Shown one piece after another: positions 1 to 47,261 of a DNA stretch of 47,261 nt. Within the stretch, counting starts at the first letter, position 1. Each line of letters begins with the position of its first letter. Origin of the DNA: a virus. Position numbers and translations under genes: made by a program. The stretch lies in IMG/VR virus record IMGVR_UViG_3300012210_000003; one strand, written 5' to 3'. The notes beneath the pieces are model-generated. The model had not been told where the DNA came from. It saw only the letters and a list, made by a program, of their open reading frames with translations, and ran no database searches.

Positions 1-123
1 ACCTTGCGATACGGTGTACGTACACCCCGAAGGACGGAGCAGCCGAAATGACCGTCACCGCCAAACCCCACAACCCCACTACCACCGACCCGTTCGCCCT
101 GATCCCCGCAGCCGACGGCTACG
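1..123. repeat. Terminal overlap copy A (identical to 47139-47261)
   Basis: Direct comparison of the window ends shows 123/123 identical bases. Either a circular-assembly overlap or a short direct terminal repeat. Confidence 0.95.
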
Positions 124-518
124 TCTGGGAACAGCCCGAGCAGGACACGCCGCCGGCACCGGTTGTGCCTGCCCAGCAGACCCGCACCCTCACCCAGATC
201 GTGGACTGCCCCGCGTGCGTGTGGTCCGACTTCGGGGCCCGCGACGACCTGGACGGCGACTTCGTCCGCGAGTGGTCGTTCGCGCTGCACAGTGCCGGCA
301 CCGAGGTCGTGCGCCCGCACCTGGTGCAGGCGTGGCGTCGGCGCGGCTACCACGCCGAGCTGGTGTGCCACCACCTCCACACCGCGCTGGGTGAGATCTC
401 GGCGCCGACCGAGGTGTGCCACCAGGTGTGGCAGGAAGCGGTGGACGCCGTGTCGGGTGTCGAGTTGGTGTTCGCGGCCGGTCTGGTCGACGAGCACGCC
501 GCCTGGGGTGACCGGTGA
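48..518 (+). CDS. hypothetical protein
   Basis: Track ORF. ATG is preceded by GGAG. Third positions are G/C-rich. The stop overlaps the next start (GTGATG at 515-520). Confidence 0.75.
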   Translation: MTVTAKPHNPTTTDPFALIPAADGYVWEQPEQDTPPAPVVPAQQTRTLTQIVDCPACVWSDFGARDDLDGDFVREWSFALHSAGTEVVRPHLVQAWRRRGYHAELVCHHLHTALGEISAPTEVCHQVWQEAVDAVSGVELVFAAGLVDEHAAWGDR

Positions 519-1465
519 TGACCGCACCCGACGAGCTCACCGGCGAACGGTGGGCAATCACCGAACCCGGCGTGTACGAAATGGACGACGCCGACTACCA
601 CCGCGACCCCGTCGCCAGCGGCTCACTCTCCTCCACCGGCGCCCGCCGCCTCCTCGCCCCGTCGTGCCCGGCGAAGTTTAGGTGGCACCAGCAGCACCCC
701 GAAATCAAGACGGAGTACGACTTCGGGCACGCCGCCCACCGCGCCGTCCTCGGGATCGGCGCCGAGATCGCCGTGTTCGGCTACGACTCGTGGCGCACCA
801 ACGCCGCCAAAGCCGACAAGGCCGCCGCCCGCGAGGCTGGGCTGGTGCCGATGCTCGAACCGGACGCCGACGTCGTCACCGCCATGGCCGATGCCCTGCG
901 CGCGCACCACGTCGCCGGCCGCCTGTTCCAGCCAGGGCGCGGCACGGCCGAACGCACCCTGGTGTGGCCCGACCACGCCACCGGTCTGATGCGACGGGCA
1001 CGCCTGGACTGGATCACCGGCGGCGGCGACCGGAAACTGATCATCGCCGACTACAAGACGTGCGACCGGGCCGACCCGGCATCGTGCGCCCGGTCGATCT
1101 TCACCTACGGGTATCACGCGCAGGGCGACTGGTACCGCGACGGCGCGTTCGAGCTTGGCCTGGCCGGCGCGCTCGGGATCGGGTTCGTGCTGGTGTTCCA
1201 AGAGAAAACCGCGCCGTACGTGGTGACCGTGGTCGAACCGGACGACGAAGCACTGCTGTGGGGCAGCGTCCTGAACACCAAGGCCATCGACGTGTACCGG
1301 CGTTGCGTGGCGACTGACACGTGGCCCGGCTACTCCATCCCCGGCCACCCCGGGACCACCGACACCGACCTGATGCTGGCCGGGCTGCCGCCCTACGCCA
1401 TCACCGGCTACGAACGTGCCCGCGAACGCGGCGACTACGACACCGAGGGGATCAGCATCCGATGA
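515..1465 (+). CDS. PD-(D/E)XK (RecB/RecE/Cas4-like) exonuclease
   Basis: 316-aa ORF. Motif order is D (LDW) ... IADYK (D/E-x-K) ... QGDWY (QxxxY), typical of RecB-family nucleases. It lies directly upstream of an annealing-protein-like gene. Confidence 0.7.
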   Translation: MMTAPDELTGERWAITEPGVYEMDDADYHRDPVASGSLSSTGARRLLAPSCPAKFRWHQQHPEIKTEYDFGHAAHRAVLGIGAEIAVFGYDSWRTNAAKADKAAAREAGLVPMLEPDADVVTAMADALRAHHVAGRLFQPGRGTAERTLVWPDHATGLMRRARLDWITGGGDRKLIIADYKTCDRADPASCARSIFTYGYHAQGDWYRDGAFELGLAGALGIGFVLVFQEKTAPYVVTVVEPDDEALLWGSVLNTKAIDVYRRCVATDTWPGYSIPGHPGTTDTDLMLAGLPPYAITGYERARERGDYDTEGISIR

Positions 1466-2568
1466 GCACCAACGAGATCGCCGTACCAGCCGCCACCGCG
1501 CAACCCGACCGGGTCGGCCAAGCCACCGCCGTCGAACAGTCCCGGGCCGTCGCCGAAGTCCAAGGTGCCATCCTGGTGGCGCAGCGCTGCCCGCGCAGTG
1601 TCCCGGCCGCTATCGCCGCGATGGAAGAATCCTGCGCGCAGAAGGGTCTCGCCGACCGCGCGTTCTTCTCCGTGCCCCGCTCCGGAAAACCAGTCACCGG
1701 CGCGACAGTCCACCTAGCCCGCGAACTCGCCCGGGTATGGGGCAATATCCAATATGGGGTGTCGGAGATGCGCCGCGACGATGCCCACGGCCAGTCCGAG
1801 ATGAAAGCGTTCGCGTGGGACGTCCAGACCAACACCCGCGTCGAAACCACGTTCGTCGTACCGCACATCCGCGACCGCAAAGCCGAATCCGGTGGCCCCG
1901 TGCGGCTGACCAGCATGGACGACATCTACATGTCCAACGCCAACGCCGGCGCCCGCCGGGTCCGCGAATGCATCTTCTCCATCATGCCGCCGTGGTTCGT
2001 TGAGCAGGCCAAGGACTTGTGTCAGCGGACGCTGGAACATGGTGGCGGTGTGCCGTTGCCGCAGCGGATCTCGTCGATCATCAAGGCGTTCGACGACCTC
2101 GATGTGACCGTGGATCAGTTGGAACGTCGGATCGGGCGCCCGAACGCGAAGTGGACCGCGCGGGACGTGGGCCAGTTGACGATCATCGGTGGCTCGCTGA
2201 AACGCGGCGAGGTCCGCAAGGAGGAGGAGTTCCCGCCCGAGCGGGTATCGGTGGCCGACCTCGGTGAGGCACCGGAACCGGGCGCCGCGAAGGTGAACGG
2301 CGAACAGCCAGCGCCGACCAAGGCGCAACTCGCTCGCATGCACGCCACCCTCAACGACTGTGGTGTCGACGAAACCGGCCGGCACGCCACCCTCGGCCTA
2401 CTCGCCGGCCGCCCGATCACCTCGGCGAGTCAGCTCACCCGCGCCGAGGTCCTCGCAACCATCGAGGTGCTCGACCGGTGCGCCAAGGCCGACGAACCCG
2501 TCCGCGCGCTCGACCACTACCTCGCCAACCTCGACCAGGAAACGACCGCGAAGGGCGGCGCGGCATGA
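1462..2568 (+). CDS. putative RecT/Red-beta-like single-strand annealing protein
   Basis: Start set at ATG 1462 (ATGA overlap with the upstream stop) instead of track start 1321. Synteny with the exonuclease. Resemblance to RecT-type proteins is by eye only. Confidence 0.5.
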   Translation: MSTNEIAVPAATAQPDRVGQATAVEQSRAVAEVQGAILVAQRCPRSVPAAIAAMEESCAQKGLADRAFFSVPRSGKPVTGATVHLARELARVWGNIQYGVSEMRRDDAHGQSEMKAFAWDVQTNTRVETTFVVPHIRDRKAESGGPVRLTSMDDIYMSNANAGARRVRECIFSIMPPWFVEQAKDLCQRTLEHGGGVPLPQRISSIIKAFDDLDVTVDQLERRIGRPNAKWTARDVGQLTIIGGSLKRGEVRKEEEFPPERVSVADLGEAPEPGAAKVNGEQPAPTKAQLARMHATLNDCGVDETGRHATLGLLAGRPITSASQLTRAEVLATIEVLDRCAKADEPVRALDHYLANLDQETTAKGGAA

Positions 2569-3440
2569 CCGAGCTACGCGACCAGATCGCCGACGCCATC
2601 GCGAAGGCCCGCTTCTCCGCCGAGCCGCACGAACTCACCATCCCGGCCACGTATCTGCTGGACCGGGAAACCGACGCCGTGATGGACGCCGTGGCGCCAC
2701 TCGTCGAGCAGCTCCGCGCGCTGAACCAACGGATCGCCCGCCCTCGTCCGCTACCGCGACCAGTACCGGCAGGACAGCATCGCCCTCGCTATCGTCGACC
2801 GAACGGAGTTCATCTGATGGCCGGCGCCGCAACGAAAGCCGTCTACCGCGCCATCTGGCACAGCGACTACGACGTTGACGTCACCCTGAAGGGACGCACC
2901 GCCGCGCACCAACTCGCCGACGAGATGGCTACTGCCCTGTCCGCTGCCGGCCTGCTCGCAGGGCCACCGGCCTGGCATGTCGGCCAGGACATCGAATGGA
3001 ACCCGTGCGAAGACGTGTGGCGCCCTGGGTTCATCGCCGACCTGGACCTGGCCGTGATCGTGCTGCACGAGAACGACCAGTACCTCACCGTCGGAACGCA
3101 ATACATCCGGCCGCGCATCGCCGCACCCGACGTCGCGCCGAACGTCGCGGCCGAGTCGCGTGAGGAACCCGTCGGCCACGGCGCCGACGGAGTCGCCCTC
3201 ATCGCGCTCGAACGGCAACGCCAGATCGCCAAGGGCTGGACCGCCGAACACGACGACCGGCACCCCGGCGACCAACTCGTGCAGGCCGCCATGTTCTACG
3301 CCGACGAGTCAGCCTCAGCCACCGACTGGCCGTGGGACACGCTCCCCACACGCGGCACCCGCATCCGGGACCTCGAACGCGCCGGCGCGCTCATCGCTGC
3401 CGAGATCGACCGACTACACCGCGCGGCAGGCCGGCCATGA
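2565..3440 (+). CDS. hypothetical protein
   Basis: ATGA overlap at 2565-2568. In frame with track ORF 2478..3440. Confidence 0.75.
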   Translation: MTELRDQIADAIAKARFSAEPHELTIPATYLLDRETDAVMDAVAPLVEQLRALNQRIARPRPLPRPVPAGQHRPRYRRPNGVHLMAGAATKAVYRAIWHSDYDVDVTLKGRTAAHQLADEMATALSAAGLLAGPPAWHVGQDIEWNPCEDVWRPGFIADLDLAVIVLHENDQYLTVGTQYIRPRIAAPDVAPNVAAESREEPVGHGADGVALIALERQRQIAKGWTAEHDDRHPGDQLVQAAMFYADESASATDWPWDTLPTRGTRIRDLERAGALIAAEIDRLHRAAGRP

Positions 3441-3940
3441 CCGACCAGCTCGCGCTCGACGAAGCCGCCGGGTGCCCCGGCGGCCATCGGGCGCTGCTCG
3501 ACGTGTTCGTACCCGGCCGCCCCGCACCCCAAGGCTCGAAACGCCACGTCGGCAAGGGAATCATGATCGAGATGTCGAAACACGTCGCGCCGTGGCGCAC
3601 CGACATCCGCGAGGCCGTGATCGCCGCCCGGAAGGCATACCACGCCGCCACCATCGCCAGCTTCACCGCCGGCGCCCCGGCGGCCGGCCCGATGCTGGTG
3701 CGGCTGGAGTTCGTCATGCCCCGCCCCGCCGGCACACCGAAACGCCGCACACCGGCCGCCGTGAAACGGCCGGACTGCGACAAGCTCGCCCGCGCTGTCC
3801 TGGACGCTGTCGGCTCCGCCGGGTGTGTGTGGGTCGACGACTCGCAGGTGGTCGACCTGCACGCCACCAAGAGGATCGCCGAACCCGGCGAGGCACCCGG
3901 TTGCCGCATCACCATCCACACACCCGCGAGCCAGCCATGA
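3437..3940 (+). CDS. rusA: RusA-family Holliday junction resolvase
   Basis: ATGA-coupled start. GRPAPQGSKR, PDCDKLARAVLDA and WVDDSQVV blocks are typical of RusA. Confidence 0.85.
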   Translation: MTDQLALDEAAGCPGGHRALLDVFVPGRPAPQGSKRHVGKGIMIEMSKHVAPWRTDIREAVIAARKAYHAATIASFTAGAPAAGPMLVRLEFVMPRPAGTPKRRTPAAVKRPDCDKLARAVLDAVGSAGCVWVDDSQVVDLHATKRIAEPGEAPGCRITIHTPASQP

Positions 3941-4236
3941 AGCCGATCTTCGTCGCCATCCCGCGCGGGCACGGCCTCATCCTGCACCTGCACTCACCCG
4001 GCTACCGGCCAGGGCCCAAACCGCGAGGCATCGGCGACTCGGCCGCGCTGTGCAACTACAGCATCCACGGCGACCCGCTCGTGCCGCTGCGCGACGGCCT
4101 GCACCTCAAACCCACCGGCACGGATCCGCGCCCGGCGTGGCGCTGGTGCCGCTCCTGCATCGGACACGCCGTCGCCATCGCCGGCCTCGACCAGGAAGTT
4201 CTGACCTGGATCGCGACAGGGACGGAGAAGCCATGA
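3937..4236 (+). CDS. hypothetical protein (99 aa)
   Basis: ATGA overlap at 3937-3940. In frame with track ORF 3160..4236. Confidence 0.7.
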   Translation: MKPIFVAIPRGHGLILHLHSPGYRPGPKPRGIGDSAALCNYSIHGDPLVPLRDGLHLKPTGTDPRPAWRWCRSCIGHAVAIAGLDQEVLTWIATGTEKP

Positions 4237-4697
4237 CCGCGATCCGCACCATCCGCCTCGAATACCACCCCGGCCGCTGGCACCGCGACGGCCACACCAA
4301 AACCTGCCGGCACTGCGGCGACACCTACCGCCGACCCGCCAACCAATCCAGCAACGACTGGAACCGCCGCCTCTACTGCTCCATGTCCTGCGCCTCAACA
4401 GCCAGCGCGCCCGCCCGCCTCGCCGGCCGCGGACGCACACCCCGCGCCGAACCGGTCGCCACCGTCCCCGCACCCACTGATTCGACCTGGCTCGACCACG
4501 CTGCCTGCCGAGACGCCAGCGACACGGACCGGTTCGTGCCCGACAACCCCGGCGCGCACTGGCGGCCACCACCCGAATGCGGCCGCTGCCCCGTCCGAGC
4601 CGAATGCCTCGCCTACGGGCTCGCCACCAAAAGCATCGGCGTGTGGGGCGGCCAATACCTGCGCGGCGCCTGGCGCAAGAAAGGAGCCGCCAAGTGA
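4233..4697 (+). CDS. whiB: WhiB-like (Wbl) Fe-S transcription factor with N-terminal Cys-pair extension
   Basis: C-terminal W..AAC ... C..CPVRAEC ... GVWGG four-Cys signature. The N-terminal ~90 aa carry CRHC and CSMSC pairs. ATGA-coupled start. Confidence 0.85.
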   Translation: MTAIRTIRLEYHPGRWHRDGHTKTCRHCGDTYRRPANQSSNDWNRRLYCSMSCASTASAPARLAGRGRTPRAEPVATVPAPTDSTWLDHAACRDASDTDRFVPDNPGAHWRPPPECGRCPVRAECLAYGLATKSIGVWGGQYLRGAWRKKGAAK

Positions 4698-4761
4698 CAC
4701 AGACGCTCGCCGTGCCGCAGCCGACCGCCTGACCATTCACACCACCACGAGAGGAGCGGCC

Positions 4762-5535
4762 ATGGCTGACTTCCGCGTCGACGACACCGCGCCGGACCAC
4801 CCCAAGATGCGCGCCGCCGGCATCGCCGCGCTCGGCCTGTGGTCCATGGCAGGCGCCTTCAGCATGCGCCCAGACATCCTCTCCGACGGCTGGGTCCCCA
4901 CCTACTGGGTCCTCGGCTGGGACGGCGGGAAACGCGCCGCCGCCATGCTCGTCCGGGTCGGACTGTGGATGCCCGAGACCCGCAACGGCATCGCCGGCTA
5001 CCGGTTCCACGACTTCCTCAACTACCAACGCGCCGCCGAGAAGATCGTCGGCGACCGCCAGTCGGCCCGCCAACGCATGGCGACCCTGCGCGCCAGTCTC
5101 CACAGTGGCCGTTCCCCTGATGTTCGCGCGAACACACAGCGAACAACCACCGCAACACTCCCCGAACGTGCCGCCGAACCTGCACCGAACTTCAACGGAA
5201 GTTCGGTGACTTCCCTTCTCCCTACCCCCGTAGGGGGTAGCTATGGGGGGGATCGTCCGGTAAGTAACCGCGCGCGAGAGCAACGCCCCCCCGAAAAATG
5301 CCCGAAACACATCAACGACCCCGACCCACCCAACTGCGGCAACTGCGCTGACCAGCGGCGCACCGCCGAAACGTGGGACCACCAACACCACCTCGACCAG
5401 CGCCTCGCCATCCGGGCCTGCGGTTTGTGCGACGGCGACGGCTGGCGCTGGATCAACCCCGCCCGCCGCTCCCTCGGCCCCCGATCCGGGCCCGACGCCC
5501 GCTGCGACCACACCCGAGAACAGGTGACCACATGA
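4762..5535 (+). CDS. hypothetical two-domain protein, possible DNA-binding/replication-associated
   Basis: Track ORF with a GAGAGGAG Shine-Dalgarno. The N-terminal domain is followed by a low-G+C3 linker, then a Cys-rich C-terminus (CPKH..CGNC ... CGLCDGDG). Confidence 0.6.
   Translation: MADFRVDDTAPDHPKMRAAGIAALGLWSMAGAFSMRPDILSDGWVPTYWVLGWDGGKRAAAMLVRVGLWMPETRNGIAGYRFHDFLNYQRAAEKIVGDRQSARQRMATLRASLHSGRSPDVRANTQRTTTATLPERAAEPAPNFNGSSVTSLLPTPVGGSYGGDRPVSNRAREQRPPEKCPKHINDPDPPNCGNCADQRRTAETWDHQHHLDQRLAIRACGLCDGDGWRWINPARRSLGPRSGPDARCDHTREQVTT
5185..5240. other. Two adjacent perfect hairpins inside CDS 4762-5535
   Basis: CCGAACTTC-aacg-GAAGTTCGG (5185-5206) and CTACCCCC-gta-GGGGGTAG (5222-5240). 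These are followed by a G7 run (5245-5251) and a C7 run (5285-5291). Confidence 0.8.
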
Positions 5536-5765
5536 CCGTCCACGTCGAACAGCCGATGCCAATCCTGAACGACCGCACGTCGATCCAGTCCCTCGTCCGG
5601 GCCGACCTCGACGCGCGCGAACAGGTCGGCATCCAGCGCTACGGCACCCCGCTCCAACCGCACAACGGGCGCGACGCGCTCCGTGACGCCTACGAAGAAG
5701 CGCTCGACCTCGCCTGTTACCTCAAGCAAGCCATGGTCGAACGCGACAGCGCGAGGCTGCCGTGA
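5532..5765 (+). CDS. hypothetical protein (77 aa)
   Basis: ATGA overlap at 5532-5535. In frame with track ORF 5373..5765. Confidence 0.7.
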   Translation: MTVHVEQPMPILNDRTSIQSLVRADLDAREQVGIQRYGTPLQPHNGRDALRDAYEEALDLACYLKQAMVERDSARLP

Positions 5766-5938
5766 TCGCCCGCATCGACACCGACCTCCCCGGCAACGAC
5801 CGAGCCCGCGCGTGGCTCAGCGTCGACGCCATCGTCGTCGAACACGCCGGGATCTACACCGTCGCCACCCGCGCCCACGTCGACCGCCACCAGCTCGCCG
5901 AAATGGCCGCCGTCCTCACCGAAGCCAGCCAGCCATGA
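5762..5938 (+). CDS. hypothetical protein (58 aa, below track cutoff)
   Basis: GTGA overlap at 5762-5765 and ATGA overlap at 5935-5938. Open frame with G/C-rich third positions. Confidence 0.6.
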   Translation: MIARIDTDLPGNDRARAWLSVDAIVVEHAGIYTVATRAHVDRHQLAEMAAVLTEASQP

Positions 5939-6348
5939 ACCTCGACCAAGACGCCGTCACCGCCTGCGCCGACCTCGTCGGCCGCACCGGCGCCACCAAC
6001 TTCACGATCGGCTACCTCCACGACGACGTACCGCCCGACCAGGCCGCCTGGTACGCCCACGCCCAGTTCCGAGGCGCCCGGATCACCATCGATGACCAAC
6101 CCGGTCCTGTCGAAGCCGCCGACGCACTGTGCCGGAGACTCCTGGACGGCGCGAAATGCCGCTGCGGACGCCTCGTCACCCTGTCCGACAGCGGAGCCGT
6201 CGCCTACGACAGCACCATGGCCGACGGGTCCACCTGGACCGTCGAGCAGGCACGCCGGGCCGGCCAATGCCGGTGGCGACGTATCGGAGCCCGGTGGGAA
6301 CCGAACTGCCCCACACCGCCCGGCCGGACGAAGTCGAGACGCCGATGA
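5935..6348 (+). CDS. hypothetical protein (137 aa)
   Basis: ATGA-coupled start. In frame with track ORF 5683..6348. Confidence 0.7.
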   Translation: MNLDQDAVTACADLVGRTGATNFTIGYLHDDVPPDQAAWYAHAQFRGARITIDDQPGPVEAADALCRRLLDGAKCRCGRLVTLSDSGAVAYDSTMADGSTWTVEQARRAGQCRWRRIGARWEPNCPTPPGRTKSRRR

Positions 6349-6542
6349 CGCGCCCCACATACGTGCCCGCCCCCGTCGGCGACGACCTCGCCGCCCAAGA
6401 CGCCGCCCTCGACGTGGCGTGTCCACGATGCCAAGCCACCCGCGACACCTACTGCGTCAACGAGAAAACCGGACTACACCTACACAACCGAGTCAGCCAC
6501 TGGCAGAGAGTCAAAACCGCACAGGAGACCCCGACACCATGA
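6345..6542 (+). CDS. small zinc-finger-like protein (65 aa)
   Basis: ATGA-coupled start. Contains CPRC ... C ... H..R, a pattern common in small actinophage proteins. Confidence 0.6.
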   Translation: MTRPTYVPAPVGDDLAAQDAALDVACPRCQATRDTYCVNEKTGLHLHNRVSHWQRVKTAQETPTP

Positions 6543-7021
6543 CCCAGCCGGCAACCACGACCACCGCGCCGAACCCGCCCCCCGGCGACGCGGCCGACGA
6601 CGTCATCACCACCGCTTTGGTCGCCGCCATCCTCGCCCACTGGGCACACCACAAAATCCGGGACCTACTCAAAAAACTCCACCGCATCCACCCCGACACC
6701 ATCGACTGGATGCTCAACCACACCCTCTTCGCGAAACTCCTCACCATGGACAACCACACCCCCACCGACCCCATCCTCGCCGCCGCCCGCCACCGCAACA
6801 TCCAACGCCGCGCCGCCTACGCAGTCGCCGCCACACGCCGCATGGACACCGCACTCGACACCCACCACCTACCCACCATCCGCGCCGCCTGGACCCAAGA
6901 ACTCGACCACATGGGCGCGCACCTCGCCGCGAACCACGCCCGCAACGCAGCCTGGAACACCGACGCCCGAGTCGAAGACCTCGCGGACGCACGCATGATG
7001 TTCGACGGCGTGATCAACTAG
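6539..7021 (+). CDS. hypothetical protein (160 aa)
   Basis: ATGA-coupled start. In frame with track ORF 6092..7021. Confidence 0.7.
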   Translation: MTQPATTTTAPNPPPGDAADDVITTALVAAILAHWAHHKIRDLLKKLHRIHPDTIDWMLNHTLFAKLLTMDNHTPTDPILAAARHRNIQRRAAYAVAATRRMDTALDTHHLPTIRAAWTQELDHMGAHLAANHARNAAWNTDARVEDLADARMMFDGVIN

Positions 7022-7048
7022 GCCCGTGACCTACAGTTAAATCGAGAT

Positions 7049-7092
7049 CCGACCCGATGCGATTGACCCGATGGGGGGTGACCCGATGCGAT
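7049..7092 (+). repeat. Three direct copies of GACCCGATG at the terS start
   Basis: Copies at 7051-7059, 7065-7073 and 7080-7088 (14-15 nt spacing). Copies 1 and 3 extend to GACCCGATGCGAT. Each copy contains an ATG. Confidence 0.85.
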
Positions 7093-7628
7093 CGAAGTGC
7101 GCTGGCCGGAACAAGCACACCAAGGAGCCGTGCGGGTCGTGGCCAACCAAGGGCAGCCCGGTGTGCCGGATGCATGGCGGTAGCGCACCGCAGGTCAAGA
7201 CGGCCGCCGCTGGCCGGCTCGTCGAGCGGGAAGCCCGCAAGGCGTTCGGGCGGCTGGCTGACGTGTCTGCCCCGGTCACCGACCCGCTCACCGCGTTGGC
7301 CGAGCTGGCCGGGCACGTGAACGCGTGGATGAAGTTCCTGGCCGGCCGCATCAGCGCGTTGGAGTCCCTGTCCTACGACAGCGGGTTCGCCGGCGAGCAG
7401 ATCCGCGGCGAGATCCAGTTGTGGGAGCGGGCGATGGACCGCTGCAACGCCGTGTTCGGCACCGCGGCCCGCCTGAACATTGACGAGCGTCTGGCGGCGA
7501 TCACGGAGCGGCAGGCCGAGGTCGTCATGGCGGCGATCGAAGCCGCCCTGGACGCGGCGCAAGTGCCGCCCGCTGGGCGCGCGGACGCCAAGCGCGCGGC
7601 GGCGCGCCGGTTGCGTGTCGTGGCGTGA
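7071..7628 (+). CDS. terS: terminase small subunit
   Basis: Lies immediately upstream of the large terminase. The N-terminal CxGxxxxxxxPC...C.MHGG block is seen in actinophage small terminases. Alternative start at ATG 7086. Confidence 0.65.
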   Translation: MGGDPMRSKCAGRNKHTKEPCGSWPTKGSPVCRMHGGSAPQVKTAAAGRLVEREARKAFGRLADVSAPVTDPLTALAELAGHVNAWMKFLAGRISALESLSYDSGFAGEQIRGEIQLWERAMDRCNAVFGTAARLNIDERLAAITERQAEVVMAAIEAALDAAQVPPAGRADAKRAAARRLRVVA

Positions 7629-9070
7629 TGGACACCCTGATCCGTGCCGCGCAGTTGCTGGAGCGGGACGCCGACGGCGAGGGCCGGGAGGAGCCGCTGG
7701 GCCAGATGACGGCCCGCCTGGACCCGACCACGGTCCAAACCCCCGCGTTGGACCTGCTCGACGCGAAACTCTGCGCTGTCGCCGATGGGCAGGTGAGCCG
7801 GCTGATCTGGTCGATGCCACCGCAGGAAGGCAAGTCGGAGCGGGTGTCTCGCCGGTTCCCGGCGTGGATGCTGCGCCGCGACCCCGACCTGCGCATCGCC
7901 ATCGCCAGCTACGAACAGCGGGTCGCGACCCGGTGGGGGCGGGCGATCCGTAACGACCTGATCGAACACCCCGACCTCGGGTTGACCGTCCGCCGCGACA
8001 CGGCGGCCGCGCACGAATGGCAGTTGGACGGGCACCGCGGCGGCGTCTACTCGGTGGGTATCGGCGGTGCGTTGACCGGGCGCCCGGTGGATCTGCTGGT
8101 CATCGACGACCCGGTGAAGGGCCGCGCTGAGGCCGACTCGGAGGTGTATCGGGAGGCGTGCTGGGACTGGTGGACCAACGTCGCCCGCACCCGCCTCGCC
8201 CCAGGCGCGCCGGTGGTGTTGATCCTGACCCGCTGGCACGAAGACGACCTCGCCGGCCGGCTGGAGGCCACGGACCGGGGATGGGAGCTGGTGAACGTCC
8301 CCGCGCTGGCCGACACCGACACAGACCCGCTCGACCGGGCACCAGGCGAGTTCCTGGTGTCCGCGCGGGGCCGCACCGCACAGGACTGGCTGGATATTCG
8401 CAGCGACGTGGGCGAGCGCGTGTGGGGCGCGCTGTATCAGGGGCGGCCGTCACCAGCGGAGGGGGCGCTGTTGAAGCGGGGTTGGTGGCGGTACTACCCG
8501 GCGCCGATGTGGCGGGAGCAACCGGACGGGTCGATGCGGGTGCACGACGCGGACCGGGTGATCGCGTCGTGGGACATGACGTTCAAGGACACCCGGGCAT
8601 CCGACTATGTGGTCGGCGGGGTGTGGGCGTTGAAGGGCGCGAACGCGTATCTGTTGGATGTGGTGCGGGACCGGATGGACTTTCCGACCACGTGTCGGGC
8701 GGTGCAGGCGTTGGCGGCGAAGTGGCCGCAGGCGTCCGCGAAGTTGGTTGAGGACAAGGCGAACGGGTCGGCGGTGATCGCGCAGTTGAAGTCGGTGGTG
8801 GCGGGGTTGGTTGCGGTGAACCCGACCGAGTCGAAGGAGGCCCGCGCGTCGGCGGTGTCGCCGTACGTGGAGGCCGGGAACGTGTGGCTGCCCGCGCCGG
8901 CGCTGGCGCCGTGGGTGGCTGGGTTCGTGGAGGAGTGCAGCGCGTTTCCGAACGGCACGCACGATGACCAGGTGGACATGGCGACACAGGCGTTGGCGCG
9001 CCTGATGTTGAAGGGTGTGCCCCGGATTCGGAGTTTCAACGTGTCACCGCGTGTTCCGCTGGGAGGATGA
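7625..9070 (+). CDS. terL: terminase large subunit
   Basis: 481 aa. Contains PPQEGKS (Walker A-like), LLVIDDP (Walker B-like) and TRWHEDDL. GTGA overlap with terS (alternative ATG 7628). Confidence 0.9.
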   Translation: MMDTLIRAAQLLERDADGEGREEPLGQMTARLDPTTVQTPALDLLDAKLCAVADGQVSRLIWSMPPQEGKSERVSRRFPAWMLRRDPDLRIAIASYEQRVATRWGRAIRNDLIEHPDLGLTVRRDTAAAHEWQLDGHRGGVYSVGIGGALTGRPVDLLVIDDPVKGRAEADSEVYREACWDWWTNVARTRLAPGAPVVLILTRWHEDDLAGRLEATDRGWELVNVPALADTDTDPLDRAPGEFLVSARGRTAQDWLDIRSDVGERVWGALYQGRPSPAEGALLKRGWWRYYPAPMWREQPDGSMRVHDADRVIASWDMTFKDTRASDYVVGGVWALKGANAYLLDVVRDRMDFPTTCRAVQALAAKWPQASAKLVEDKANGSAVIAQLKSVVAGLVAVNPTESKEARASAVSPYVEAGNVWLPAPALAPWVAGFVEECSAFPNGTHDDQVDMATQALARLMLKGVPRIRSFNVSPRVPLGG

Positions 9071-9074
9071 GGGT

Positions 9075-9308
9075 ATGGCGACGAGTGAACAGTTGCGGGT
9101 CGAGTTGGTGGCGGTGTTGGTGCGGTATCGGCGGCGGATCAGTGACCGTGGTGGCGTGGTGCCGGAGGCGTGTGTGGGGGAGCTGGTGGCGGTCGCGGAG
9201 CGGCACACCGCCGGGTGGGCGCCGGATCCGGCGCCTGTGGCGGTGAAGCCACCGGTGCCGGGGCCCGGCCGCCGGCAGGTACGGCGCCCCGCCGAGCATC
9301 CGGCCTGA
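9075..9308 (+). CDS. hypothetical protein (77 aa)
   Basis: ATG 9075 is preceded by GGGAGGATGAGGG. In frame with track ORF 9015..9308. Confidence 0.6.
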   Translation: MATSEQLRVELVAVLVRYRRRISDRGGVVPEACVGELVAVAERHTAGWAPDPAPVAVKPPVPGPGRRQVRRPAEHPA

Positions 9309-9311
9309 CCG

Positions 9312-9332
9312 CCGATAAGTGGGTGTTATCGG
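9312..9332. terminator. Hairpin between convergent genes (left edge of accessory island)
   Basis: CCGATAA-gtgggtg-TTATCGG, a 7-bp stem with a 7-nt loop. Confidence 0.45.
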
Positions 9333-9343
9333 AGGTCAGATAG

Positions 9344-9454
9344 TCAGTAGGTGGCGACCCACCACACAGTGAACACGAGTGCGGCCACCACGGCCACGCC
9401 CCAATAGATCACCGTGAACCGGACCCAACCATCCAACTGTCGCCACCAGTTCAT
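9344..9454 (-). CDS. 36-aa single-pass membrane peptide (alternative 50-aa form from GTG 9493)
   Basis: Sequence MNWWRQLDGWVRFTVIYWGVAVVAALVFTVWWVATY. This is the C-terminal part of track ORF 9344..9661, whose upstream part would overlap the XRE gene. No clear Shine-Dalgarno. Confidence 0.4.
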   Translation of the reverse strand: MNWWRQLDGWVRFTVIYWGVAVVAALVFTVWWVATY

Positions 9455-9462
9455 CGCATTCT

Positions 9463-9478
9463 GATCTGTTAACAGATC
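9463..9478. promoter_or_regulatory. Perfect 16-bp palindrome GATCTGTTAACAGATC (operator-like)
   Basis: Self-complementary over 16/16 nt. Lies in the A/T-rich divergent spacer, 8 nt upstream of the peptide ATG. Confidence 0.6.
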
Positions 9479-9579
9479 GTTTGAATCAGCCACAGGATCA
9501 TCATGCTCCGCTGCCTCTTGAGCGTCAAGCGCATCAGGTGCGTGTTGTGCAGATATCAAAATGATGCGATGATGCCGGC

Positions 9580-10038
9580 ATGGCTGACGAGCAGCACAAG
9601 AACACGACCGGACCTGTGGGGGACGCCGTGGCCGCGAACGTGACCCGCATCCGTGACGCACAACACCTGACGTACGTCGATCTGTCCAAGCGGCTGACCG
9701 ACATCGACCGCCCGATCGCCGTCCTCGGCCTGCGACGCATCGAACGCGGCGAGCGTCGCGTGGATACCGATGACCTGCTGGCCTTGGCGGTCGCGCTGGG
9801 TGTGCACCCGGTCGACCTGCTCATCCCGGCGGACCTCGCCGACGACGCGCTGTACAGCGTCACGCCGGATGTCTCGATGACGGCTGGTCGCGCGCGGGAG
9901 TGGATCGCCGGCCGGAATTTCCTGGTCGAGCCGAGCGACCCGGTGGAACGAGCACGGATGCTCCAATCCCTGCCGCCCGAGCGGGCCGCGTCGTTCTGGG
10001 ACTTCGATCAGCAGCGCCATGGCAGACGACGACCCTGA
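9580..10038 (+). CDS. XRE/Cro-CI-family HTH regulator (152 aa)
   Basis: N-terminal ..IRDAQHLTYVDLSKRL...LGLRRIERGERRVDTDDLLALAVALGVHPVDLL matches the HTH_3-type pattern. Track ORF. Confidence 0.8.
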   Translation: MADEQHKNTTGPVGDAVAANVTRIRDAQHLTYVDLSKRLTDIDRPIAVLGLRRIERGERRVDTDDLLALAVALGVHPVDLLIPADLADDALYSVTPDVSMTAGRAREWIAGRNFLVEPSDPVERARMLQSLPPERAASFWDFDQQRHGRRRP

Positions 10039-10138
10039 CACCAAGACCCCTGACAACCCCCTCGAAGTCACTTCGGGTTTCGGGTCTCGGCCCAGACAAG
10101 GAACGCGCAGAACGCGACCGCGACGACGATCACCTCGG

Positions 10139-10435
10139 TCACCGCAGGATCCCGAACGTGAAATGCACAATCAACCACCCGAACAGCAACACCACCACCA
10201 CCGCCAACACCCAATGCTCCGGCGCCCACTGCCCCACCGGCTGGTTCGCGATCACGTCACCGATGCGCCACATCTGCGCCGACAGCGTGTTCTCCGAATG
10301 CCCGGACGCGATGGCGTACACCTCGGGCGGCAGGAACAGCACCAGCACGAAGAACCCGACGACGGACAGCCAGTACGCGGACCACGCGTTGTAGGGCACG
10401 TAGTCGATCGGCCGCGCCGGCAACACGCCGGTCAT
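10139..10435 (-). CDS. membrane protein (98 aa, about 3 hydrophobic helices)
   Basis: Track ORF. ATGA overlap with the upstream gene at 10432-10435. Hydrophobic stretches WLSVVGFFVLVLFL and WVLAVVVVLLFGWLIV. Confidence 0.7.
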   Translation of the reverse strand: MTGVLPARPIDYVPYNAWSAYWLSVVGFFVLVLFLPPEVYAIASGHSENTLSAQMWRIGDVIANQPVGQWAPEHWVLAVVVVLLFGWLIVHFTFGILR

Positions 10436-10980
10436 TGGGGTATCACCAGGCCGGTGTTGCGCTGCACCTGGATGTGCTCGTAGCAGTGCGGCGCCCCACC
10501 CAACATCGTGATCGCCTCACGCACCTCCGGTAGGGACTCGACCGGCTGCCCGGCCTGTTCGGCTGCCTTGCGTTCAGCGATGCACGGCAGACACATCATG
10601 CGCTGCGGCCGCTGCTCGGCCAGCGCTTGGGAGAACGTCTTGCGCTGGGAAATGTGGGTCATTACTGATCCTCTCATCTGGCTCGCCTCGGCCGGGTTCT
10701 CGCAGTCCCCGTGAAGCCACACCTTGTGCTTGTCAGAAGCCGTTGTGACGTCACAACGTTGCGGGCATTCCCGAGCGGCGTGATTCAGGGGCTCCCCGTT
10801 GCGGTCACGGCCGTCGGGAGCAGGCGCGTCGAGGATGCGCCGCGCCACGACCGCGGCTAGGTCCGGGGTGGACACGTCCACCCCGGGTTCGTCGAGACCA
10901 AGGCCGTCGAGCAGGCTCGCCCGGATCTTGTCCAGCGCTTCCCTGTAGATCCGCACGAGGTGTTCGGGTCCGCCCGCCAT
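10432..10980 (-). CDS. hypothetical Cys-containing protein (182 aa)
   Basis: Start set at ATG 10980-10978 (1-nt TGATG-type overlap with the upstream stop) instead of track start 11112. No recognisable domain. Confidence 0.6.
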   Translation of the reverse strand: MAGGPEHLVRIYREALDKIRASLLDGLGLDEPGVDVSTPDLAAVVARRILDAPAPDGRDRNGEPLNHAARECPQRCDVTTASDKHKVWLHGDCENPAEASQMRGSVMTHISQRKTFSQALAEQRPQRMMCLPCIAERKAAEQAGQPVESLPEVREAITMLGGAPHCYEHIQVQRNTGLVIPQ

Positions 10981-11195
10981 CACCGGGTCCTCTCCAGTTC
11001 GGCCTGCACGAGCAGGATTTTCGCGCGCGTGAGGTGCACGTCCGCCTCTTGGAGCAGGCCACCCACCTTCACTGTGTGCTGGCCGGTGAACTCCAGCAGC
11101 GACAGTTCCCACAGGCGTTGCGCTGCCTCGGTGTGGTCGTGCGCGGTCCAGTTTTTCCAGGTGGATGGGTCCTTACTCGGACGCTGAAAACTCAC
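10980..11195 (-). CDS. hypothetical protein (71 aa)
   Basis: Track ORF with a GTG start. Overlaps the upstream gene end by 23 nt. Confidence 0.45.
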   Translation of the reverse strand: MSFQRPSKDPSTWKNWTAHDHTEAAQRLWELSLLEFTGQHTVKVGGLLQEADVHLTRAKILLVQAELERTR

Positions 11196-11607
11196 CGACG
11201 TTCACCCCGCTCGCGGCGTCGATAGCATGCTGCCACTGCAACAGGAACCTCTCGAACAGGTGCTGCTGGCACGCCGCCCACGCGACACTGTCCTGCACCA
11301 GCTCCCGGCTCACCAACTGACGCCAGGAACCCTCACCAGTCTCGTAGGTGACCTCCGCACTGCCGGGCAGGTCGACGCTGTTGATGACCGACCACCACAC
11401 GTCCAGGACACCCAACGCCTTACGCGGTACCCACAGGAACTCGTACGGTGCCGGTTCGATGAACGACCGCTCGTCCATCGCCAGTTTCAACCGCTGTCCG
11501 TCCGGCAGCCGGCGGGTGACCCGGGCCATGGAGCGGTTCTCGGTGAACAGGTAGTCGCCGCCGCTGGTTTCGACCGTGTCGGTGTCCGGGTTGTAGCCGG
11601 TGATCAC
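11173..11607 (-). CDS. hypothetical protein (144 aa)
   Basis: Start set at GTG 11607-11605 (GTGA overlap with the HTH gene stop at 11604-11606). In frame with track ORF 11173..11661. Confidence 0.6.
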   Translation of the reverse strand: MITGYNPDTDTVETSGGDYLFTENRSMARVTRRLPDGQRLKLAMDERSFIEPAPYEFLWVPRKALGVLDVWWSVINSVDLPGSAEVTYETGEGSWRQLVSRELVQDSVAWAACQQHLFERFLLQWQHAIDAASGVNVGEFSASE

Positions 11608-11834
11608 GCGCTCTCCTTCGAGGTCAATTCGGCGAGGATCAACGCGGTCGACACCCGCCACCCGCCACCTACTTTCATGACACGCACCGGAAAAGTACCA
11701 GCCGATGCCATCTCGTACGCCGTAGTCCGGCTCAGTCCGAAAACAAGGCCCGCTGTCACCAGGTCGACCACTGCCGGAAACTGCCGAACTTCATCAATGG
11801 TGTAGGTAGCAGGTGTCCTCATGCCGGCCAGCAT
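11604..11834 (-). CDS. excisionase/AlpA-type (HTH_17-like) DNA-binding protein
   Basis: GLSRTTAYEMASAGTFPVRVMKVGGGWRVSTALILAEL fits the Xis/MerR-superfamily winged HTH. Codon third positions are markedly A/T-rich. Confidence 0.7.
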   Translation of the reverse strand: MLAGMRTPATYTIDEVRQFPAVVDLVTAGLVFGLSRTTAYEMASAGTFPVRVMKVGGGWRVSTALILAELTSKESA

Positions 11835-11848
11835 AGCCTACGTACCAA

Positions 11849-11864
11849 GCAATCCCAGGATTGC
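11849..11864. promoter_or_regulatory. Inverted repeat GCAATCC-ca-GGATTGC in a divergent promoter region
   Basis: 7-bp arms with a 2-nt spacer. Lies 14 nt upstream of the leftward HTH gene start, between divergent genes. Confidence 0.5.
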
Positions 11865-11956
11865 CGACTCGTCCACACGCGACTTACCTTCCGCACAAAC
11901 CAGCGCGCGATCTTCACCCGCCTGCTGGCGCCACGCGCACGCGGAAGGGGGACGTC

Positions 11957-12652
11957 ATGCCAGAGCCGCAGACGTCACCCCCCAATGCAGATGACAACCT
12001 CGTCATGGTCGAGGTCTACGGTTTACGCGCCGTCGTCAAGCGCGCCGAGTACGAGCGCTGGGCGTGGGGGCTCGACGTGTCGGCGATCCGACAGGACCTC
12101 ATGGCCGACCAGTGCGCGATCGCTGTCGCCGATCGACGCTGCTCCCGAGGCGCCATTGAGGACTTCGGTGTTCTGAGACTCTGCTGGCAGCATCATGAGA
12201 AGCTCATAGCCGGCTTCAGGCAGGCACTTCGCAAGGACGACGCGCTGCTTGCTGCTGCTCGACAGGTCATAGCGGACAAGGACGCGACCGGTCGCTCGCG
12301 GCAGCAAACCGAGCGGGATGTTCGCCTCAAGCAGGACAGCGTCGTCTACTTCGTCGAGCGCGACGGTTTCGTCAAGATCGGCTACTCGTCTGACCTTGTG
12401 AAGCGACTCGCTGCTATTGGTCGCGGGAACTCAATGCCAGCCGGAATGTCGGTGGGTCCGGTTCGCCTACTCGCCACGATGCCCGGTGCGCGGCCGAAGG
12501 AAGGCTACCTCCACCGCAACTTCGATTACCTACGGCTCGGCGGTAGCGAGTGGTTCCTGCTCGACAACGACCTATGGACCTTCATCACCGGACTGAAGGG
12601 ATACACGGGCGAACCGCGCATCACTGCTGAATCACTGGTCGGTGCGCGATGA
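11957..12652 (+). CDS. T5orf172 / GIY-YIG-superfamily domain protein
   Basis: C-terminal VYFVERDGFVKIGYSSDLVKRLAAI ... VRLLATMPG...EGYLHRNF...RLGGSEWF matches the T5orf172 pattern (from memory). ATG 11957 follows AAGGGGGA. Lower G+C. Confidence 0.7.
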   Translation: MPEPQTSPPNADDNLVMVEVYGLRAVVKRAEYERWAWGLDVSAIRQDLMADQCAIAVADRRCSRGAIEDFGVLRLCWQHHEKLIAGFRQALRKDDALLAAARQVIADKDATGRSRQQTERDVRLKQDSVVYFVERDGFVKIGYSSDLVKRLAAIGRGNSMPAGMSVGPVRLLATMPGARPKEGYLHRNFDYLRLGGSEWFLLDNDLWTFITGLKGYTGEPRITAESLVGAR

Positions 12653-12936
12653 CGTTGAGCATCGTGTGGGCGCCCCGCACACCCGGCGCGCCCCCCGGAC
12701 GTCTCGCCCGCTGGACCCGCGCGCTGGCCAACACCACCAAGACCATCGCCGCCGCCGCCGTCACCCCACACCGCGCCGCGCTCAGCCGCGTCCGCGACAT
12801 GCCGTTGTCCCTCACCGGGACCGCACTCATCGACTGGGCCAGCTTCCACGTCAACACCGGCGTCGGCCTACTCGCCACCGGCCTGTCCCTGTGGCTCGTC
12901 GAACATTTGCTCAGCGACAACGACGACCCGGCATGA
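12649..12936 (+). CDS. hypothetical protein with C-terminal hydrophobic helix (95 aa)
   Basis: Track ORF. ATGA overlaps at both ends (12649-12652 and 12933-12936). Confidence 0.6.
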   Translation: MTLSIVWAPRTPGAPPGRLARWTRALANTTKTIAAAAVTPHRAALSRVRDMPLSLTGTALIDWASFHVNTGVGLLATGLSLWLVEHLLSDNDDPA

Positions 12937-14327
12937 AATCCGGGCTGCGCCGGCTGGTCGCCCAAAAAACCCCCGTCCCCCTCGCCCCCGCCGGCAACGG
13001 CTCCGGCGCCATGCGCATGTCCCTGGTCGGTGGCACCGCCAACAACGACACCTACCTGCGTGCCTACAGCCGCAACGGCACCGTCTACAGCATCGTCTCC
13101 CTGCTCGCCGAAAAAGCGGCCAGTGTCCGGTGGCGGCTGTACAAGAAACAACCCGTCGACGGACGCCGCCGCTACACCACCAGCGACGCCGGCTCCGACC
13201 AACGCACCGAAGTCACAGTGCACCCCGCACTGAAGCTGTGGAACAAACCCAACAACTTTTTCACCGGCTTCGAATACCGCGAAGGCTCAAACCAACACTG
13301 GGAATTGACCGGCGAAACCTTCTGGATCTGCGACCGCGAAAACGCGCTCGGCATGCCCACCTCCATGTGGTACATCAACCCCGGCCGCATGACACCAGTC
13401 CCCGACCCCGAAGAATACTTGATCGGCTGGATCTACACCGGACCCAACGGGGAACAATACCCGATCCCCCTCCGCAATGTGATCCTGGAGAAAAGCCCCG
13501 ACCCCATCGACGGATACCGGGGTTCCGGGCCGGTCGCACCCATCCTCGCCAATTTGGACGCGCAGAGGTACGCCACCGAATACCAGCGGAACCTGTTCGT
13601 CAACGGCGCCGACACCGGCGGTGTCCTCTCCTACGACGGCGAGTTGACCGACCCACAGTTCGAGGCGTTGGTGAAGCGGTGGCGGGAGCAACACCAAGGC
13701 GTCGCCCGCGCCGGCGCGGTCGGCGTGCTGGAGAACGGCATCACGTGGCAGCCCCGTGGTGTCACGAACAAAGACATGGAATACGGCAACCTCAGGTTGG
13801 CGAACCGGGACGAGATCCGGGAAGCGTGGCGCATCCACAAAGCCATGTTGGGCACCACCGATGACGTCAACCGCGCCAACGCCGAAACCGCCGACGAAAT
13901 CTTCTCCGGTACCCTGCTGATTCCCCGGCTGAACCGGCGCCGGGAAACGGTGAACCACAAGCTGTTGCCGATGTTCGGGGACGACACCGTCGAGTTCGAC
14001 TATGACTCGCCGATGGTGCTCGACAAGGAGCAGGAAAACGCGGAACTCACCGCGAAAGCGAACGCGTGGGCCACCCTGGTCAACGCCGGCGCGGATCCGC
14101 ACGACGCGGCCGAAATCGTGGGGCTGCCGGACATGGACATGGTCGAGACCGCGACGCAGGCGCCCGCCCTGCCGCCGGGCTGGACATCGGCGACACCGCC
14201 GGCATCGGGCGGGCCGGTTGACCCGGACGAACAGGCCGCCACAGCAGTCGCCGGGTTGCTACGCCGACAGATGCGGCCCTTCACCGTGCGGGCGCTACCC
14301 GCTGCGGCACAGAACCGGAGGCGATGA
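12933..14327 (+). CDS. portal protein (HK97-type)
   Basis: Start moved to ATG 12933, in frame with track ORF 12642..14327. Size, position upstream of protease and capsid, and overall sequence pattern fit a portal. Confidence 0.85.
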   Translation: MKSGLRRLVAQKTPVPLAPAGNGSGAMRMSLVGGTANNDTYLRAYSRNGTVYSIVSLLAEKAASVRWRLYKKQPVDGRRRYTTSDAGSDQRTEVTVHPALKLWNKPNNFFTGFEYREGSNQHWELTGETFWICDRENALGMPTSMWYINPGRMTPVPDPEEYLIGWIYTGPNGEQYPIPLRNVILEKSPDPIDGYRGSGPVAPILANLDAQRYATEYQRNLFVNGADTGGVLSYDGELTDPQFEALVKRWREQHQGVARAGAVGVLENGITWQPRGVTNKDMEYGNLRLANRDEIREAWRIHKAMLGTTDDVNRANAETADEIFSGTLLIPRLNRRRETVNHKLLPMFGDDTVEFDYDSPMVLDKEQENAELTAKANAWATLVNAGADPHDAAEIVGLPDMDMVETATQAPALPPGWTSATPPASGGPVDPDEQAATAVAGLLRRQMRPFTVRALPAAAQNRRR

Positions 14328-14330
14328 GTC

Positions 14331-15749
14331 GTGGAACCCAAGCGCTGGTACCGAATCCAGAACCTTTCCAGCGGCATCACGGATGTGTCGATCTTCGACG
14401 AGATCGGCATCATGGGTGTCACCGCACAGGACTTCCTGGCGGACCTCCCCTCCGGTCGCGGCCCGCTGCTGCTGCACCTGAATTCGGGCGGCGGCGAGGT
14501 GTTCGAGGGTTTGGCGATCTATCACGCCCTGCGTAACCGGGGGAACGTCACCGTGCGGGTGGAGGGTGTCGCCGCGTCGATCGCGTCGGTGATCGCGATG
14601 GCCGCCGACCCCGGCAAGCTGGAGATCGCGAAACGCGCCTCCATGATGATCCACAACGGGTTCGCGCAGCAGGTCGGCGACGCCAACGACATGCGCAAAA
14701 TGGCCGACGTCCTTGAGGCGCAAACCCGGAACATCGCCGGCGTCTACGCCGACCGCACCGGCATCCCGGCCGACGTGTGGACCGGCAGGATGCAGGCCGA
14801 AACCTGGTACATCGGGCAGCAGGCCGTCGACGTTGGCCTGGCTGACCGGGTCGTGGACGTCGACCAGGCCGGCATGCCCTCCGGGGGCAACGGGAACCTG
14901 GATCGGGTCGCGGCCCGCATGGTGGTGCTGGTCAATTCGGACGGCACGCACACGGCGATGGAGGGTACCCACACGCACGGTGCGGCCGGCACCCACACCC
15001 ACCACGGCGACGCCAACCACACCACCACGAACGCCAATGGCGGCGGCCGGCCAGTGGACCGCGCCAAGGCTGTCCTGATCGCCGCCGGGTTCAGCGAAGC
15101 CGACACCGCCGCGCTCCTCGTCGCCGAGGGCGGCAAGGGCGCGGCCGGCGACGGCAAGGGCGCCGCGCTGGGCACCCCCGCCAGCAAAGGCTGGTACCAC
15201 CGCGACGGCAAGTGCGTGTTCGACCCCGACGGCGACGGCGACAACGACGCCACCCCCGAAGGCGACACCGATCACGACTTCTTCACCGCCGACGGGGAAC
15301 AAACCAAAGCCATCCCGGACTGCCCCGACCACCCCGGCACCGGGAAACCCATGCCCACCAACCAGTTGGCCACCACCCTGTTCGCCACGACCACCGCCGA
15401 CACGTCCCCATGGGACGCGTCGAAAGCCTGGCACTCCGGCGCCAACTCCGACGACCCCGCCGCGTTCTACAAGGGGATCTGCGCCGGCCGCCGCTCCGGT
15501 GACCCGTCCAACCAGGACTCGTGGGCGCTGCCCTACCGGTACAGCCCGAGTTCACTACCCAACGCCGCTGGTGTCCGGGCCGCGCTCGGGCGGCTGTCAT
15601 CCACCCACGGGCTGACCAACAGCACGGAAGCCCGCTCCAAATTGGAAGGGCTCATGAAGAAGATCAACCCCGATTACGAGCCGTCCGATCTGGACACATC
15701 AGTGATCCAGTCGCTGCTCGTCTCAGCCCTCGAAGGGGGTAGGCGGTAA
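14331..15749 (+). CDS. ClpP-like (S14) prohead protease with long C-terminal extension (possible scaffold)
   Basis: NSGGGEVFEGLAIYHAL ... GVAASIASVIAMA ... MIHN blocks. The C-terminal ~280 aa include a His/Thr-rich stretch. Confidence 0.85.
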   Translation: MEPKRWYRIQNLSSGITDVSIFDEIGIMGVTAQDFLADLPSGRGPLLLHLNSGGGEVFEGLAIYHALRNRGNVTVRVEGVAASIASVIAMAADPGKLEIAKRASMMIHNGFAQQVGDANDMRKMADVLEAQTRNIAGVYADRTGIPADVWTGRMQAETWYIGQQAVDVGLADRVVDVDQAGMPSGGNGNLDRVAARMVVLVNSDGTHTAMEGTHTHGAAGTHTHHGDANHTTTNANGGGRPVDRAKAVLIAAGFSEADTAALLVAEGGKGAAGDGKGAALGTPASKGWYHRDGKCVFDPDGDGDNDATPEGDTDHDFFTADGEQTKAIPDCPDHPGTGKPMPTNQLATTLFATTTADTSPWDASKAWHSGANSDDPAAFYKGICAGRRSGDPSNQDSWALPYRYSPSSLPNAAGVRAALGRLSSTHGLTNSTEARSKLEGLMKKINPDYEPSDLDTSVIQSLLVSALEGGRR

Positions 15750-17203
15750 TGACTGTGGCACTCGTGGTGCCGGACACGGCAGACGGTCTGGTCGAGGCGA
15801 TCTCCGACCCGACCAAGGTCAAGGAATGGTTCTCGCAGTCCGCGGTCACCAACGGCGACACGAAGCGGTTCCTCGACAAGTACGCCGAGTTCGCCAGCAA
15901 GAAGAACCCCGGCACGACCGAGGACATGCAAACCCAGGTCAAGTCCGTGTTCTTCGACCTGATGCGGGAGAACGGTTTCGCCGGGTCCAGCAAGGACCTG
16001 GGCAAGCAGTTGGCGTTCCGGTCCGACGGGCGCCCAGCCCTCAACCTGTCCGCCAGCGGCTCGGCTGCGGTCGCCCGCGGCAAGGGCGCCGTGTACAACC
16101 GCACGTCGGCCGGCGCGGTGTTTGAGGCGAAGTTCCGGGAGGAGGACCGGTTCGGCACGATCGGCGAATATCTTCAGGCGATCAAGGAGGAACGCGCGCC
16201 GACCGCGAACCTCAAGCGGAAGGACCTACTGCAGAAGCTGGAGAACGTCCGCACCTTCCAGTCCTCGTTCGGCTCGGAGGACCCGGGCGCCGGCGGCTTC
16301 TTGATCCCGGAGCTGATGCGGTCGGATCTGATGATGCTGGCGATCGAGGAAGCCGTCGTGCGGCCCCGCGCCACGGTGATCCCGATGTCGACGCTGCGGG
16401 TGCCGGTCCCGACGGTGGACGACACCAGCCACGCCTCAAGCTTGTTCGGCGGCGTGGTATGGAACTGGACCGAGGAAGCCAGCAGTATCACCGAGTCGCA
16501 GGCCACGTTCGGGCGGGTCGTGCTCGACGCGAAGAAGCTGGCGGGGTTCTTCAAGGTCCCCAACGAGCTACTCGCGGACGCCCCCGCGTTCTCCAGCTTC
16601 TTCGACGCGGTGATCCCGAAGGGCCTGGCGTGGCAGGAAGACCTCGCGTTCATGACCGAAACCGGCGCTGGCACGCCGGAGGGGTTCATCAACTCGCCGG
16701 CCAGCGTGCAGCAGGCGGCTGAGGCCGGTCAGACGGCGGGCACGATCGTGTGGGAGAACATCGTCAAGATGTACGCCCGCATGCTGCCCACCTCCCTGAA
16801 GAACGCGGTGTGGGTCGCGGCGATCGACACGTTCCCCCAGTTGGCCACGATGGCGCTGTCCGTCGGTACCGGTGGTGGTCCGGTGTGGATCGGTGGCCCC
16901 AACCAGCCCGGCTCCGACGGGCCACCCGTCACCATCCTGGGCCGGCCGGTGATCTTCACGGAGAAGGCACCGGCGTTGGGCACGACCGGGGACATCAACT
17001 TCGTGGACCTGTCGTATTACCTGATCGGTGACCGGCAGGCCGTCGCCGTCGCCGCGTCCGAGCACGCGTTCTTCCAGAACGACCAGGTCGCCTATCGGAT
17101 CATCGAGCGGGTCGACGGCCGGCCGTGGTTGCAGTCCGCGCTGACCCCGCACAACGGGTCCGCGAACACCCTGTCCGCGTTCGTGCAGCTCGCCAGCCGG
17201 TAA
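15749..17203 (+). CDS. major capsid protein (HK97 fold)
   Basis: 484 aa. TAATG overlap with the protease gene. N-terminal delta-like region. A strong hairpin follows the gene. Confidence 0.85.
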   Translation: MTVALVVPDTADGLVEAISDPTKVKEWFSQSAVTNGDTKRFLDKYAEFASKKNPGTTEDMQTQVKSVFFDLMRENGFAGSSKDLGKQLAFRSDGRPALNLSASGSAAVARGKGAVYNRTSAGAVFEAKFREEDRFGTIGEYLQAIKEERAPTANLKRKDLLQKLENVRTFQSSFGSEDPGAGGFLIPELMRSDLMMLAIEEAVVRPRATVIPMSTLRVPVPTVDDTSHASSLFGGVVWNWTEEASSITESQATFGRVVLDAKKLAGFFKVPNELLADAPAFSSFFDAVIPKGLAWQEDLAFMTETGAGTPEGFINSPASVQQAAEAGQTAGTIVWENIVKMYARMLPTSLKNAVWVAAIDTFPQLATMALSVGTGGGPVWIGGPNQPGSDGPPVTILGRPVIFTEKAPALGTTGDINFVDLSYYLIGDRQAVAVAASEHAFFQNDQVAYRIIERVDGRPWLQSALTPHNGSANTLSAFVQLASR

Positions 17204-17215
17204 CACGTACAGGTA

Positions 17216-17258
17216 GGACGGTGCCCCCGGCTCAACCGGGGTCGGGGATCCACCGTCC
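17216..17258 (+). terminator. Compound stem-loop downstream of the capsid gene
   Basis: Outer stem GGACGGTG ... CACCGTCC encloses an inner stem CCCCGG-ctcaa-CCGGGG. Confidence 0.6.
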
Positions 17259-17324
17259 GAGTAGGCAAGCCAGGCAGCGGCGCCCCTGGCTCACGACCGA
17301 GCCGATAGCGGAAAAGAGACTGTC

Positions 17325-17786
17325 ATGGCTGGAATGCAGGGCCTTGGCCGGGTGTTCGACGTCGTTCCTATCGCGTCGGGCGCCGGCCTATCGTTGAAGA
17401 ACGCGTCGGCGGTCACGTTCGTGCTGACCGGCGCGACCGGTGTCGCGACGCTGAGCATCGCGACGAGTTTCGGCGGGACCTACCGGGCGGGTAGCTTCTT
17501 CACCCCCGCGTGGGCGCCGATCACCACCGTGTACTGGAGCACCGCGACCGACGGCAGTGTGGCGTGGGCCAAGGCCACCATCACCGCGGCGGCCACGTTC
17601 ACCAACGGCACCACCGCTGGGCTGACCACGTCGACGAACTCGGTGTTCACCGTGTTCGGCTCCCAGCTCCCGGATCTGTACGACTACGTCAAGTGCACCG
17701 CGACCGGCAGCGGCTTGTGCACGGCGATCCTGCATGACCTGACGGTGCAGCGGACACCCGCGAACATGGTCAAGTTGGGGGCCTGA
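17325..17786 (+). CDS. hypothetical virion-module protein (153 aa)
   Basis: Track ORF. Ala/Thr/Gly-rich. Possibly distantly related to the next two paralogs. Confidence 0.7.
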   Translation: MAGMQGLGRVFDVVPIASGAGLSLKNASAVTFVLTGATGVATLSIATSFGGTYRAGSFFTPAWAPITTVYWSTATDGSVAWAKATITAAATFTNGTTAGLTTSTNSVFTVFGSQLPDLYDYVKCTATGSGLCTAILHDLTVQRTPANMVKLGA

Positions 17787-17787
17787 C

Positions 17788-18003
17788 ATGCACGCCAAGG
17801 TCAAGTACCTAGCGTCCACGGGATCGACAGGTAGCTATACCCAGAACAAGGAGTACGACGTTCTGGGATGGACGGCCAACACCACGAACAACGCACCCGC
17901 CAGCGCGTGCGTTGTTGACGACACCGGAACGGTTGTCGGCGTGCAGGTCGACAGCAACACCTGGTCGCTCTCTCAGGCGTACGCCACGGAGAGGATCGTC
18001 TGA
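17788..18003 (+). CDS. hypothetical protein (71 aa)
   Basis: Track ORF, tightly packed between neighbours. Confidence 0.65.
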   Translation: MHAKVKYLASTGSTGSYTQNKEYDVLGWTANTTNNAPASACVVDDTGTVVGVQVDSNTWSLSQAYATERIV

Positions 18004-18500
18004 TGGCCGCGTTCATTCAGGGCACCGCACAGCGGGCGCTGCACTTCGGGAACCTGGTCAAGAAACTGGCACAGATCCCGCCGAACTCGGGGTCTTCGGC
18101 CACCTTGTTCACGGTGGCCGGCGGCATGGTCATGGTGACCTCGATGGTGGGTCGTGTTTCTACGGTCCTGTCTGGTACCACGGGCGCGGTTTCGCTGGGT
18201 GCGACTCCGACTGTGGGTGCTGCTGGCGCGCAGGTGGCGGGTATCGCTGCGGCCACCGTCGTCGGCGGCGGCGAGGTCGGAGCGGCGTTCGCGGTAGCTG
18301 CGACCATCGCGGGTGCGCCGACGACTCTGGCCAACGGCGGTGCCAGTGGCGTGGCGGGTAAGTCACCGTTCCTGGCGCAGTCCGCATTCGTCGTCAACGC
18401 CGGGGTCATCACGGTCACGACGTCGGTGGCGACGATGACCGGCGCGATCGACTGGTACCTCACGTATGTGCCGTTGGATGATGGGGCGTCGGTGAGCTGA
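18003..18500 (+). CDS. hypothetical virion-module protein, paralog A (165 aa)
   Basis: Track ORF. Shares the LFTVAGGMVMVTS... and ...GVITVTT..TGAIDWYLTYVP blocks with 18500..19012. Confidence 0.75.
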   Translation: MAAFIQGTAQRALHFGNLVKKLAQIPPNSGSSATLFTVAGGMVMVTSMVGRVSTVLSGTTGAVSLGATPTVGAAGAQVAGIAAATVVGGGEVGAAFAVAATIAGAPTTLANGGASGVAGKSPFLAQSAFVVNAGVITVTTSVATMTGAIDWYLTYVPLDDGASVS

Positions 18501-19012
18501 TGCCGGCCAGCCCGGCGGCCCAGGCCGCGCAGAAGTTCGCCGAGACCTACGGCGCGCTGGTCACTGGCGCGGCGAAGACTCTGCCGGCCACCGCGAGCGG
18601 CGACATCTTCTTGGTCACCGGCGGCCGGGTGATCGTCACCAGCCTGACGGGTGTGGTGTCCACGATCATCCAGGCGCAGGCGACGACGCTGTCGGTGGGC
18701 AACAAACCCACCGGCGGCTCGTCCGCCGTCGCCACACTGTGCGCCACCGCGGACCTGAACGCGAAACCGGTGGGGACGTCGCTGGCGGTGCCGCAGGCCA
18801 AGGCCAGCGCGCTGATCGTGTCGGGAGCGGACGGCACCTTGCTGTGGAACACGACTTCCGGCGCGCAAGGTGTGCCGTTCGAGAACGGCGGGATCGCGCT
18901 GGTGCCGGCCGGTTCGATCCAGGTCACCACGGGGGCGACCAGTACGGGCGCGATCACCTGGTCGGTGACGTGGGTGCCGTACGACGCCGGCGCCGTCGTC
19001 ACCGCAGCATAG
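18500..19012 (+). CDS. hypothetical virion-module protein, paralog B (170 aa)
   Basis: Track ORF. IFLVTGGRVIVTS... and ...GSIQVTT..TGAITWSVTWVP align with paralog A. Confidence 0.75.
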   Translation: MPASPAAQAAQKFAETYGALVTGAAKTLPATASGDIFLVTGGRVIVTSLTGVVSTIIQAQATTLSVGNKPTGGSSAVATLCATADLNAKPVGTSLAVPQAKASALIVSGADGTLLWNTTSGAQGVPFENGGIALVPAGSIQVTTGATSTGAITWSVTWVPYDAGAVVTAA

Positions 19013-19027
19013 AAGGGATGCGCACGC

Positions 19028-19417
19028 ATGGGTAAGACCAATGCGGACGGAACAACGTACACCGACCCTCTCACCGAGGTGACCACCTCGGTGAACTCGT
19101 CCGGCGAGGTGACCGGTGTGACCGAGGCAGGTGACCCGACCAGTTCGCTGTTGGTGACCAACCCGATCACCGAGCTGGCCGACGACGCCGTCGTCGGTGA
19201 CTCGACCGAGGAGACCGCAGCCGACGAGGCACCGGTCGATGTGGACGGTGACGGTGTCATCGACAAGTACGAGGCGCTCACCAAGAACGAACTCGTCGGA
19301 CTGTGCACCAGCTACAAACCGAACCCGTTGCCGACGCTCGGTAACAAGGCCGATCTGGTGCGGCGACTCCAGGAAGCCGACGAGGCCGCCGCCGCGCCGG
19401 TCGGGACTGGCGCGTAG
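19028..19417 (+). CDS. acidic head-module protein with C-terminal SAP/HeH-like motif
   Basis: The C-terminal LTKNELVGLC...LGNKADLVRRLQEAD resembles SAP/Rho-N-type helix-extended-helix motifs. Confidence 0.6.
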   Translation: MGKTNADGTTYTDPLTEVTTSVNSSGEVTGVTEAGDPTSSLLVTNPITELADDAVVGDSTEETAADEAPVDVDGDGVIDKYEALTKNELVGLCTSYKPNPLPTLGNKADLVRRLQEADEAAAAPVGTGA

Positions 19418-19419
19418 CG

Positions 19420-19626
19420 ATGGTGATGGGTTGGGACCTGTACTCGACGCTGGCTTTGCAGGCCCAGTACGAGGACTACTACAAGGCCCAACCACCGGTG
19501 GCGTGCCCTAACGACGGTGAACCACTCCGAGCCGGGCCGCCCGAACAGCCTGGGGTCCTGTTCTGTTTGTTCGACGGGTGGCAGTACCCGCGCGATTGGA
19601 ACCCCGAGGTCCACAGCGGAATGTGA
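19420..19626 (+). CDS. hypothetical protein (68 aa)
   Basis: Track ORF. Confidence 0.55.
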   Translation: MVMGWDLYSTLALQAQYEDYYKAQPPVACPNDGEPLRAGPPEQPGVLFCLFDGWQYPRDWNPEVHSGM

Positions 19627-19701
19627 ACTCCGGTCACAACTGAATATGCAGCCAATGCTGGCCGGTTGGACTACGGCTGGTTCCGGAAAGCGAGAGCAGG
19701 C

Positions 19702-20766
19702 ATGGCGATCCACCGACCGACCTACGCCACCCGGCGGATGGTCAAGTCCGCGACGGACATTGCGACCACCGCTGACTATGACCAGCAGGTCGACAGCGCG
19801 CTGGAGAGCGCGGCGGACGAGGTGGATTCGCTGTGTCACCGCCGCTTCTACAACACGTTGGCCACCCATTTGTGGGACTGGCCGAACTTTCAGCGTGCCT
19901 ACCCGTGGCGGATCTGGTTGCAGCAGCACGAGTTGGCCGATGTCACCTCGACGGTGCCGGTGGTCACGACTGGCGGCAAACTGATCCCCGCGTCGGCCCT
20001 GAAGTGGGGGCCGTGGGAGTCCGAGGCGCCCCCGTTTCTGTTCGTGGAGATCGACCGGTCCACCAGCTACGCGTTCGGAGTCGGGTCCACGCCGCAGCAG
20101 GACGTGTCGATCACCGGCTTGTACGGCTACTGGAACCGCACCCGCCCGGCCGGCGTGCTGGCCGCCGCGATCTCCACCACTGGCGCCACAGCCATCACGG
20201 TGTCGGACTGCTCGGTGGTCGACGCCGGTGACGTGATCACCGTGGATACCGAGACGATGTTGGTGGCCGACACCGGCATGGCCGACACGGGGCAGGTCCA
20301 AACCGGCGGTGGCTGCTCCACCGCCTCGGACGCCGACAACCAACTCACCGTCGCGGACGGCACGAAACTCCACGCGCAAGAGGTCATCGCGCTGGACGGC
20401 GAGCGGATGCTGATCACCTCGATCAGCGGGAACGTCGCCACGGTGCGGCGCGGCTACGACGGCACCGTCCTCGCCGGCCACACCACCGCCGCCGTGTTCG
20501 CGCTGCGCGCGTTGACGGTGACCCGCGGGGATTTCGGGTCAACCGCCGCCACCCACTTGAACGCCGCCGCGGTCACCGCCGCCGCCGTGCCGGGGGATGT
20601 CCGCGAGCTGGCCGCCGCCGAGGCGTTGAACACCACCTACCAGAAGGTGTCTGCGTACGCCCGCACGATCGGGGAGAACTCGCGCCCGGTGCCCGGCGGG
20701 TCGCTGCCTGACCTGCGTGCCCGGGTGAAGCGCGGGTTCTACCGGCTCCGTTTGGCGGTGATCTGA
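19702..20766 (+). CDS. head-tail connector/adaptor-like protein with long C-terminal extension
   Basis: N-terminal DYDQQVDSALESAADEVDSLCHRRF resembles gp6-type connectors. ATG 19702 preferred over TTG 19666. Confidence 0.55.
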   Translation: MAIHRPTYATRRMVKSATDIATTADYDQQVDSALESAADEVDSLCHRRFYNTLATHLWDWPNFQRAYPWRIWLQQHELADVTSTVPVVTTGGKLIPASALKWGPWESEAPPFLFVEIDRSTSYAFGVGSTPQQDVSITGLYGYWNRTRPAGVLAAAISTTGATAITVSDCSVVDAGDVITVDTETMLVADTGMADTGQVQTGGGCSTASDADNQLTVADGTKLHAQEVIALDGERMLITSISGNVATVRRGYDGTVLAGHTTAAVFALRALTVTRGDFGSTAATHLNAAAVTAAAVPGDVRELAAAEALNTTYQKVSAYARTIGENSRPVPGGSLPDLRARVKRGFYRLRLAVI

Positions 20767-20969
20767 TGTTGTTCGGGCTGCACGTTTTCACCGCGTTTGA
20801 CACGTGGTGGCCCAACATCGAGGCCGCCGTCCTGTGGGCTGGCCCGCCGACCGTGTACGCGTTCGTCCAGCACAAGCGCGCCGCGCGCCGGCACCGCCGG
20901 ATGCACGAGCAGATCCACGAGCTGCACGCCCACCTCGTTCCGCCACGGTCGGGGGACGCGGATGGCTAG
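20766..20969 (+). CDS. small hydrophobic protein (67 aa)
   Basis: Track ORF. ATGA-type packing with neighbours. Confidence 0.5.
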   Translation: MLFGLHVFTAFDTWWPNIEAAVLWAGPPTVYAFVQHKRAARRHRRMHEQIHELHAHLVPPRSGDADG

Positions 20970-21399
20970 CACCGTCACCCTGTCCGGGCCGTGGTTCGAC
21001 GGCACCGCGGATCGGCTGATGAAGGAAGCAGAACTGTCGGTCCGCCACGCCGTGAGTGAGCGGGGTGGCGTGCTGGTGCGGATGGCGTTCGATGGGGCGA
21101 TCCGCGTCAACACCGGTCGGTTCATCGCCAGCGTCACCATCATCGACAGCTCGCGCACGTTCTCCTCGCCGGGCGGCCGCCGGGTCTACTCCATGTCGAT
21201 CGATGTGCCGGCCCGTACCGATGTGGTCACCACCTCGAACGCCACCTACGGGCCGTGGCTCGAGGGTGTCGGGTCGCGGAACGCCACCACCAGGTTCCGG
21301 GGCTACCGGGGGTTCCGGCAGGCCGGTCAAGAACTGGGCACCCAGGCCACTCGGATCGCTGAGGATGCTTTGGCGCCGTATGTGCGGAGGATGGGATGA
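20962..21399 (+). CDS. HK97 gp10-like head-tail joining protein
   Basis: Start at ATG 20962, in frame with track ORF 20797..21399. The YGPWLEGVGSRNATTRFRGYRGF block is typical of the family (from memory). Confidence 0.6.
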   Translation: MASTVTLSGPWFDGTADRLMKEAELSVRHAVSERGGVLVRMAFDGAIRVNTGRFIASVTIIDSSRTFSSPGGRRVYSMSIDVPARTDVVTTSNATYGPWLEGVGSRNATTRFRGYRGFRQAGQELGTQATRIAEDALAPYVRRMG

Positions 21400-21866
21400 G
21401 TTTCGACGAGGCCGCGGTGAACACCTTGATCGACAAGATCGTCAGTCACGCTCGGGCGCTCGGCGTGTTCCGGTCGGTGAACTTCCACGAGCCGAAAGCG
21501 CAACCCGGTTCGGGTCTGCGGTACGGGGTGTGGGCGGACATCATCCGGCCGGTCGGCGAAGCGTCCGGGCTGAACTCGACTTCCGGTGTGGTGGAAGTGC
21601 AGGGCCGCATCTACGGCAACGCGTTGACGAAACCGGAGGACGATGTGGACCCCCGGATCATGACCGCCGCGGTCACGCTGATCGGCGCCTACTCGCGCGA
21701 TTTCGACTTCGGGGCGACGGTGCGGAACGTGGATCTGCTCGGCATGTATGGGCGGAGTTTGATGGCGCAGGCCGGTTACGCCACGATCGCGCAAACCACC
21801 TACAGGATCATGGATATCACCGTTCCTGTGGTGATCAACGACTTGTGGCCGCAGGTAGGGAGCTGA
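21396..21866 (+). CDS. tail terminator/completion-like protein
   Basis: Track ORF. Lies immediately upstream of the tail tube gene. Confidence 0.5.
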   Translation: MSFDEAAVNTLIDKIVSHARALGVFRSVNFHEPKAQPGSGLRYGVWADIIRPVGEASGLNSTSGVVEVQGRIYGNALTKPEDDVDPRIMTAAVTLIGAYSRDFDFGATVRNVDLLGMYGRSLMAQAGYATIAQTTYRIMDITVPVVINDLWPQVGS

Positions 21867-21867
21867 C

Positions 21868-22614
21868 ATGGGCAAAACAACCGGGCTGAACCAACGGTTC
21901 TATCTCGGCGGGTTCGATATCTCCGGGGATGTGTCCGCAATGGACTCGGCCGGCGTGCCGATAGCTACGCTGGACTCGACCGGGATCGACAAGTCAGCGC
22001 ACGAGCGGCTACTGGGCCTGCGGGACGGGAGCTTGGCGTTCACGTCGATCTTCAACACTTCCGCTGGGCAGCAGCACAAAGTGCTGTCGGCGCTGCCCCG
22101 CACCGATGTGGGTGTGATGTGGGCAGGTGGTGTGACGATCGGGTCGCCCGCCTACTGCATGATCGCCAAGCAGGTCAACTACGACGGCACCCGCGACGCC
22201 GCCGGTCTGCTCAACTTCAAGACGAGCATGCAGGCGAACGCGTTCGGCGCGGACTGGGGCGAGCTGCTCACCGCCGGGAAACGAGTCGACACCACCGCTA
22301 CCGCCGGTTCCCCGTTCGACGGCGGCGCGGCCTCCGCGTTCGGGTTCACCGCCTATTTGCAGGTGTTCGCGTTCTCCGGCACCGATGTCACGGTGAAGTT
22401 GCAGGACGCCACCACGTCGGGCGGGTCCTATGCGGATATCACGTCGGGTGCGTTCGCTCAGGTCACGGCGGCGCCGGCGGTGGGGCGGATCGCGGTGGGT
22501 GGGACGGGCGCGGTGCGGGAGTTCGTTAAGGCCACCACGGTCACGTCGGGCGGCTTCACATCGGTGACGTTCGCCGTGGTGTTGGTGCGCAACCAGGCGG
22601 CGGTGAGGGTCTGA
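21868..22614 (+). CDS. major tail (tube)-like protein, long paralog
   Basis: Track ORF. The STGIDKSAHERLLGLRDGSLAFTSIFN block is shared with 23061..23462. Confidence 0.6.
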   Translation: MGKTTGLNQRFYLGGFDISGDVSAMDSAGVPIATLDSTGIDKSAHERLLGLRDGSLAFTSIFNTSAGQQHKVLSALPRTDVGVMWAGGVTIGSPAYCMIAKQVNYDGTRDAAGLLNFKTSMQANAFGADWGELLTAGKRVDTTATAGSPFDGGAASAFGFTAYLQVFAFSGTDVTVKLQDATTSGGSYADITSGAFAQVTAAPAVGRIAVGGTGAVREFVKATTVTSGGFTSVTFAVVLVRNQAAVRV

Positions 22615-23054
22615 TGGGTGTTCCTGAGCCGCTGCTGCCGCCCACGGCGCGCAAGACGTACTCGCTGGTGGCCGACAAAACCAGACCCGTGCCGCAGCGG
22701 CAGATCAACTGTGAGGAAGCCGACTGCGAACACTGGCGGGAAGGCTGGATCACCACACTCGACCTTGCCACCGACCAAGGCCGCCAGCTCCACACGCTCG
22801 CCACCGGATCCGGCCGGCAGTTCGAGGAACGCCGCCAAGGCACGATGGCGTACCTCCACTTCGCCGCCGCCCAACCGTGCTTCCGGGCCACCAAACACTT
22901 CGCGTTGACCGACGAACGCCCGGCGCTCTATCTGATCCGCGATGGCGACGAACGCCAATACACGTCCCGCACCGTCGTGCCCCGCGCGGCCGACTGGGTG
23001 GACGACTTCCGTGAGCACACGGAGACACTCTCCGACGAGATCAAGAAAGGGTGA
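22614..23054 (+). CDS. hypothetical protein (146 aa, CEEADCEHW motif)
   Basis: Track ORF, inserted between the two tail-tube-like paralogs. Confidence 0.65.
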   Translation: MGVPEPLLPPTARKTYSLVADKTRPVPQRQINCEEADCEHWREGWITTLDLATDQGRQLHTLATGSGRQFEERRQGTMAYLHFAAAQPCFRATKHFALTDERPALYLIRDGDERQYTSRTVVPRAADWVDDFREHTETLSDEIKKG

Positions 23055-23060
23055 CCGACA

Positions 23061-23462
23061 GTGGCCAAGATCTCTGGTCTCGGCTGGACGACGTTCTCCG
23101 TAGCGAGCAGCGTCCCCACCCCAACCGACATCAAAAACGACGTCAACAGTGCCAACTGGGCCATGCCGCGCGCGTTGCAGGACGTGACCGGCCTGGACAA
23201 GTCCGCGATCGAACGGCTGGAACTGCTCGCGGACTGGTCCTGCACCGCGAAGGGCACGTTCAATGCGTCCCTGTCGCACCCGGTGTTCAAGGACTGTTCG
23301 AGCACGGCGGTGATCCGGGCGGTGTCGATCGTCATCGCGGCGCAGACGTTGAGCGGGAACGCGTGGGTGACCGACTACCAGTTGACGCGTGACGCGGCCG
23401 GCGCGTTCACCTGGTCGGTGCCGCTGGTTTTGGCCGACGGCACCGCGTTCGCGTGGTCCTGA
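23061..23462 (+). CDS. tail tube-like protein, short paralog
   Basis: Track ORF. VTGLDKSAIERLELLADWSCTAKGTFN aligns with 21868..22614. Lies directly upstream of the chaperone genes. Confidence 0.6.
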   Translation: MAKISGLGWTTFSVASSVPTPTDIKNDVNSANWAMPRALQDVTGLDKSAIERLELLADWSCTAKGTFNASLSHPVFKDCSSTAVIRAVSIVIAAQTLSGNAWVTDYQLTRDAAGAFTWSVPLVLADGTAFAWS

Positions 23463-23464
23463 TC

Positions 23465-23884
23465 ATGGGATTCAGGGCGAAACGGGCGTGGGAACTGGTG
23501 CTCCCCGAGCAGACGCACGCCGGGATGGTTGTGCTGGTCCGTGGCCGCAGCGTGGGCGAATACTTGCAGGGCCGGGACCTGTCGTGGGAGGACGACCCGA
23601 AGATCACGCGCGACGAGAAGGTGGAGCGCTACCGGGCGCTGTACAAGGAGTTCGCGGCCGACGTCATCGAATGGAACCTCGAAGACGAGCACGGCACGGC
23701 ACTGGATGTCAGCGAACAGTCCCTTCTGGACAGTGATGACATGTTGCTGCTGCCGGTGGTGGCGGCCTGGGCGAACAGGCGGGTCAAGCTACCCGACCCT
23801 TTGCCCGAGCCCTCCACCTATGGCGGGTCGCCCCAGGTGGAGAACATTCCGATGGAAGCCCCGTCGGAGAGCCAAGCGAGCTGA
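23465..23884 (+). CDS. tail assembly chaperone (G-like)
   Basis: Acidic 139-aa product immediately upstream of the tape measure gene. Contains a slippery heptamer. Confidence 0.75.
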   Translation: MGFRAKRAWELVLPEQTHAGMVVLVRGRSVGEYLQGRDLSWEDDPKITRDEKVERYRALYKEFAADVIEWNLEDEHGTALDVSEQSLLDSDDMLLLPVVAAWANRRVKLPDPLPEPSTYGGSPQVENIPMEAPSESQAS

Positions 23885-24030
23885 TCGAAGCCAACAACGT
23901 GCTGGGTCTGCTGGAACGGTTCCCTGGCTACACGCTCGGCACGTTGTTGGGGGACTACGAACACTTGCTGTGGTATGTGCAGGTGCAGAACGCGGGCCGA
24001 CCGGCGGCACCGTCGAGTGAGGAGGGGTGA
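23465..24030 (+). CDS. tail assembly chaperone -1 frameshift product (GT-like), shift at 23797-23803
   Basis: The -1 frame is open from 23740 to TGA 24028-24030. CCCTTTG is the only X XXY YYZ site in the overlap and is phased correctly. Confidence 0.55.
23797..23803 (+). promoter_or_regulatory. Putative -1 programmed frameshift heptamer C CCT TTG
   Basis: Zero-frame codons CCT (23798-23800) and TTG (23801-23803) fit X XXY YYZ. Confidence 0.5.
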
Positions 24031-24032
24031 CG

Positions 24033-26456
24033 ATGGAAAACGAAGTCAAGATCCACATCACCACCACTGACGACACGGCGGCCGGGCGGGGCAAGACCCG
24101 CGAGGATTTTCAGAAACTCGGCGACGACGTCGCGGGCGACCTGGACAAGAAACTGTCCGACGGCGGCACCAAAGCCGGCAAGGACATGGGCACCAACACC
24201 AGCAAGGAAGCCAAGAAATCGGCGGAGCCTGGCGGCGGCATGATGGCCACGGCCATCGCCGGGGGCCTCATCGCGGGTGGCCCGGTGATCGGCGCGGCGA
24301 TGGCCGGTATCGGCGCGCTCGGACTCATCGCCCTGGGGGCGAAGCTTCAGGCCGGGGCGCCGCAGATCCAAGCCGCGTGGGGCAACCTCGTCAACGACGC
24401 CAAGGTCTCCGCGACCGCGTACAGCTCCGTCATGGTCACCCCGATCCGGGACGCACTCAACCAGATCGACGCCGACCTGCAACGGCAAGGCCCCGTCATT
24501 CAGGGCATGTTCTCCTCGGCTGCCGCCGACATACCGATCTTCACCAACGGTTTGCTGTCCCTCACCGACAACGCGCTCCCCGGGTTCTCCAACGCCCTAT
24601 CGCATTCCGAAGTGATCATGCAGGGTATCGCGTCGATGATGGGCAGCATCGGCTCAGGTGTCAGCGATATCGGCAACTCGGTCGCGTCCAGCAGCGGCCG
24701 GATCGGCTCGGACATGTCCAGCCTGGGCAACATCGTGCACACGGTGGAGACAGGCATCGGGAGCCTGATCTCCATCACATCGGGGCTCGCGGAGGGCGCG
24801 CTGCCGGCGTTGGGTGGCGCGGTCGGCTTGGTGACCGGCACCCTGTCCGGGCTGCATTCGCTGCTGGGCCCGATCGAACCGGAACTCGGCGGCATCGTCA
24901 GCGTGGCTGGCGGCGCGTATCTGGCGTTCAGCAAGCTCGCGCCGATGGCCGACAAGCTCGGCACCAGCATGGCCAGCAAGGGTGGCCTGCTGGGCAGCAT
25001 CTCCGGTCTGGCCGCCGGCATCCCCTACGTCGGTGCCGCCGTAGCCGGCCTGTCCCTGGTGACCGGTATTCTGGCTAGCCAGAACGAGAAGGCGGCGCAG
25101 GCCGCGACGGACGAAGCCAAGTCGTCGGACAATCTGAACAAGTCGCTGGCCGGTGTGACGAACGCGACGCAGGCCCAGATCGACGGGATGGTGGAACAGA
25201 ACGCCGCCGGACAGAGCTGGTTGCGGACGGCACAAGATACTTCGCACCAAGTAGCCACCTTGGAGCAAGTGCTGGCAGCCGCCGGTGTCTCCCAAAATCA
25301 ATTCGCTTCGGCCATTGAGAATGGTGGCAGCCAGCTAACGGCTATGCATTCGAAGCTAGACGGTGTCGTAATATCTCAGCAGGCCGCTTACGACAGTGGC
25401 AAGGATCTCACCGATTTTCAGATGAATCTGGGCGACGCCGCTAGCGCACTTTCTGGCAAACTGGAAGATCTGGCCGGGGCGTATCAGGGTTCGGCTGCGC
25501 AGGCCGAGGAACTCGCGATCCAAACCGCGCAGGCCGACCTCGGCCTCGACCACGCGACGCTGAGTTCCGCTGAACTGACCAAAGACATGCACGTGCTCGG
25601 CGACGCCACCTCAACCACATCGGCCCGCACAACAGCGCTGACGGACGCGTTGCGGCTGATGGCCGACCACGGCGCCGAACCCGCCAACGACGCCCTCGCG
25701 CAGGCATGGTCCACAGTGAACGGGCTCGGCGCCGCGTTGAAGGGCACCACCGGGAAGCTGCTGGACACCGGCGGTGGGCTTGACCTCACGACGACCAAGG
25801 GTGAGGCCGCGCAGACCGCGTTCGAGCAGCTCCGTGGCCAGGTCGCGGCGTACGCGCAGGCGTTGGTCAGCCAGGGTGACAGCAGCCAGGAGGTGCGGGC
25901 CAAGACCGATGCGTTGATCCAGCAGTTGACCGGCCCGATGGCCAAGGCGCTGGGGTTGTCGCAGGCGCAGGTGAAGACGTTGTCGGACACCTTGTTCGGG
26001 CTCAACGGCGCGAACATCACCGCCACGGTCGGTATCAACACGAATGAGGCTTATTCGGCTCTGAGCACGCTCCTCAACCGGATCAACAACAGCTCAGCGA
26101 CGGTGGCGGTCAATATCGCCAGTGGTGCGGCGCAGCACGGGATTCAGATCCCGAAGGTGAGCGGCGGCCCGACCGGTCTGTCCCATTACGACACCGGTGG
26201 CGCTACCGGTGATTTGACGATGAATGAGCACGGCGGCGAAGCGGTCCGGCTACCGACCGGGTCGATGGTGATCCCGAACAGCTCAGCAGACAACGCGGCC
26301 CGAACCGCGTTCGAACGCGGCGGCGGCGGCGCGAGTATGTCTGTCGAAATGAAATTCACGGGTACACAGACCGCGTTTTCGACGTTCGTGATGAACGAGT
26401 TCAGGGCGGGCCGGATCCAGCTTGTCGCCAACGGGCAACGAGTCACGGTCGGATAG
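24033..26456 (+). CDS. tape measure protein
   Basis: Longest ORF (807 aa from ATG 24033, preceded by GAGGAGGGG). Ala/Gly/Ser-rich with hydrophobic segments. Follows G/GT. Confidence 0.9.
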   Translation: MENEVKIHITTTDDTAAGRGKTREDFQKLGDDVAGDLDKKLSDGGTKAGKDMGTNTSKEAKKSAEPGGGMMATAIAGGLIAGGPVIGAAMAGIGALGLIALGAKLQAGAPQIQAAWGNLVNDAKVSATAYSSVMVTPIRDALNQIDADLQRQGPVIQGMFSSAAADIPIFTNGLLSLTDNALPGFSNALSHSEVIMQGIASMMGSIGSGVSDIGNSVASSSGRIGSDMSSLGNIVHTVETGIGSLISITSGLAEGALPALGGAVGLVTGTLSGLHSLLGPIEPELGGIVSVAGGAYLAFSKLAPMADKLGTSMASKGGLLGSISGLAAGIPYVGAAVAGLSLVTGILASQNEKAAQAATDEAKSSDNLNKSLAGVTNATQAQIDGMVEQNAAGQSWLRTAQDTSHQVATLEQVLAAAGVSQNQFASAIENGGSQLTAMHSKLDGVVISQQAAYDSGKDLTDFQMNLGDAASALSGKLEDLAGAYQGSAAQAEELAIQTAQADLGLDHATLSSAELTKDMHVLGDATSTTSARTTALTDALRLMADHGAEPANDALAQAWSTVNGLGAALKGTTGKLLDTGGGLDLTTTKGEAAQTAFEQLRGQVAAYAQALVSQGDSSQEVRAKTDALIQQLTGPMAKALGLSQAQVKTLSDTLFGLNGANITATVGINTNEAYSALSTLLNRINNSSATVAVNIASGAAQHGIQIPKVSGGPTGLSHYDTGGATGDLTMNEHGGEAVRLPTGSMVIPNSSADNAARTAFERGGGGASMSVEMKFTGTQTAFSTFVMNEFRAGRIQLVANGQRVTVG

Positions 26457-26465
26457 GAGACAGCA

Positions 26466-26990
26466 GTGAGCACCCACAGGTACAAGACGTTCAACAGCGC
26501 CATGGTCACCACAACATCTATGGTGCCCGTCACCACCGGCACGTCCATCAAAACCATGCTGCAGCTCGCGACGCCATCCACCCGGCAGATCACGATCATC
26601 TCGTGGGGCTGGGAAATCGACGCCCTACCAACGACCACCCTCACCGGGAAGATCGACCTGATCGAAGCCGACACCGGCGCCACCATCACACAGCACGTCG
26701 CGGCCGGTCTCCAACCGCTGCTACCGGGTGTGCCCGCATCGCAACTGCTGATCGCCACCACCGGGCAAACCGGGTACACGTCGTCGTCCGAAACCGCCCC
26801 GACGGTGACACGCACATTCGACCAGGACGAAATCAACGGCGCCACCTACCTCGGGATGACACCCGCCACAGACGAATACCAGTTCTTGCAGGACGAACGC
26901 CCAGTTGTCGCCGTCAGCAAGTTCGTGCGCGTCCGGGCCACATTCGGCAGCGCGGTGAACATGCTGTGCTGGATCGTTTGGGAAGAATAG
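26466..26990 (+). CDS. minor tail protein (first gene after the tape measure)
   Basis: Track ORF with a GTG start. Call rests on position only. Confidence 0.5.
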   Translation: MSTHRYKTFNSAMVTTTSMVPVTTGTSIKTMLQLATPSTRQITIISWGWEIDALPTTTLTGKIDLIEADTGATITQHVAAGLQPLLPGVPASQLLIATTGQTGYTSSSETAPTVTRTFDQDEINGATYLGMTPATDEYQFLQDERPVVAVSKFVRVRATFGSAVNMLCWIVWEE

Positions 26991-26993
26991 GCG

Positions 26994-29249
26994 ATGGCGT
27001 CGACGGCGGTACGGATCGATCGGTGGCGGGAGCGCGGCTCACCGGTCACTACCGGCCTGCCCGGATCCGGCGACGTCGGCGGCGTCCCCATCCTGCAGCA
27101 GCAGTTCGGGGACACGCTACGTGTGGTGGTCGAGATAGCGTGGGGCGCGAACCTGTCTGCGGACCAATCCACCTGGGGCTGGGTTGATGTCACCACCGAT
27201 GTGCAGATCGAAGACGATAGCAAGCATGTCACGATCACACCTGGCCGGGCCGACGAGGCGACCAGAACCCAACCGGCTACAGCCAACCTGACTTTGGACA
27301 ACCGGCTCGGCCGGTACAGCAAATCGGCTCTGTCGCCGAACTGGCCGAACGTCCGCAAGAACACTCCCGTTCGGATCCGGGTGATCTACCTCGGGGTCTC
27401 TAACACCCGGTTTGTCGGGTATGCCACCTCGTTTAAGCCGTCGTGGGACACCACCGGGAATTACGCCACCGTCGAACTGATCGCGAACGGGGAGCTGCGC
27501 AGGCTCAACCAGGGCCAGGACCCGCTCAGCTCCCCTTTGGAGCGGGCGAGTGTCGGCACCAGCCCGTTGGCGTACTGGCCGATGGAAGACAACTCGACCG
27601 CGACCTCGCTGGCGTCGCCGATACCGGGTGTGCAGCCGGCCGCGTTTTTCGGGTTGACTCTGGCATCGAACACGGGGCTGCCCGGGTCAACGGCGTTGCC
27701 GACGGCGACGAGTACCGGATCCATCCTGGCCGTGGTGCCCGCGTATGCCGCGACCCTGTATTGGGAGGTGCACTGGTATCAGCAGTGGGCGCAACCCACC
27801 AACGACCAGGTGTTGATTCACATCAACACGACGGGCACCTACCAGATTTGGGAGATCGTCGCCGACGGCACCTCCGACGCCGTCGGCCAAGCCTGGGTCC
27901 TCAACACGTACACCCCGGCCGGTGTGAAGACGGTCGTCGCGACGTTCGGCACCTCGCTGCTGTTCAAGAACTGGGCGTACTGCAAGTTCTTCGTGTCGGA
28001 GTCCGCCGGCGTGTTGACGTGGTTCTTCGAGATTTTCCCGGGGACAGGGCCGGGCGTCGGGGAAGCCCCGTCCGGGACGGTGGCCGGAGTCGCTGGCGCG
28101 GTGACGTCGCTGCAATGGGGTATCGGGGTCGCACTCGACATCACTGGCATGTCACTCGGGCACGCGGCAGTGTGGAACGCCCCCGTCAACCTGACCATAT
28201 TGGACCCCGCTAGGCACGGGTTCTCGGGCGAAAGCCCCACAGACCGCATCGCTAGGCTCGCTACCGAGCAAGGCGAACTCGTCAACATCAAAACCCCAGG
28301 CACATCTAGCGCGCTGATGGGTGCCCAAACCGTGGACACCTACACCAACCTGTTGCACGCCTGCGAGCAGGTGGACCAAGGGTTCCTGTACGACGGGTTC
28401 GACCAAGGCTTGACCTACCAGCCGCGCGGCGGACGGGAAAACGCGCTTCCGCTGCTCACCCTCAACGCCACCGCGCAGGATCTCACACCGCCGTTCGCCC
28501 CGATGGACGACGACCTGCTGACCCTGAACAAATACACCGCCACCCGCTCCGGTGGTTCGTCCGCCACCTACACCGACACCTCCGACGCGCTCGGCACGAA
28601 CACCGTCGGCACCTACTCCTCCGGTGACACGTTCAACAACCAGCTCGACACGGACCTGATCCAGTACGCGTCCTGGAAAGTGCATTTGCAAGGGACGGCG
28701 GACACCTACCGGTACCCGACGTTGCAGTTCAGCATCCACCGCCGCCCGGCACTGCTGGCCGCGTGGCTACAGACCCAACTGACGGTGCCGGTCACTATCA
28801 CCAACATCCAGTCCGCGCTGTCCTCGGCGCCACCCGAGGACATCAACCTGGTTCTCCAGGGCTACACCGAGACGCTCGGCAAATTCACTTGGGAGGTTGT
28901 GGCGAATGGGTCTCCCTACGATCCTTGGAGGATCACGGTGCTGGCAGCGGACACGGGCGACGGCAGCACCTTCCTGTGCCGCCTGGACACGGATGGGTCG
29001 CACGTGTCCGGGGCAGCGGCGGCCGGGGCAACATCCCTGTCGGTGGTCACCCCATCCGGTCCGTTGTGGACTGTGGCGGCCGATGATTTCCCCCTATACG
29101 TCACGATCGGCGGCCTGCGCATCACCGTCACCAACATCACCGGGTCGACGTCGCCGCAAACGTTCACCGTGGACGGCGCCACCGTGCTGAAGCAGGTCAA
29201 CGACGGCGACGCTGTCACCGTGTGGGACGAAACAGTGCTGGGATTGTGA
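26994..29249 (+). CDS. minor tail protein (751 aa)
   Basis: Track ORF. The N-terminal region resembles siphovirus distal-tail/tail-component proteins. Confidence 0.7.
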   Translation: MASTAVRIDRWRERGSPVTTGLPGSGDVGGVPILQQQFGDTLRVVVEIAWGANLSADQSTWGWVDVTTDVQIEDDSKHVTITPGRADEATRTQPATANLTLDNRLGRYSKSALSPNWPNVRKNTPVRIRVIYLGVSNTRFVGYATSFKPSWDTTGNYATVELIANGELRRLNQGQDPLSSPLERASVGTSPLAYWPMEDNSTATSLASPIPGVQPAAFFGLTLASNTGLPGSTALPTATSTGSILAVVPAYAATLYWEVHWYQQWAQPTNDQVLIHINTTGTYQIWEIVADGTSDAVGQAWVLNTYTPAGVKTVVATFGTSLLFKNWAYCKFFVSESAGVLTWFFEIFPGTGPGVGEAPSGTVAGVAGAVTSLQWGIGVALDITGMSLGHAAVWNAPVNLTILDPARHGFSGESPTDRIARLATEQGELVNIKTPGTSSALMGAQTVDTYTNLLHACEQVDQGFLYDGFDQGLTYQPRGGRENALPLLTLNATAQDLTPPFAPMDDDLLTLNKYTATRSGGSSATYTDTSDALGTNTVGTYSSGDTFNNQLDTDLIQYASWKVHLQGTADTYRYPTLQFSIHRRPALLAAWLQTQLTVPVTITNIQSALSSAPPEDINLVLQGYTETLGKFTWEVVANGSPYDPWRITVLAADTGDGSTFLCRLDTDGSHVSGAAAAGATSLSVVTPSGPLWTVAADDFPLYVTIGGLRITVTNITGSTSPQTFTVDGATVLKQVNDGDAVTVWDETVLGL

Positions 29250-29253
29250 CGAC

Positions 29254-29733
29254 ATGACGTTCACCGCAGGCAGCAAACTCCGGGCGTCCGATTTGGTCGC
29301 GGTCGACTCGCGGGGTACGTACAGTCGATACACGTCAACAACATCCGTTGCCGCCGGGGGAACGACTGTGATGGCGCCGACGCTGTCGCAGGGCTCAGGT
29401 ACCGGCCTGTCGCTGACGTCGAACCTGTTCACGCTGTCATCCGGCATCTGGGATGTTGACTACAACATTGAACTGTCCTCGGGTATCGGAACCAACACCT
29501 TCCTCAACCTCGTGATCAGCTCCAACACCACCGCGTCAGTACCTACCGGTTGGCTAGCGGGCGGAACGGGGTCGGGGAACGCCACGACGGGTTTCCTCGC
29601 TGGCTGCGCCAGCTACAAGATCCTCTCAGACGGGACAGCCACGGTGGCGTTCAAGATATTTTCCCCGGGAAGCGGACCATCGGGAGTACTCGGCGGGGTG
29701 AGCATGACGTTCGTTCGAGACGCGATCGTCTGA
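29254..29733 (+). CDS. minor tail / fibre-like protein (159 aa)
   Basis: Track ORF. Gly/Ser/Thr-rich. Last gene of the tail module. Confidence 0.5.
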   Translation: MTFTAGSKLRASDLVAVDSRGTYSRYTSTTSVAAGGTTVMAPTLSQGSGTGLSLTSNLFTLSSGIWDVDYNIELSSGIGTNTFLNLVISSNTTASVPTGWLAGGTGSGNATTGFLAGCASYKILSDGTATVAFKIFSPGSGPSGVLGGVSMTFVRDAIV

Positions 29734-29866
29734 CGGATGCTGGACCATACTGGAGGTGTGGTGACTGTCCATGACAGACCCACCGCACGGAACGAAAGGA
29801 CACCGCAGTGACAGATCAGGGCCCAGACCCCGCCCTGGCAAGGCTCAAGCCGCGCGGGAACGCCTG

Positions 29867-30148
29867 ATGAGCGCGCCTCAGCCAGAGCTAGGGCTGCCGT
29901 CGACCGGGGAGATCATGCGCGGCATCGGGCGGCTGGAGAAGTCCGTGAGCGACGTCGGCGACCAGATCGATCAGGTCGGTCAGCGCCTCGGTGACCGGCT
30001 CGGCGACCACGACAAGACACTCGCCCGGCACGATGAGCGGATCAGCACATTGGAGCGGGCGAGTCAGCGGACGTGGGAACGGGTGGGGGTGTGGATCGCG
30101 GCTGTGGCGGCGTTTCTGGCCGCCCTGTTGCCGCATCCGTGGAAGTGA
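29867..30148 (+). CDS. coiled-coil protein with C-terminal transmembrane helix
   Basis: Start moved to ATG 29867 because the upstream part of track ORF 29771.. has A/T-rich third positions. C-terminal VGVWIAAVAAFLAALL. Confidence 0.6.
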   Translation: MSAPQPELGLPSTGEIMRGIGRLEKSVSDVGDQIDQVGQRLGDRLGDHDKTLARHDERISTLERASQRTWERVGVWIAAVAAFLAALLPHPWK

Positions 30149-30152
30149 CAAA

Positions 30153-30878
30153 ATGAGTACCGAAAGGAAACAGACCGTGACCGCATTCCGCTATTTCAAG
30201 GAACTCGCTGGCAACCCGTTCCGTCTGGGACGCCACCAGGTCCACGACGCGCTACTGCCCGAACTGGAGGCCGTGTTCGAGGCGGGCGCGCAGGCCCGGA
30301 TCCTGTCGGTGGTGCACCAGGAGTTCGAGCCGTGCTTCGACCAGGGCCAGATCGGTTCGTGCACCGCGAACGCCGCGCTCGGTCTGCTGGTGTCCGATCC
30401 GTTCGGGCATCTGGGTGTCGGGTACACCGAGCGGGACGCGCTCGCCCTGTACGAACTGGAGACCAAGTTGGACGACCGGCAGATCCCCGGCGAGTACCCG
30501 CCGGACGACACCGGGTCGACCGGTCCGTGGTCGATGATGGCGTTGGAGAAGCAGGGCCGGATCCGGTCGTGGCGGCACACCCGTGCCCTGCACACCGCGC
30601 TGCGCCTGCTCAACACTGGCCCGGTCTCGATCGGTGTGCCGTGGTATCAGTCGATGTTCACCCCGAACTCGTCTGGCGTGTTGGTGGTGGATCAGTCCTC
30701 GGGCGTCGCGGGTGGCCATCAGATCGCGTTGACTGCGAACGATGTGACCGCGCAGCGGGTGTTGATCAGGAATTCGTGGGGTACGGGTTGGGGTCAGGGC
30801 GGGCATGCCTGGCTGGATTGGTCGGATTTCGATGCGTTGCTGCATGACGGCGGCGATGTTGTGCAGCCGGTGCTGTGA
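30153..30878 (+). CDS. papain-like (C1-type) cysteine peptidase, putative endolysin component
   Basis: QGQIGSCTANA (Cys), GGHQI (His) and IRNSWGTGWGQGGHAW (Asn-Ser-Trp) appear in canonical order. Lies in the lysis cassette. Confidence 0.7.
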   Translation: MSTERKQTVTAFRYFKELAGNPFRLGRHQVHDALLPELEAVFEAGAQARILSVVHQEFEPCFDQGQIGSCTANAALGLLVSDPFGHLGVGYTERDALALYELETKLDDRQIPGEYPPDDTGSTGPWSMMALEKQGRIRSWRHTRALHTALRLLNTGPVSIGVPWYQSMFTPNSSGVLVVDQSSGVAGGHQIALTANDVTAQRVLIRNSWGTGWGQGGHAWLDWSDFDALLHDGGDVVQPVL

Positions 30879-31153
30879 TGGCCGAGCAGAGGCCCAGCGT
30901 TGGGCGCGTTGTCCACTACGTCAGCCACGGCTCGCCGGTGCGGCCGGACGGCACGCAGGCGTTCACCTCCGTGTGCCGCGCGGCGGACGTCACTGAGGTG
31001 GCCGACCCGAACTTCGGCGAGGGCGAGACCCGGGTCGGCCTGATGGTGAAGAACCCGACGGGGCTGTTCTTCCATTCGCTGGCCGACGGCGGCTGCGAGC
31101 ACGACGAGGACACCAAGGCTGGCGGTACGTGGCACTGGCCGGAGCGTGTGTGA
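30875..31153 (+). CDS. hypothetical protein (92 aa)
   Basis: Track ORF, coupled at both ends. Confidence 0.65.
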   Translation: MMAEQRPSVGRVVHYVSHGSPVRPDGTQAFTSVCRAADVTEVADPNFGEGETRVGLMVKNPTGLFFHSLADGGCEHDEDTKAGGTWHWPERV

Positions 31154-31458
31154 TGCCCACCGCGCTGCACCGTCGGTCCTCAGCGGACATCGACCTCACC
31201 CTGCGGGTGCTGCGGGGCACGTGGCGGTGGCAGCCGCCGCACGAGCCACCGGTGTCGGCCGCCACCCTGGCCACGATGCTCACCGAGCTGGCCGTGGGCC
31301 TGCGCGGGGAGTCCGGCGAGACCGACCTGACACGGCGGCTGCTGGCGATGTCCGGGTGGCTGAACTCGCCGCTGGAGTGCCCGTGGGTGCTGCAACCGCC
31401 CGCTCGCGCACGGGTGCGTCGGCGTTGGTCGCTGAGACGGAAGGACCTACCGCGATGA
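31153..31458 (+). CDS. hypothetical protein (101 aa)
   Basis: ATG 31153 (TGATG overlap). In frame with track ORF 31129..31458. Confidence 0.6.
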   Translation: MPTALHRRSSADIDLTLRVLRGTWRWQPPHEPPVSAATLATMLTELAVGLRGESGETDLTRRLLAMSGWLNSPLECPWVLQPPARARVRRRWSLRRKDLPR

Positions 31459-31775
31459 CCGATCACGAGGTTCCGCCGATCGATATCGGCTATGGGCACA
31501 GCATCCGGTTCTACGGCTGGGCGCCGGACCGCGCGCTGAATCCGCAGTACGCCGGACTGCCCGACATCGACCGGGCCGCCGTCGAGGTCACGCACACCAA
31601 GCCGGACGGTTCGCCGTGCATGTCGGCCGCCACCTTCGACACGGTCCCCGGTACCGAGCCGCACCGCACGTGGCACGTCGAGCAGGACGATCCGCTGACC
31701 CTGTCGCCGTCGCTGTTATGCACCGCGTGCGGCGATCACGGTTTCATCCGCAACGGACAGTGGGTGCCGGCATGA
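31455..31775 (+). CDS. hypothetical protein (106 aa, C-terminal CTACGDHGF motif)
   Basis: ATGA-coupled start. In frame with track ORF 31146..31775. Confidence 0.65.
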   Translation: MTDHEVPPIDIGYGHSIRFYGWAPDRALNPQYAGLPDIDRAAVEVTHTKPDGSPCMSAATFDTVPGTEPHRTWHVEQDDPLTLSPSLLCTACGDHGFIRNGQWVPA

Positions 31776-32701
31776 CGGGTGGCAAGTGGGGCGATGCGGC
31801 CGGGAAGCCTGACCCGCAGAAACTGGTGCGCCAAGGCTTCGAGGGCTTGTTCTTGTACTTCGGGACGCCCCAGTACGCGAAGAACTGCACGCCGGCCTAC
31901 TACCGGGCCGTGAGGGCGGCGGGGCTCGGCGCGATCGGGGTAGTGGAGCACGACCAGCACGATGCCGAACTCGGCGCGGCCACAGGCGCGAGCTACGCGC
32001 AGGCCGGGTTGGCTGACATGGCCGCGCAGGGCGCGGTTGGGATCCCGCTGGGTGTGACTGCTGACGAACACCTCACGGCTGGCCAGATCCCCACGGCGGT
32101 CGCATTCCAGGCTGCCGCCAGCCAGGTCATTCGCGCGGCCAGTCGCGAGGCGATGGGCTACGGCTTCCAGGAGTTCATCCACGCCCTGCGTGCTCGTGGG
32201 CTGGTGGACATCGAGTGGCAGGCAGGATCGCTGTCCCTCGTGGACAGCCTGACGCACTTCTGGCAGGACAACACCGGCACCGAGACGGTCGGACTGGTGA
32301 TCGTAGACCGCGATTGGCGGCGCAGGCCGCTACCTGGAGGAGACATGAGCTTCGATCTCACCACCCAGCTCCCGGACCCCGCATCCGTCGCTGGGACCGG
32401 CACCGTGCAGGAGGCCCTGGCGACCGCCCTGTACGGCATCGGAGGTAAGCGCAACGGCGGCGCACTGGCAAACGCCGTCGCCTCGATCCAGACCCAGCTC
32501 ACCGCGATCCAGGGCGCACTGACCCAGGAGGAGGCCGACCTACTGGCCGCGGTCAAGGGTGTGACGGCCGGCGCAGTGGACGTGAAGACCTTCGCCGCCG
32601 CGCTCGCACCGATTCTGGCACCGATCCTGGCCCCGCTCCTGCCGGCCGGTGCGACCCCGGCGGAGTTCATCGCCGCGCTCGACGCGCAGCTCGGCAAGTA
32701 G
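31772..32701 (+). CDS. glycoside-hydrolase-like (Rv2525c/DUF1906-like) putative endolysin
   Basis: ATGA-coupled start. The N-terminal ~190 aa resemble the Rv2525c-type fold (from memory). Ala/Leu/Pro-rich C-terminus. Next to the holin. Confidence 0.55.
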   Translation: MTGGKWGDAAGKPDPQKLVRQGFEGLFLYFGTPQYAKNCTPAYYRAVRAAGLGAIGVVEHDQHDAELGAATGASYAQAGLADMAAQGAVGIPLGVTADEHLTAGQIPTAVAFQAAASQVIRAASREAMGYGFQEFIHALRARGLVDIEWQAGSLSLVDSLTHFWQDNTGTETVGLVIVDRDWRRRPLPGGDMSFDLTTQLPDPASVAGTGTVQEALATALYGIGGKRNGGALANAVASIQTQLTAIQGALTQEEADLLAAVKGVTAGAVDVKTFAAALAPILAPILAPLLPAGATPAEFIAALDAQLGK

Positions 32702-32710
32702 GAGGACATC

Positions 32711-32971
32711 ATGCTGACGATCTGGCAGTCCGTGTGGTCCGCGATCAAGTCCGGTGCGTGGGTCGGCTACGCCGGCACACTCGTCGGGCTCGCCACGACC
32801 ATCGGGCTACTCACCCAGTCCCAGGGCAACACGGCCGCGCAGTTGGTGGCCAGCATCGGGACAGCCGTGGCGGCGATCATGGCCCTGACGCACACCGGGC
32901 ACGCGGCCGGGTTGCTGCGCCGCAACGCGAACCTACGGGCGATGAAGACGCCCGCCGAACGCATCCCGTAG
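32711..32971 (+). CDS. holin-like protein (86 aa, two hydrophobic helices)
   Basis: AWVGYAGTLVGLATTIGLL and AAQLVASIGTAVAAIMAL helices with a basic C-terminus. Last gene of the rightward late operon. Confidence 0.6.
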   Translation: MLTIWQSVWSAIKSGAWVGYAGTLVGLATTIGLLTQSQGNTAAQLVASIGTAVAAIMALTHTGHAAGLLRRNANLRAMKTPAERIP

Positions 32972-33208
32972 GGCGGTCTGACCGCCAGTCCCCCGAGACG
33001 GCCGCTGGTCCCCCCTGCGTTCATCCCCGACATACGTTGTGGTGGTGACTTCGACGGTGGTGTGTCCATTTTCAGCACAGTCGGCCACGTCGTCGGTCAT
33101 TCCCTTCTGCACCCACCACGGTCTCCCGAGCGCCCTACCAGGGGCGGCCCGCTCTCCCGGGAGACCGTGGTCGGCCGGTGCGCTAGCAGTTCGCAACCGG
33201 TCGATTCC

Positions 33209-33541
33209 CTATCGGGTGGATCCACAGCGCCCGGACTGGGCAAGCACCGACTCGACCGCGTCGGCCTCGGCCTCCGTGTCGGCCATGTGCTGCTGCACAA
33301 GCCCGATCGGATCGGTGACCCAGGGGCAGTCCTGCACGAGGATGCGAGGCACGTCGGCCGGCGTGACGGTGTCACCGACGGTGGCGACGAGGCGCGTGAG
33401 CGCGCCGGCCAGGTGCGCGTCGGTCCACGGCGCCGACGGCGGTCCGGGATGGTCACTGCTGGCGACCAGCCCGGTGACGGCGGCCAACAGAGCGAGAGCG
33501 GCCAGCGCGATCGCGGCGCCTCTGGCTATGGACCTGGTCAT
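33209..33541 (-). CDS. secreted/exported protein (110 aa) with signal-peptide-like N-terminus
   Basis: Start at ATG 33541-33539 (ATGA overlap with the upstream gene). N-terminus MTRSIARGAAIALAALALLAAVTGLVASS. Very G/C-rich third positions. Confidence 0.7.
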   Translation of the reverse strand: MTRSIARGAAIALAALALLAAVTGLVASSDHPGPPSAPWTDAHLAGALTRLVATVGDTVTPADVPRILVQDCPWVTDPIGLVQQHMADTEAEADAVESVLAQSGRCGSTR

Positions 33542-33777
33542 ACGATCGGCCGCCTGGGCATGTGCCGCTCCAGTACGTCCCGGATGGCCAGAAGCGCACG
33601 CCGCCCGGCCTGGTGCCGTCGCGGGTCGGGTGACGTGCACGTGATCGCCCCGTCGCGGAGGGCGATGGCTTCGGCTTCGGTGAGCCACACTTCCAACCGG
33701 ACGGTGGGCGTGCCGACCGGGTCGGGGCGACTCGTGTCGGGTCGTGCGGGCTTGGCGCGTTGCCGGACGGCGGTCAT
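33538..33777 (-). CDS. hypothetical protein (79 aa)
   Basis: ATGA overlaps at both ends. In frame with track ORF 33538..33807. Confidence 0.6.
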   Translation of the reverse strand: MTAVRQRAKPARPDTSRPDPVGTPTVRLEVWLTEAEAIALRDGAITCTSPDPRRHQAGRRALLAIRDVLERHMPRRPIV

Positions 33778-34259
33778 CGCGTCTTCCTCGGGGCGGCGAG
33801 ACTCCACAGGGCCTCGATCAGCTCCCGCAGCTCGCGGGGGTTCATGGTGGCGGACTGCCCGGCCGGCAGCGTGAGCCCGGCGTCATGCCGCCCGACCGGG
33901 TAGGCCCGCACCCGCGCCGACCGGCCGACCGCGTCCACGCACGGGATCAGCCACTCACCCTCACGGCAGAGAGCGGGCGCGCGGGGTGCGGGCCCGGCAG
34001 GACGATCGGGCGGGGACGTCACGGGCTCCCGGTTGACCGTCCACGAGAAGCGGCGGGCGGGGACGGCAGGCGGGGCCGCCCTGCCCACCGTCCCCTTCGG
34101 TGCGGCGGAACGGGCACCAGAGGCAGGGACGGTCTCCTCGCTGGCCTGTTCCGTCGCGCCGTCGGGCACGGCGGTGGATCCCCCGGGGCTGGAGGCACCC
34201 GCGGCCACCGCCGTGCGTCCAGGCGCCCCGGATGGCGGGGCGGTCCGGTTGGTGCACAT
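33774..34259 (-). CDS. hypothetical protein (161 aa, Ala/Pro-rich N-terminal half)
   Basis: Track ORF. G/C-rich third positions throughout. The start is uncertain. Confidence 0.55.
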   Translation of the reverse strand: MCTNRTAPPSGAPGRTAVAAGASSPGGSTAVPDGATEQASEETVPASGARSAAPKGTVGRAAPPAVPARRFSWTVNREPVTSPPDRPAGPAPRAPALCREGEWLIPCVDAVGRSARVRAYPVGRHDAGLTLPAGQSATMNPRELRELIEALWSLAAPRKTR

Positions 34260-34388
34260 GGCCTACACCATAGGCGAACGCGTGCGAACGCGACACCAAC
34301 GATTGGGTGAACCACGACAACCACGGTCGAGCACAGGTATTCGCAGGTCACAGCGGCAGGCACGGTCAAATACGGACAGTTGTGACGC

Positions 34389-34586
34389 ATGATCTACGGC
34401 ATGACCGCACGTCGCGTACCGACCGGTGAAGCCGCGAAGGCCATCGGTGTGGACGTGCGCACCCTGCAACGCTGGGTCGAGAACGGTCTCGTCGAGCCGG
34501 ACGGCTACACGGCGGGCGGGCACATGCGGTGGGACGTCGAACGGCTCCGCACCGCGCTACGCGACCTGCGGCAACGCGACGAGTAG
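34389..34586 (+). CDS. MerR/excisionase-type HTH protein (possible RDF or regulator)
   Basis: AAKAIGVDVRTLQRWVENGLVEPD...GGHMRW fits the MerR-superfamily HTH. Alternative start at ATG 34401. Confidence 0.7.
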   Translation: MIYGMTARRVPTGEAAKAIGVDVRTLQRWVENGLVEPDGYTAGGHMRWDVERLRTALRDLRQRDE

Positions 34587-34590
34587 CCGG

Positions 34591-34809
34591 TCAGTGGTTG
34601 GCCGCGCCGACCAGGATCGCGACCACGACCACCACGGCCGGCACGACAATCAGCACCCACCACAGGATCAGTTTCATCGTGTGGATCTCCCGAACCAGCA
34701 CCATGAGCAGCTTGCTCTGTTCCTCCTCCTCGGTGTCCGAGGATTCCACGATGTTCGTGAGTTTCCGTTCGAACTGGCTGAGGCCGGGGTAGCTGCGGAT
34801 ATCGGGCAT
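34591..34809 (-). CDS. tail-anchored membrane protein (72 aa)
   Basis: Start at ATG 34809, preceded by GGAG. Acidic middle (DTEEEEQ). C-terminal helix LILWWVLIVVPAVVVVVAILVGA. Lower-G+C patch. Confidence 0.6.
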   Translation of the reverse strand: MPDIRSYPGLSQFERKLTNIVESSDTEEEEQSKLLMVLVREIHTMKLILWWVLIVVPAVVVVVAILVGAANH

Positions 34810-34868
34810 CGGGTGCTCCGTGGGTGCGGCGGGGTGCTGCACGGCTATCGCCTCCAGTGCTCGGGTGG

Positions 34869-35603
34869 TTACAGGGTGCTGGTCAGCACTGCTCGCATCG
34901 GCCAGTCCATCGTCACGTCATCAGCCGGTTTGCCCTGGCCACGCAGGTACTCGACGAAATGCGTGGCCCATTCCCGGTGCCATGCGGCCTGCCGGATCTG
35001 CAACGTGTCCAGGTCGTCGCACGCCACCGGGTACCGGTGCGCGATCTTCCACGCGACCCGCGCGGCGCACAGGGCATCCGCTGTCGAGCCGTGCGCGTCC
35101 GCGTCGGAGATCGGGACACCGTAATGCGACGACGTGGCGGTCAGGGTGCGCTTGCCGCGCCGGTATCGGTCCAGCGCCCGGTCGATCACGAGCGGGTCGA
35201 CAACGCGCAGCGGCCCGGTCGTCATGCTCGGGTCCGTCAACGTCGCCAAGCCATAGCGCCGGCACTCCCGATCAAGCAAGGTCAGGTCGTACGGCGCGTT
35301 GTACACAATGAGCGGCGCGCCCTGCTCGACATGCATGGCCAGCGTCGTGCAGATGTCGACCAGCGCGGTGTCCGGCCGCTGCCCTTCGGCTTGGGCGTGC
35401 TCCGTGGTGACGCCGTGCACCTCGGTTGCGGCGGCCGGGATCTCGACACCCGGGTCGATGAGCCACGAACCGATGTGTGGCTTCTCGCCCGGTCGGATGA
35501 CGATCACGGATGCGGTGACGATGCGGGCGGTCTCCGGGTCTATGCCGGTGGTCTCGGTGTCGAATGAGACAAGGGTGCCGTTGGCCCATGCGGGCGCGGT
35601 CAC
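34869..35603 (-). CDS. DEDDh 3'-5' exonuclease (DnaQ/epsilon-like)
   Basis: VSFDTETTG (Exo I), YNAPYDLTLL (Exo II) and HGSTADA (Exo III, H-x4-D). GTG start 35603 forms a GTGA overlap with the upstream membrane gene. Confidence 0.85.
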   Translation of the reverse strand: MTAPAWANGTLVSFDTETTGIDPETARIVTASVIVIRPGEKPHIGSWLIDPGVEIPAAATEVHGVTTEHAQAEGQRPDTALVDICTTLAMHVEQGAPLIVYNAPYDLTLLDRECRRYGLATLTDPSMTTGPLRVVDPLVIDRALDRYRRGKRTLTATSSHYGVPISDADAHGSTADALCAARVAWKIAHRYPVACDDLDTLQIRQAAWHREWATHFVEYLRGQGKPADDVTMDWPMRAVLTSTL

Positions 35604-36079
35604 CGCGCGGCCCGATCGGCTAGGACCCGCTGCCAGGTGCGCACGACAACACGCGCCACCTCGAACCCGATCCATGCGGGCAACCCGTAGGCGACGACAC
35701 CGAACGCCAGGAACCACAGCCCGGCCGGCCGGGTCGCGGCGATGCCCATCAGGGTGGCCAGCCCGAGCGCGGCCGGTACGAGGATCTTCGCGGCCCGCCG
35801 GTTGATGGCCTGCACGCTGGACAACCGGCGTCGGTGTCGCGGCGGCCGTGGCCGCCTGGTCAGGCCGGCCCAGGTGACGGTGACGCCGGCCAGCAGCAGC
35901 CCGCCCAGTAGGACGTAGATCCCGGCGCGGTGCTCGGGCAGGGTGAGGATCGCGACGACCTGGCCGAGACCGACGGCGACCGGGAAGGCGTAGAGGACGC
36001 CGACGCGGAGGATGCTGGTGGCCCAGCCGGCGAGCGTGGCGATGCCGCGCACGACCGACGAACGGTGGATGGTGGACAC
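35600..36079 (-). CDS. polytopic membrane protein (159 aa, about 4 helices)
   Basis: Start at GTG 36079, preceded by GAAGGAG. The upstream part of track ORF 35600..36298 would overlap int. Hydrophobic helices throughout. Confidence 0.65.
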   Translation of the reverse strand: MSTIHRSSVVRGIATLAGWATSILRVGVLYAFPVAVGLGQVVAILTLPEHRAGIYVLLGGLLLAGVTVTWAGLTRRPRPPRHRRRLSSVQAINRRAAKILVPAALGLATLMGIAATRPAGLWFLAFGVVAYGLPAWIGFEVARVVVRTWQRVLADRAAR

Positions 36080-36114
36080 GGGGACTCCTTCGTGGTCATC
36101 GAAGGAGTGGCCCC
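36080..36114. other. Inverted repeat upstream of int (candidate attP core)
   Basis: ACTCCTTCG (36084-36092) / CGAAGGAGT (36100-36108), with GGGG/CCCC flanks and a 7-nt centre TGGTCAT. Lies 50 nt upstream of the int start. Confidence 0.35.
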
Positions 36115-36164
36115 TAGCGAAGTTTAAGGAGCCATACCCCTTCTCAGGGGCTACAGTACGCACC

Positions 36165-37658
36165 GTGAGCACACCACGCAATGATGACCTTCGTACCGGC
36201 CGCGAGTACCTGCGTGTCAGCGTCGACCGGTCCGGCCGCAGCAGGTCCACCGACGAGCAGCACGAGGACAACGCCCGAACAGCCGAAGGCCACGGCATCC
36301 AGCTCGGCGTCCCCTACCTGGACACCAATCGGTCCGCCTCCCGGTACGCACGCGTGGCCCGCGAGGACTTCGACACACTGGTCGCGGACCTACGCGAAGA
36401 CCGGTTCGGCGCCGACCATCTCGTGCTGTGGGAATCCTCCCGCGGCTCCCGGAAGGTCGGCGAGTGGGTTGAGCTGATCGAGCTGTTGGAGCAGCGCCGG
36501 GTACGTGTGCTGGTGACGACGCACGGCCGTGTCTACGACCCAGCGAATCCCCGCGACCGGCGGTCGCTGCTGGAGGACGCGGTCGACTCCGAGTACGAGT
36601 CGGCGAAGACGTCGTTGCGGGTGCGGCGCGACACCGCGTCGGCGGCGGCGAAAGGCCGCCCACACGGGCGGCCCCCGTTCGGGTATCGGCGCCGCTACGA
36701 CCCGGTGTCCGGTGTGCTGTCCGCGCAGGAGATCGACCCGGACGAGGCGCCGCTGGTGCGGGAGTTGTTCGACCGGCTCGTCGCGGGCCACTCGCTGTAC
36801 GCCATCGCGAAGGACTGGCGGGAACGCGGCATCGTCAACCGGTCCGGGAAGCCGTTCCTGGCGCCGCACCTGCGGAACATGGCCTTGAACGAGGCGTACC
36901 GAGGGTTGCGGCTCCACTCCCCCGGCCGGCGCGGCGGTAACCGTCCCTCGGAGGACGCGGTGATCTCGCTGGCGGCGTGGCCCGCGCTGGTGCCGGCACC
37001 GACGTTCCTGGCTGTGCGCCGGTTGCTGACCGCGCCGGAGCGGCGGGTGTCCCGGCCTGGCCGCGGGATTCATCTGCTGTCGATGATCGCGGTGTGCGAT
37101 CCGTGCGGGTCGGTGCTGCACGTGCAGTATGTGCGCGGCGTGGCCCAGTACCGGTGCAAGGAGCGCGGGTGTGCGGGCGCGGTCGAGTCCGAACTGGATG
37201 GCGTGGTCGAGCGGGAGATCGTGTTGTTCCTGGCCCGGCCTGAGTTGCGTGGGCAGTTGTCGGAGGACGAGACGGAGAACGCCGAGCTGGCCGGGGTGCG
37301 CACCGAACTGGCAGAGGCCAGGACCCTGGTGGTCGACCTGGTCAAGGCGGTGACGTCGAAGCAAATGACCGTGCAGTTGGCGGGGCAGGTGGAGCGGGAG
37401 ACGCGCCAGCAGATCGTGGTGCTGGAGCGGCGGGAGCGTGAGCTGACGACGCCGAGCGTGCTGCGAGGATTGATCGAGCCGGGGGCCGATGTGGCCGCGC
37501 GTTGGGAGGCTGCGCCGATGTCTACGAAGCGGATGGTGGCGCGGATCTTGTTGACGCCGGAGTGGATGGGTGAGGTGCGGGTGCGGCCGTCGGGGCGTGG
37601 TCGGCGGCGGTTGCCGGTGCCGGTGGGTGAGCGTGTGGTGTTCCTGCGGACCGCGTAA
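36165..37658 (+). CDS. int: large serine recombinase (integrase)
   Basis: YLRVSVDRSGRSRSTDEQ catalytic-Ser block, ESSRGSR, a recombinase-domain GYRR region, a Cys cluster (CDPC ... CKERGC) and a coiled-coil C-terminus. GTG 36165 chosen. Confidence 0.9.
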   Translation: MSTPRNDDLRTGREYLRVSVDRSGRSRSTDEQHEDNARTAEGHGIQLGVPYLDTNRSASRYARVAREDFDTLVADLREDRFGADHLVLWESSRGSRKVGEWVELIELLEQRRVRVLVTTHGRVYDPANPRDRRSLLEDAVDSEYESAKTSLRVRRDTASAAAKGRPHGRPPFGYRRRYDPVSGVLSAQEIDPDEAPLVRELFDRLVAGHSLYAIAKDWRERGIVNRSGKPFLAPHLRNMALNEAYRGLRLHSPGRRGGNRPSEDAVISLAAWPALVPAPTFLAVRRLLTAPERRVSRPGRGIHLLSMIAVCDPCGSVLHVQYVRGVAQYRCKERGCAGAVESELDGVVEREIVLFLARPELRGQLSEDETENAELAGVRTELAEARTLVVDLVKAVTSKQMTVQLAGQVERETRQQIVVLERRERELTTPSVLRGLIEPGADVAARWEAAPMSTKRMVARILLTPEWMGEVRVRPSGRGRRRLPVPVGERVVFLRTA

Positions 37659-37670
37659 CGAGGTTCTGGC

Positions 37671-37703
37671 GGCCAGGAGCCCGGGGTCCAGGGGCTGCTG
37701 GCC
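37671..37703. terminator. Bidirectional terminator-like hairpin after int
   Basis: GGCCAGGAGCCC-ggggtccag-GGGCTGCTGGCC: a 12-bp stem with one mismatch, between convergent genes. Confidence 0.6.
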
Positions 37704-37712
37704 GTCCGCGGG

Positions 37713-37973
37713 TCAGTGTGATCTGAGCTGGCGGACGGTGTCGTCGACCGTGGCTTCCTGCCGGCCGCGGTGGGTCGTGTCGCGCTGACGCAGAACCGCC
37801 CAGGTCGGCCAGCTCACTACCGTGGCCATTTCCACCAAGTTGCTGATCATGTTGGCGTGGATGTTGCCGACGGCCACCCCCACCGTGATCCACAGCCCGA
37901 GCACGGTTGTGAGAACGATTGCAGTGGTGAAGGCGATCACGGTGGTGGCGCCGGGGGTGAAACGCAGTTCCAT
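37713..37973 (-). CDS. membrane protein (86 aa) downstream of the repressor gene
   Basis: Start at ATG 37973, preceded by AAAGGACGG. Two hydrophobic helices. Same strand as the CI-like gene. Confidence 0.65.
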   Translation of the reverse strand: MELRFTPGATTVIAFTTAIVLTTVLGLWITVGVAVGNIHANMISNLVEMATVVSWPTWAVLRQRDTTHRGRQEATVDDTVRQLRSH

Positions 37974-38000
37974 GGAGAACCGTCCTTTGTGGATATTGAC

Positions 38001-38011
38001 GGGGGGGGGGG
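38001..38011. repeat. G11 (C11 on the coding strand of the downstream gene) homopolymer tract
   Basis: Eleven consecutive G in the spacer between the repressor gene end and the membrane gene start. Lies 27 nt upstream of ATG 37973. Confidence 0.95.
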
Positions 38012-38112
38012 TGCCTCCACTGCGGATTTCTTTTGGGATCACTCGTTCGCTACCGAACCGACAGTCTTTCACCCGTTTGGGGTAGACAATTGGTCACTTA
38101 GCGGCAGTGTGG

Positions 38113-38520
38113 TCACCCGGCTGGACGCTCGCGGGCCCGTTCGGCGTTGAGCCGGTCGACCTCGTCGTGCAGCATTCGTAGCGCCTTTTCCGGACCGTGG
38201 TCGCGCTCCCATGCCAGATAGATAAGCCTGAGCGCCTGCTGCTCCTGAGTAAGCGGCGGTTTGTCCATTTGGAGCGGTGTCGGATCACCGCCAGCCAGGA
38301 TGCCCTCGACGCTTCCTGGTGGCCATTGCAAGGCGCGCTCGATGCCGCGCACTGCGAGGTCTGTGAGCGTGGTCGCGCCGCTGCGGATCTTATGCAGGTT
38401 GCCGTAGGTCATGCCCGCCCGGTCGGCGACCTCGTTCCAGCGCAGTCCTAGGTCGACCCGCCGCCGGTTCATTGCCTTGTCGAGGAGCTTCCTCCGCTCC
38501 TGCTCACTCTCCGTGCTCAT
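38113..38520 (-). CDS. CI-like XRE-family repressor
   Basis: HTH block GLRWNEVADRAGMTYGNLHKIRSGATTLTD. Start at ATG 38520, preceded by GAGCGGGGGA. Divergent from the Cro-like gene. Confidence 0.8.
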   Translation of the reverse strand: MSTESEQERRKLLDKAMNRRRVDLGLRWNEVADRAGMTYGNLHKIRSGATTLTDLAVRGIERALQWPPGSVEGILAGGDPTPLQMDKPPLTQEQQALRLIYLAWERDHGPEKALRMLHDEVDRLNAERARERPAG

Positions 38521-38631
38521 GATCCCCCGCTCGGTGACATGAGATCTCATTACATCACATGAAGACGCCTGGGGACACCGCAGGTTCGCAGATCTCTGGC
38601 ATTAACATCTCATATGATGTAATGTCATCTC
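38521..38631. promoter_or_regulatory. Divergent immunity-switch region with repeated ATCTCAT/ATGAGAT half-sites
   Basis: Perfect palindrome ATGAGATCTCAT (38539-38550). ATCTCAT recurs at 38607-38613 and 38627-38633. Inverted pair CATTACATCA / TGATGTAATG. A/T-rich. Confidence 0.65.
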
Positions 38632-38883
38632 ATGCCATCCCCCCAGACGTTCAGCGGCGAGCGGCTCACGCGGGCACGCCTCGCGGCCGGCCTGCTCCAG
38701 CGAGAGCTTGCCGAGAGATGCATCGAGCGAGGGGAGAAGGTCGATCAGACGCAGATCAGCCACTGGGAGGCTGGACGCCACGCGCCGCTGCCCTCGAAGC
38801 AACGCGCGCTAGCCGAAGTATTGGGGTGCTCGGTCGATGACCTCCATGACCGCACGCAGGAGCCATCGGCGGTGGCGTTGTGA
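38632..38883 (+). CDS. Cro-like XRE-family HTH protein
   Basis: LTRARLAAGLLQRELAERC...QTQISHWEAGRHAP. Track ORF, divergent from the repressor. Confidence 0.8.
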   Translation: MPSPQTFSGERLTRARLAAGLLQRELAERCIERGEKVDQTQISHWEAGRHAPLPSKQRALAEVLGCSVDDLHDRTQEPSAVAL

Positions 38884-39044
38884 TCAGGCTTCAGAAACTG
38901 CCCGACGAGACCGTGGACGAGTTCCTGACCCGCGTCGCTATGACCGCACCCGTTCCCACCGGTGACGTGATGGAGCGGCTGCGCCAGCTCCTGCCGCCCG
39001 CCCCGCTTCCGTCTGCCGCCCGCCGTCTGGAGCGCGCCTCGTGA
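38880..39044 (+). CDS. hypothetical micro-protein (54 aa)
   Basis: GTGA overlaps at both ends (38880-38883 and 39041-39044). Below track cutoff. Confidence 0.55.
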   Translation: MIRLQKLPDETVDEFLTRVAMTAPVPTGDVMERLRQLLPPAPLPSAARRLERAS

Positions 39045-39172
39045 CCCGCCAGGAGCCCGAACCCACGCTGGCCGAACTCGCCGAGCAGTGCCGTCGGCGG
39101 CTGGTCGAGGTGGACAACGCGGACGCCGAACGCCGCGCCCGAGAGCAGGAGACGAGACCTCCCGATGGCTGA
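39041..39172 (+). CDS. hypothetical micro-protein (43 aa)
   Basis: GTGA-coupled start. Its stop is overlapped by the next ORF. Confidence 0.45.
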   Translation: MTRQEPEPTLAELAEQCRRRLVEVDNADAERRAREQETRPPDG

Positions 39173-39329
39173 CCCGAAGGTACCCGTCGGCGGCGCGACC
39201 AGCGTCCCGAAGGCCAAGAAGACGTACACCGCGCCGCACGAGGAGGTCCGCAGTGAGGCCACCCAGGCCAGCGTCGACCGCCACTTGCACGGTCAGCCCA
39301 CGAACCCGGACGGAACGGTGAAGTCGTGA
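39165..39329 (+). CDS. hypothetical micro-protein (54 aa)
   Basis: ATG 39165 overlaps the previous ORF by 8 nt. GTGA overlap at the 3' end. Confidence 0.5.
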   Translation: MADPKVPVGGATSVPKAKKTYTAPHEEVRSEATQASVDRHLHGQPTNPDGTVKS

Positions 39330-39424
39330 ACGAGAAGACCTGCGACACCTGCAACGGCGACGCCTGGGACAAGGACGGCAACGCCTGCGGCACCTGCGGC
39401 GGGAACGGAACGGTCGGCGGATGA
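39326..39424 (+). CDS. 32-aa zinc-ribbon-like micro-protein
   Basis: VNEKTCDTCNGDAWDKDGNACGTCGGNGTVGG contains CxxC ... CxxCxGxG (DnaJ-type Zn motif). Coupled at both ends. Confidence 0.5.
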   Translation: MNEKTCDTCNGDAWDKDGNACGTCGGNGTVGG

Positions 39425-39528
39425 GCGACAACCGCCGCGACTACGGGCCACGAGGCTGCGCCGAGTTCGCACTGCTGCCCGTACTGATCGCCCTGCTGAT
39501 GCTGCTGCGCAGGAAGGGACACCGGTGA
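39421..39528 (+). CDS. 35-aa membrane micro-protein
   Basis: MSDNRRDYGPRGCAEFALLPVLIALLMLLRRKGHR. ATGA-coupled start and TGATG-coupled end. Confidence 0.5.
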   Translation: MSDNRRDYGPRGCAEFALLPVLIALLMLLRRKGHR

Positions 39529-39665
39529 TGGACAACACCCGGATGTACGCCGAGGCCGTGGCCGACACGTGCCTGCTGTTCGAGCCGTGGTCCTCGCACG
39601 ACGCGGGCATGGTCGCCCGCCTGTTCGACGTGATCGAGGAAGACAGCCGCGACGAAGCGGCCTGA
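39528..39665 (+). CDS. hypothetical acidic micro-protein (45 aa)
   Basis: ATG shares one nt with the upstream stop. A strong hairpin follows. Confidence 0.5.
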   Translation: MDNTRMYAEAVADTCLLFEPWSSHDAGMVARLFDVIEEDSRDEAA

Positions 39666-39674
39666 GACGACAGC

Positions 39675-39702
39675 GCGGTCCGGCGCTTACCCGCCGGACC
39701 GC
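39675..39702 (+). terminator. Perfect 11-bp hairpin
   Basis: GCGGTCCGGCG-cttacc-CGCCGGACCGC. Shares the GGTCCGGC/GCCGGACC core with the hairpin at 43970-44006. Confidence 0.7.
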
Positions 39703-39725
39703 ACCTACCGAGCCAACCGACCAGA

Positions 39726-40154
39726 TTGGACGTCGAAGTGAACGACAAGCCCCATTCTACCGCCCCCACCGCAGCTTCGTTCGCGGCCGGCCTGCGTGCC
39801 CTCGCCGCCCTGATCGACAAGGAGCCGGGGCTGGCCAAGGACCTGCACGGCTCGGGACCGCATGCGTTCCTGCAATACAACCTCAACATCGACCAGCGCG
39901 CGCTGCTGGAGCGGTGGGTGCGGGCCGCGAAGAAACTGGGCGCCACGGTGACCAAGGCGCCCGAGACCGAGACAGCCCTTCCCGATGACATCAAGGTGTT
40001 CCTGGACTTCGGCTCGCTGCGTGTGACTTTGTGGGCTAACCGCAAGAAGGTCTGCGACCAGGTCGTCGTCGGCACCGAGATGGTGGACAAGGTCGAGTGG
40101 GTCTGCCCCGCGCTGACCAACGAGACGCTACTGGCCAGAAGTGCGGTGTCCTGA
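39726..40154 (+). CDS. hypothetical protein (142 aa)
   Basis: Track ORF with a TTG start (alternative GTG 39738). Confidence 0.6.
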   Translation: MDVEVNDKPHSTAPTAASFAAGLRALAALIDKEPGLAKDLHGSGPHAFLQYNLNIDQRALLERWVRAAKKLGATVTKAPETETALPDDIKVFLDFGSLRVTLWANRKKVCDQVVVGTEMVDKVEWVCPALTNETLLARSAVS

Positions 40155-40417
40155 TGTCAACTGTCACCTTCCCGAAGATCACGCACCAGGAGAAGCGGAC
40201 CGTTGTCTGTCCCGGCTGCGACCGGAAGCGCACGATCACCCGGTCCGACTACATGACGGTCAGTCCGTTCAACGTCGACCGCGAAACCGGCGAACCGCGC
40301 ACGCCGAAGCAGATCCGTGAGGCGCTGGTGGAGCAGGGTGCGCTGTGGACGCCGAGCGGTCCCGAACTGTGGCATCAGAAGTGCTGGGACGCGCTGGACG
40401 GCGGTGAGTCCTCGTGA
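40154..40417 (+). CDS. hypothetical protein (87 aa, CPGC motif)
   Basis: ATG 40154 (TGATG overlap). In frame with track ORF 40097..40417. Confidence 0.65.
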   Translation: MSTVTFPKITHQEKRTVVCPGCDRKRTITRSDYMTVSPFNVDRETGEPRTPKQIREALVEQGALWTPSGPELWHQKCWDALDGGESS

Positions 40418-40935
40418 CCGAACTGTCCACCACCGTGCCGCTGCACCTGGGTGACGTCGCCGTGCTCGGCCTGCTCGCTGTCGGCCTGTTTCTGCTGGGT
40501 CGTCTCGGCTGGATCGTGATCGACCTGGCCATCGACACCATGCGCCGGGGCACCGAATACTCCGGTGACATCCCCAACCACGGATACGCCGCATTCGACA
40601 GTGGCTCACCGGCCAGCGACCGGACCGCCGTCATGGACGCCACCCGCGAGGTGCCGGAAGACGACGAACCGTCCTGGCCCGGGAAGGCCCCCCTGCTGCG
40701 GCCAGCGCTCGTGCTTCACGAGCAGGCCGTGGTGCTCGGCGGCAACCCGGCACGGTTCGACCTTGCCAGCGTGCTGCCCGCCAACGGGAGCAGGCCGGAG
40801 ACGGCGTCCGAGACCAGCGGCCGGCACGCCAAGGTCGACGGCGACGACACCGCGACCGGCCTGATCCCGGTGGTGGACGACGAGGCCGCGCTGGCTGTCG
40901 TGGCGGCCGTGTCCAGTCAGGACGGTGTGTCGTGA
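40414..40935 (+). CDS. membrane-anchored protein (173 aa)
   Basis: GTGA-coupled start. N-terminal helix VAVLGLLAVGLFLLGRLGWIVI. Confidence 0.65.
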   Translation: MTELSTTVPLHLGDVAVLGLLAVGLFLLGRLGWIVIDLAIDTMRRGTEYSGDIPNHGYAAFDSGSPASDRTAVMDATREVPEDDEPSWPGKAPLLRPALVLHEQAVVLGGNPARFDLASVLPANGSRPETASETSGRHAKVDGDDTATGLIPVVDDEAALAVVAAVSSQDGVS

Positions 40936-41153
40936 CCGCGCCCCTGAATATCCCGCATGCCGCCACGATCGCCTTCAGGATGGGTGTCGCTGAAGTCGTG
41001 GCGGCCGAACTGCACCGGATCGCCGACGAGCACGAGCCGGAGGCGAACACCGAGGACTACGACCAGTCCGAGGCGGACCAGGACGAAGCCGTCCGGGGCG
41101 TGTGCCTTTCGCTGCGGCTGCGCGCCAACGAGTTGCGCAGGAGTGTGAGATGA
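40932..41153 (+). CDS. hypothetical acidic protein (73 aa)
   Basis: Track ORF, GTGA-coupled. Confidence 0.6.
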   Translation: MTAPLNIPHAATIAFRMGVAEVVAAELHRIADEHEPEANTEDYDQSEADQDEAVRGVCLSLRLRANELRRSVR

Positions 41154-41284
41154 CGACCTCCAGCCGCCGGCCGTCCCGCCGCCCCGTGCGTGGCCAGTTC
41201 GCCGGACACAGTGCCCCGCTCCAGCCGGATGGCATACCGGAACTACGGCATCACGCCGGCCTACGACCGGGAGGCGCACGGTGA
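41150..41284 (+). CDS. hypothetical basic micro-protein (44 aa)
   Basis: ATGA start overlap and GTGA end overlap. The codon-bias signal is ambiguous in the second half. Confidence 0.35.
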   Translation: MTTSSRRPSRRPVRGQFAGHSAPLQPDGIPELRHHAGLRPGGAR

Positions 41285-41550
41285 GACCCCCCTGCGGCAC
41301 GCCAGCCGGCGAAAAGGCCCATCGGCGGCGCCACGAACTCTCATGCCAGCCCTGCCTCGACGCGCTGGCCGACTACATGCGCGGCCGCTGCATCGCCACA
41401 GGTCACCGGCTGTCGGTGCGGGTTCCGCTCGACGTCGTACGGCTGTTGCTGCTGGCCGCACCGGAGGACGTTTTCGCCTCAGCTCGGCAGGAGTTGGGTC
41501 CGTGCACGGTCGCGGCGCTACTGGCCCAAACCAAGACGGTGGCGTCATGA
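41281..41550 (+). CDS. hypothetical protein with CGT..G...H.RR.E..C..C motif
   Basis: Track ORF with a GTG start. This Cys motif is common in small actinophage DNA-binding-like proteins (from memory). Confidence 0.6.
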   Translation: MRPPCGTPAGEKAHRRRHELSCQPCLDALADYMRGRCIATGHRLSVRVPLDVVRLLLLAAPEDVFASARQELGPCTVAALLAQTKTVAS

Positions 41551-41864
41551 GCACCACCGGAAACCTCGCCCGCCAAGCACCCGCCGGCCACCACTGGGTC
41601 TGGCGACCCACCATCTACGCCGAGCCGCTGCACGTCTGGGAAGTCCTCACCGCCGAGCACATCGGCCGGGAATGCCGCTACGGCACCCGAGCGGGACAGC
41701 CCGGCTGTGGCGAGCAGGCCGTGGCCCGGCTGAACATGGCTCGGGAGAACGAGTGGCCCGTGTGGGCGCACTACTGCGCCAAGCACCTGTTCACCCGCCG
41801 GATCGTGGACGGGGTCCTCCACACCTGTGTGCTGGAGCCGATCCCGGGCGGTGAGGCGGCGTGA
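41547..41864 (+). CDS. hypothetical protein (105 aa)
   Basis: ATGA-coupled start. In frame with track ORF 41190..41864. Confidence 0.65.
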   Translation: MSTTGNLARQAPAGHHWVWRPTIYAEPLHVWEVLTAEHIGRECRYGTRAGQPGCGEQAVARLNMARENEWPVWAHYCAKHLFTRRIVDGVLHTCVLEPIPGGEAA

Positions 41865-41974
41865 GCACGCATCGCATGCGGGCGTTCGTGCGCCGCCACC
41901 AACTCGCCGAAGACGGGCTGCTCCTGCTGATTGTGCTCGTCACCCTGTGGCTGGTGATCCTGTGGGCACACTGA
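41861..41974 (+). CDS. 37-aa membrane micro-protein
   Basis: VSTHRMRAFVRRHQLAEDGLLLLIVLVTLWLVILWAH. GTGA-coupled start. Confidence 0.45.
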   Translation: MSTHRMRAFVRRHQLAEDGLLLLIVLVTLWLVILWAH

Positions 41975-42255
41975 CGTGGCTCTGGTGGGTCGGCGGCATC
42001 TTCATCGCGACCATCGCGTTCCTGGTGTGGGTGCTGGCGTTCTGCCCGACCTGGACCCGCGACCCCGACACCCCCGAACCCGAACCGGCGTTGCAGGCGG
42101 CGCAGCACCGCGCCCGCGACGCCGGCGACCTCGATGTGCAGCACTGGCGGTCCTTCACCGACACCGTCCCCAACATCCGACTCGCAGCCATCGCCGAAGC
42201 CGCCGAACGAGCCATCGACGACATCCCCGCCGATCCCGAAAGGACTGCGCCGTGA
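41962..42255 (+). CDS. membrane-anchored protein (97 aa)
   Basis: GTG 41962, in frame with track ORF 41827..42255. N-terminal helix WLWWVGGIFIATIAFLVWVLAF. Confidence 0.55.
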   Translation: MGTLTWLWWVGGIFIATIAFLVWVLAFCPTWTRDPDTPEPEPALQAAQHRARDAGDLDVQHWRSFTDTVPNIRLAAIAEAAERAIDDIPADPERTAP

Positions 42256-43523
42256 AGCGCATCGACAAGCTCACCCCCGAGCAGGAAGCCCAGATGGCCC
42301 CCCACGCAGCAAAGTGGATCGCCATCGGCCAACAAACCGGCGAAGCCGACTGGGACCGCTTCACCGACGGCGCCCGCCGCTGCTACGGCTACGCCGGACT
42401 CGACTGGCACAACAACGTCGTCCGGGTAGCGGACCCGCTCATCCTGTCGCTGGCCGCCCCGATCGCGGCGTCTCTGATCCAGCGCGCCGAGCGCCAGCTC
42501 GGCGCCGTCGCGGTGGGCGGCGCGGTGGGCGTCGCGGTGGGCGGCGCGGTGGGCGGCGCGGTGGACGTCGCGGTGGGCGGCGCGGTGGGCGACGCGGTGG
42601 GCGACGCGGTGGGCGACGCGGTGGGCGGCGCGGTGGACGTCGCGGTGGGCGGCGCGGTGGACGTCGCGGTGCGCGTCGCGGTGGACGTCGCGGTGCGCGT
42701 CGCGGTGGGCGACGCGGTGCGCGGCGCGGTGGACGGCGCGGTGGGCGGCGCGGTGCGCGTCGCGGTGGACGGCGCGGTGGACGGCGCGGTGGGCGACGCG
42801 GTGGACGGCGCCCGAAACGCGATCCTCAACCAGTGGTACTACAGGCTCGGTGGCCAGTGGTGGGTGTCCTGGCAGGCCTGGACCTCGTTCTTCCGCGAGG
42901 TGTGCGGCCTCGACCTACCTGGTGACCTGTGGGACCGCGACAAGGCCTACGCCGACGCCCAGTCGTCGGCTGGCTGGTGGTGGCCGCACCGCCGTTTCAC
43001 CATGGTCTGCGACCGGCCGCGCGTGCTGCACCTGGAACAGGTCGGGCCGGCCGGCTGGGGTTCGCACCGCCTGCACTGCGCTGACGGCCCGGCGATCGCA
43101 TGGTCCAGCGGCTGGGGCCTGCACTACTGGCACGGCACCCGCGTCCCCGCGGACCTGATCGAGGGCGACGGGTGGTCCACCGAGCGGATCCTGCGGGAGG
43201 AAAACCAAGAGGTGCGCCGGTGCGCGATCGAACGCATCGGGTGGGACGTGTTCATCGACCGGGCCGGTCTGCGACCGGTCGGCGCGTCCGTGCCCGACCC
43301 TGGTAACGAGGGCAACAACTTGTGCCTCTACGACGTGCCTGAACAGATTTATGACGAACCGGTCCGGGTGTTGTTGTGCACCAACGGGTCTCCCGAGCGG
43401 GACGGCACACGCCGCCGGTTCGGGCTGACGGTGCCGGCTGAGATCTCCGATCCGATCGTCGCGGCGGCGTGGACCTACGACTGGCCTGTCGCCGCGTACC
43501 GCCAGCTTGCCCGGCGCGCGTGA
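42252..43523 (+). CDS. repeat-containing protein: N-terminal domain, (V-x-x-A)25 tetrapeptide array, Trp-rich C-terminal domain (DUF6745-like, from memory)
   Basis: GTGA-coupled start, in frame with track ORF 41976..43523. C-terminal blocks include WWWPHRRF, LHCADGPAIAW..GWGLHYWHGTRVP and ENQEVRRCAIERIGW. Confidence 0.8.
   Translation: MKRIDKLTPEQEAQMAPHAAKWIAIGQQTGEADWDRFTDGARRCYGYAGLDWHNNVVRVADPLILSLAAPIAASLIQRAERQLGAVAVGGAVGVAVGGAVGGAVDVAVGGAVGDAVGDAVGDAVGGAVDVAVGGAVDVAVRVAVDVAVRVAVGDAVRGAVDGAVGGAVRVAVDGAVDGAVGDAVDGARNAILNQWYYRLGGQWWVSWQAWTSFFREVCGLDLPGDLWDRDKAYADAQSSAGWWWPHRRFTMVCDRPRVLHLEQVGPAGWGSHRLHCADGPAIAWSSGWGLHYWHGTRVPADLIEGDGWSTERILREENQEVRRCAIERIGWDVFIDRAGLRPVGASVPDPGNEGNNLCLYDVPEQIYDEPVRVLLCTNGSPERDGTRRRFGLTVPAEISDPIVAAAWTYDWPVAAYRQLARRA
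42501..42812 (+). repeat. 12-bp tandem array GTG-GNC-GNC-GCG, 25 units plus one degenerate leading unit
   Basis: Counted directly. Units start at 42513 and are in frame. Only codon 2 (GGC/GAC/CGC) and codon 3 (GGC/GTC/GAC) vary. Confidence 0.95.
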
Positions 43524-43561
43524 GCGCCGGGTATTTCCCAACAATAGAAGGAGATACCAAA

Positions 43562-43960
43562 GTGCGAACGGTTGCTCAACTCATCGCCGCCACGGGTGTC
43601 GAGGTGCTGGAGTACCTCGACCGGCAGGCGAGCGTCCCGGTGCTGCGGCAGCCGCAGATCCAGGGCGACATCTCGATTCTGCCGGTCACCACGAAGGCGG
43701 CGACGCGGCCGATCCCGCAGGGCGGTGTGGTCGTGGCGACCGGTCGCGGTGGCCACGACCACCGGCTGATGCCCGGGGGGTTTTTCGATGTGGCGCCGGT
43801 CCGTTCGGGTTCGCTGCGGATCGGGACGCTGACTGTGCCGGAGGCCGGCGAGGTGTTCATGGCGCATGACGAGCACGGGTTTATGGGGTTCGGTCCGGGG
43901 ACGTATGCGATCGGGCGGCAGCGTGAGCAGGCCGATGTGATCCGCGAGGTCGCGGACTAG
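43562..43960 (+). CDS. hypothetical protein (132 aa)
   Basis: GTG 43562 is preceded by GAAGGAGA in an A/T-richer spacer. In frame with track ORF 43469..43960. Confidence 0.7.
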   Translation: MRTVAQLIAATGVEVLEYLDRQASVPVLRQPQIQGDISILPVTTKAATRPIPQGGVVVATGRGGHDHRLMPGGFFDVAPVRSGSLRIGTLTVPEAGEVFMAHDEHGFMGFGPGTYAIGRQREQADVIREVAD

Positions 43961-43969
43961 TCCCGTCTT

Positions 43970-44006
43970 GGTGGTCCGGCTGGTCTTCCCTACCAGCCGG
44001 ACCACC
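43970..44006 (+). terminator. Perfect 15-bp hairpin
   Basis: GGTGGTCCGGCTGGT-cttccct-ACCAGCCGGACCACC. Confidence 0.75.
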
Positions 44007-44031
44007 CCAGCCCCACGCCTGAGGAGTGTCC

Positions 44032-44322
44032 GTGCAGATCGAGTGGTCCGGTGTCGACGGTGTGGCCCGTCGCGGCGAGGTGTGGTGTCCCGGTCCGTCT
44101 GCGGACAGCGTGTGGGTGATCACCGACGAACCGTCGGAGGGTGAGGGCCGCGCGGTGTGCGTCGGCCTGGATGGCCAGCAGACCGCGCTACAAGCCCAGT
44201 GGTCACAGCAGGAGCACCACGACCTTGTCGCTCTGAAGCTTCCGGCGGCAGCGATGCTGTCGGCCCTCACCGGGCGCGGCGGCCAGTTGCGGGCGCGGAT
44301 CCACCTACACGACCTGTCCTGA
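44032..44322 (+). CDS. hypothetical protein (96 aa)
   Basis: GTG 44032 lies 5 nt after GAGGAG (track start 44026 is in the same frame). Confidence 0.65.
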   Translation: MQIEWSGVDGVARRGEVWCPGPSADSVWVITDEPSEGEGRAVCVGLDGQQTALQAQWSQQEHHDLVALKLPAAAMLSALTGRGGQLRARIHLHDLS

Positions 44323-44333
44323 GAGGACACAGC

Positions 44334-45059
44334 ATGACCGTCCGCATCCCCACGCACGAACTGGTCGGGCTGCTCACCGACCTGTCCCTCACCGCCGCAG
44401 ACACCGCCGACAGCGGCGCGACCGCCGGGATCCTGCTGCACACCGTCCGCGGCTACGACGGCGATGCACCCGGCAAGACGGACCTGCTCGTCGGCACGTC
44501 CACCAACCGCTTCACGGTCGGGCACAGCCACATGGTGTGCGCTGGCCAGATCGATCCGATGCTGTGGCTCATCGGTGACGTCAAAGCCGTCCTCGCCGTG
44601 CTCAAACCGCTGGGCAAGGACAAGGACCACGCGGTCGAGATCGGTGTCGAGGATGGGAAGATCGCGGTCGCTGAGGACCCGGACCTGTTCGGTGACCGAC
44701 TGAAGGTGACGTTCGCGGCCGGAGATCCGGGCGAGTTTCCGCATGCGGCGATTTGGGCTGTTCTGTCGCAGATTCAGATGTCGCCGAGCGCGACTGTCGG
44801 CGCGGACAGCGAGACCAAAGCGGCGCCGGCCGTGGCGGCGCGCACGGACTTCACGGCTGCCTATCTGAAGCCGATGTTGACGATCGCGGCCCGTCGTGGC
44901 GCGTTGGTGCAGGTGTTTCGGTATCACCAGCATTTGCCGGTGCATGTGCAGATCGGTGATGCGTATCGGGGTGTGGTGTTGCCGTTTGCTTGGCGGGACG
45001 AGGACAGGGCCGCTGGTGTGGCGCCGTCTGGTGACGTGTACCCGCTGGCGGTGCAGTGA
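44334..45059 (+). CDS. hypothetical protein (241 aa); weak resemblance to sliding-clamp-like folds, unverified
   Basis: ATG 44334 follows GAGAGGA. In frame with track ORF 44157..45059. Confidence 0.65.
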   Translation: MTVRIPTHELVGLLTDLSLTAADTADSGATAGILLHTVRGYDGDAPGKTDLLVGTSTNRFTVGHSHMVCAGQIDPMLWLIGDVKAVLAVLKPLGKDKDHAVEIGVEDGKIAVAEDPDLFGDRLKVTFAAGDPGEFPHAAIWAVLSQIQMSPSATVGADSETKAAPAVAARTDFTAAYLKPMLTIAARRGALVQVFRYHQHLPVHVQIGDAYRGVVLPFAWRDEDRAAGVAPSGDVYPLAVQ

Positions 45060-45646
45060 TGCCTTGGCGCGCACCCGCTACCGGCGGCACGAGCGCCCGG
45101 AAACTGACGGCGGAGTCGGTGGCGGAGATCCGGTCCCGCTGGGCGGCTGGCGGTGTCGAGCAGCGGCAGCTCGCCACCGAATACGGAGTGAGTTGCGGCC
45201 TGGTCACTGCGATCGTGCGCGGAGTCATCTGGAAGGAGGCATCCGGTCCGATCATGCCGCCCCGGCATCGGTCGGGTGTGCCGCACATCAAGGCGCGGCT
45301 GCCGGCTGAGATGGGTCCGTGTGTGGCATGCGGTCGCCAGCGGGTCAGGATTCGCGACTGGCGGGAAGATCCGGACGGGTGGCGAGCGCGTGGTTGCGTC
45401 AAGAACAACAGCCACGATCGGTGCAGCTCGTGCGCAGACAAGGCGCGTCGCGGTGACGTGAGCGTCGTGCGGCGGCGCGTGGTGGCGCCTCGGGTGGCTC
45501 GCCGTCCGGAACCGGTTGTGGTGAAGCAGCCGCTGCGCAAGCCGGTTCGCCGCCCGAGGCGGGCGCCGTTGTCGCCTGGCGAGTTGGTGCGGCTGCGGGC
45601 GCTGGTCGGGCTGCCAGCCGTGTTGCCAGAGGAGTTGGCGTCGTGA
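45056..45646 (+). CDS. HTH DNA-binding protein with basic C-terminal region
   Basis: N-terminal KLTAESVAEIRSRWAAGGVEQRQLATEYGVSCGLVTAIVRG, a homeodomain/resolvase-type HTH. Track ORF. Confidence 0.7.
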   Translation: MMPWRAPATGGTSARKLTAESVAEIRSRWAAGGVEQRQLATEYGVSCGLVTAIVRGVIWKEASGPIMPPRHRSGVPHIKARLPAEMGPCVACGRQRVRIRDWREDPDGWRARGCVKNNSHDRCSSCADKARRGDVSVVRRRVVAPRVARRPEPVVVKQPLRKPVRRPRRAPLSPGELVRLRALVGLPAVLPEELAS

Positions 45647-46842
45647 CCGCCCTGGCTGTTGCCCGGCACGACGGGACACCGGGCACCCTGCGGTCAGGCT
45701 CACTGTTCTCCGGCGTGGCTGGCCTGGACCATGCCGCCGCTGAGGTGTTCGGCGCGGAGCCAGCCTGGTTCTGCGACAACGACCCGGCGGCGCAGAAGGT
45801 GCTCATTCACCGCTACCCAGGTACGCCAGTGCTCGGAGACATCACCACGGTCGACTGGGACCAGGTCGAGCCGGTCGACCTCGTCACCGCAGGCTGGCCG
45901 TGTCAGCCGTGGTCGACGGCCGGACGACGAAGGGGCATTGAGGATGAGCGGGCACTCTGGCCGGAGGTGGCCCGTGCCCTTCGCGCACTACGACCCGGAG
46001 TTATTGCACTGGAGAACGTGGCTCGAATCGTTGCCGCTGGGGAACTTGAACGAGTCGCGGATATGTTGGCCGCTCTCCGGTATCGGTTCTGCTGGACTGT
46101 GCTGGGGGCTGACGAGGTCGGCGGATGCCATCGCCGCAATCGGTGTTTCATCGTCGCTGTTGCCGACACCCCGCGCGACGGACGGCACGAAGGGCGGCAC
46201 GAAGGGCGGCCCGAACCAGCGCGGCTCCAGCGGGGACCTGATGCTGCCTTCGGCGGTGGCGAAACTCTTGCCGACTCCGCAGGCACACGACGGCCGGGAC
46301 ACCTCGCCGGTGCTCCCGTCGATGGAGACGGCGCGGCTGCGGGTGTCGCAGGGCAAGTCCAACCTGGAGGACTCGATCGCGCTGCTGCCGACACCGAGAG
46401 CGGCCGACCGGCACGCGACGATGGGAGCACCCGGAGCGGCCCGGCACGTAGCGGCGGGGAACGGGTCACTCGTGGAAACGCTGGGTGTCCACCTTCTGCC
46501 TACTCCGACCGCACGGGATTGGAAGGGCGAGAACCAACGCCGGGACAGGAGCTGCCTGCCGGGGGCACTGCCTGGGGGATCTACACCGCCGCCATCCGAC
46601 GGTGGGAACGCGTCATCGGACGGTCAGCTCCTGTTCCCCGGGTGGCCGGACCCCAAGGTGGACTGAAACTCAACCCGGCGCTTCCCGAGTTCATGCAGGG
46701 CTTCCCAGCCGGCTGGATCACCGACGTGCCCGGCGTGACGGTGAACGACGCGTTGCGGCTGGCGGGGAACTCGGTCAACCCGATTCAGGCTGTCGCGGCG
46801 CTGCGCTGGTGTGCGGCTCAACTCATCGAGCGTGCAGCGTGA
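45643..46842 (+). CDS. dcm: DNA (cytosine-5)-methyltransferase; single open frame, but the central ~390 nt appear to code in the +1 frame
   Basis: In the track frame: FSGVAGLD (motif I), GWPCQPWS (IV), ALENV (VI), HRRNRCFIVA (VIII), then at the C-terminus WGIYTAAIRRWE and LAGNSVNP (X). The segment between is scrambled in this frame. Confidence 0.8.
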   Translation: MTALAVARHDGTPGTLRSGSLFSGVAGLDHAAAEVFGAEPAWFCDNDPAAQKVLIHRYPGTPVLGDITTVDWDQVEPVDLVTAGWPCQPWSTAGRRRGIEDERALWPEVARALRALRPGVIALENVARIVAAGELERVADMLAALRYRFCWTVLGADEVGGCHRRNRCFIVAVADTPRDGRHEGRHEGRPEPARLQRGPDAAFGGGETLADSAGTRRPGHLAGAPVDGDGAAAGVAGQVQPGGLDRAAADTESGRPARDDGSTRSGPARSGGERVTRGNAGCPPSAYSDRTGLEGREPTPGQELPAGGTAWGIYTAAIRRWERVIGRSAPVPRVAGPQGGLKLNPALPEFMQGFPAGWITDVPGVTVNDALRLAGNSVNPIQAVAALRWCAAQLIERAA

Positions 46843-46898
46843 CCGCGGGCATGGCTACGGCGCCCGACGTGGTGTCCGGGCGCCGCAAGGTAGAGAGG

Positions 46899-47078
46899 TC
46901 AGTCCTCGTCCGGACGCTTCGGCAGCTTGGCGCCCGGCTCGCGCACGTACCAAGCCAGCAGCTCGTTGACCACCTTGGCCCGGTCCATGCCGGCGCGGGC
47001 CGCAGCGAGCGCGGCAGCCGCCCAGCGGTCATCCGGGATGCGGACGCTGCGGTGCTGGGTCTTGGGCTGGTCGGGCAC
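46899..47078 (-). CDS. ribbon-helix-helix (CopG/Arc-like) DNA-binding protein (59 aa)
   Basis: VPDQPKTQHRSVRIPDDRWAAAALAAARAGMDRAKVVNELLAWYV... shows the beta-strand plus two-helix RHH pattern. GTG 47078 is the first start after an in-frame TAG. Below track cutoff. Confidence 0.7.
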   Translation of the reverse strand: MPDQPKTQHRSVRIPDDRWAAAALAAARAGMDRAKVVNELLAWYVREPGAKLPKRPDED

Positions 47079-47093
47079 GTGGTCAGGGTAGCT

Positions 47094-47162
47094 GGTGTAC
47101 GTACAGAAAGTCTACCGGAACCCTTGTGGTGTACGTACACCTTGCGATACGGTGTACGTACA
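47094..47162. promoter_or_regulatory. Three copies of GGTGTACGTACA, each containing the perfect 10-bp palindrome TGTACGTACA
   Basis: Palindromes at 47096-47105, 47130-47139 and 47153-47162 (the last equals 15-24). They lie between the divergent RHH gene and the gene starting at 48 (47186). Confidence 0.8.
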
Positions 47163-47261
47163 CCCCGAAGGACGGAGCAGCCGAAATGACCGTCACCGCC
47201 AAACCCCACAACCCCACTACCACCGACCCGTTCGCCCTGATCCCCGCAGCCGACGGCTACG
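47139..47261. repeat. Terminal overlap copy B (identical to 1-123)
   Basis: Same comparison. The offset between copies is 47,138 nt. Confidence 0.95.

Follow-up and report, generated by a model that had tools for sequence, protein, structure and literature searches.

A 3.6-kb block between the terminase and portal genes of a temperate actinobacterial phage is probably a composite, fast-turnover cargo locus

Results and Discussion

In the temperate actinobacterial phage represented by IMG/VR record IMGVR_UViG_3300012210_000003 (47,261 nucleotides, hereafter the window), the TerL gene ends at 9070 and the portal gene starts at 12933. Our comparative analysis leads us to favor, by a modest degree, the view that the 3.6-kb block between them is a composite locus of fast-turnover cargo, set on a conserved regulatory module that would mark the start of the portal-head-tail operon. 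As such, the block is a form of known phage mosaicism and not a new kind of system.

Gene content and flanks of the junction

Gene models were built from GC3 frame analysis together with inspection of starts and ribosome-binding sites (RBS). The features are as follows:

7071-7628: putative terS, directly 5′ of TerL
7625-9070, plus strand: TerL, Terminase_6 type (Pfam Terminase_6N/6C), 96% amino acid identity to the TerL of relative L001
9075-9308, plus strand: g1, 77 aa, RBS GGGAGGA before the ATG, GC3 0.84
9306-9340: bidirectional hairpin, CTGACCGCCGATAA-7 nt-TTATCGGAGGTCAG, between convergent g1 and g2
9344-9454, minus strand: g2, 36 aa
9458-10135: allele-A cassette, 678 bp, comprising an AT-rich spacer (GC 0.50), g3 and a tiny transmembrane (TM) ORF
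9463-9478: perfect 16-bp palindrome, GATCTGTTAACAGATC, candidate g3 operator
9580-10038, plus strand: g3, 152 aa
10068-10142, minus strand: tiny TM ORF, 24 aa
10139-10435, minus strand: g4, 98 aa
10432-10980, minus strand: g5, 182 aa
10980-11195, minus strand: g6, 71 aa
11173-11607, minus strand: g7, 144 aa
11604-11834, minus strand: g8, 76 aa
11835-11956: 122-bp spacer between divergent g8 and g9
11861-11890, plus strand: promoter-like motif TTGCCG-18-TACCTT, facing the late genes
11957-12652, plus strand: g9, 231 aa
12649-12936, plus strand: g10, 95 aa
12933-14327, plus strand: portal (Pfam Phage_portal 2e-56)

The original prediction, which covered 9309-12936 and so left g1 outside, had counted nine ORFs with six on the minus strand; our models agree, and add the tiny TM ORF that it missed. 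Its inventory also stood: two HTH regulators (g3, HTH_3; g8, HTH_17), three or four membrane proteins (g2, the tiny ORF and g4 are clear, g10 is borderline), three proteins without a recognizable motif (g5, g6 and g7 have no family in Pfam or PHROGs) and one T5orf172-type protein (g9, which is intact and exceeds the Pfam cut-offs for both MUG113 and T5orf172).

TerL and portal had been described as normally adjacent, and this holds in the relatives examined: the two genes adjoin in phages LuckyBarnes and MinS1, and the gap contains only a g10-like gene in L003, L006, L008 and L014. The relatives of TerL are also preceded by terS-like homologues. g1 matched no family in Pfam or PHROGs; a homologue (49%) occupies the same position in L001, and the gene travels with TerL. 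The hairpin beyond it, first placed at 9312-9332, proved real, significant and larger, with 13/14-bp arms and folding energies of -21 kcal/mol (z -3.65) on one strand and -19.3 kcal/mol (z -4.19) on the other, and it is kept in L096-L101 and L113. As it has no U-tract, its terminator function can only be regarded as putative; both the terminase transcript and the reverse transcript would end here.

A conserved regulator and spacer at the start of the portal module

At the head of the reverse unit lies g8, the sole reverse gene kept in all lineages. Homologues are found at this position in L001, L112/L113, L018, L033 and L135, the last three carrying the g8-like gene between TerL and a g10-like gene plus portal, while in L109 the homologue is placed before terS. 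The adjoining spacers of the window, L001, L112 and L113 align with one another and with that of L109, where the unit precedes terS. A motif scan located TTGCC[GC]-18-TA[AC]C[TC]T at the same position in four lineages, and no sigma-70-like promoter for g8 itself; the spacer further includes an RBS, GGAAGGGGG, that serves g10 in relatives. Sequence comparison shows g8 and the 122-bp spacer moving together as a unit across lineages, including ones with only 39% portal identity. Based on these motifs, the spacer probably has promoter activity from which the portal-head-tail operon would restart, and g8 may bind within 11835-11956 to control one or both divergent units. Throughout the block, the promoter, terminator and operator roles that we propose are predictions from sequence motifs.

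Immediately downstream, g10 encodes a small hydrophobic protein (GC3 0.91) whose stop codon overlaps the portal start. Homologues are found directly 5′ of portal in L001-L003, L006, L008, L009, L011 and L013-L015, and sequence inspection adds L033, L105, L109 and L135. By this comparison g10 is an old portal-coupled gene and belongs with the portal module rather than with the island. Upstream, TerL modules of two unrelated types have, as the same comparisons show, been exchanged directly 5′ of the g8-spacer unit: in one portal lineage L002-L014 carry a P-loop TerL versus Terminase_6 in the window, and in another L135 carries the P-loop type versus Terminase_6 in L018/L033. Judged from these sequences, terminase modules have been exchanged repeatedly at a boundary in the TerL-portal junction.

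The g8 product is an excisionase-type DNA-binding protein by its HTH_17 match (26.6 bits, just under the Pfam cut-off of 27), and it resembles the winged-helix excisionase/AlpA/Cox-Apl regulators (HTH_17, Phage_AlpA) in its size of 76 aa and in being divergent to an operon start, as are Cox and Apl, two excisionases that also regulate transcription. An alternative is therefore that g8 is the recombination directionality factor of the phage, possibly a Cox/Apl-like dual regulator, with the reverse unit forming a non-accessory excision/induction circuit. Its nearest annotated relatives are Gordonia phage "excise" genes, more distant homologues lie divergent beside integrases with an XRE gene between (L129-L133, L136, L137), g3-like XRE genes adjoin integrases too, and the retention of g8 across all lineages counts in favor. 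We nonetheless think this unlikely: the serine integrase gene (36012-37658) is 24 kb from g8 and has a MerR/HTH_17-type protein gene (34389-34586) 1.4 kb upstream of it, g8 co-travels with a late-gene spacer rather than an integrase, and the proposal covers g8 alone, leaving the variable cargo unexplained. Both DNA binding and an excision role for g8 are putative. Since a canonical CI/Cro switch, the integrase and the MerR-like protein are all encoded elsewhere in the genome, g3 and g8 are extra regulators under our preferred reading of a cargo locus on a conserved module.

g9 as a homing-endonuclease-type insertion

Against a reference of 33 genes (GC3 0.854 +/- 0.042), only g8 (GC3 0.68, z -4.0) and g9 (0.74, z -2.7; 0.71 within 12150-12650) deviate, the remaining island genes falling inside the genome range. 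The original prediction of A/T-richer third positions is thus upheld for these two genes, but the codons it named as frequent are not so in g9, where A/T-ending codons from its list account for 12 of 231 and TTT, AAA and GTA are absent. Its wider proposal of one foreign island fails, as the block is composite: g10 is coupled to portal, g8 and the spacer form a conserved module, and most of the cargo has normal composition.

The product of g9 is a T5orf172/GIY-YIG-type protein with an intact core of invariant residues and an N-terminal, zinc-finger-like C-C-C-H motif. The gene is missing from L001, L112 and L113, and the breakpoint coincides with the g10 start codon (window 11951-12665 versus 26 bp in L001), so that comparison shows an intact T5orf172 gene inserted exactly at that codon. 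In L105, which has a different TerL type, a g9 homologue lies between the g10-like gene and portal. The suggestion of a selfish cassette is borne out for this one gene: g9 behaves like a selfish insertion of the homing-endonuclease type, with homing itself putative. No g9-less relative is close enough to display co-conversion tracts around it.

Free-standing T5orf172 homing endonuclease genes of the GIY-YIG superfamily are known from ICP1, T5-like and other phages, where they are enriched near terminase/capsid genes and exchange boundaries and can flank exchanged regions (Barth, Dunham & Seed 2023, PMC10448857). g9 is like them in its T5orf172/MUG113 domain, invariant core and N-terminal Cys/His module of DNA-binding type, in adjoining terminase/capsid-module genes at an exchange boundary, in being present or absent as a gene-sized unit whose breakpoint falls at a gene start, and in having a homologue in the same junction of a phage with unrelated TerL. 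It differs in that its family comprises about 20 clusters that form a small actinobacterial clade and its N-terminus is a single C-C-C-H motif, not assigned to the CapR/DUF723 type; its nuclease activity, and homing to a target site, are putative. We propose that g9 could spread by cutting g9-less junctions, and may also promote recombination at the TerL-portal boundary.

This could be taken further, with the whole block a "HEG island" mobilized by the nuclease and the cargo variation a by-product of homing. In other phages, regions of exchange are bordered by T5orf172 genes (PMC10448857); here, exchange recurs at the junction, and identity is 83-93% across structural genes but 57-83% within the block. 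Set against this, cargo turnover and TerL exchange also occur where g9 is absent (L001, L112/L113, L018, L033, L135), there is a single nuclease gene and no flanking pair, and the g3-slot swap described below lies 1.8 kb from g9 with 99.9% identical sequence in between, which makes the extended version very unlikely.

Turnover and allele swapping in the reverse-strand cargo

The block had been held to be accessory rather than part of the assembly module, and the gene sets of close relatives agree. L001 (TerL 96%, portal 91%) has no g2, g3, g4 or g9; L112/L113 (portal 94-95%) have g8 followed by genes for a 199-aa and a 112-aa protein, and no g6, g7 or g9. Closer still, blastn showed L097 to be identical to the window (allele A), whereas L096, L098, L099, L100 and L101 lack 9458-10135 between 99.9% identical flanks and carry instead 403 bp with a single gene, for a Cys-rich protein of 138 aa (allele B). 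Comparison thus shows the XRE cassette to be a presence/absence allele among 99.9%-identical genomes.

The cassette gene g3 encodes an XRE-family HTH protein (Pfam HTH_3 8e-6; phrog_11503 8e-16) with a weak PADLOC Control_protein match. Its relatives adjoin integrases in L136 (46%), L138 and L139, and none was found among isolated phages or in IMG/VR. The palindrome in its upstream spacer is flanked by a promoter-like site on the minus strand (9528-9500, TTGACG-17-CATGAT) and by the start of g2, and is single-copy in the window even with three mismatches permitted. g2, the last gene of the reverse unit, is a single-pass membrane peptide (1 TM, Kyte-Doolittle (KD) hydropathy 2.15; GC3 0.83 counted from an internal ATG) called in all near-identical contigs; in allele B it shares an ATGA overlap with the stop of the 138-aa gene. 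We infer that g3 binds the palindrome, and would thereby gate g2 in allele A. In its HTH_3 domain, its Control_protein match, its integrase-flanking relatives and the palindrome upstream, g3 resembles the XRE/Cro-C1 repressors of integration modules and "control proteins"; it is unlike them in being the second XRE of a phage already equipped with a CI/Cro switch, in riding on a present/absent cassette, and in its likely target, which is neither an integrase nor a restriction gene but the gene for a 36-aa membrane peptide.

The pairing of g3 with g8 could mark the block as the remnant of a separate integrative element or satellite that has lost its integrase but retained regulators of xis-like and xre-like type. 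Modules with g8-like and g3-like proteins, in which int and xre read away from a divergent xis, do exist (L136, L132, L133), and the composition of g8 is deviant. This we regard as highly improbable, given that the block encodes neither a recombinase nor a transposase, that no direct or inverted repeats flank it, and that several lineages have g8 and its spacer built into the late operon. Moreover, g8 is present and g3 absent in the allele-B genomes, L001, L112 and L113, so the two regulators were not acquired together.

Between the two regulators, the tiny ORF (VTEVIVVAVAFCAFLVWAETRNPK; 1 TM, KD 2.12) is GTGA-coupled to the g4 stop; its predicted translation product is a putative membrane peptide, and the reverse unit of L001 ends with a homologous peptide (...FLVWAESRNPK). 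g4 is a two-pass membrane protein by hydropathy (2 TM, GC3 0.95) matching phrog_3555, a family without assigned function. Homologues are encoded immediately ahead of TerL on the late strand in L109-L111 (65%) and ahead of terS in L012 (32%). g5 is modular and Cys/His-rich, with a mini-domain (CPxRxDVTTAxD...LHGDC) that recurs on either strand in other proteins of L001, L004, L109 and L112, and a C-terminal CxxC...HCxxH module that is a stand-alone gene in L001. g6 has an 84% homologue in L001 and is absent from L112/L113. g7 (RBS GAAGGAG, GC3 0.87) is a near-orphan: it and g5 each have only 4 clusters in 5.8 billion proteins, and its profile search returned 10 representatives in 1.84 billion, none with a domain. 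AlphaFold2 models of the cargo proteins were unusable (pLDDT 44 for g5, 48 for g7). By comparison, the genes 3′ of g8 encode short modular, Cys/His-rich or membrane proteins that are reshuffled among close relatives and belong to near-orphan families.

Such content could also suit one coherent, novel prophage-expressed system for anti-phage defence or superinfection exclusion, with HTH regulators over membrane and uncharacterized effectors. The block runs counter to the late operon and has a hairpin and promoter-like sites to itself, g2 and g4 are membrane proteins, and fast turnover and allele swapping are typical of conflict loci; neither the spacer nor the block's promoter regions contain CI-operator-like sites, and hence there is no sign that the phage repressor represses the block directly. 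We consider this distinctly unlikely. As originally noted, no named defence system fits: among 5027 PADLOC models and the NCBIfam defence families, no protein of the block gave more than weak generic HTH matches, and for function at large the cargo had no matches in Pfam, NCBIfam, PADLOC or PDB, and in PHROGs only to families of unknown function. Relatives with 91-95% portal identity retain only g8, with otherwise different cargo, and a gene set not conserved as a unit is evidence against a multi-gene machine. The argument from opposite strand to prophage expression is likewise weakened by forward-strand relatives in other phages, among pre-structural genes for g4 (L109 and L012) and the g5 mini-domain (L109 and L004), and also for motifs in the allele-B 138-aa protein; instead of conflict effectors, the cargo may simply be small early or late genes of an ordinary kind. 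Nothing that we found specifically favors a defence/exclusion function or lysogenic expression. Under the cargo-locus reading, the reverse-strand genes would be transcribed independently of the late genes and their products could be small effectors directed at the host envelope or at competitor phages.

Mycobacteriophages reportedly express defence genes from the prophage (Dedrick et al. 2017); in the block, no homology to characterized actinophage defence genes was found. Such genes are among the hypervariable accessory loci of temperate phages and the phage morons, in the concept of Juhala and Hendrix, that the block also recalls. The block is like them in having genes of one phage that its close relatives lack or have exchanged for others, a terminator-like hairpin and promoter-like sites of its own set against the late operon, and a compositionally deviant part (g8, g9). 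It is unlike them in being anchored on a conserved regulator-promoter module instead of being a simple insertion, and in the native composition of most of its cargo.

Genome organization

The two ends of the window (1-123 and 47139-47261) are identical over 123 bp and, on the basis of this prefix/suffix identity, it is a complete, circularly assembled temperate siphovirus genome with 47,138 bp of unique sequence and a GC content of 68%. A host in the Pseudonocardiaceae is suggested by identical proteins in a MAG annotated as 'Pseudonocardiaceae bacterium'. The main genes flanking the TerL-portal junction and those found elsewhere are as follows:

Early region: PDDEXK nuclease and RusA
7071-7628: putative terS
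7625-9070: TerL (Terminase_6N/6C)
12933-14327: portal
34389-34586: MerR-type HTH gene, 1.4 kb upstream of int
36012-37658: large serine integrase
38113-38550, minus strand: CI-like gene of the immunity switch
38632-38883, plus strand: Cro-like gene of the immunity switch, which has clear operator-like palindromes
Elsewhere in the window: ClpP-type protease, major capsid protein, tail and lysis genes

The CI/Cro spacer (38539-38633) contains an operator-like 12-bp palindrome, ATGAGATCTCAT, an inverted pair, TTACATCACATGA / TCATATGATGTAA, and two copies of CATCTCAT. These operator-like motifs are confined to the immunity spacer, with none elsewhere in the genome, and a dedicated search for CI-operator-like motifs in the TerL-portal block found none. 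The ClpP-type prohead protease (14331-15749, 472 aa) has its Clp domain only in residues 42-176; the long C-terminal extension is variably kept in relatives and may represent a fused scaffold domain.

Anatomy of the TerL-portal block

Owing to the high GC content, genes were called by GC3 frame bias together with start codons and ribosome-binding sites (RBS). We refer to the genes from the TerL end (9070) to the portal start (12933) as g1-g10. The first of these, g1 (77 aa, 9075-9308, plus strand), lies immediately downstream of TerL. The block itself (9309-12936) holds nine ORFs, as originally predicted, six of them on the minus strand (g2, g4, g5, g6, g7 and g8) and three on the plus strand (g3, g9 and g10), plus an additional 24-aa transmembrane (TM) ORF at 10068-10142 (minus). 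The hairpin proposed at the left edge exists but had been drawn too small: it spans 9306-9340 with arms of 13/14 bp (-21 and -19.3 kcal/mol; z -3.65 and -4.19), lies between the convergent g1 and g2 and is retained in relatives. An Rfam search of 8900-13100 gave no match.

The domain content had been read as including two HTH regulators. The g3 product matches HTH_3, and g8 falls marginally under the HTH_17 cut-off (E 7e-6, 26.6 bits against 27). For g5, g6 and g7 there is no family match. Three or four membrane proteins had been supposed; g2, g4 and the additional tiny ORF show clear hydrophobicity, and g10 is borderline. Compared with 33 reference genes (GC3 0.854 +/- 0.042), A/T-richer third positions are found in exactly the two genes named in the original prediction, g8 (0.68, z -4.0) and g9 (0.74, z -2.7), although the A/T-ending codons listed as frequent were not borne out in g9. 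GC3 values for g2-g7 lie within the genome range (z -1.2 to +2.3), so that the deviant composition expected of moron genes is seen in g8 and g9 but not in g2-g7.

A conserved regulator and putative promoter at the head of the late genes

In LuckyBarnes and MinS1 TerL adjoins the portal, in agreement with the expectation that these genes are normally adjacent. Isolated phages are distant from the window (TerL at most 58%, portal at most 38% identity). In six IMG/VR loci with portals of 56-62% identity (L003, L006, L008, L009, L011 and L014), TerL is of another, P-loop type, and only a g10-like gene stands between it and the portal. At near-DNA level, 7000-15000 matched the 50,697 phage records searched only in a 40-bp chance-like stretch, a portal scan of GTDB genomes gave no match, and a metagenome portal scan recovered the IMG/VR contigs again with no new architectures.

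The g10 stop overlaps the portal start, and at least 10 related loci have the gene immediately before the portal; sequence inspection further supports a g10-like gene by the portal in L033, L105, L109 and L135. As a g10-like gene directly precedes the portal in the P-loop-TerL relatives too, g10 is a conserved portal-module gene and not island cargo, and its membership of the island was rejected on this conservation. Only g10 occupies a conserved virion-assembly position, next to structural genes across relatives; g2-g9 do not.

A second conserved element lies at the right-hand end of the reverse-strand genes. The spacer separating g8 from the first plus-strand gene (11835-11956 in the window) aligns well, through the RBS, among the window and the related loci L001, L112 and L113, and in L109-L111 a homologous spacer separates a g8-like gene (61%) from terS. 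The motif TTGCC[GC]-18-TA[AC]C[TC]T, oriented toward the late genes, occurs at the same position in four lineages (11861-11890 in the window). In L018 and L033 (Terminase_6 TerL, portal 39%) a g8-like gene lies on the reverse strand between TerL and the g10-like gene and portal, and L135 has the same g8/g10/portal module but a P-loop TerL.

From the spacer homology, the motif and these g8-like genes we conclude that g8 and the spacer constitute one unit heading the late-gene block, and that the boundary just upstream of this unit is a recurrent exchange point for terminase modules in two portal lineages. The block is therefore more aptly seen as a conserved module of a regulator and a putative promoter that has variable cargo, the cargo being the reverse-strand genes downstream of g8. 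In the window's lineage a Terminase_6-type terS/TerL/g1 set sits upstream of this module. A simple foreign insertion into the TerL-portal junction does not describe the block. The observation behind the original prediction of a foreign defence or selfish island was accurate, but its interpretation is supported in part only, and the locus cautions that an opposite-strand block within a structural operon need not be a foreign island.

The spacers by the g8-like genes of L018 (9784-9860) and L033 (4077-4130) differ from that of the window and contain a tandem TGTACAG-N3-TGTACAG, a candidate binding site for that g8 variant.

Affiliations of the g8 and g3 regulators

The only annotated relatives of g8 are 'excise' genes of Gordonia and Tsukamurella phages (44% identity), and more distant relatives lie divergently beside integrases with an XRE gene in between (L129-L133, L136 and L137). 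In L136 this XRE protein shares 46% identity with g3, and its gene diverges from the g8-like gene; g3-like XRE genes are also found beside a large serine recombinase (L138) and a tyrosine integrase (L139). By their relatives, g3 and g8 are thus both members of families that typically serve in integration/excision control. Nothing relevant emerged from a literature search on excisionase genes located where terminase and portal meet in Streptomyces phages.

This affiliation raises the possibility that g8 is a recombination directionality factor (RDF) and the reverse unit part of an excision circuit. In the window g3 and g8 lie 24-26 kb from the integrase (g8 at 24 kb), the linkage being seen in distant homologues only, and the phage has a separate CI/Cro switch as well as a MerR-type protein near int; we consider an RDF role unlikely. 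The block might also be the remnant of a decayed integrative element. Recombinase or transposase domains are absent from the ten products of g1-g10, and a search for flanking repeats or att-like sites of the block yielded only short chance-level repeats, leaving the whole block without the features expected of an integrative element, satellite or transposon. Of the readings considered here, decay of such an element is the least probable.

A homing-endonuclease-type gene at the start of g10

The T5orf172-type assignment of g9 was upheld: the protein matches MUG113 (23.7 bits, cut-off 22.3) and T5orf172 (20.8 bits, cut-off 20), both above the curated thresholds, and one source names it 'GIY-YIG nuclease family protein'. 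In a 13-sequence alignment the core elements VYFVERDGFVKIG, R150, E182, H186 and G-E-W-F are invariant, and an N-terminal C-C-C-H set (C53, C62, C76 and H79) is nearly so.

Compared with L001, L112 and L113, g9 is inserted exactly at the g10 start codon, and 26 bp of L001 stand in place of 11951-12665 of the window. The g9 gene shares its upstream spacer and RBS with the g10 of these three loci, meaning that g9 uses the g10 RBS, and homology with the g9-less relatives resumes ~16 nt into g10. It is therefore a free-standing gene, present or absent at a precise site between conserved genes. In L105, which has a Terminase_3 TerL, a homologue (43%) separates a g10-like gene from the portal, and further homologues occur in unrelated contexts. 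T5orf172 genes have been described as homing endonuclease genes (HEGs), found most often in terminase (35%) and capsid (31%) neighbourhoods and at genetic-exchange boundaries (PMC10448857). Judged by its sequence and position, g9 is probably a gene of this type, matching the published descriptions. It could in principle have mobilized the entire block as an HEG-borne island. Cargo turnover is seen in L001, L112 and L113 too, which lack g9; this scenario strikes us as very unlikely.

Cargo turnover and cassette alleles

Nucleotide identity between the window and its relatives is 83-93% in TerL and portal against 57-83% in the block, and gene content also differs. In L001 (TerL 96%, portal 91% identity) the order is TerL and g1, then a reverse-strand series running from g8 through g7, g6, the g5 C-terminal module as a separate gene and a 164-aa protein to a tiny TM ORF, and then g10 and portal; g2, g3, g4 and g9 are missing. 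In L112 and L113 (portal 94-95%) g8 is followed by a 199-aa g5-like protein and a 112-aa Zn-ribbon-like membrane protein, and g6, g7 and g9 are missing.

An exact-match lookup of g7 identified near-identical genomes in several metagenomes. Over ~20 kb these differ from the window in only two places and are elsewhere 99.9% identical. The first is 9458-10135, where the 678 bp of the window (allele A: tiny TM ORF, g3 and an AT-rich spacer) are replaced by 403 bp (allele B) encoding B138, a Cys-rich protein of 138 aa that is in-operon and ATGA-coupled to g2. Allele B is present in five of the six contigs shown, and the sixth, L097, is identical to the window and has allele A. The second, ~7048-7672, covers the putative terS and the TerL N-terminus and is replaced in L096, L099 and L100 (terS 179 aa and TerL 487 aa, against 185 and 481 aa).

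Close relatives thus lack cargo genes or have others in their place (L001, L112/L113 and genomes with allele B), as expected of morons. As to signals of its own, the block has the significant conserved hairpin and a promoter-like site before g2; a motif scan found no sigma-70-like promoter for g8. Within the allele-A spacer, a perfect palindrome of 16 bp that is unique (9463-9478) lies between the minus-strand promoter-like site (9528-9500) and the g2 start.

Overlapping stop/start codons join cargo genes at 10432-10435, 10139-10142 and 9454-9457, and also at junctions in L001, L109 and L112. Several unrelated proteins end in '...VVPQ*' or '...VIPQ*' followed by ATGAC or GTGAC, and the allele A/B breakpoint falls directly after a shared GTGACCG. 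Such short conserved gene junctions may provide microhomology for cassette shuffling.

Cargo proteins and the defence hypothesis

The g5 protein is modular, combining a CPxRxDVTTAxD...LHGDC mini-domain with a CxxC...HCxxH C-terminal module, and the two recur separately in different proteins on either strand (L001, L004, L109 and L112). In L109-L111 a g4 homologue (65%) immediately precedes TerL on the late strand, and in L012 another (32%) precedes terS; the C-terminal motif of B138 also occurs in a forward-strand protein of L004. B138 was considered as a DUF6221 protein and rejected, having no Pfam match and no significant pairwise similarity to the DUF6221 protein of L109. The g7 protein is a near-orphan, with four clusters in 5.8 billion proteins; a profile search of 1.84 billion gave 10 representatives, of which the tenth is a spurious Ig-repeat match and none has a known domain. 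AF2 models from 4-sequence alignments were unusable for both g7 (pLDDT 48) and g5 (pLDDT 44). Searches by tblastn gave no match for g3 and g4 in isolated phages or for g3 in IMG/VR, and PDB sequence searches with g8, g9 and g3 gave no usable match.

That the island corresponds to no named defence system was borne out by a screen against PADLOC-DB v2 and NCBIfam, which returned no signature protein and only weak generic HTH matches. The weak matches were Control_protein for g3 (3e-4, PADLOC), PDC-S57 for g9 (0.012) and MAD1 for g8 (0.02 in PADLOC; 0.005 in NCBIfam, 17 bits against a cut-off of 80). The defence models had zero matches to g4, g5, g6, g7 and B138, and the cargo proteins also had no match in PADLOC, NCBIfam or the PDB. 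Such small proteins, of Cys/His or membrane character and quickly replaced, are compatible with a role as conflict or host-manipulation effectors; given the forward-strand relatives, ordinary small genes of the early or late set would be an equally good reading. That the block is a coherent novel defence system seems to us improbable.

Proposed organization and significance

The anatomy, conservation pattern, breakpoints and domain content of the locus are matters of direct observation, and we regard its structural and evolutionary description as very likely correct. To account for how it might operate, we propose that the hairpin would terminate both the terminase transcript and the reverse transcript, with the portal-head-tail operon restarting at the spacer promoter. 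Binding of g8 to the spacer would control one or both divergent units, and the reverse cargo would be transcribed independently of the late genes. Within allele A, g3 may repress, and so gate, g2 via the palindrome, while g9 may home into g9-less junctions and contribute to recombination there. Jointly these functional proposals are tentative, and we would not expect all of them to hold. Description and function together form the best overall explanation, towards which we lean slightly.

A further-reaching version would make the g8-spacer unit a dedicated switch splitting the late operon, with the excisionase-family protein g8 controlling the portal-head-tail promoter and the antisense transcript acting as a landing pad for swapped conflict weapons. 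The swapped items would be miniature Zn-binding and membrane proteins used in phage-phage or phage-host conflict and, in allele A, g2 would be an XRE-gated 36-aa membrane toxin forming an abortive-infection or exclusion module. We consider this improbable.

The locus combines known kinds, namely a moron-type variable locus, a T5orf172 HEG and module exchange, and is not a new class of system. If the regulator/promoter reading is right, a single junction brings together, in compact and natural form, three processes already known to drive phage mosaicism: module exchange, by which two unrelated TerL types are joined to one portal module; insertion of a homing-endonuclease-type gene at a gene start; and cassette swapping between genomes otherwise 99.9% identical. 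All three would be anchored on a conserved small regulator and promoter. Its most attractive features are the excisionase-type regulator conserved at the structural-operon head and the cassette polymorphism among 99.9%-identical genomes. As a well-delimited model, the locus raises the questions of whether a late structural promoter in actinophages is under the control of an excisionase-family protein, and whether near-orphan mini-proteins (g5-g7, g2 and g4) are conflict effectors.

Other arrangements around the junction

In L037 (9424-12689) and L038 (9424-12188), with TerL 60% and portal 38% identical to the window, the TerL-portal gap measures 2.8-3.3 kb and is filled by same-strand genes, including two proteins with an HEFGH metalloprotease-like motif and a small membrane protein; this is cargo of another kind at the same junction. 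The Streptomyces phage Dagobah (L102) has a 93-aa ORF in the g10 position (3789-4070) that overlaps the portal start and is annotated 'putative cysteinyl-tRNA synthetase', a label that is probably a mis-annotation. Upstream of its terS, Dagobah also has three small reverse-strand genes in an arrangement resembling that of L109.

Follow-up and report, generated by a model that had tools for sequence, protein, structure and literature searches.

The window, a 47,261-nt stretch of viral DNA (IMG/VR record IMGVR_UViG_3300012210_000003), carries on its + strand an ORF for a 399-aa protein (45643..46842, frame A in the ORF list), here called alpha, which combines the catalytic core of a C5-methyltransferase with a spacer and C-terminal motifs. 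Its GTG start codon shares the tetranucleotide GTGA with the stop codon of the upstream ORF. Motifs I (FxGxG), IV (PCQ), VI (ENV) and VIII (RxR) of C5-methyltransferases are all present in the alpha chain. Motif IV (PCQPWS, 45898..45915, + strand, frame A), which was located by a regular expression and translation and contains the catalytic cysteine, is invariant in alignments, and motif VI (ENV, 46012..46020, + strand) occupies the DNA that reads W-R-T in the leader of a second ORF described below. The comparison of translations from 16 loci delimited motif VIII as HRRNRCFIVA (46129..46158, + strand), with CFIV at 46144-46155; the FIVA at its tail and the SSSL of SSSLLPTP in frame B are encoded by the same DNA. 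After the variable region, frame A continues with a C-terminal part (WGIYTAAIRRWE, 46573..46842, + strand) that starts with WGIY at 46573 and contains motif IX (EFMQGFPAGW, 46687-46716, + strand, IX+0, offset 789) and motif X (GNSVNP, 46765-46782, + strand). The extent of this ORF and the positions of its motifs agree with an earlier sequence-only reading of the locus. The Pfam match to PF00145 is confined to aa 17-174 of alpha (E=1.5e-36), TIGR00675 scored 102.8 bits at a cutoff of 100.65, and a Foldseek search with the model of the alpha N-terminal domain retrieved M.HhaI (E=1e-13). In the AF2 model of alpha, pLDDT exceeded 90 at aa 15-175 and 305-399. Motifs IX and X were assigned mainly by pattern, because the HMMER alignment between residues 273-307 of M.HhaI (motifs IX-X) and the C-terminal domain of the single-chain relative P0016, the block homologous to the alpha C-terminus, had a score of -1.3, which is below significance.

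Between motifs VIII and IX, alpha consists of a low-complexity spacer (AVADTPRDGRHEGRHEGRPEP..., 46159..46572, + strand) that is the frame-A reading of the DNA encoding the modules of frame B and is predicted to be disordered. The AF2 pLDDT of aa 190-303 was 33-44, and tblastn with the frame-A middle segment gave no matches. Given the low complexity, a pLDDT below 50 and the lack of tblastn homologs, no folded target-recognition domain could be recognized between motifs VIII and IX of alpha. Many database proteins share this spacer text (AADPAGDGRHEGRPEPAG...). Read in frame B, which is shifted by +1, the region contains four modules starting with LLPTP at 46157, 46265, 46382 and 46493, as had been proposed from the sequence, and tblastn with the frame-B segment retrieved phage DNA methyltransferase genes in 71 records. 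Amino acid identity to close relatives in the middle region was 0.80-0.85 for frame B versus 0.47-0.57 for frame A, and the differences gather at the third position of frame B, which is the first position of frame A. From 46183 to approximately 46400, the G+C content at this position was 0.93 versus 0.52-0.62 at the third position of frame A, bearing out the strongly G+C-rich third positions that had been remarked on for frame B. In the middle region, the frame with the functional coding content is frame B, and it is under purifying selection. A plain ORF call, as anticipated, returns a misleading "intact dcm".

The ORF that contains the modules, here called beta, extends in frame B from an ATG codon to a TGA stop (45944..46666, + strand, 240 aa plus stop) and lies wholly inside alpha. 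It begins with a 71-aa leader (MSGHSGRRWPVPFAHYDPELLHWRTW...CWPLSGIGSAG...SSS, 45944..46156, + strand) that is dual-coded with motifs V-VIII of alpha, continues with the four LLPTP modules as the presumed target-recognition part (46157..46570, + strand), and ends with a tail (PGGSTPPPSDGGNASSDGQLLFPGWPDPKVD plus the TGA stop, 46571..46666, + strand) in which the conserved WGxY block of alpha is read in frame B. Module 1 (LLPTPRATDGTKGG..PNQRGSSGDLMLPSAV) is close to invariant family-wide. The perfect 12-bp duplication previously noticed in the modules is real and was delimited by Tandem Repeats Finder to 46183-46215 (+ strand; 2.8 copies, 95% matches). It doubles GTKG in module 1 of beta and HEGR in alpha, being in frame for both, whereas relatives have a single copy of the 12-bp unit.

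Scans of the frame-B product against Pfam and NCBIfam assigned it to no family. At E<=1e-5, 1585 beta-like database proteins were found, mostly of ~200-300 aa and annotated as "hypothetical protein" without a Pfam domain, and the NCBI copy of the window sequence has a hypothetical protein of 168 aa annotated in the middle of the gene. In 53 beta proteins, the leader motifs PFAxYDP, SW(R/K)T and TWPxSG are almost invariant. AF2 predicted a leader hairpin at beta aa 8-25 with a pLDDT of ~86, while the model of beta alone was of low confidence (mean pLDDT 60, pTM 0.28). The PHROG family phrog_1008 ("DNA methyltransferase") matched beta aa 4-157, including the leader, with profile positions 64-208, and the alpha C-terminus with positions 182-319. 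However, this family was clustered automatically from called phage proteins and mixes the frames, and it is not a described subunit family.

The ATG at 45944 is formed by the alpha codons GAT-GAG just after motif IV. Eight nt 5' of it lies a purine-rich, Shine-Dalgarno-like GAAGGGG (45929..45935, + strand) within the alpha codons Arg-Arg-Gly (CGA AGG GGC). In high-G+C relatives, the choice among synonymous codons of alpha proved to be under selection where these codons create the start and the leader of beta. The aspartate after motif IV is encoded by GAT in 30 of 43 high-G+C loci, compared with 17% in the remainder of these genes (p=1.5e-12), and where the next codon starts with G, ATG results in 29 cases and ACG in three. 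Among the 29 high-G+C relatives with ATG, Gly12 is encoded by GGA in 16 (55%), compared with 15% elsewhere (p=2e-6), which yields AAGGGA or AAAGGA 8-13 nt upstream of the ATG. The window has the GAT-derived ATG, but its Gly12 codon is GGC, and the statistic for the Shine-Dalgarno-like sequence therefore applies to the relatives only. Within the leader, 29 of 35 high-G+C loci (83%) use CGA, a rare codon, for Arg117 of alpha, compared with 13% xGA upstream (p=2e-14), and so does the window; this codon provides the aspartate of the beta leader motif Y/F-D-P. All these p-values overstate the independence of the observations because the Streptomyces loci are interrelated. The Arg117 codon test was without significance in low-G+C loci, and the use of asparagine codons in ENV gave no support for selection on the beta threonine in these loci, which probably reflects a different leader type in them. 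Scanning the fourfold-degenerate overlap sites across the family was largely uninformative: most columns had an identity of ~0.3, and only few were raised, which counts against the two-chain model presented below. Decisive evidence came instead from the targeted codon tests. A search with the leader only (1.84 billion representatives, E<=1e-3) gave 54 cluster representatives at 50% identity, a sample that is informative on starts and not on family size. Most of them, as well as P0122 and P0124, use the same methionine as start, and in most of the 54, query residue 1-5 was aligned to residue 1-5 of the match.

The arrangement of the frames is a family trait. In ~90 of 130 non-redundant related loci, which belong to several phyla and range in G+C content from 0.31 to 0.74, recognition motifs are located in the +1 frame, and across 165 loci the [LIVM]PTP modules are almost always in +1 relative to motif IV, with motif X again in frame 0. 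The layout of the window, with modules in +1 and motif IX in frame 0, was found in 24 of the 130 loci; modules and motif IX are both in +1 in 21, motif IX alone in 20 and the modules alone in 19, while only ~4 have modules solely in the alpha frame. Seagreen-type genes have extra LLPTP modules in the alpha frame, and the split of modules between frames is therefore not absolute. Genomes from Logan, JGI, IMG/VR and NCBI share the A/B/A layout, among them a 9-Mb contig of Amycolatopsis, and it also recurs in phyla with low G+C content. When cultured phages were searched at the DNA level for near and distant matches, distant methyltransferase genes were all that emerged, and none of the phages was closely related to the window. 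We did not find a paper describing the nested layout for phage methyltransferases in our literature search.

Loci with low G+C content reveal that selection holds both frames open. In the set of 46 non-redundant loci with a G+C content below 0.52, frame 0 is open between motifs VIII and X (mean 141 codons) in 45 loci, compared with an expectation of 0.02, and the +1 frame is open from the ATG site to motif VIII (68 codons) in all 46, compared with an expectation of 0.85. The expected numbers were derived from how often stop codons occur in the flanking genes (densities of 0.080 and 0.057 per codon).

Considering these observations together, we regard it as likely that the apparent double frameshift is a nested +1 gene and that the two overlapping frames encode a two-polypeptide C5-methyltransferase. 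In this enzyme, alpha would contribute the large domain for AdoMet binding and catalysis (motifs I-VIII), followed by a disordered spacer of ~140 residues and then the WGxY block with motifs IX and X, and the sequence of the spacer would be a mere by-product of frame B. Beta would consist of the leader, the four LLPTP modules and a short by-product tail, and its translation probably starts at the internal ATG at 45944, as the codon usage around this site suggests. The LLPTP modules would be the true variable, target-recognition region that reads the DNA target. The parallel with M.EcoHK31I suggests that the active enzyme would form by non-covalent association of alpha and beta. A wider proposal is that the nested +1 beta gene is ancestral to, and dominant in, a very large clade of C5-methyltransferases from phages and prophages of Actinobacteria, Firmicutes, Bacteroidota and Proteobacteria, and hence no peculiarity of a single E. 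coli enzyme; for this proposal, we see the chances as evenly balanced.

Alternatively, beta could be translated without being a methyltransferase subunit, for instance as a DNA-binding or regulatory protein, and alpha could work alone or be inactive. The evidence for translation and selection is silent on the partner and the function of beta, and the lack of a Pfam or NCBIfam family leaves room for such a role. However, single-chain relatives carry the leader element and LLPTP modules exactly at the variable region between motifs VIII and IX, and in a second layout of the family, with motif IX in +1 and motif X in frame 0, the +1 ORF bears motif IX itself. In addition, alpha alone has a disordered spacer where the recognition domain belongs, and M.EcoHK31I provides an experimental precedent for a nested subunit. 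We therefore consider an independent function of beta unlikely, although it is the strongest of the competing explanations.

Still less probable is a double programmed ribosomal frameshift, with a +1 shift at ~46156 and a -1 shift at ~46570 before WGIY, that would produce one canonical single chain; recoding was among the explanations offered by the sequence-only reading. Single-frame homologs such as P0016 can indeed be aligned with 92-97% of a composite A+B+A protein, the stretches available for switching are merely 1-5 codons wide, and both junctions are seamless relative to these homologs, which frameshifting also predicts and which counts against the two-chain model. In alignments of 16-18 loci, however, neither junction contains a conserved slippery heptamer, a stop codon or a rare-codon pause. 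The G5 runs at 46561-46565 and 46574-46578, to which attention had been drawn, are present in the window but not conserved, and the conservation at the junctions is only what the amino acid sequences impose. Frameshifting also leaves unexplained why an ATG, a purine-rich stretch and leader residues should be selected ~210 nt upstream of the supposed switch, which points to a separately initiated nested ORF instead of recoding, and why in low-G+C loci frame 0 remains open through the modules and +1 upstream of them. Furthermore, the point of return to frame 0 differs among clades: in Actinobacteria it precedes WGxY, in the L010 group it immediately precedes motif IX, and in the second layout it follows motif IX. 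Such variation suits the end of a subunit better than a programmed shift site. Finally, the single-chain relatives P0016, P0023, P0041 and P0100 have retained, downstream of motif VIII and ahead of their first module, a leader element of the WPxSG type, and a shift right after motif VIII would yield a product that omits this conserved element.

We also consider it very improbable that the frame-A protein is the whole enzyme, with the Gly/Arg/Asp-rich middle as a genuine recognition region and the likeness of frame B to methyltransferases as a relic. The ORF is intact and many database proteins contain the same text. An intact homolog aligning colinearly with frame A across 46157-46546 had been named as the observation that would overturn the frame-B interpretation, and P0002, P0003 and P0008 formally correspond to this description; the agreement is misleading, however, because they share the dual-frame architecture. 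The middle text of frame A is fully set by the conserved frame-B codons, its identity among relatives is low with the variable sites at frame-A first positions, and the region is predicted to be disordered. A relic would neither stay open in low-G+C genomes nor keep G+C-rich third positions in frame B. A private defect, either two compensating 1-nt indels in a decaying gene or two assembly errors, as the sequence-only reading had suggested, is hardly credible: the two shifts cancel each other out, there are G runs close to the second junction, and true single frameshifts do occur in the family (e.g. Kingsley gp70/gp71 versus Seagreen gp68), but the identical layout in several databases and phyla, in ~90 of 130 non-redundant loci, and the purifying selection on frame B argue against an assembly error or an indel-scrambled gene private to the window.

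The closest described parallel is M.EcoHK31I from E. coli HK31, which recognizes YGGCCR and is a heterodimer whose beta chain is encoded wholly within the alpha gene in another frame (PMC2836561; PMC3404938). Methylation by M.EcoHK31I needs both chains, and internal Met codons start its beta chain (PMC2836561). Motifs I-VIII and X were located in the alpha chain and motif IX in the beta chain, with the target-recognition domain assigned to alpha (PMC2836561; PMC3404938). Compared with this published description, the window similarly has a beta ORF nested in alpha in a different frame and an alpha chain with motifs I-VIII and X; in contrast, its motif IX is located in alpha, and its beta consists of a leader and four LLPTP modules. 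The exact partition of M.EcoHK31I, with motif IX in +1 and motif X in frame 0, is found in the relatives with the second layout (at least 41 loci). M.AquI is a natural two-subunit C5-methyltransferase that is split inside the variable region (PMC3404938). Its beta subunit, which is not nested, contains both motif IX and motif X, whereas alpha of the window is uninterrupted and resumes after the variable region with motifs IX and X. An M.AquI-like single split was observed in a few relatives (L008, L038 and L099), where modules, motif IX and motif X are all in +1. The single-chain enzymes M.HhaI and M.HaeIII (PF00145) have the same motif order of I, IV, VI, VIII, variable region, IX and X, but they show no change of frame or chain at the variable region. 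Multispecific methyltransferases of the SPR/phi3T type from Bacillus phages are single chains whose variable region contains short recognition modules in tandem, and specificity has been demonstrated for each module. They share with the window enzyme the phage origin and the tandem arrangement of modules, whereas the LLPTP modules are only presumed to be recognition units.

If the two-chain model is correct, many phage methyltransferases of this family are misannotated: they are listed as an "intact" protein whose variable region is spurious, as a pseudogene, or as fragments accompanied by a "hypothetical protein". Methylation targets could not be predicted from alpha, since the modules responsible for recognition sit in beta, and alpha cloned alone would probably be inactive. 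M.EcoHK31I, so far the single experimental example, would be extended to a broad family. For bacteria and phages, the locus would provide a clear and comparatively well-supported long overlapping gene pair on the same strand, with selection visible on both frames, and could serve as a test case for the detection of overlapping genes. If the nested architecture is clade-wide, more than 200 nt comprising alpha motifs V-VIII and the beta leader would be truly dual-coded. In most Dcm-like database proteins of the clade, the printed "variable region" would then be a meaningless spacer, and the real recognition subunit would be an unannotated family without a Pfam model. In such an arrangement, LLPTP modules could be shuffled or duplicated while the catalytic chain is left untouched, as illustrated by the 12-bp repeat and by the differing module sets in close relatives.

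In the window, ORF alpha (frame A, plus strand, 45643..46842, 399 aa) carries C5-methyltransferase motifs as far as HRRNRCFIVA (to 46158) and resumes from 46573 with the WGIYTAAIRRWE block, followed by EFMQGFPAGW and GNSVNP; between them, it reads AVADTPRDGRHEGRHEGRPEP... The +1 frame of the same strand (frame B) has no stop from 45659 to 46666 and encodes four modules that begin with LLPTP (46157, 46265, 46382 and 46493). In this middle stretch, third-position G+C is approximately 0.93 in frame B versus 0.52-0.62 in frame A. ORFs, motifs, module positions and third-position G+C all agree with the sequence-only reading, in which coding passes from frame A to frame B and back. When both translations of the middle region were searched with tblastn, frame B matched methyltransferase genes in 71 phage records, whereas frame A had no match; the Pfam match to PF00145 is confined to aa 17-174 of the frame-A protein. 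Relative to the related loci L001 and L003, identity in the middle region is 0.80-0.85 for frame B versus 0.47-0.57 for frame A, with 33-51 differences at the third position of frame-B codons and 12-22 at either of the first two. This pattern indicates that purifying selection acts on frame B, leaving the frame-A reading of the stretch as a by-product. The previously noticed 12-bp tandem repeat is present with 2.8 copies (46183-46215); it duplicates GTKG within the most conserved beta module (TDGTKGGPNQRGSSGDLMLPSAV), for which relatives have a single copy, and keeps the frame in alpha and beta alike. The GTG start of alpha overlaps the TGA stop of an upstream ORF as GTGA (45643-45646), an arrangement typical of translationally coupled genes; the 196-aa protein encoded by that upstream ORF (45056-45646) had no match in Pfam.

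The nested ORF beta begins with a conserved +1 Met, whose ATG (45944, plus strand) lies in the alpha codons GAT-GAG, where alpha reads E-D-E-R. The Asp of this motif is encoded by GAT in 30 of 43 high-G+C loci versus 17% in the rest of those genes (p=1.5e-12), and where the next codon starts with G, 29 of these loci have ATG and 3 have ACG. Three codons upstream, Gly is encoded by the rare GGA in 16 of the 29 ATG-bearing high-G+C loci versus 15% elsewhere (p=2e-6), resulting in AAGGGA or AAAGGA 8-13 nt ahead of the ATG; the window has GGC at this position and GAAGGGG at 45929-45935 (plus strand). Beta owes the Asp of its Y/F-D-P motif to the rare CGA codon of alpha Arg117 (L-R-P), found in 29 of 35 high-G+C loci versus an xGA share of 13% in the sequence before the overlap (p=2e-14); the window reads CTA CGA at L-R. 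Codon choice in alpha thus shows selection on the frame-B start codon and leader. Searching with the window's frame-B ORF from the Met at 45944 returned 1585 database proteins, the majority being "hypothetical proteins" of ~200-300 aa without Pfam domain. Beta-type proteins open with M-S-x-x-S-G...PFAxYDP..SSWRTSQ...TWPxSG, followed by LLPTP modules. The 71-aa leader alone matched 54 cluster representatives, most of them aligning residue 1-5 to residue 1-5, which means that independent gene calls begin at the same Met. At two loci (L166 and L168), the gene caller picked the beta-type ORF, with no call for the methyltransferase ORF. Neither Pfam nor NCBIfam has a model for beta, and the sole family that includes it is the automatically built cluster phrog_1008.

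The mechanism we consider most likely is that alpha and beta are two overlapping genes whose products would assemble as in M.EcoHK31I. That beta is produced and serves some other function is an unlikely alternative. AlphaFold2 gave a weak model for beta alone (mean pLDDT 60), in which confidence was confined to a hairpin in the leader (aa 8-25) and to some helices of modules 2-3.

A double programmed frameshift appears improbable. At the forward junction, the tail of motif VIII (F-I/L/V-x-A) and S-S-L-LPTP are two readings of one DNA stretch in every locus, and at the return junction CLPGA(L/V) adjoins (D)WGxY. In the aligned junction DNA of 16-18 loci, no slippery heptamer, stop or pause at rare codons was conserved, which argues against the recoding considered in the sequence-only reading; the G5 runs it noted near the return switch are not conserved among the aligned loci either, one being merely the W-G codons TGG GGG. 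The return point to frame 0 depends on the clade and lies before WGxY in Actinobacteria, just ahead of motif IX in the L010 group and after motif IX in a second layout. Moreover, single-chain relatives (P0016, P0023, P0041 and P0100) retain, ahead of their first module and behind motif VIII, a leader element of the WPxSG type, which a shift after motif VIII would drop. Chance expectations for open frames were derived from the off-frame stop density per codon in flanking genes of low-G+C loci (0.057 in the +1 and 0.080 in the -1 frame). Among 46 non-redundant loci with G+C <0.52, frame 0 was stop-free from motif VIII to X (mean 141 codons) in 45, versus 0.02 loci expected, and the +1 frame was stop-free over the 68 codons from just after motif IV to the end of motif VIII in all 46, versus 0.85 expected. 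Selection holds both frames open, and a shift just after motif VIII would require neither open stretch.

It is very unlikely that the frame-A protein by itself represents the entire enzyme. Querying with a composite protein (frame A, then B, then A again) found 1804 database proteins, and the closest called homologs (P0002, P0003, P0008 and others) unexpectedly have a frame-A-type middle (AADPAGDGRHEGRPEPAG...). The DNA of such homologs, taken from Logan and JGI contigs and a 9-Mb Amycolatopsis contig, contains well-conserved LLPTP modules in +1 in each case, and G+C-rich third positions follow +1. AlphaFold2, run on alpha together with 26 homologs of the frame-A type, yielded pLDDT >90 at aa 15-175 and 305-399, the N-terminal domain matching M.HhaI, and pLDDT 33-44 without secondary structure at aa 190-303.

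Of 160 further loci from IMG/VR and GTDB genomes, chosen by N-terminal methyltransferase patterns only, almost all encode [LIVM]PTP modules in +1 (taking motif IV as frame 0) and motif X in frame 0 again, and this extends to loci with G+C 0.31-0.5 (Firmicutes, Bacteroidota and others). The layout of the window (modules in +1, motif IX in frame 0) is found in 24 of 130 non-redundant loci; 21 have modules and motif IX both in +1, 20 have motif IX in +1, 19 have modules in +1, and only approximately four have modules in the alpha frame only. Since the layout is common to the family, recurring in Logan, JGI, Amycolatopsis, IMG/VR and GTDB loci, assembly error or lineage-specific compensating indels, as initially proposed, are ruled out as its cause, and a private defect or artefact is scarcely conceivable.

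The window represents an uncultured actinobacterial phage or prophage, and no close cultured relative was found. A contig of a Pseudonocardiaceae MAG (L165; NCBI DASPZO010000867.1, GCA_035636235.1), spanning the equivalent of 45100-46998, is identical across the gene; its record annotates window 46160-46666 (frame B) as a 168-aa "hypothetical protein" and 46642-46842 (frame A) as a 66-aa fragment, and shows no gene across the N-terminal catalytic part. The palindromic 12-mer GTGTACGTACAC occurs in four copies, one with 1 mismatch, versus 0.06 expected (14-25, 47095-47106, 47129-47140 and 47152-47163). Three copies are located between a small minus-strand ORF (46899-47078) and a plus-strand ORF beginning at 47186 and together resemble an operator set. 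The remaining copy, at 14-25, lies at the beginning of the window and suggests a circular or permuted element, with the two ends of the window continuous.

A second methyltransferase subfamily with PCQD[LV]S (L169, L170 and L172) has an insertion after ENV and a nested +1 ORF as well, beginning just past ENV with the leader ...IAxWNPARGVWET...SETWPTSGMTRxG; its member Seagreen (L172) has five extra LLPTP modules in the alpha frame. The methylase of Mycobacterium phage Kingsley (L171) is annotated as two ORFs, gp70/gp71, owing to a genuine 1-nt shift of frame within motif VIII when compared with Seagreen gp68, which is a different phenomenon. PDB 3g7u and 3lx6 are structural genomics structures of prophage C5-methyltransferases (E. 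coli CP-933R and Shigella). The proteobacterial-type called proteins P0267 and P0273 combine a long +1-type N-terminus, leader, WPTP modules and motifs IX and X in a single frame, which makes each an M.AquI-like long second subunit; M.AquI has been described as a split enzyme (PMC3404938).

In our literature search, no paper described nesting of this kind as a general feature of phage methyltransferases. The heterodimeric C5-methyltransferase M.EcoHK31I, which has been characterised experimentally, has its beta chain encoded within the alpha gene in a different frame, needs both chains for methylation and uses internal Met codons of the beta frame as starts (PMC2836561; PMC3404938). According to this published description, the second layout (motif IX in +1, motif X in 0) has the same partition, whereas in the window motif IX resides in alpha and beta consists of leader and LLPTP modules. 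In the mechanism favoured here, alpha (45643-46842) supplies the catalytic core and motifs IX and X, connected through the by-product spacer; beta (45944-46666) would be translated from its internal start and provide the modules for target recognition, and by analogy both chains would assemble in the manner of M.EcoHK31I.
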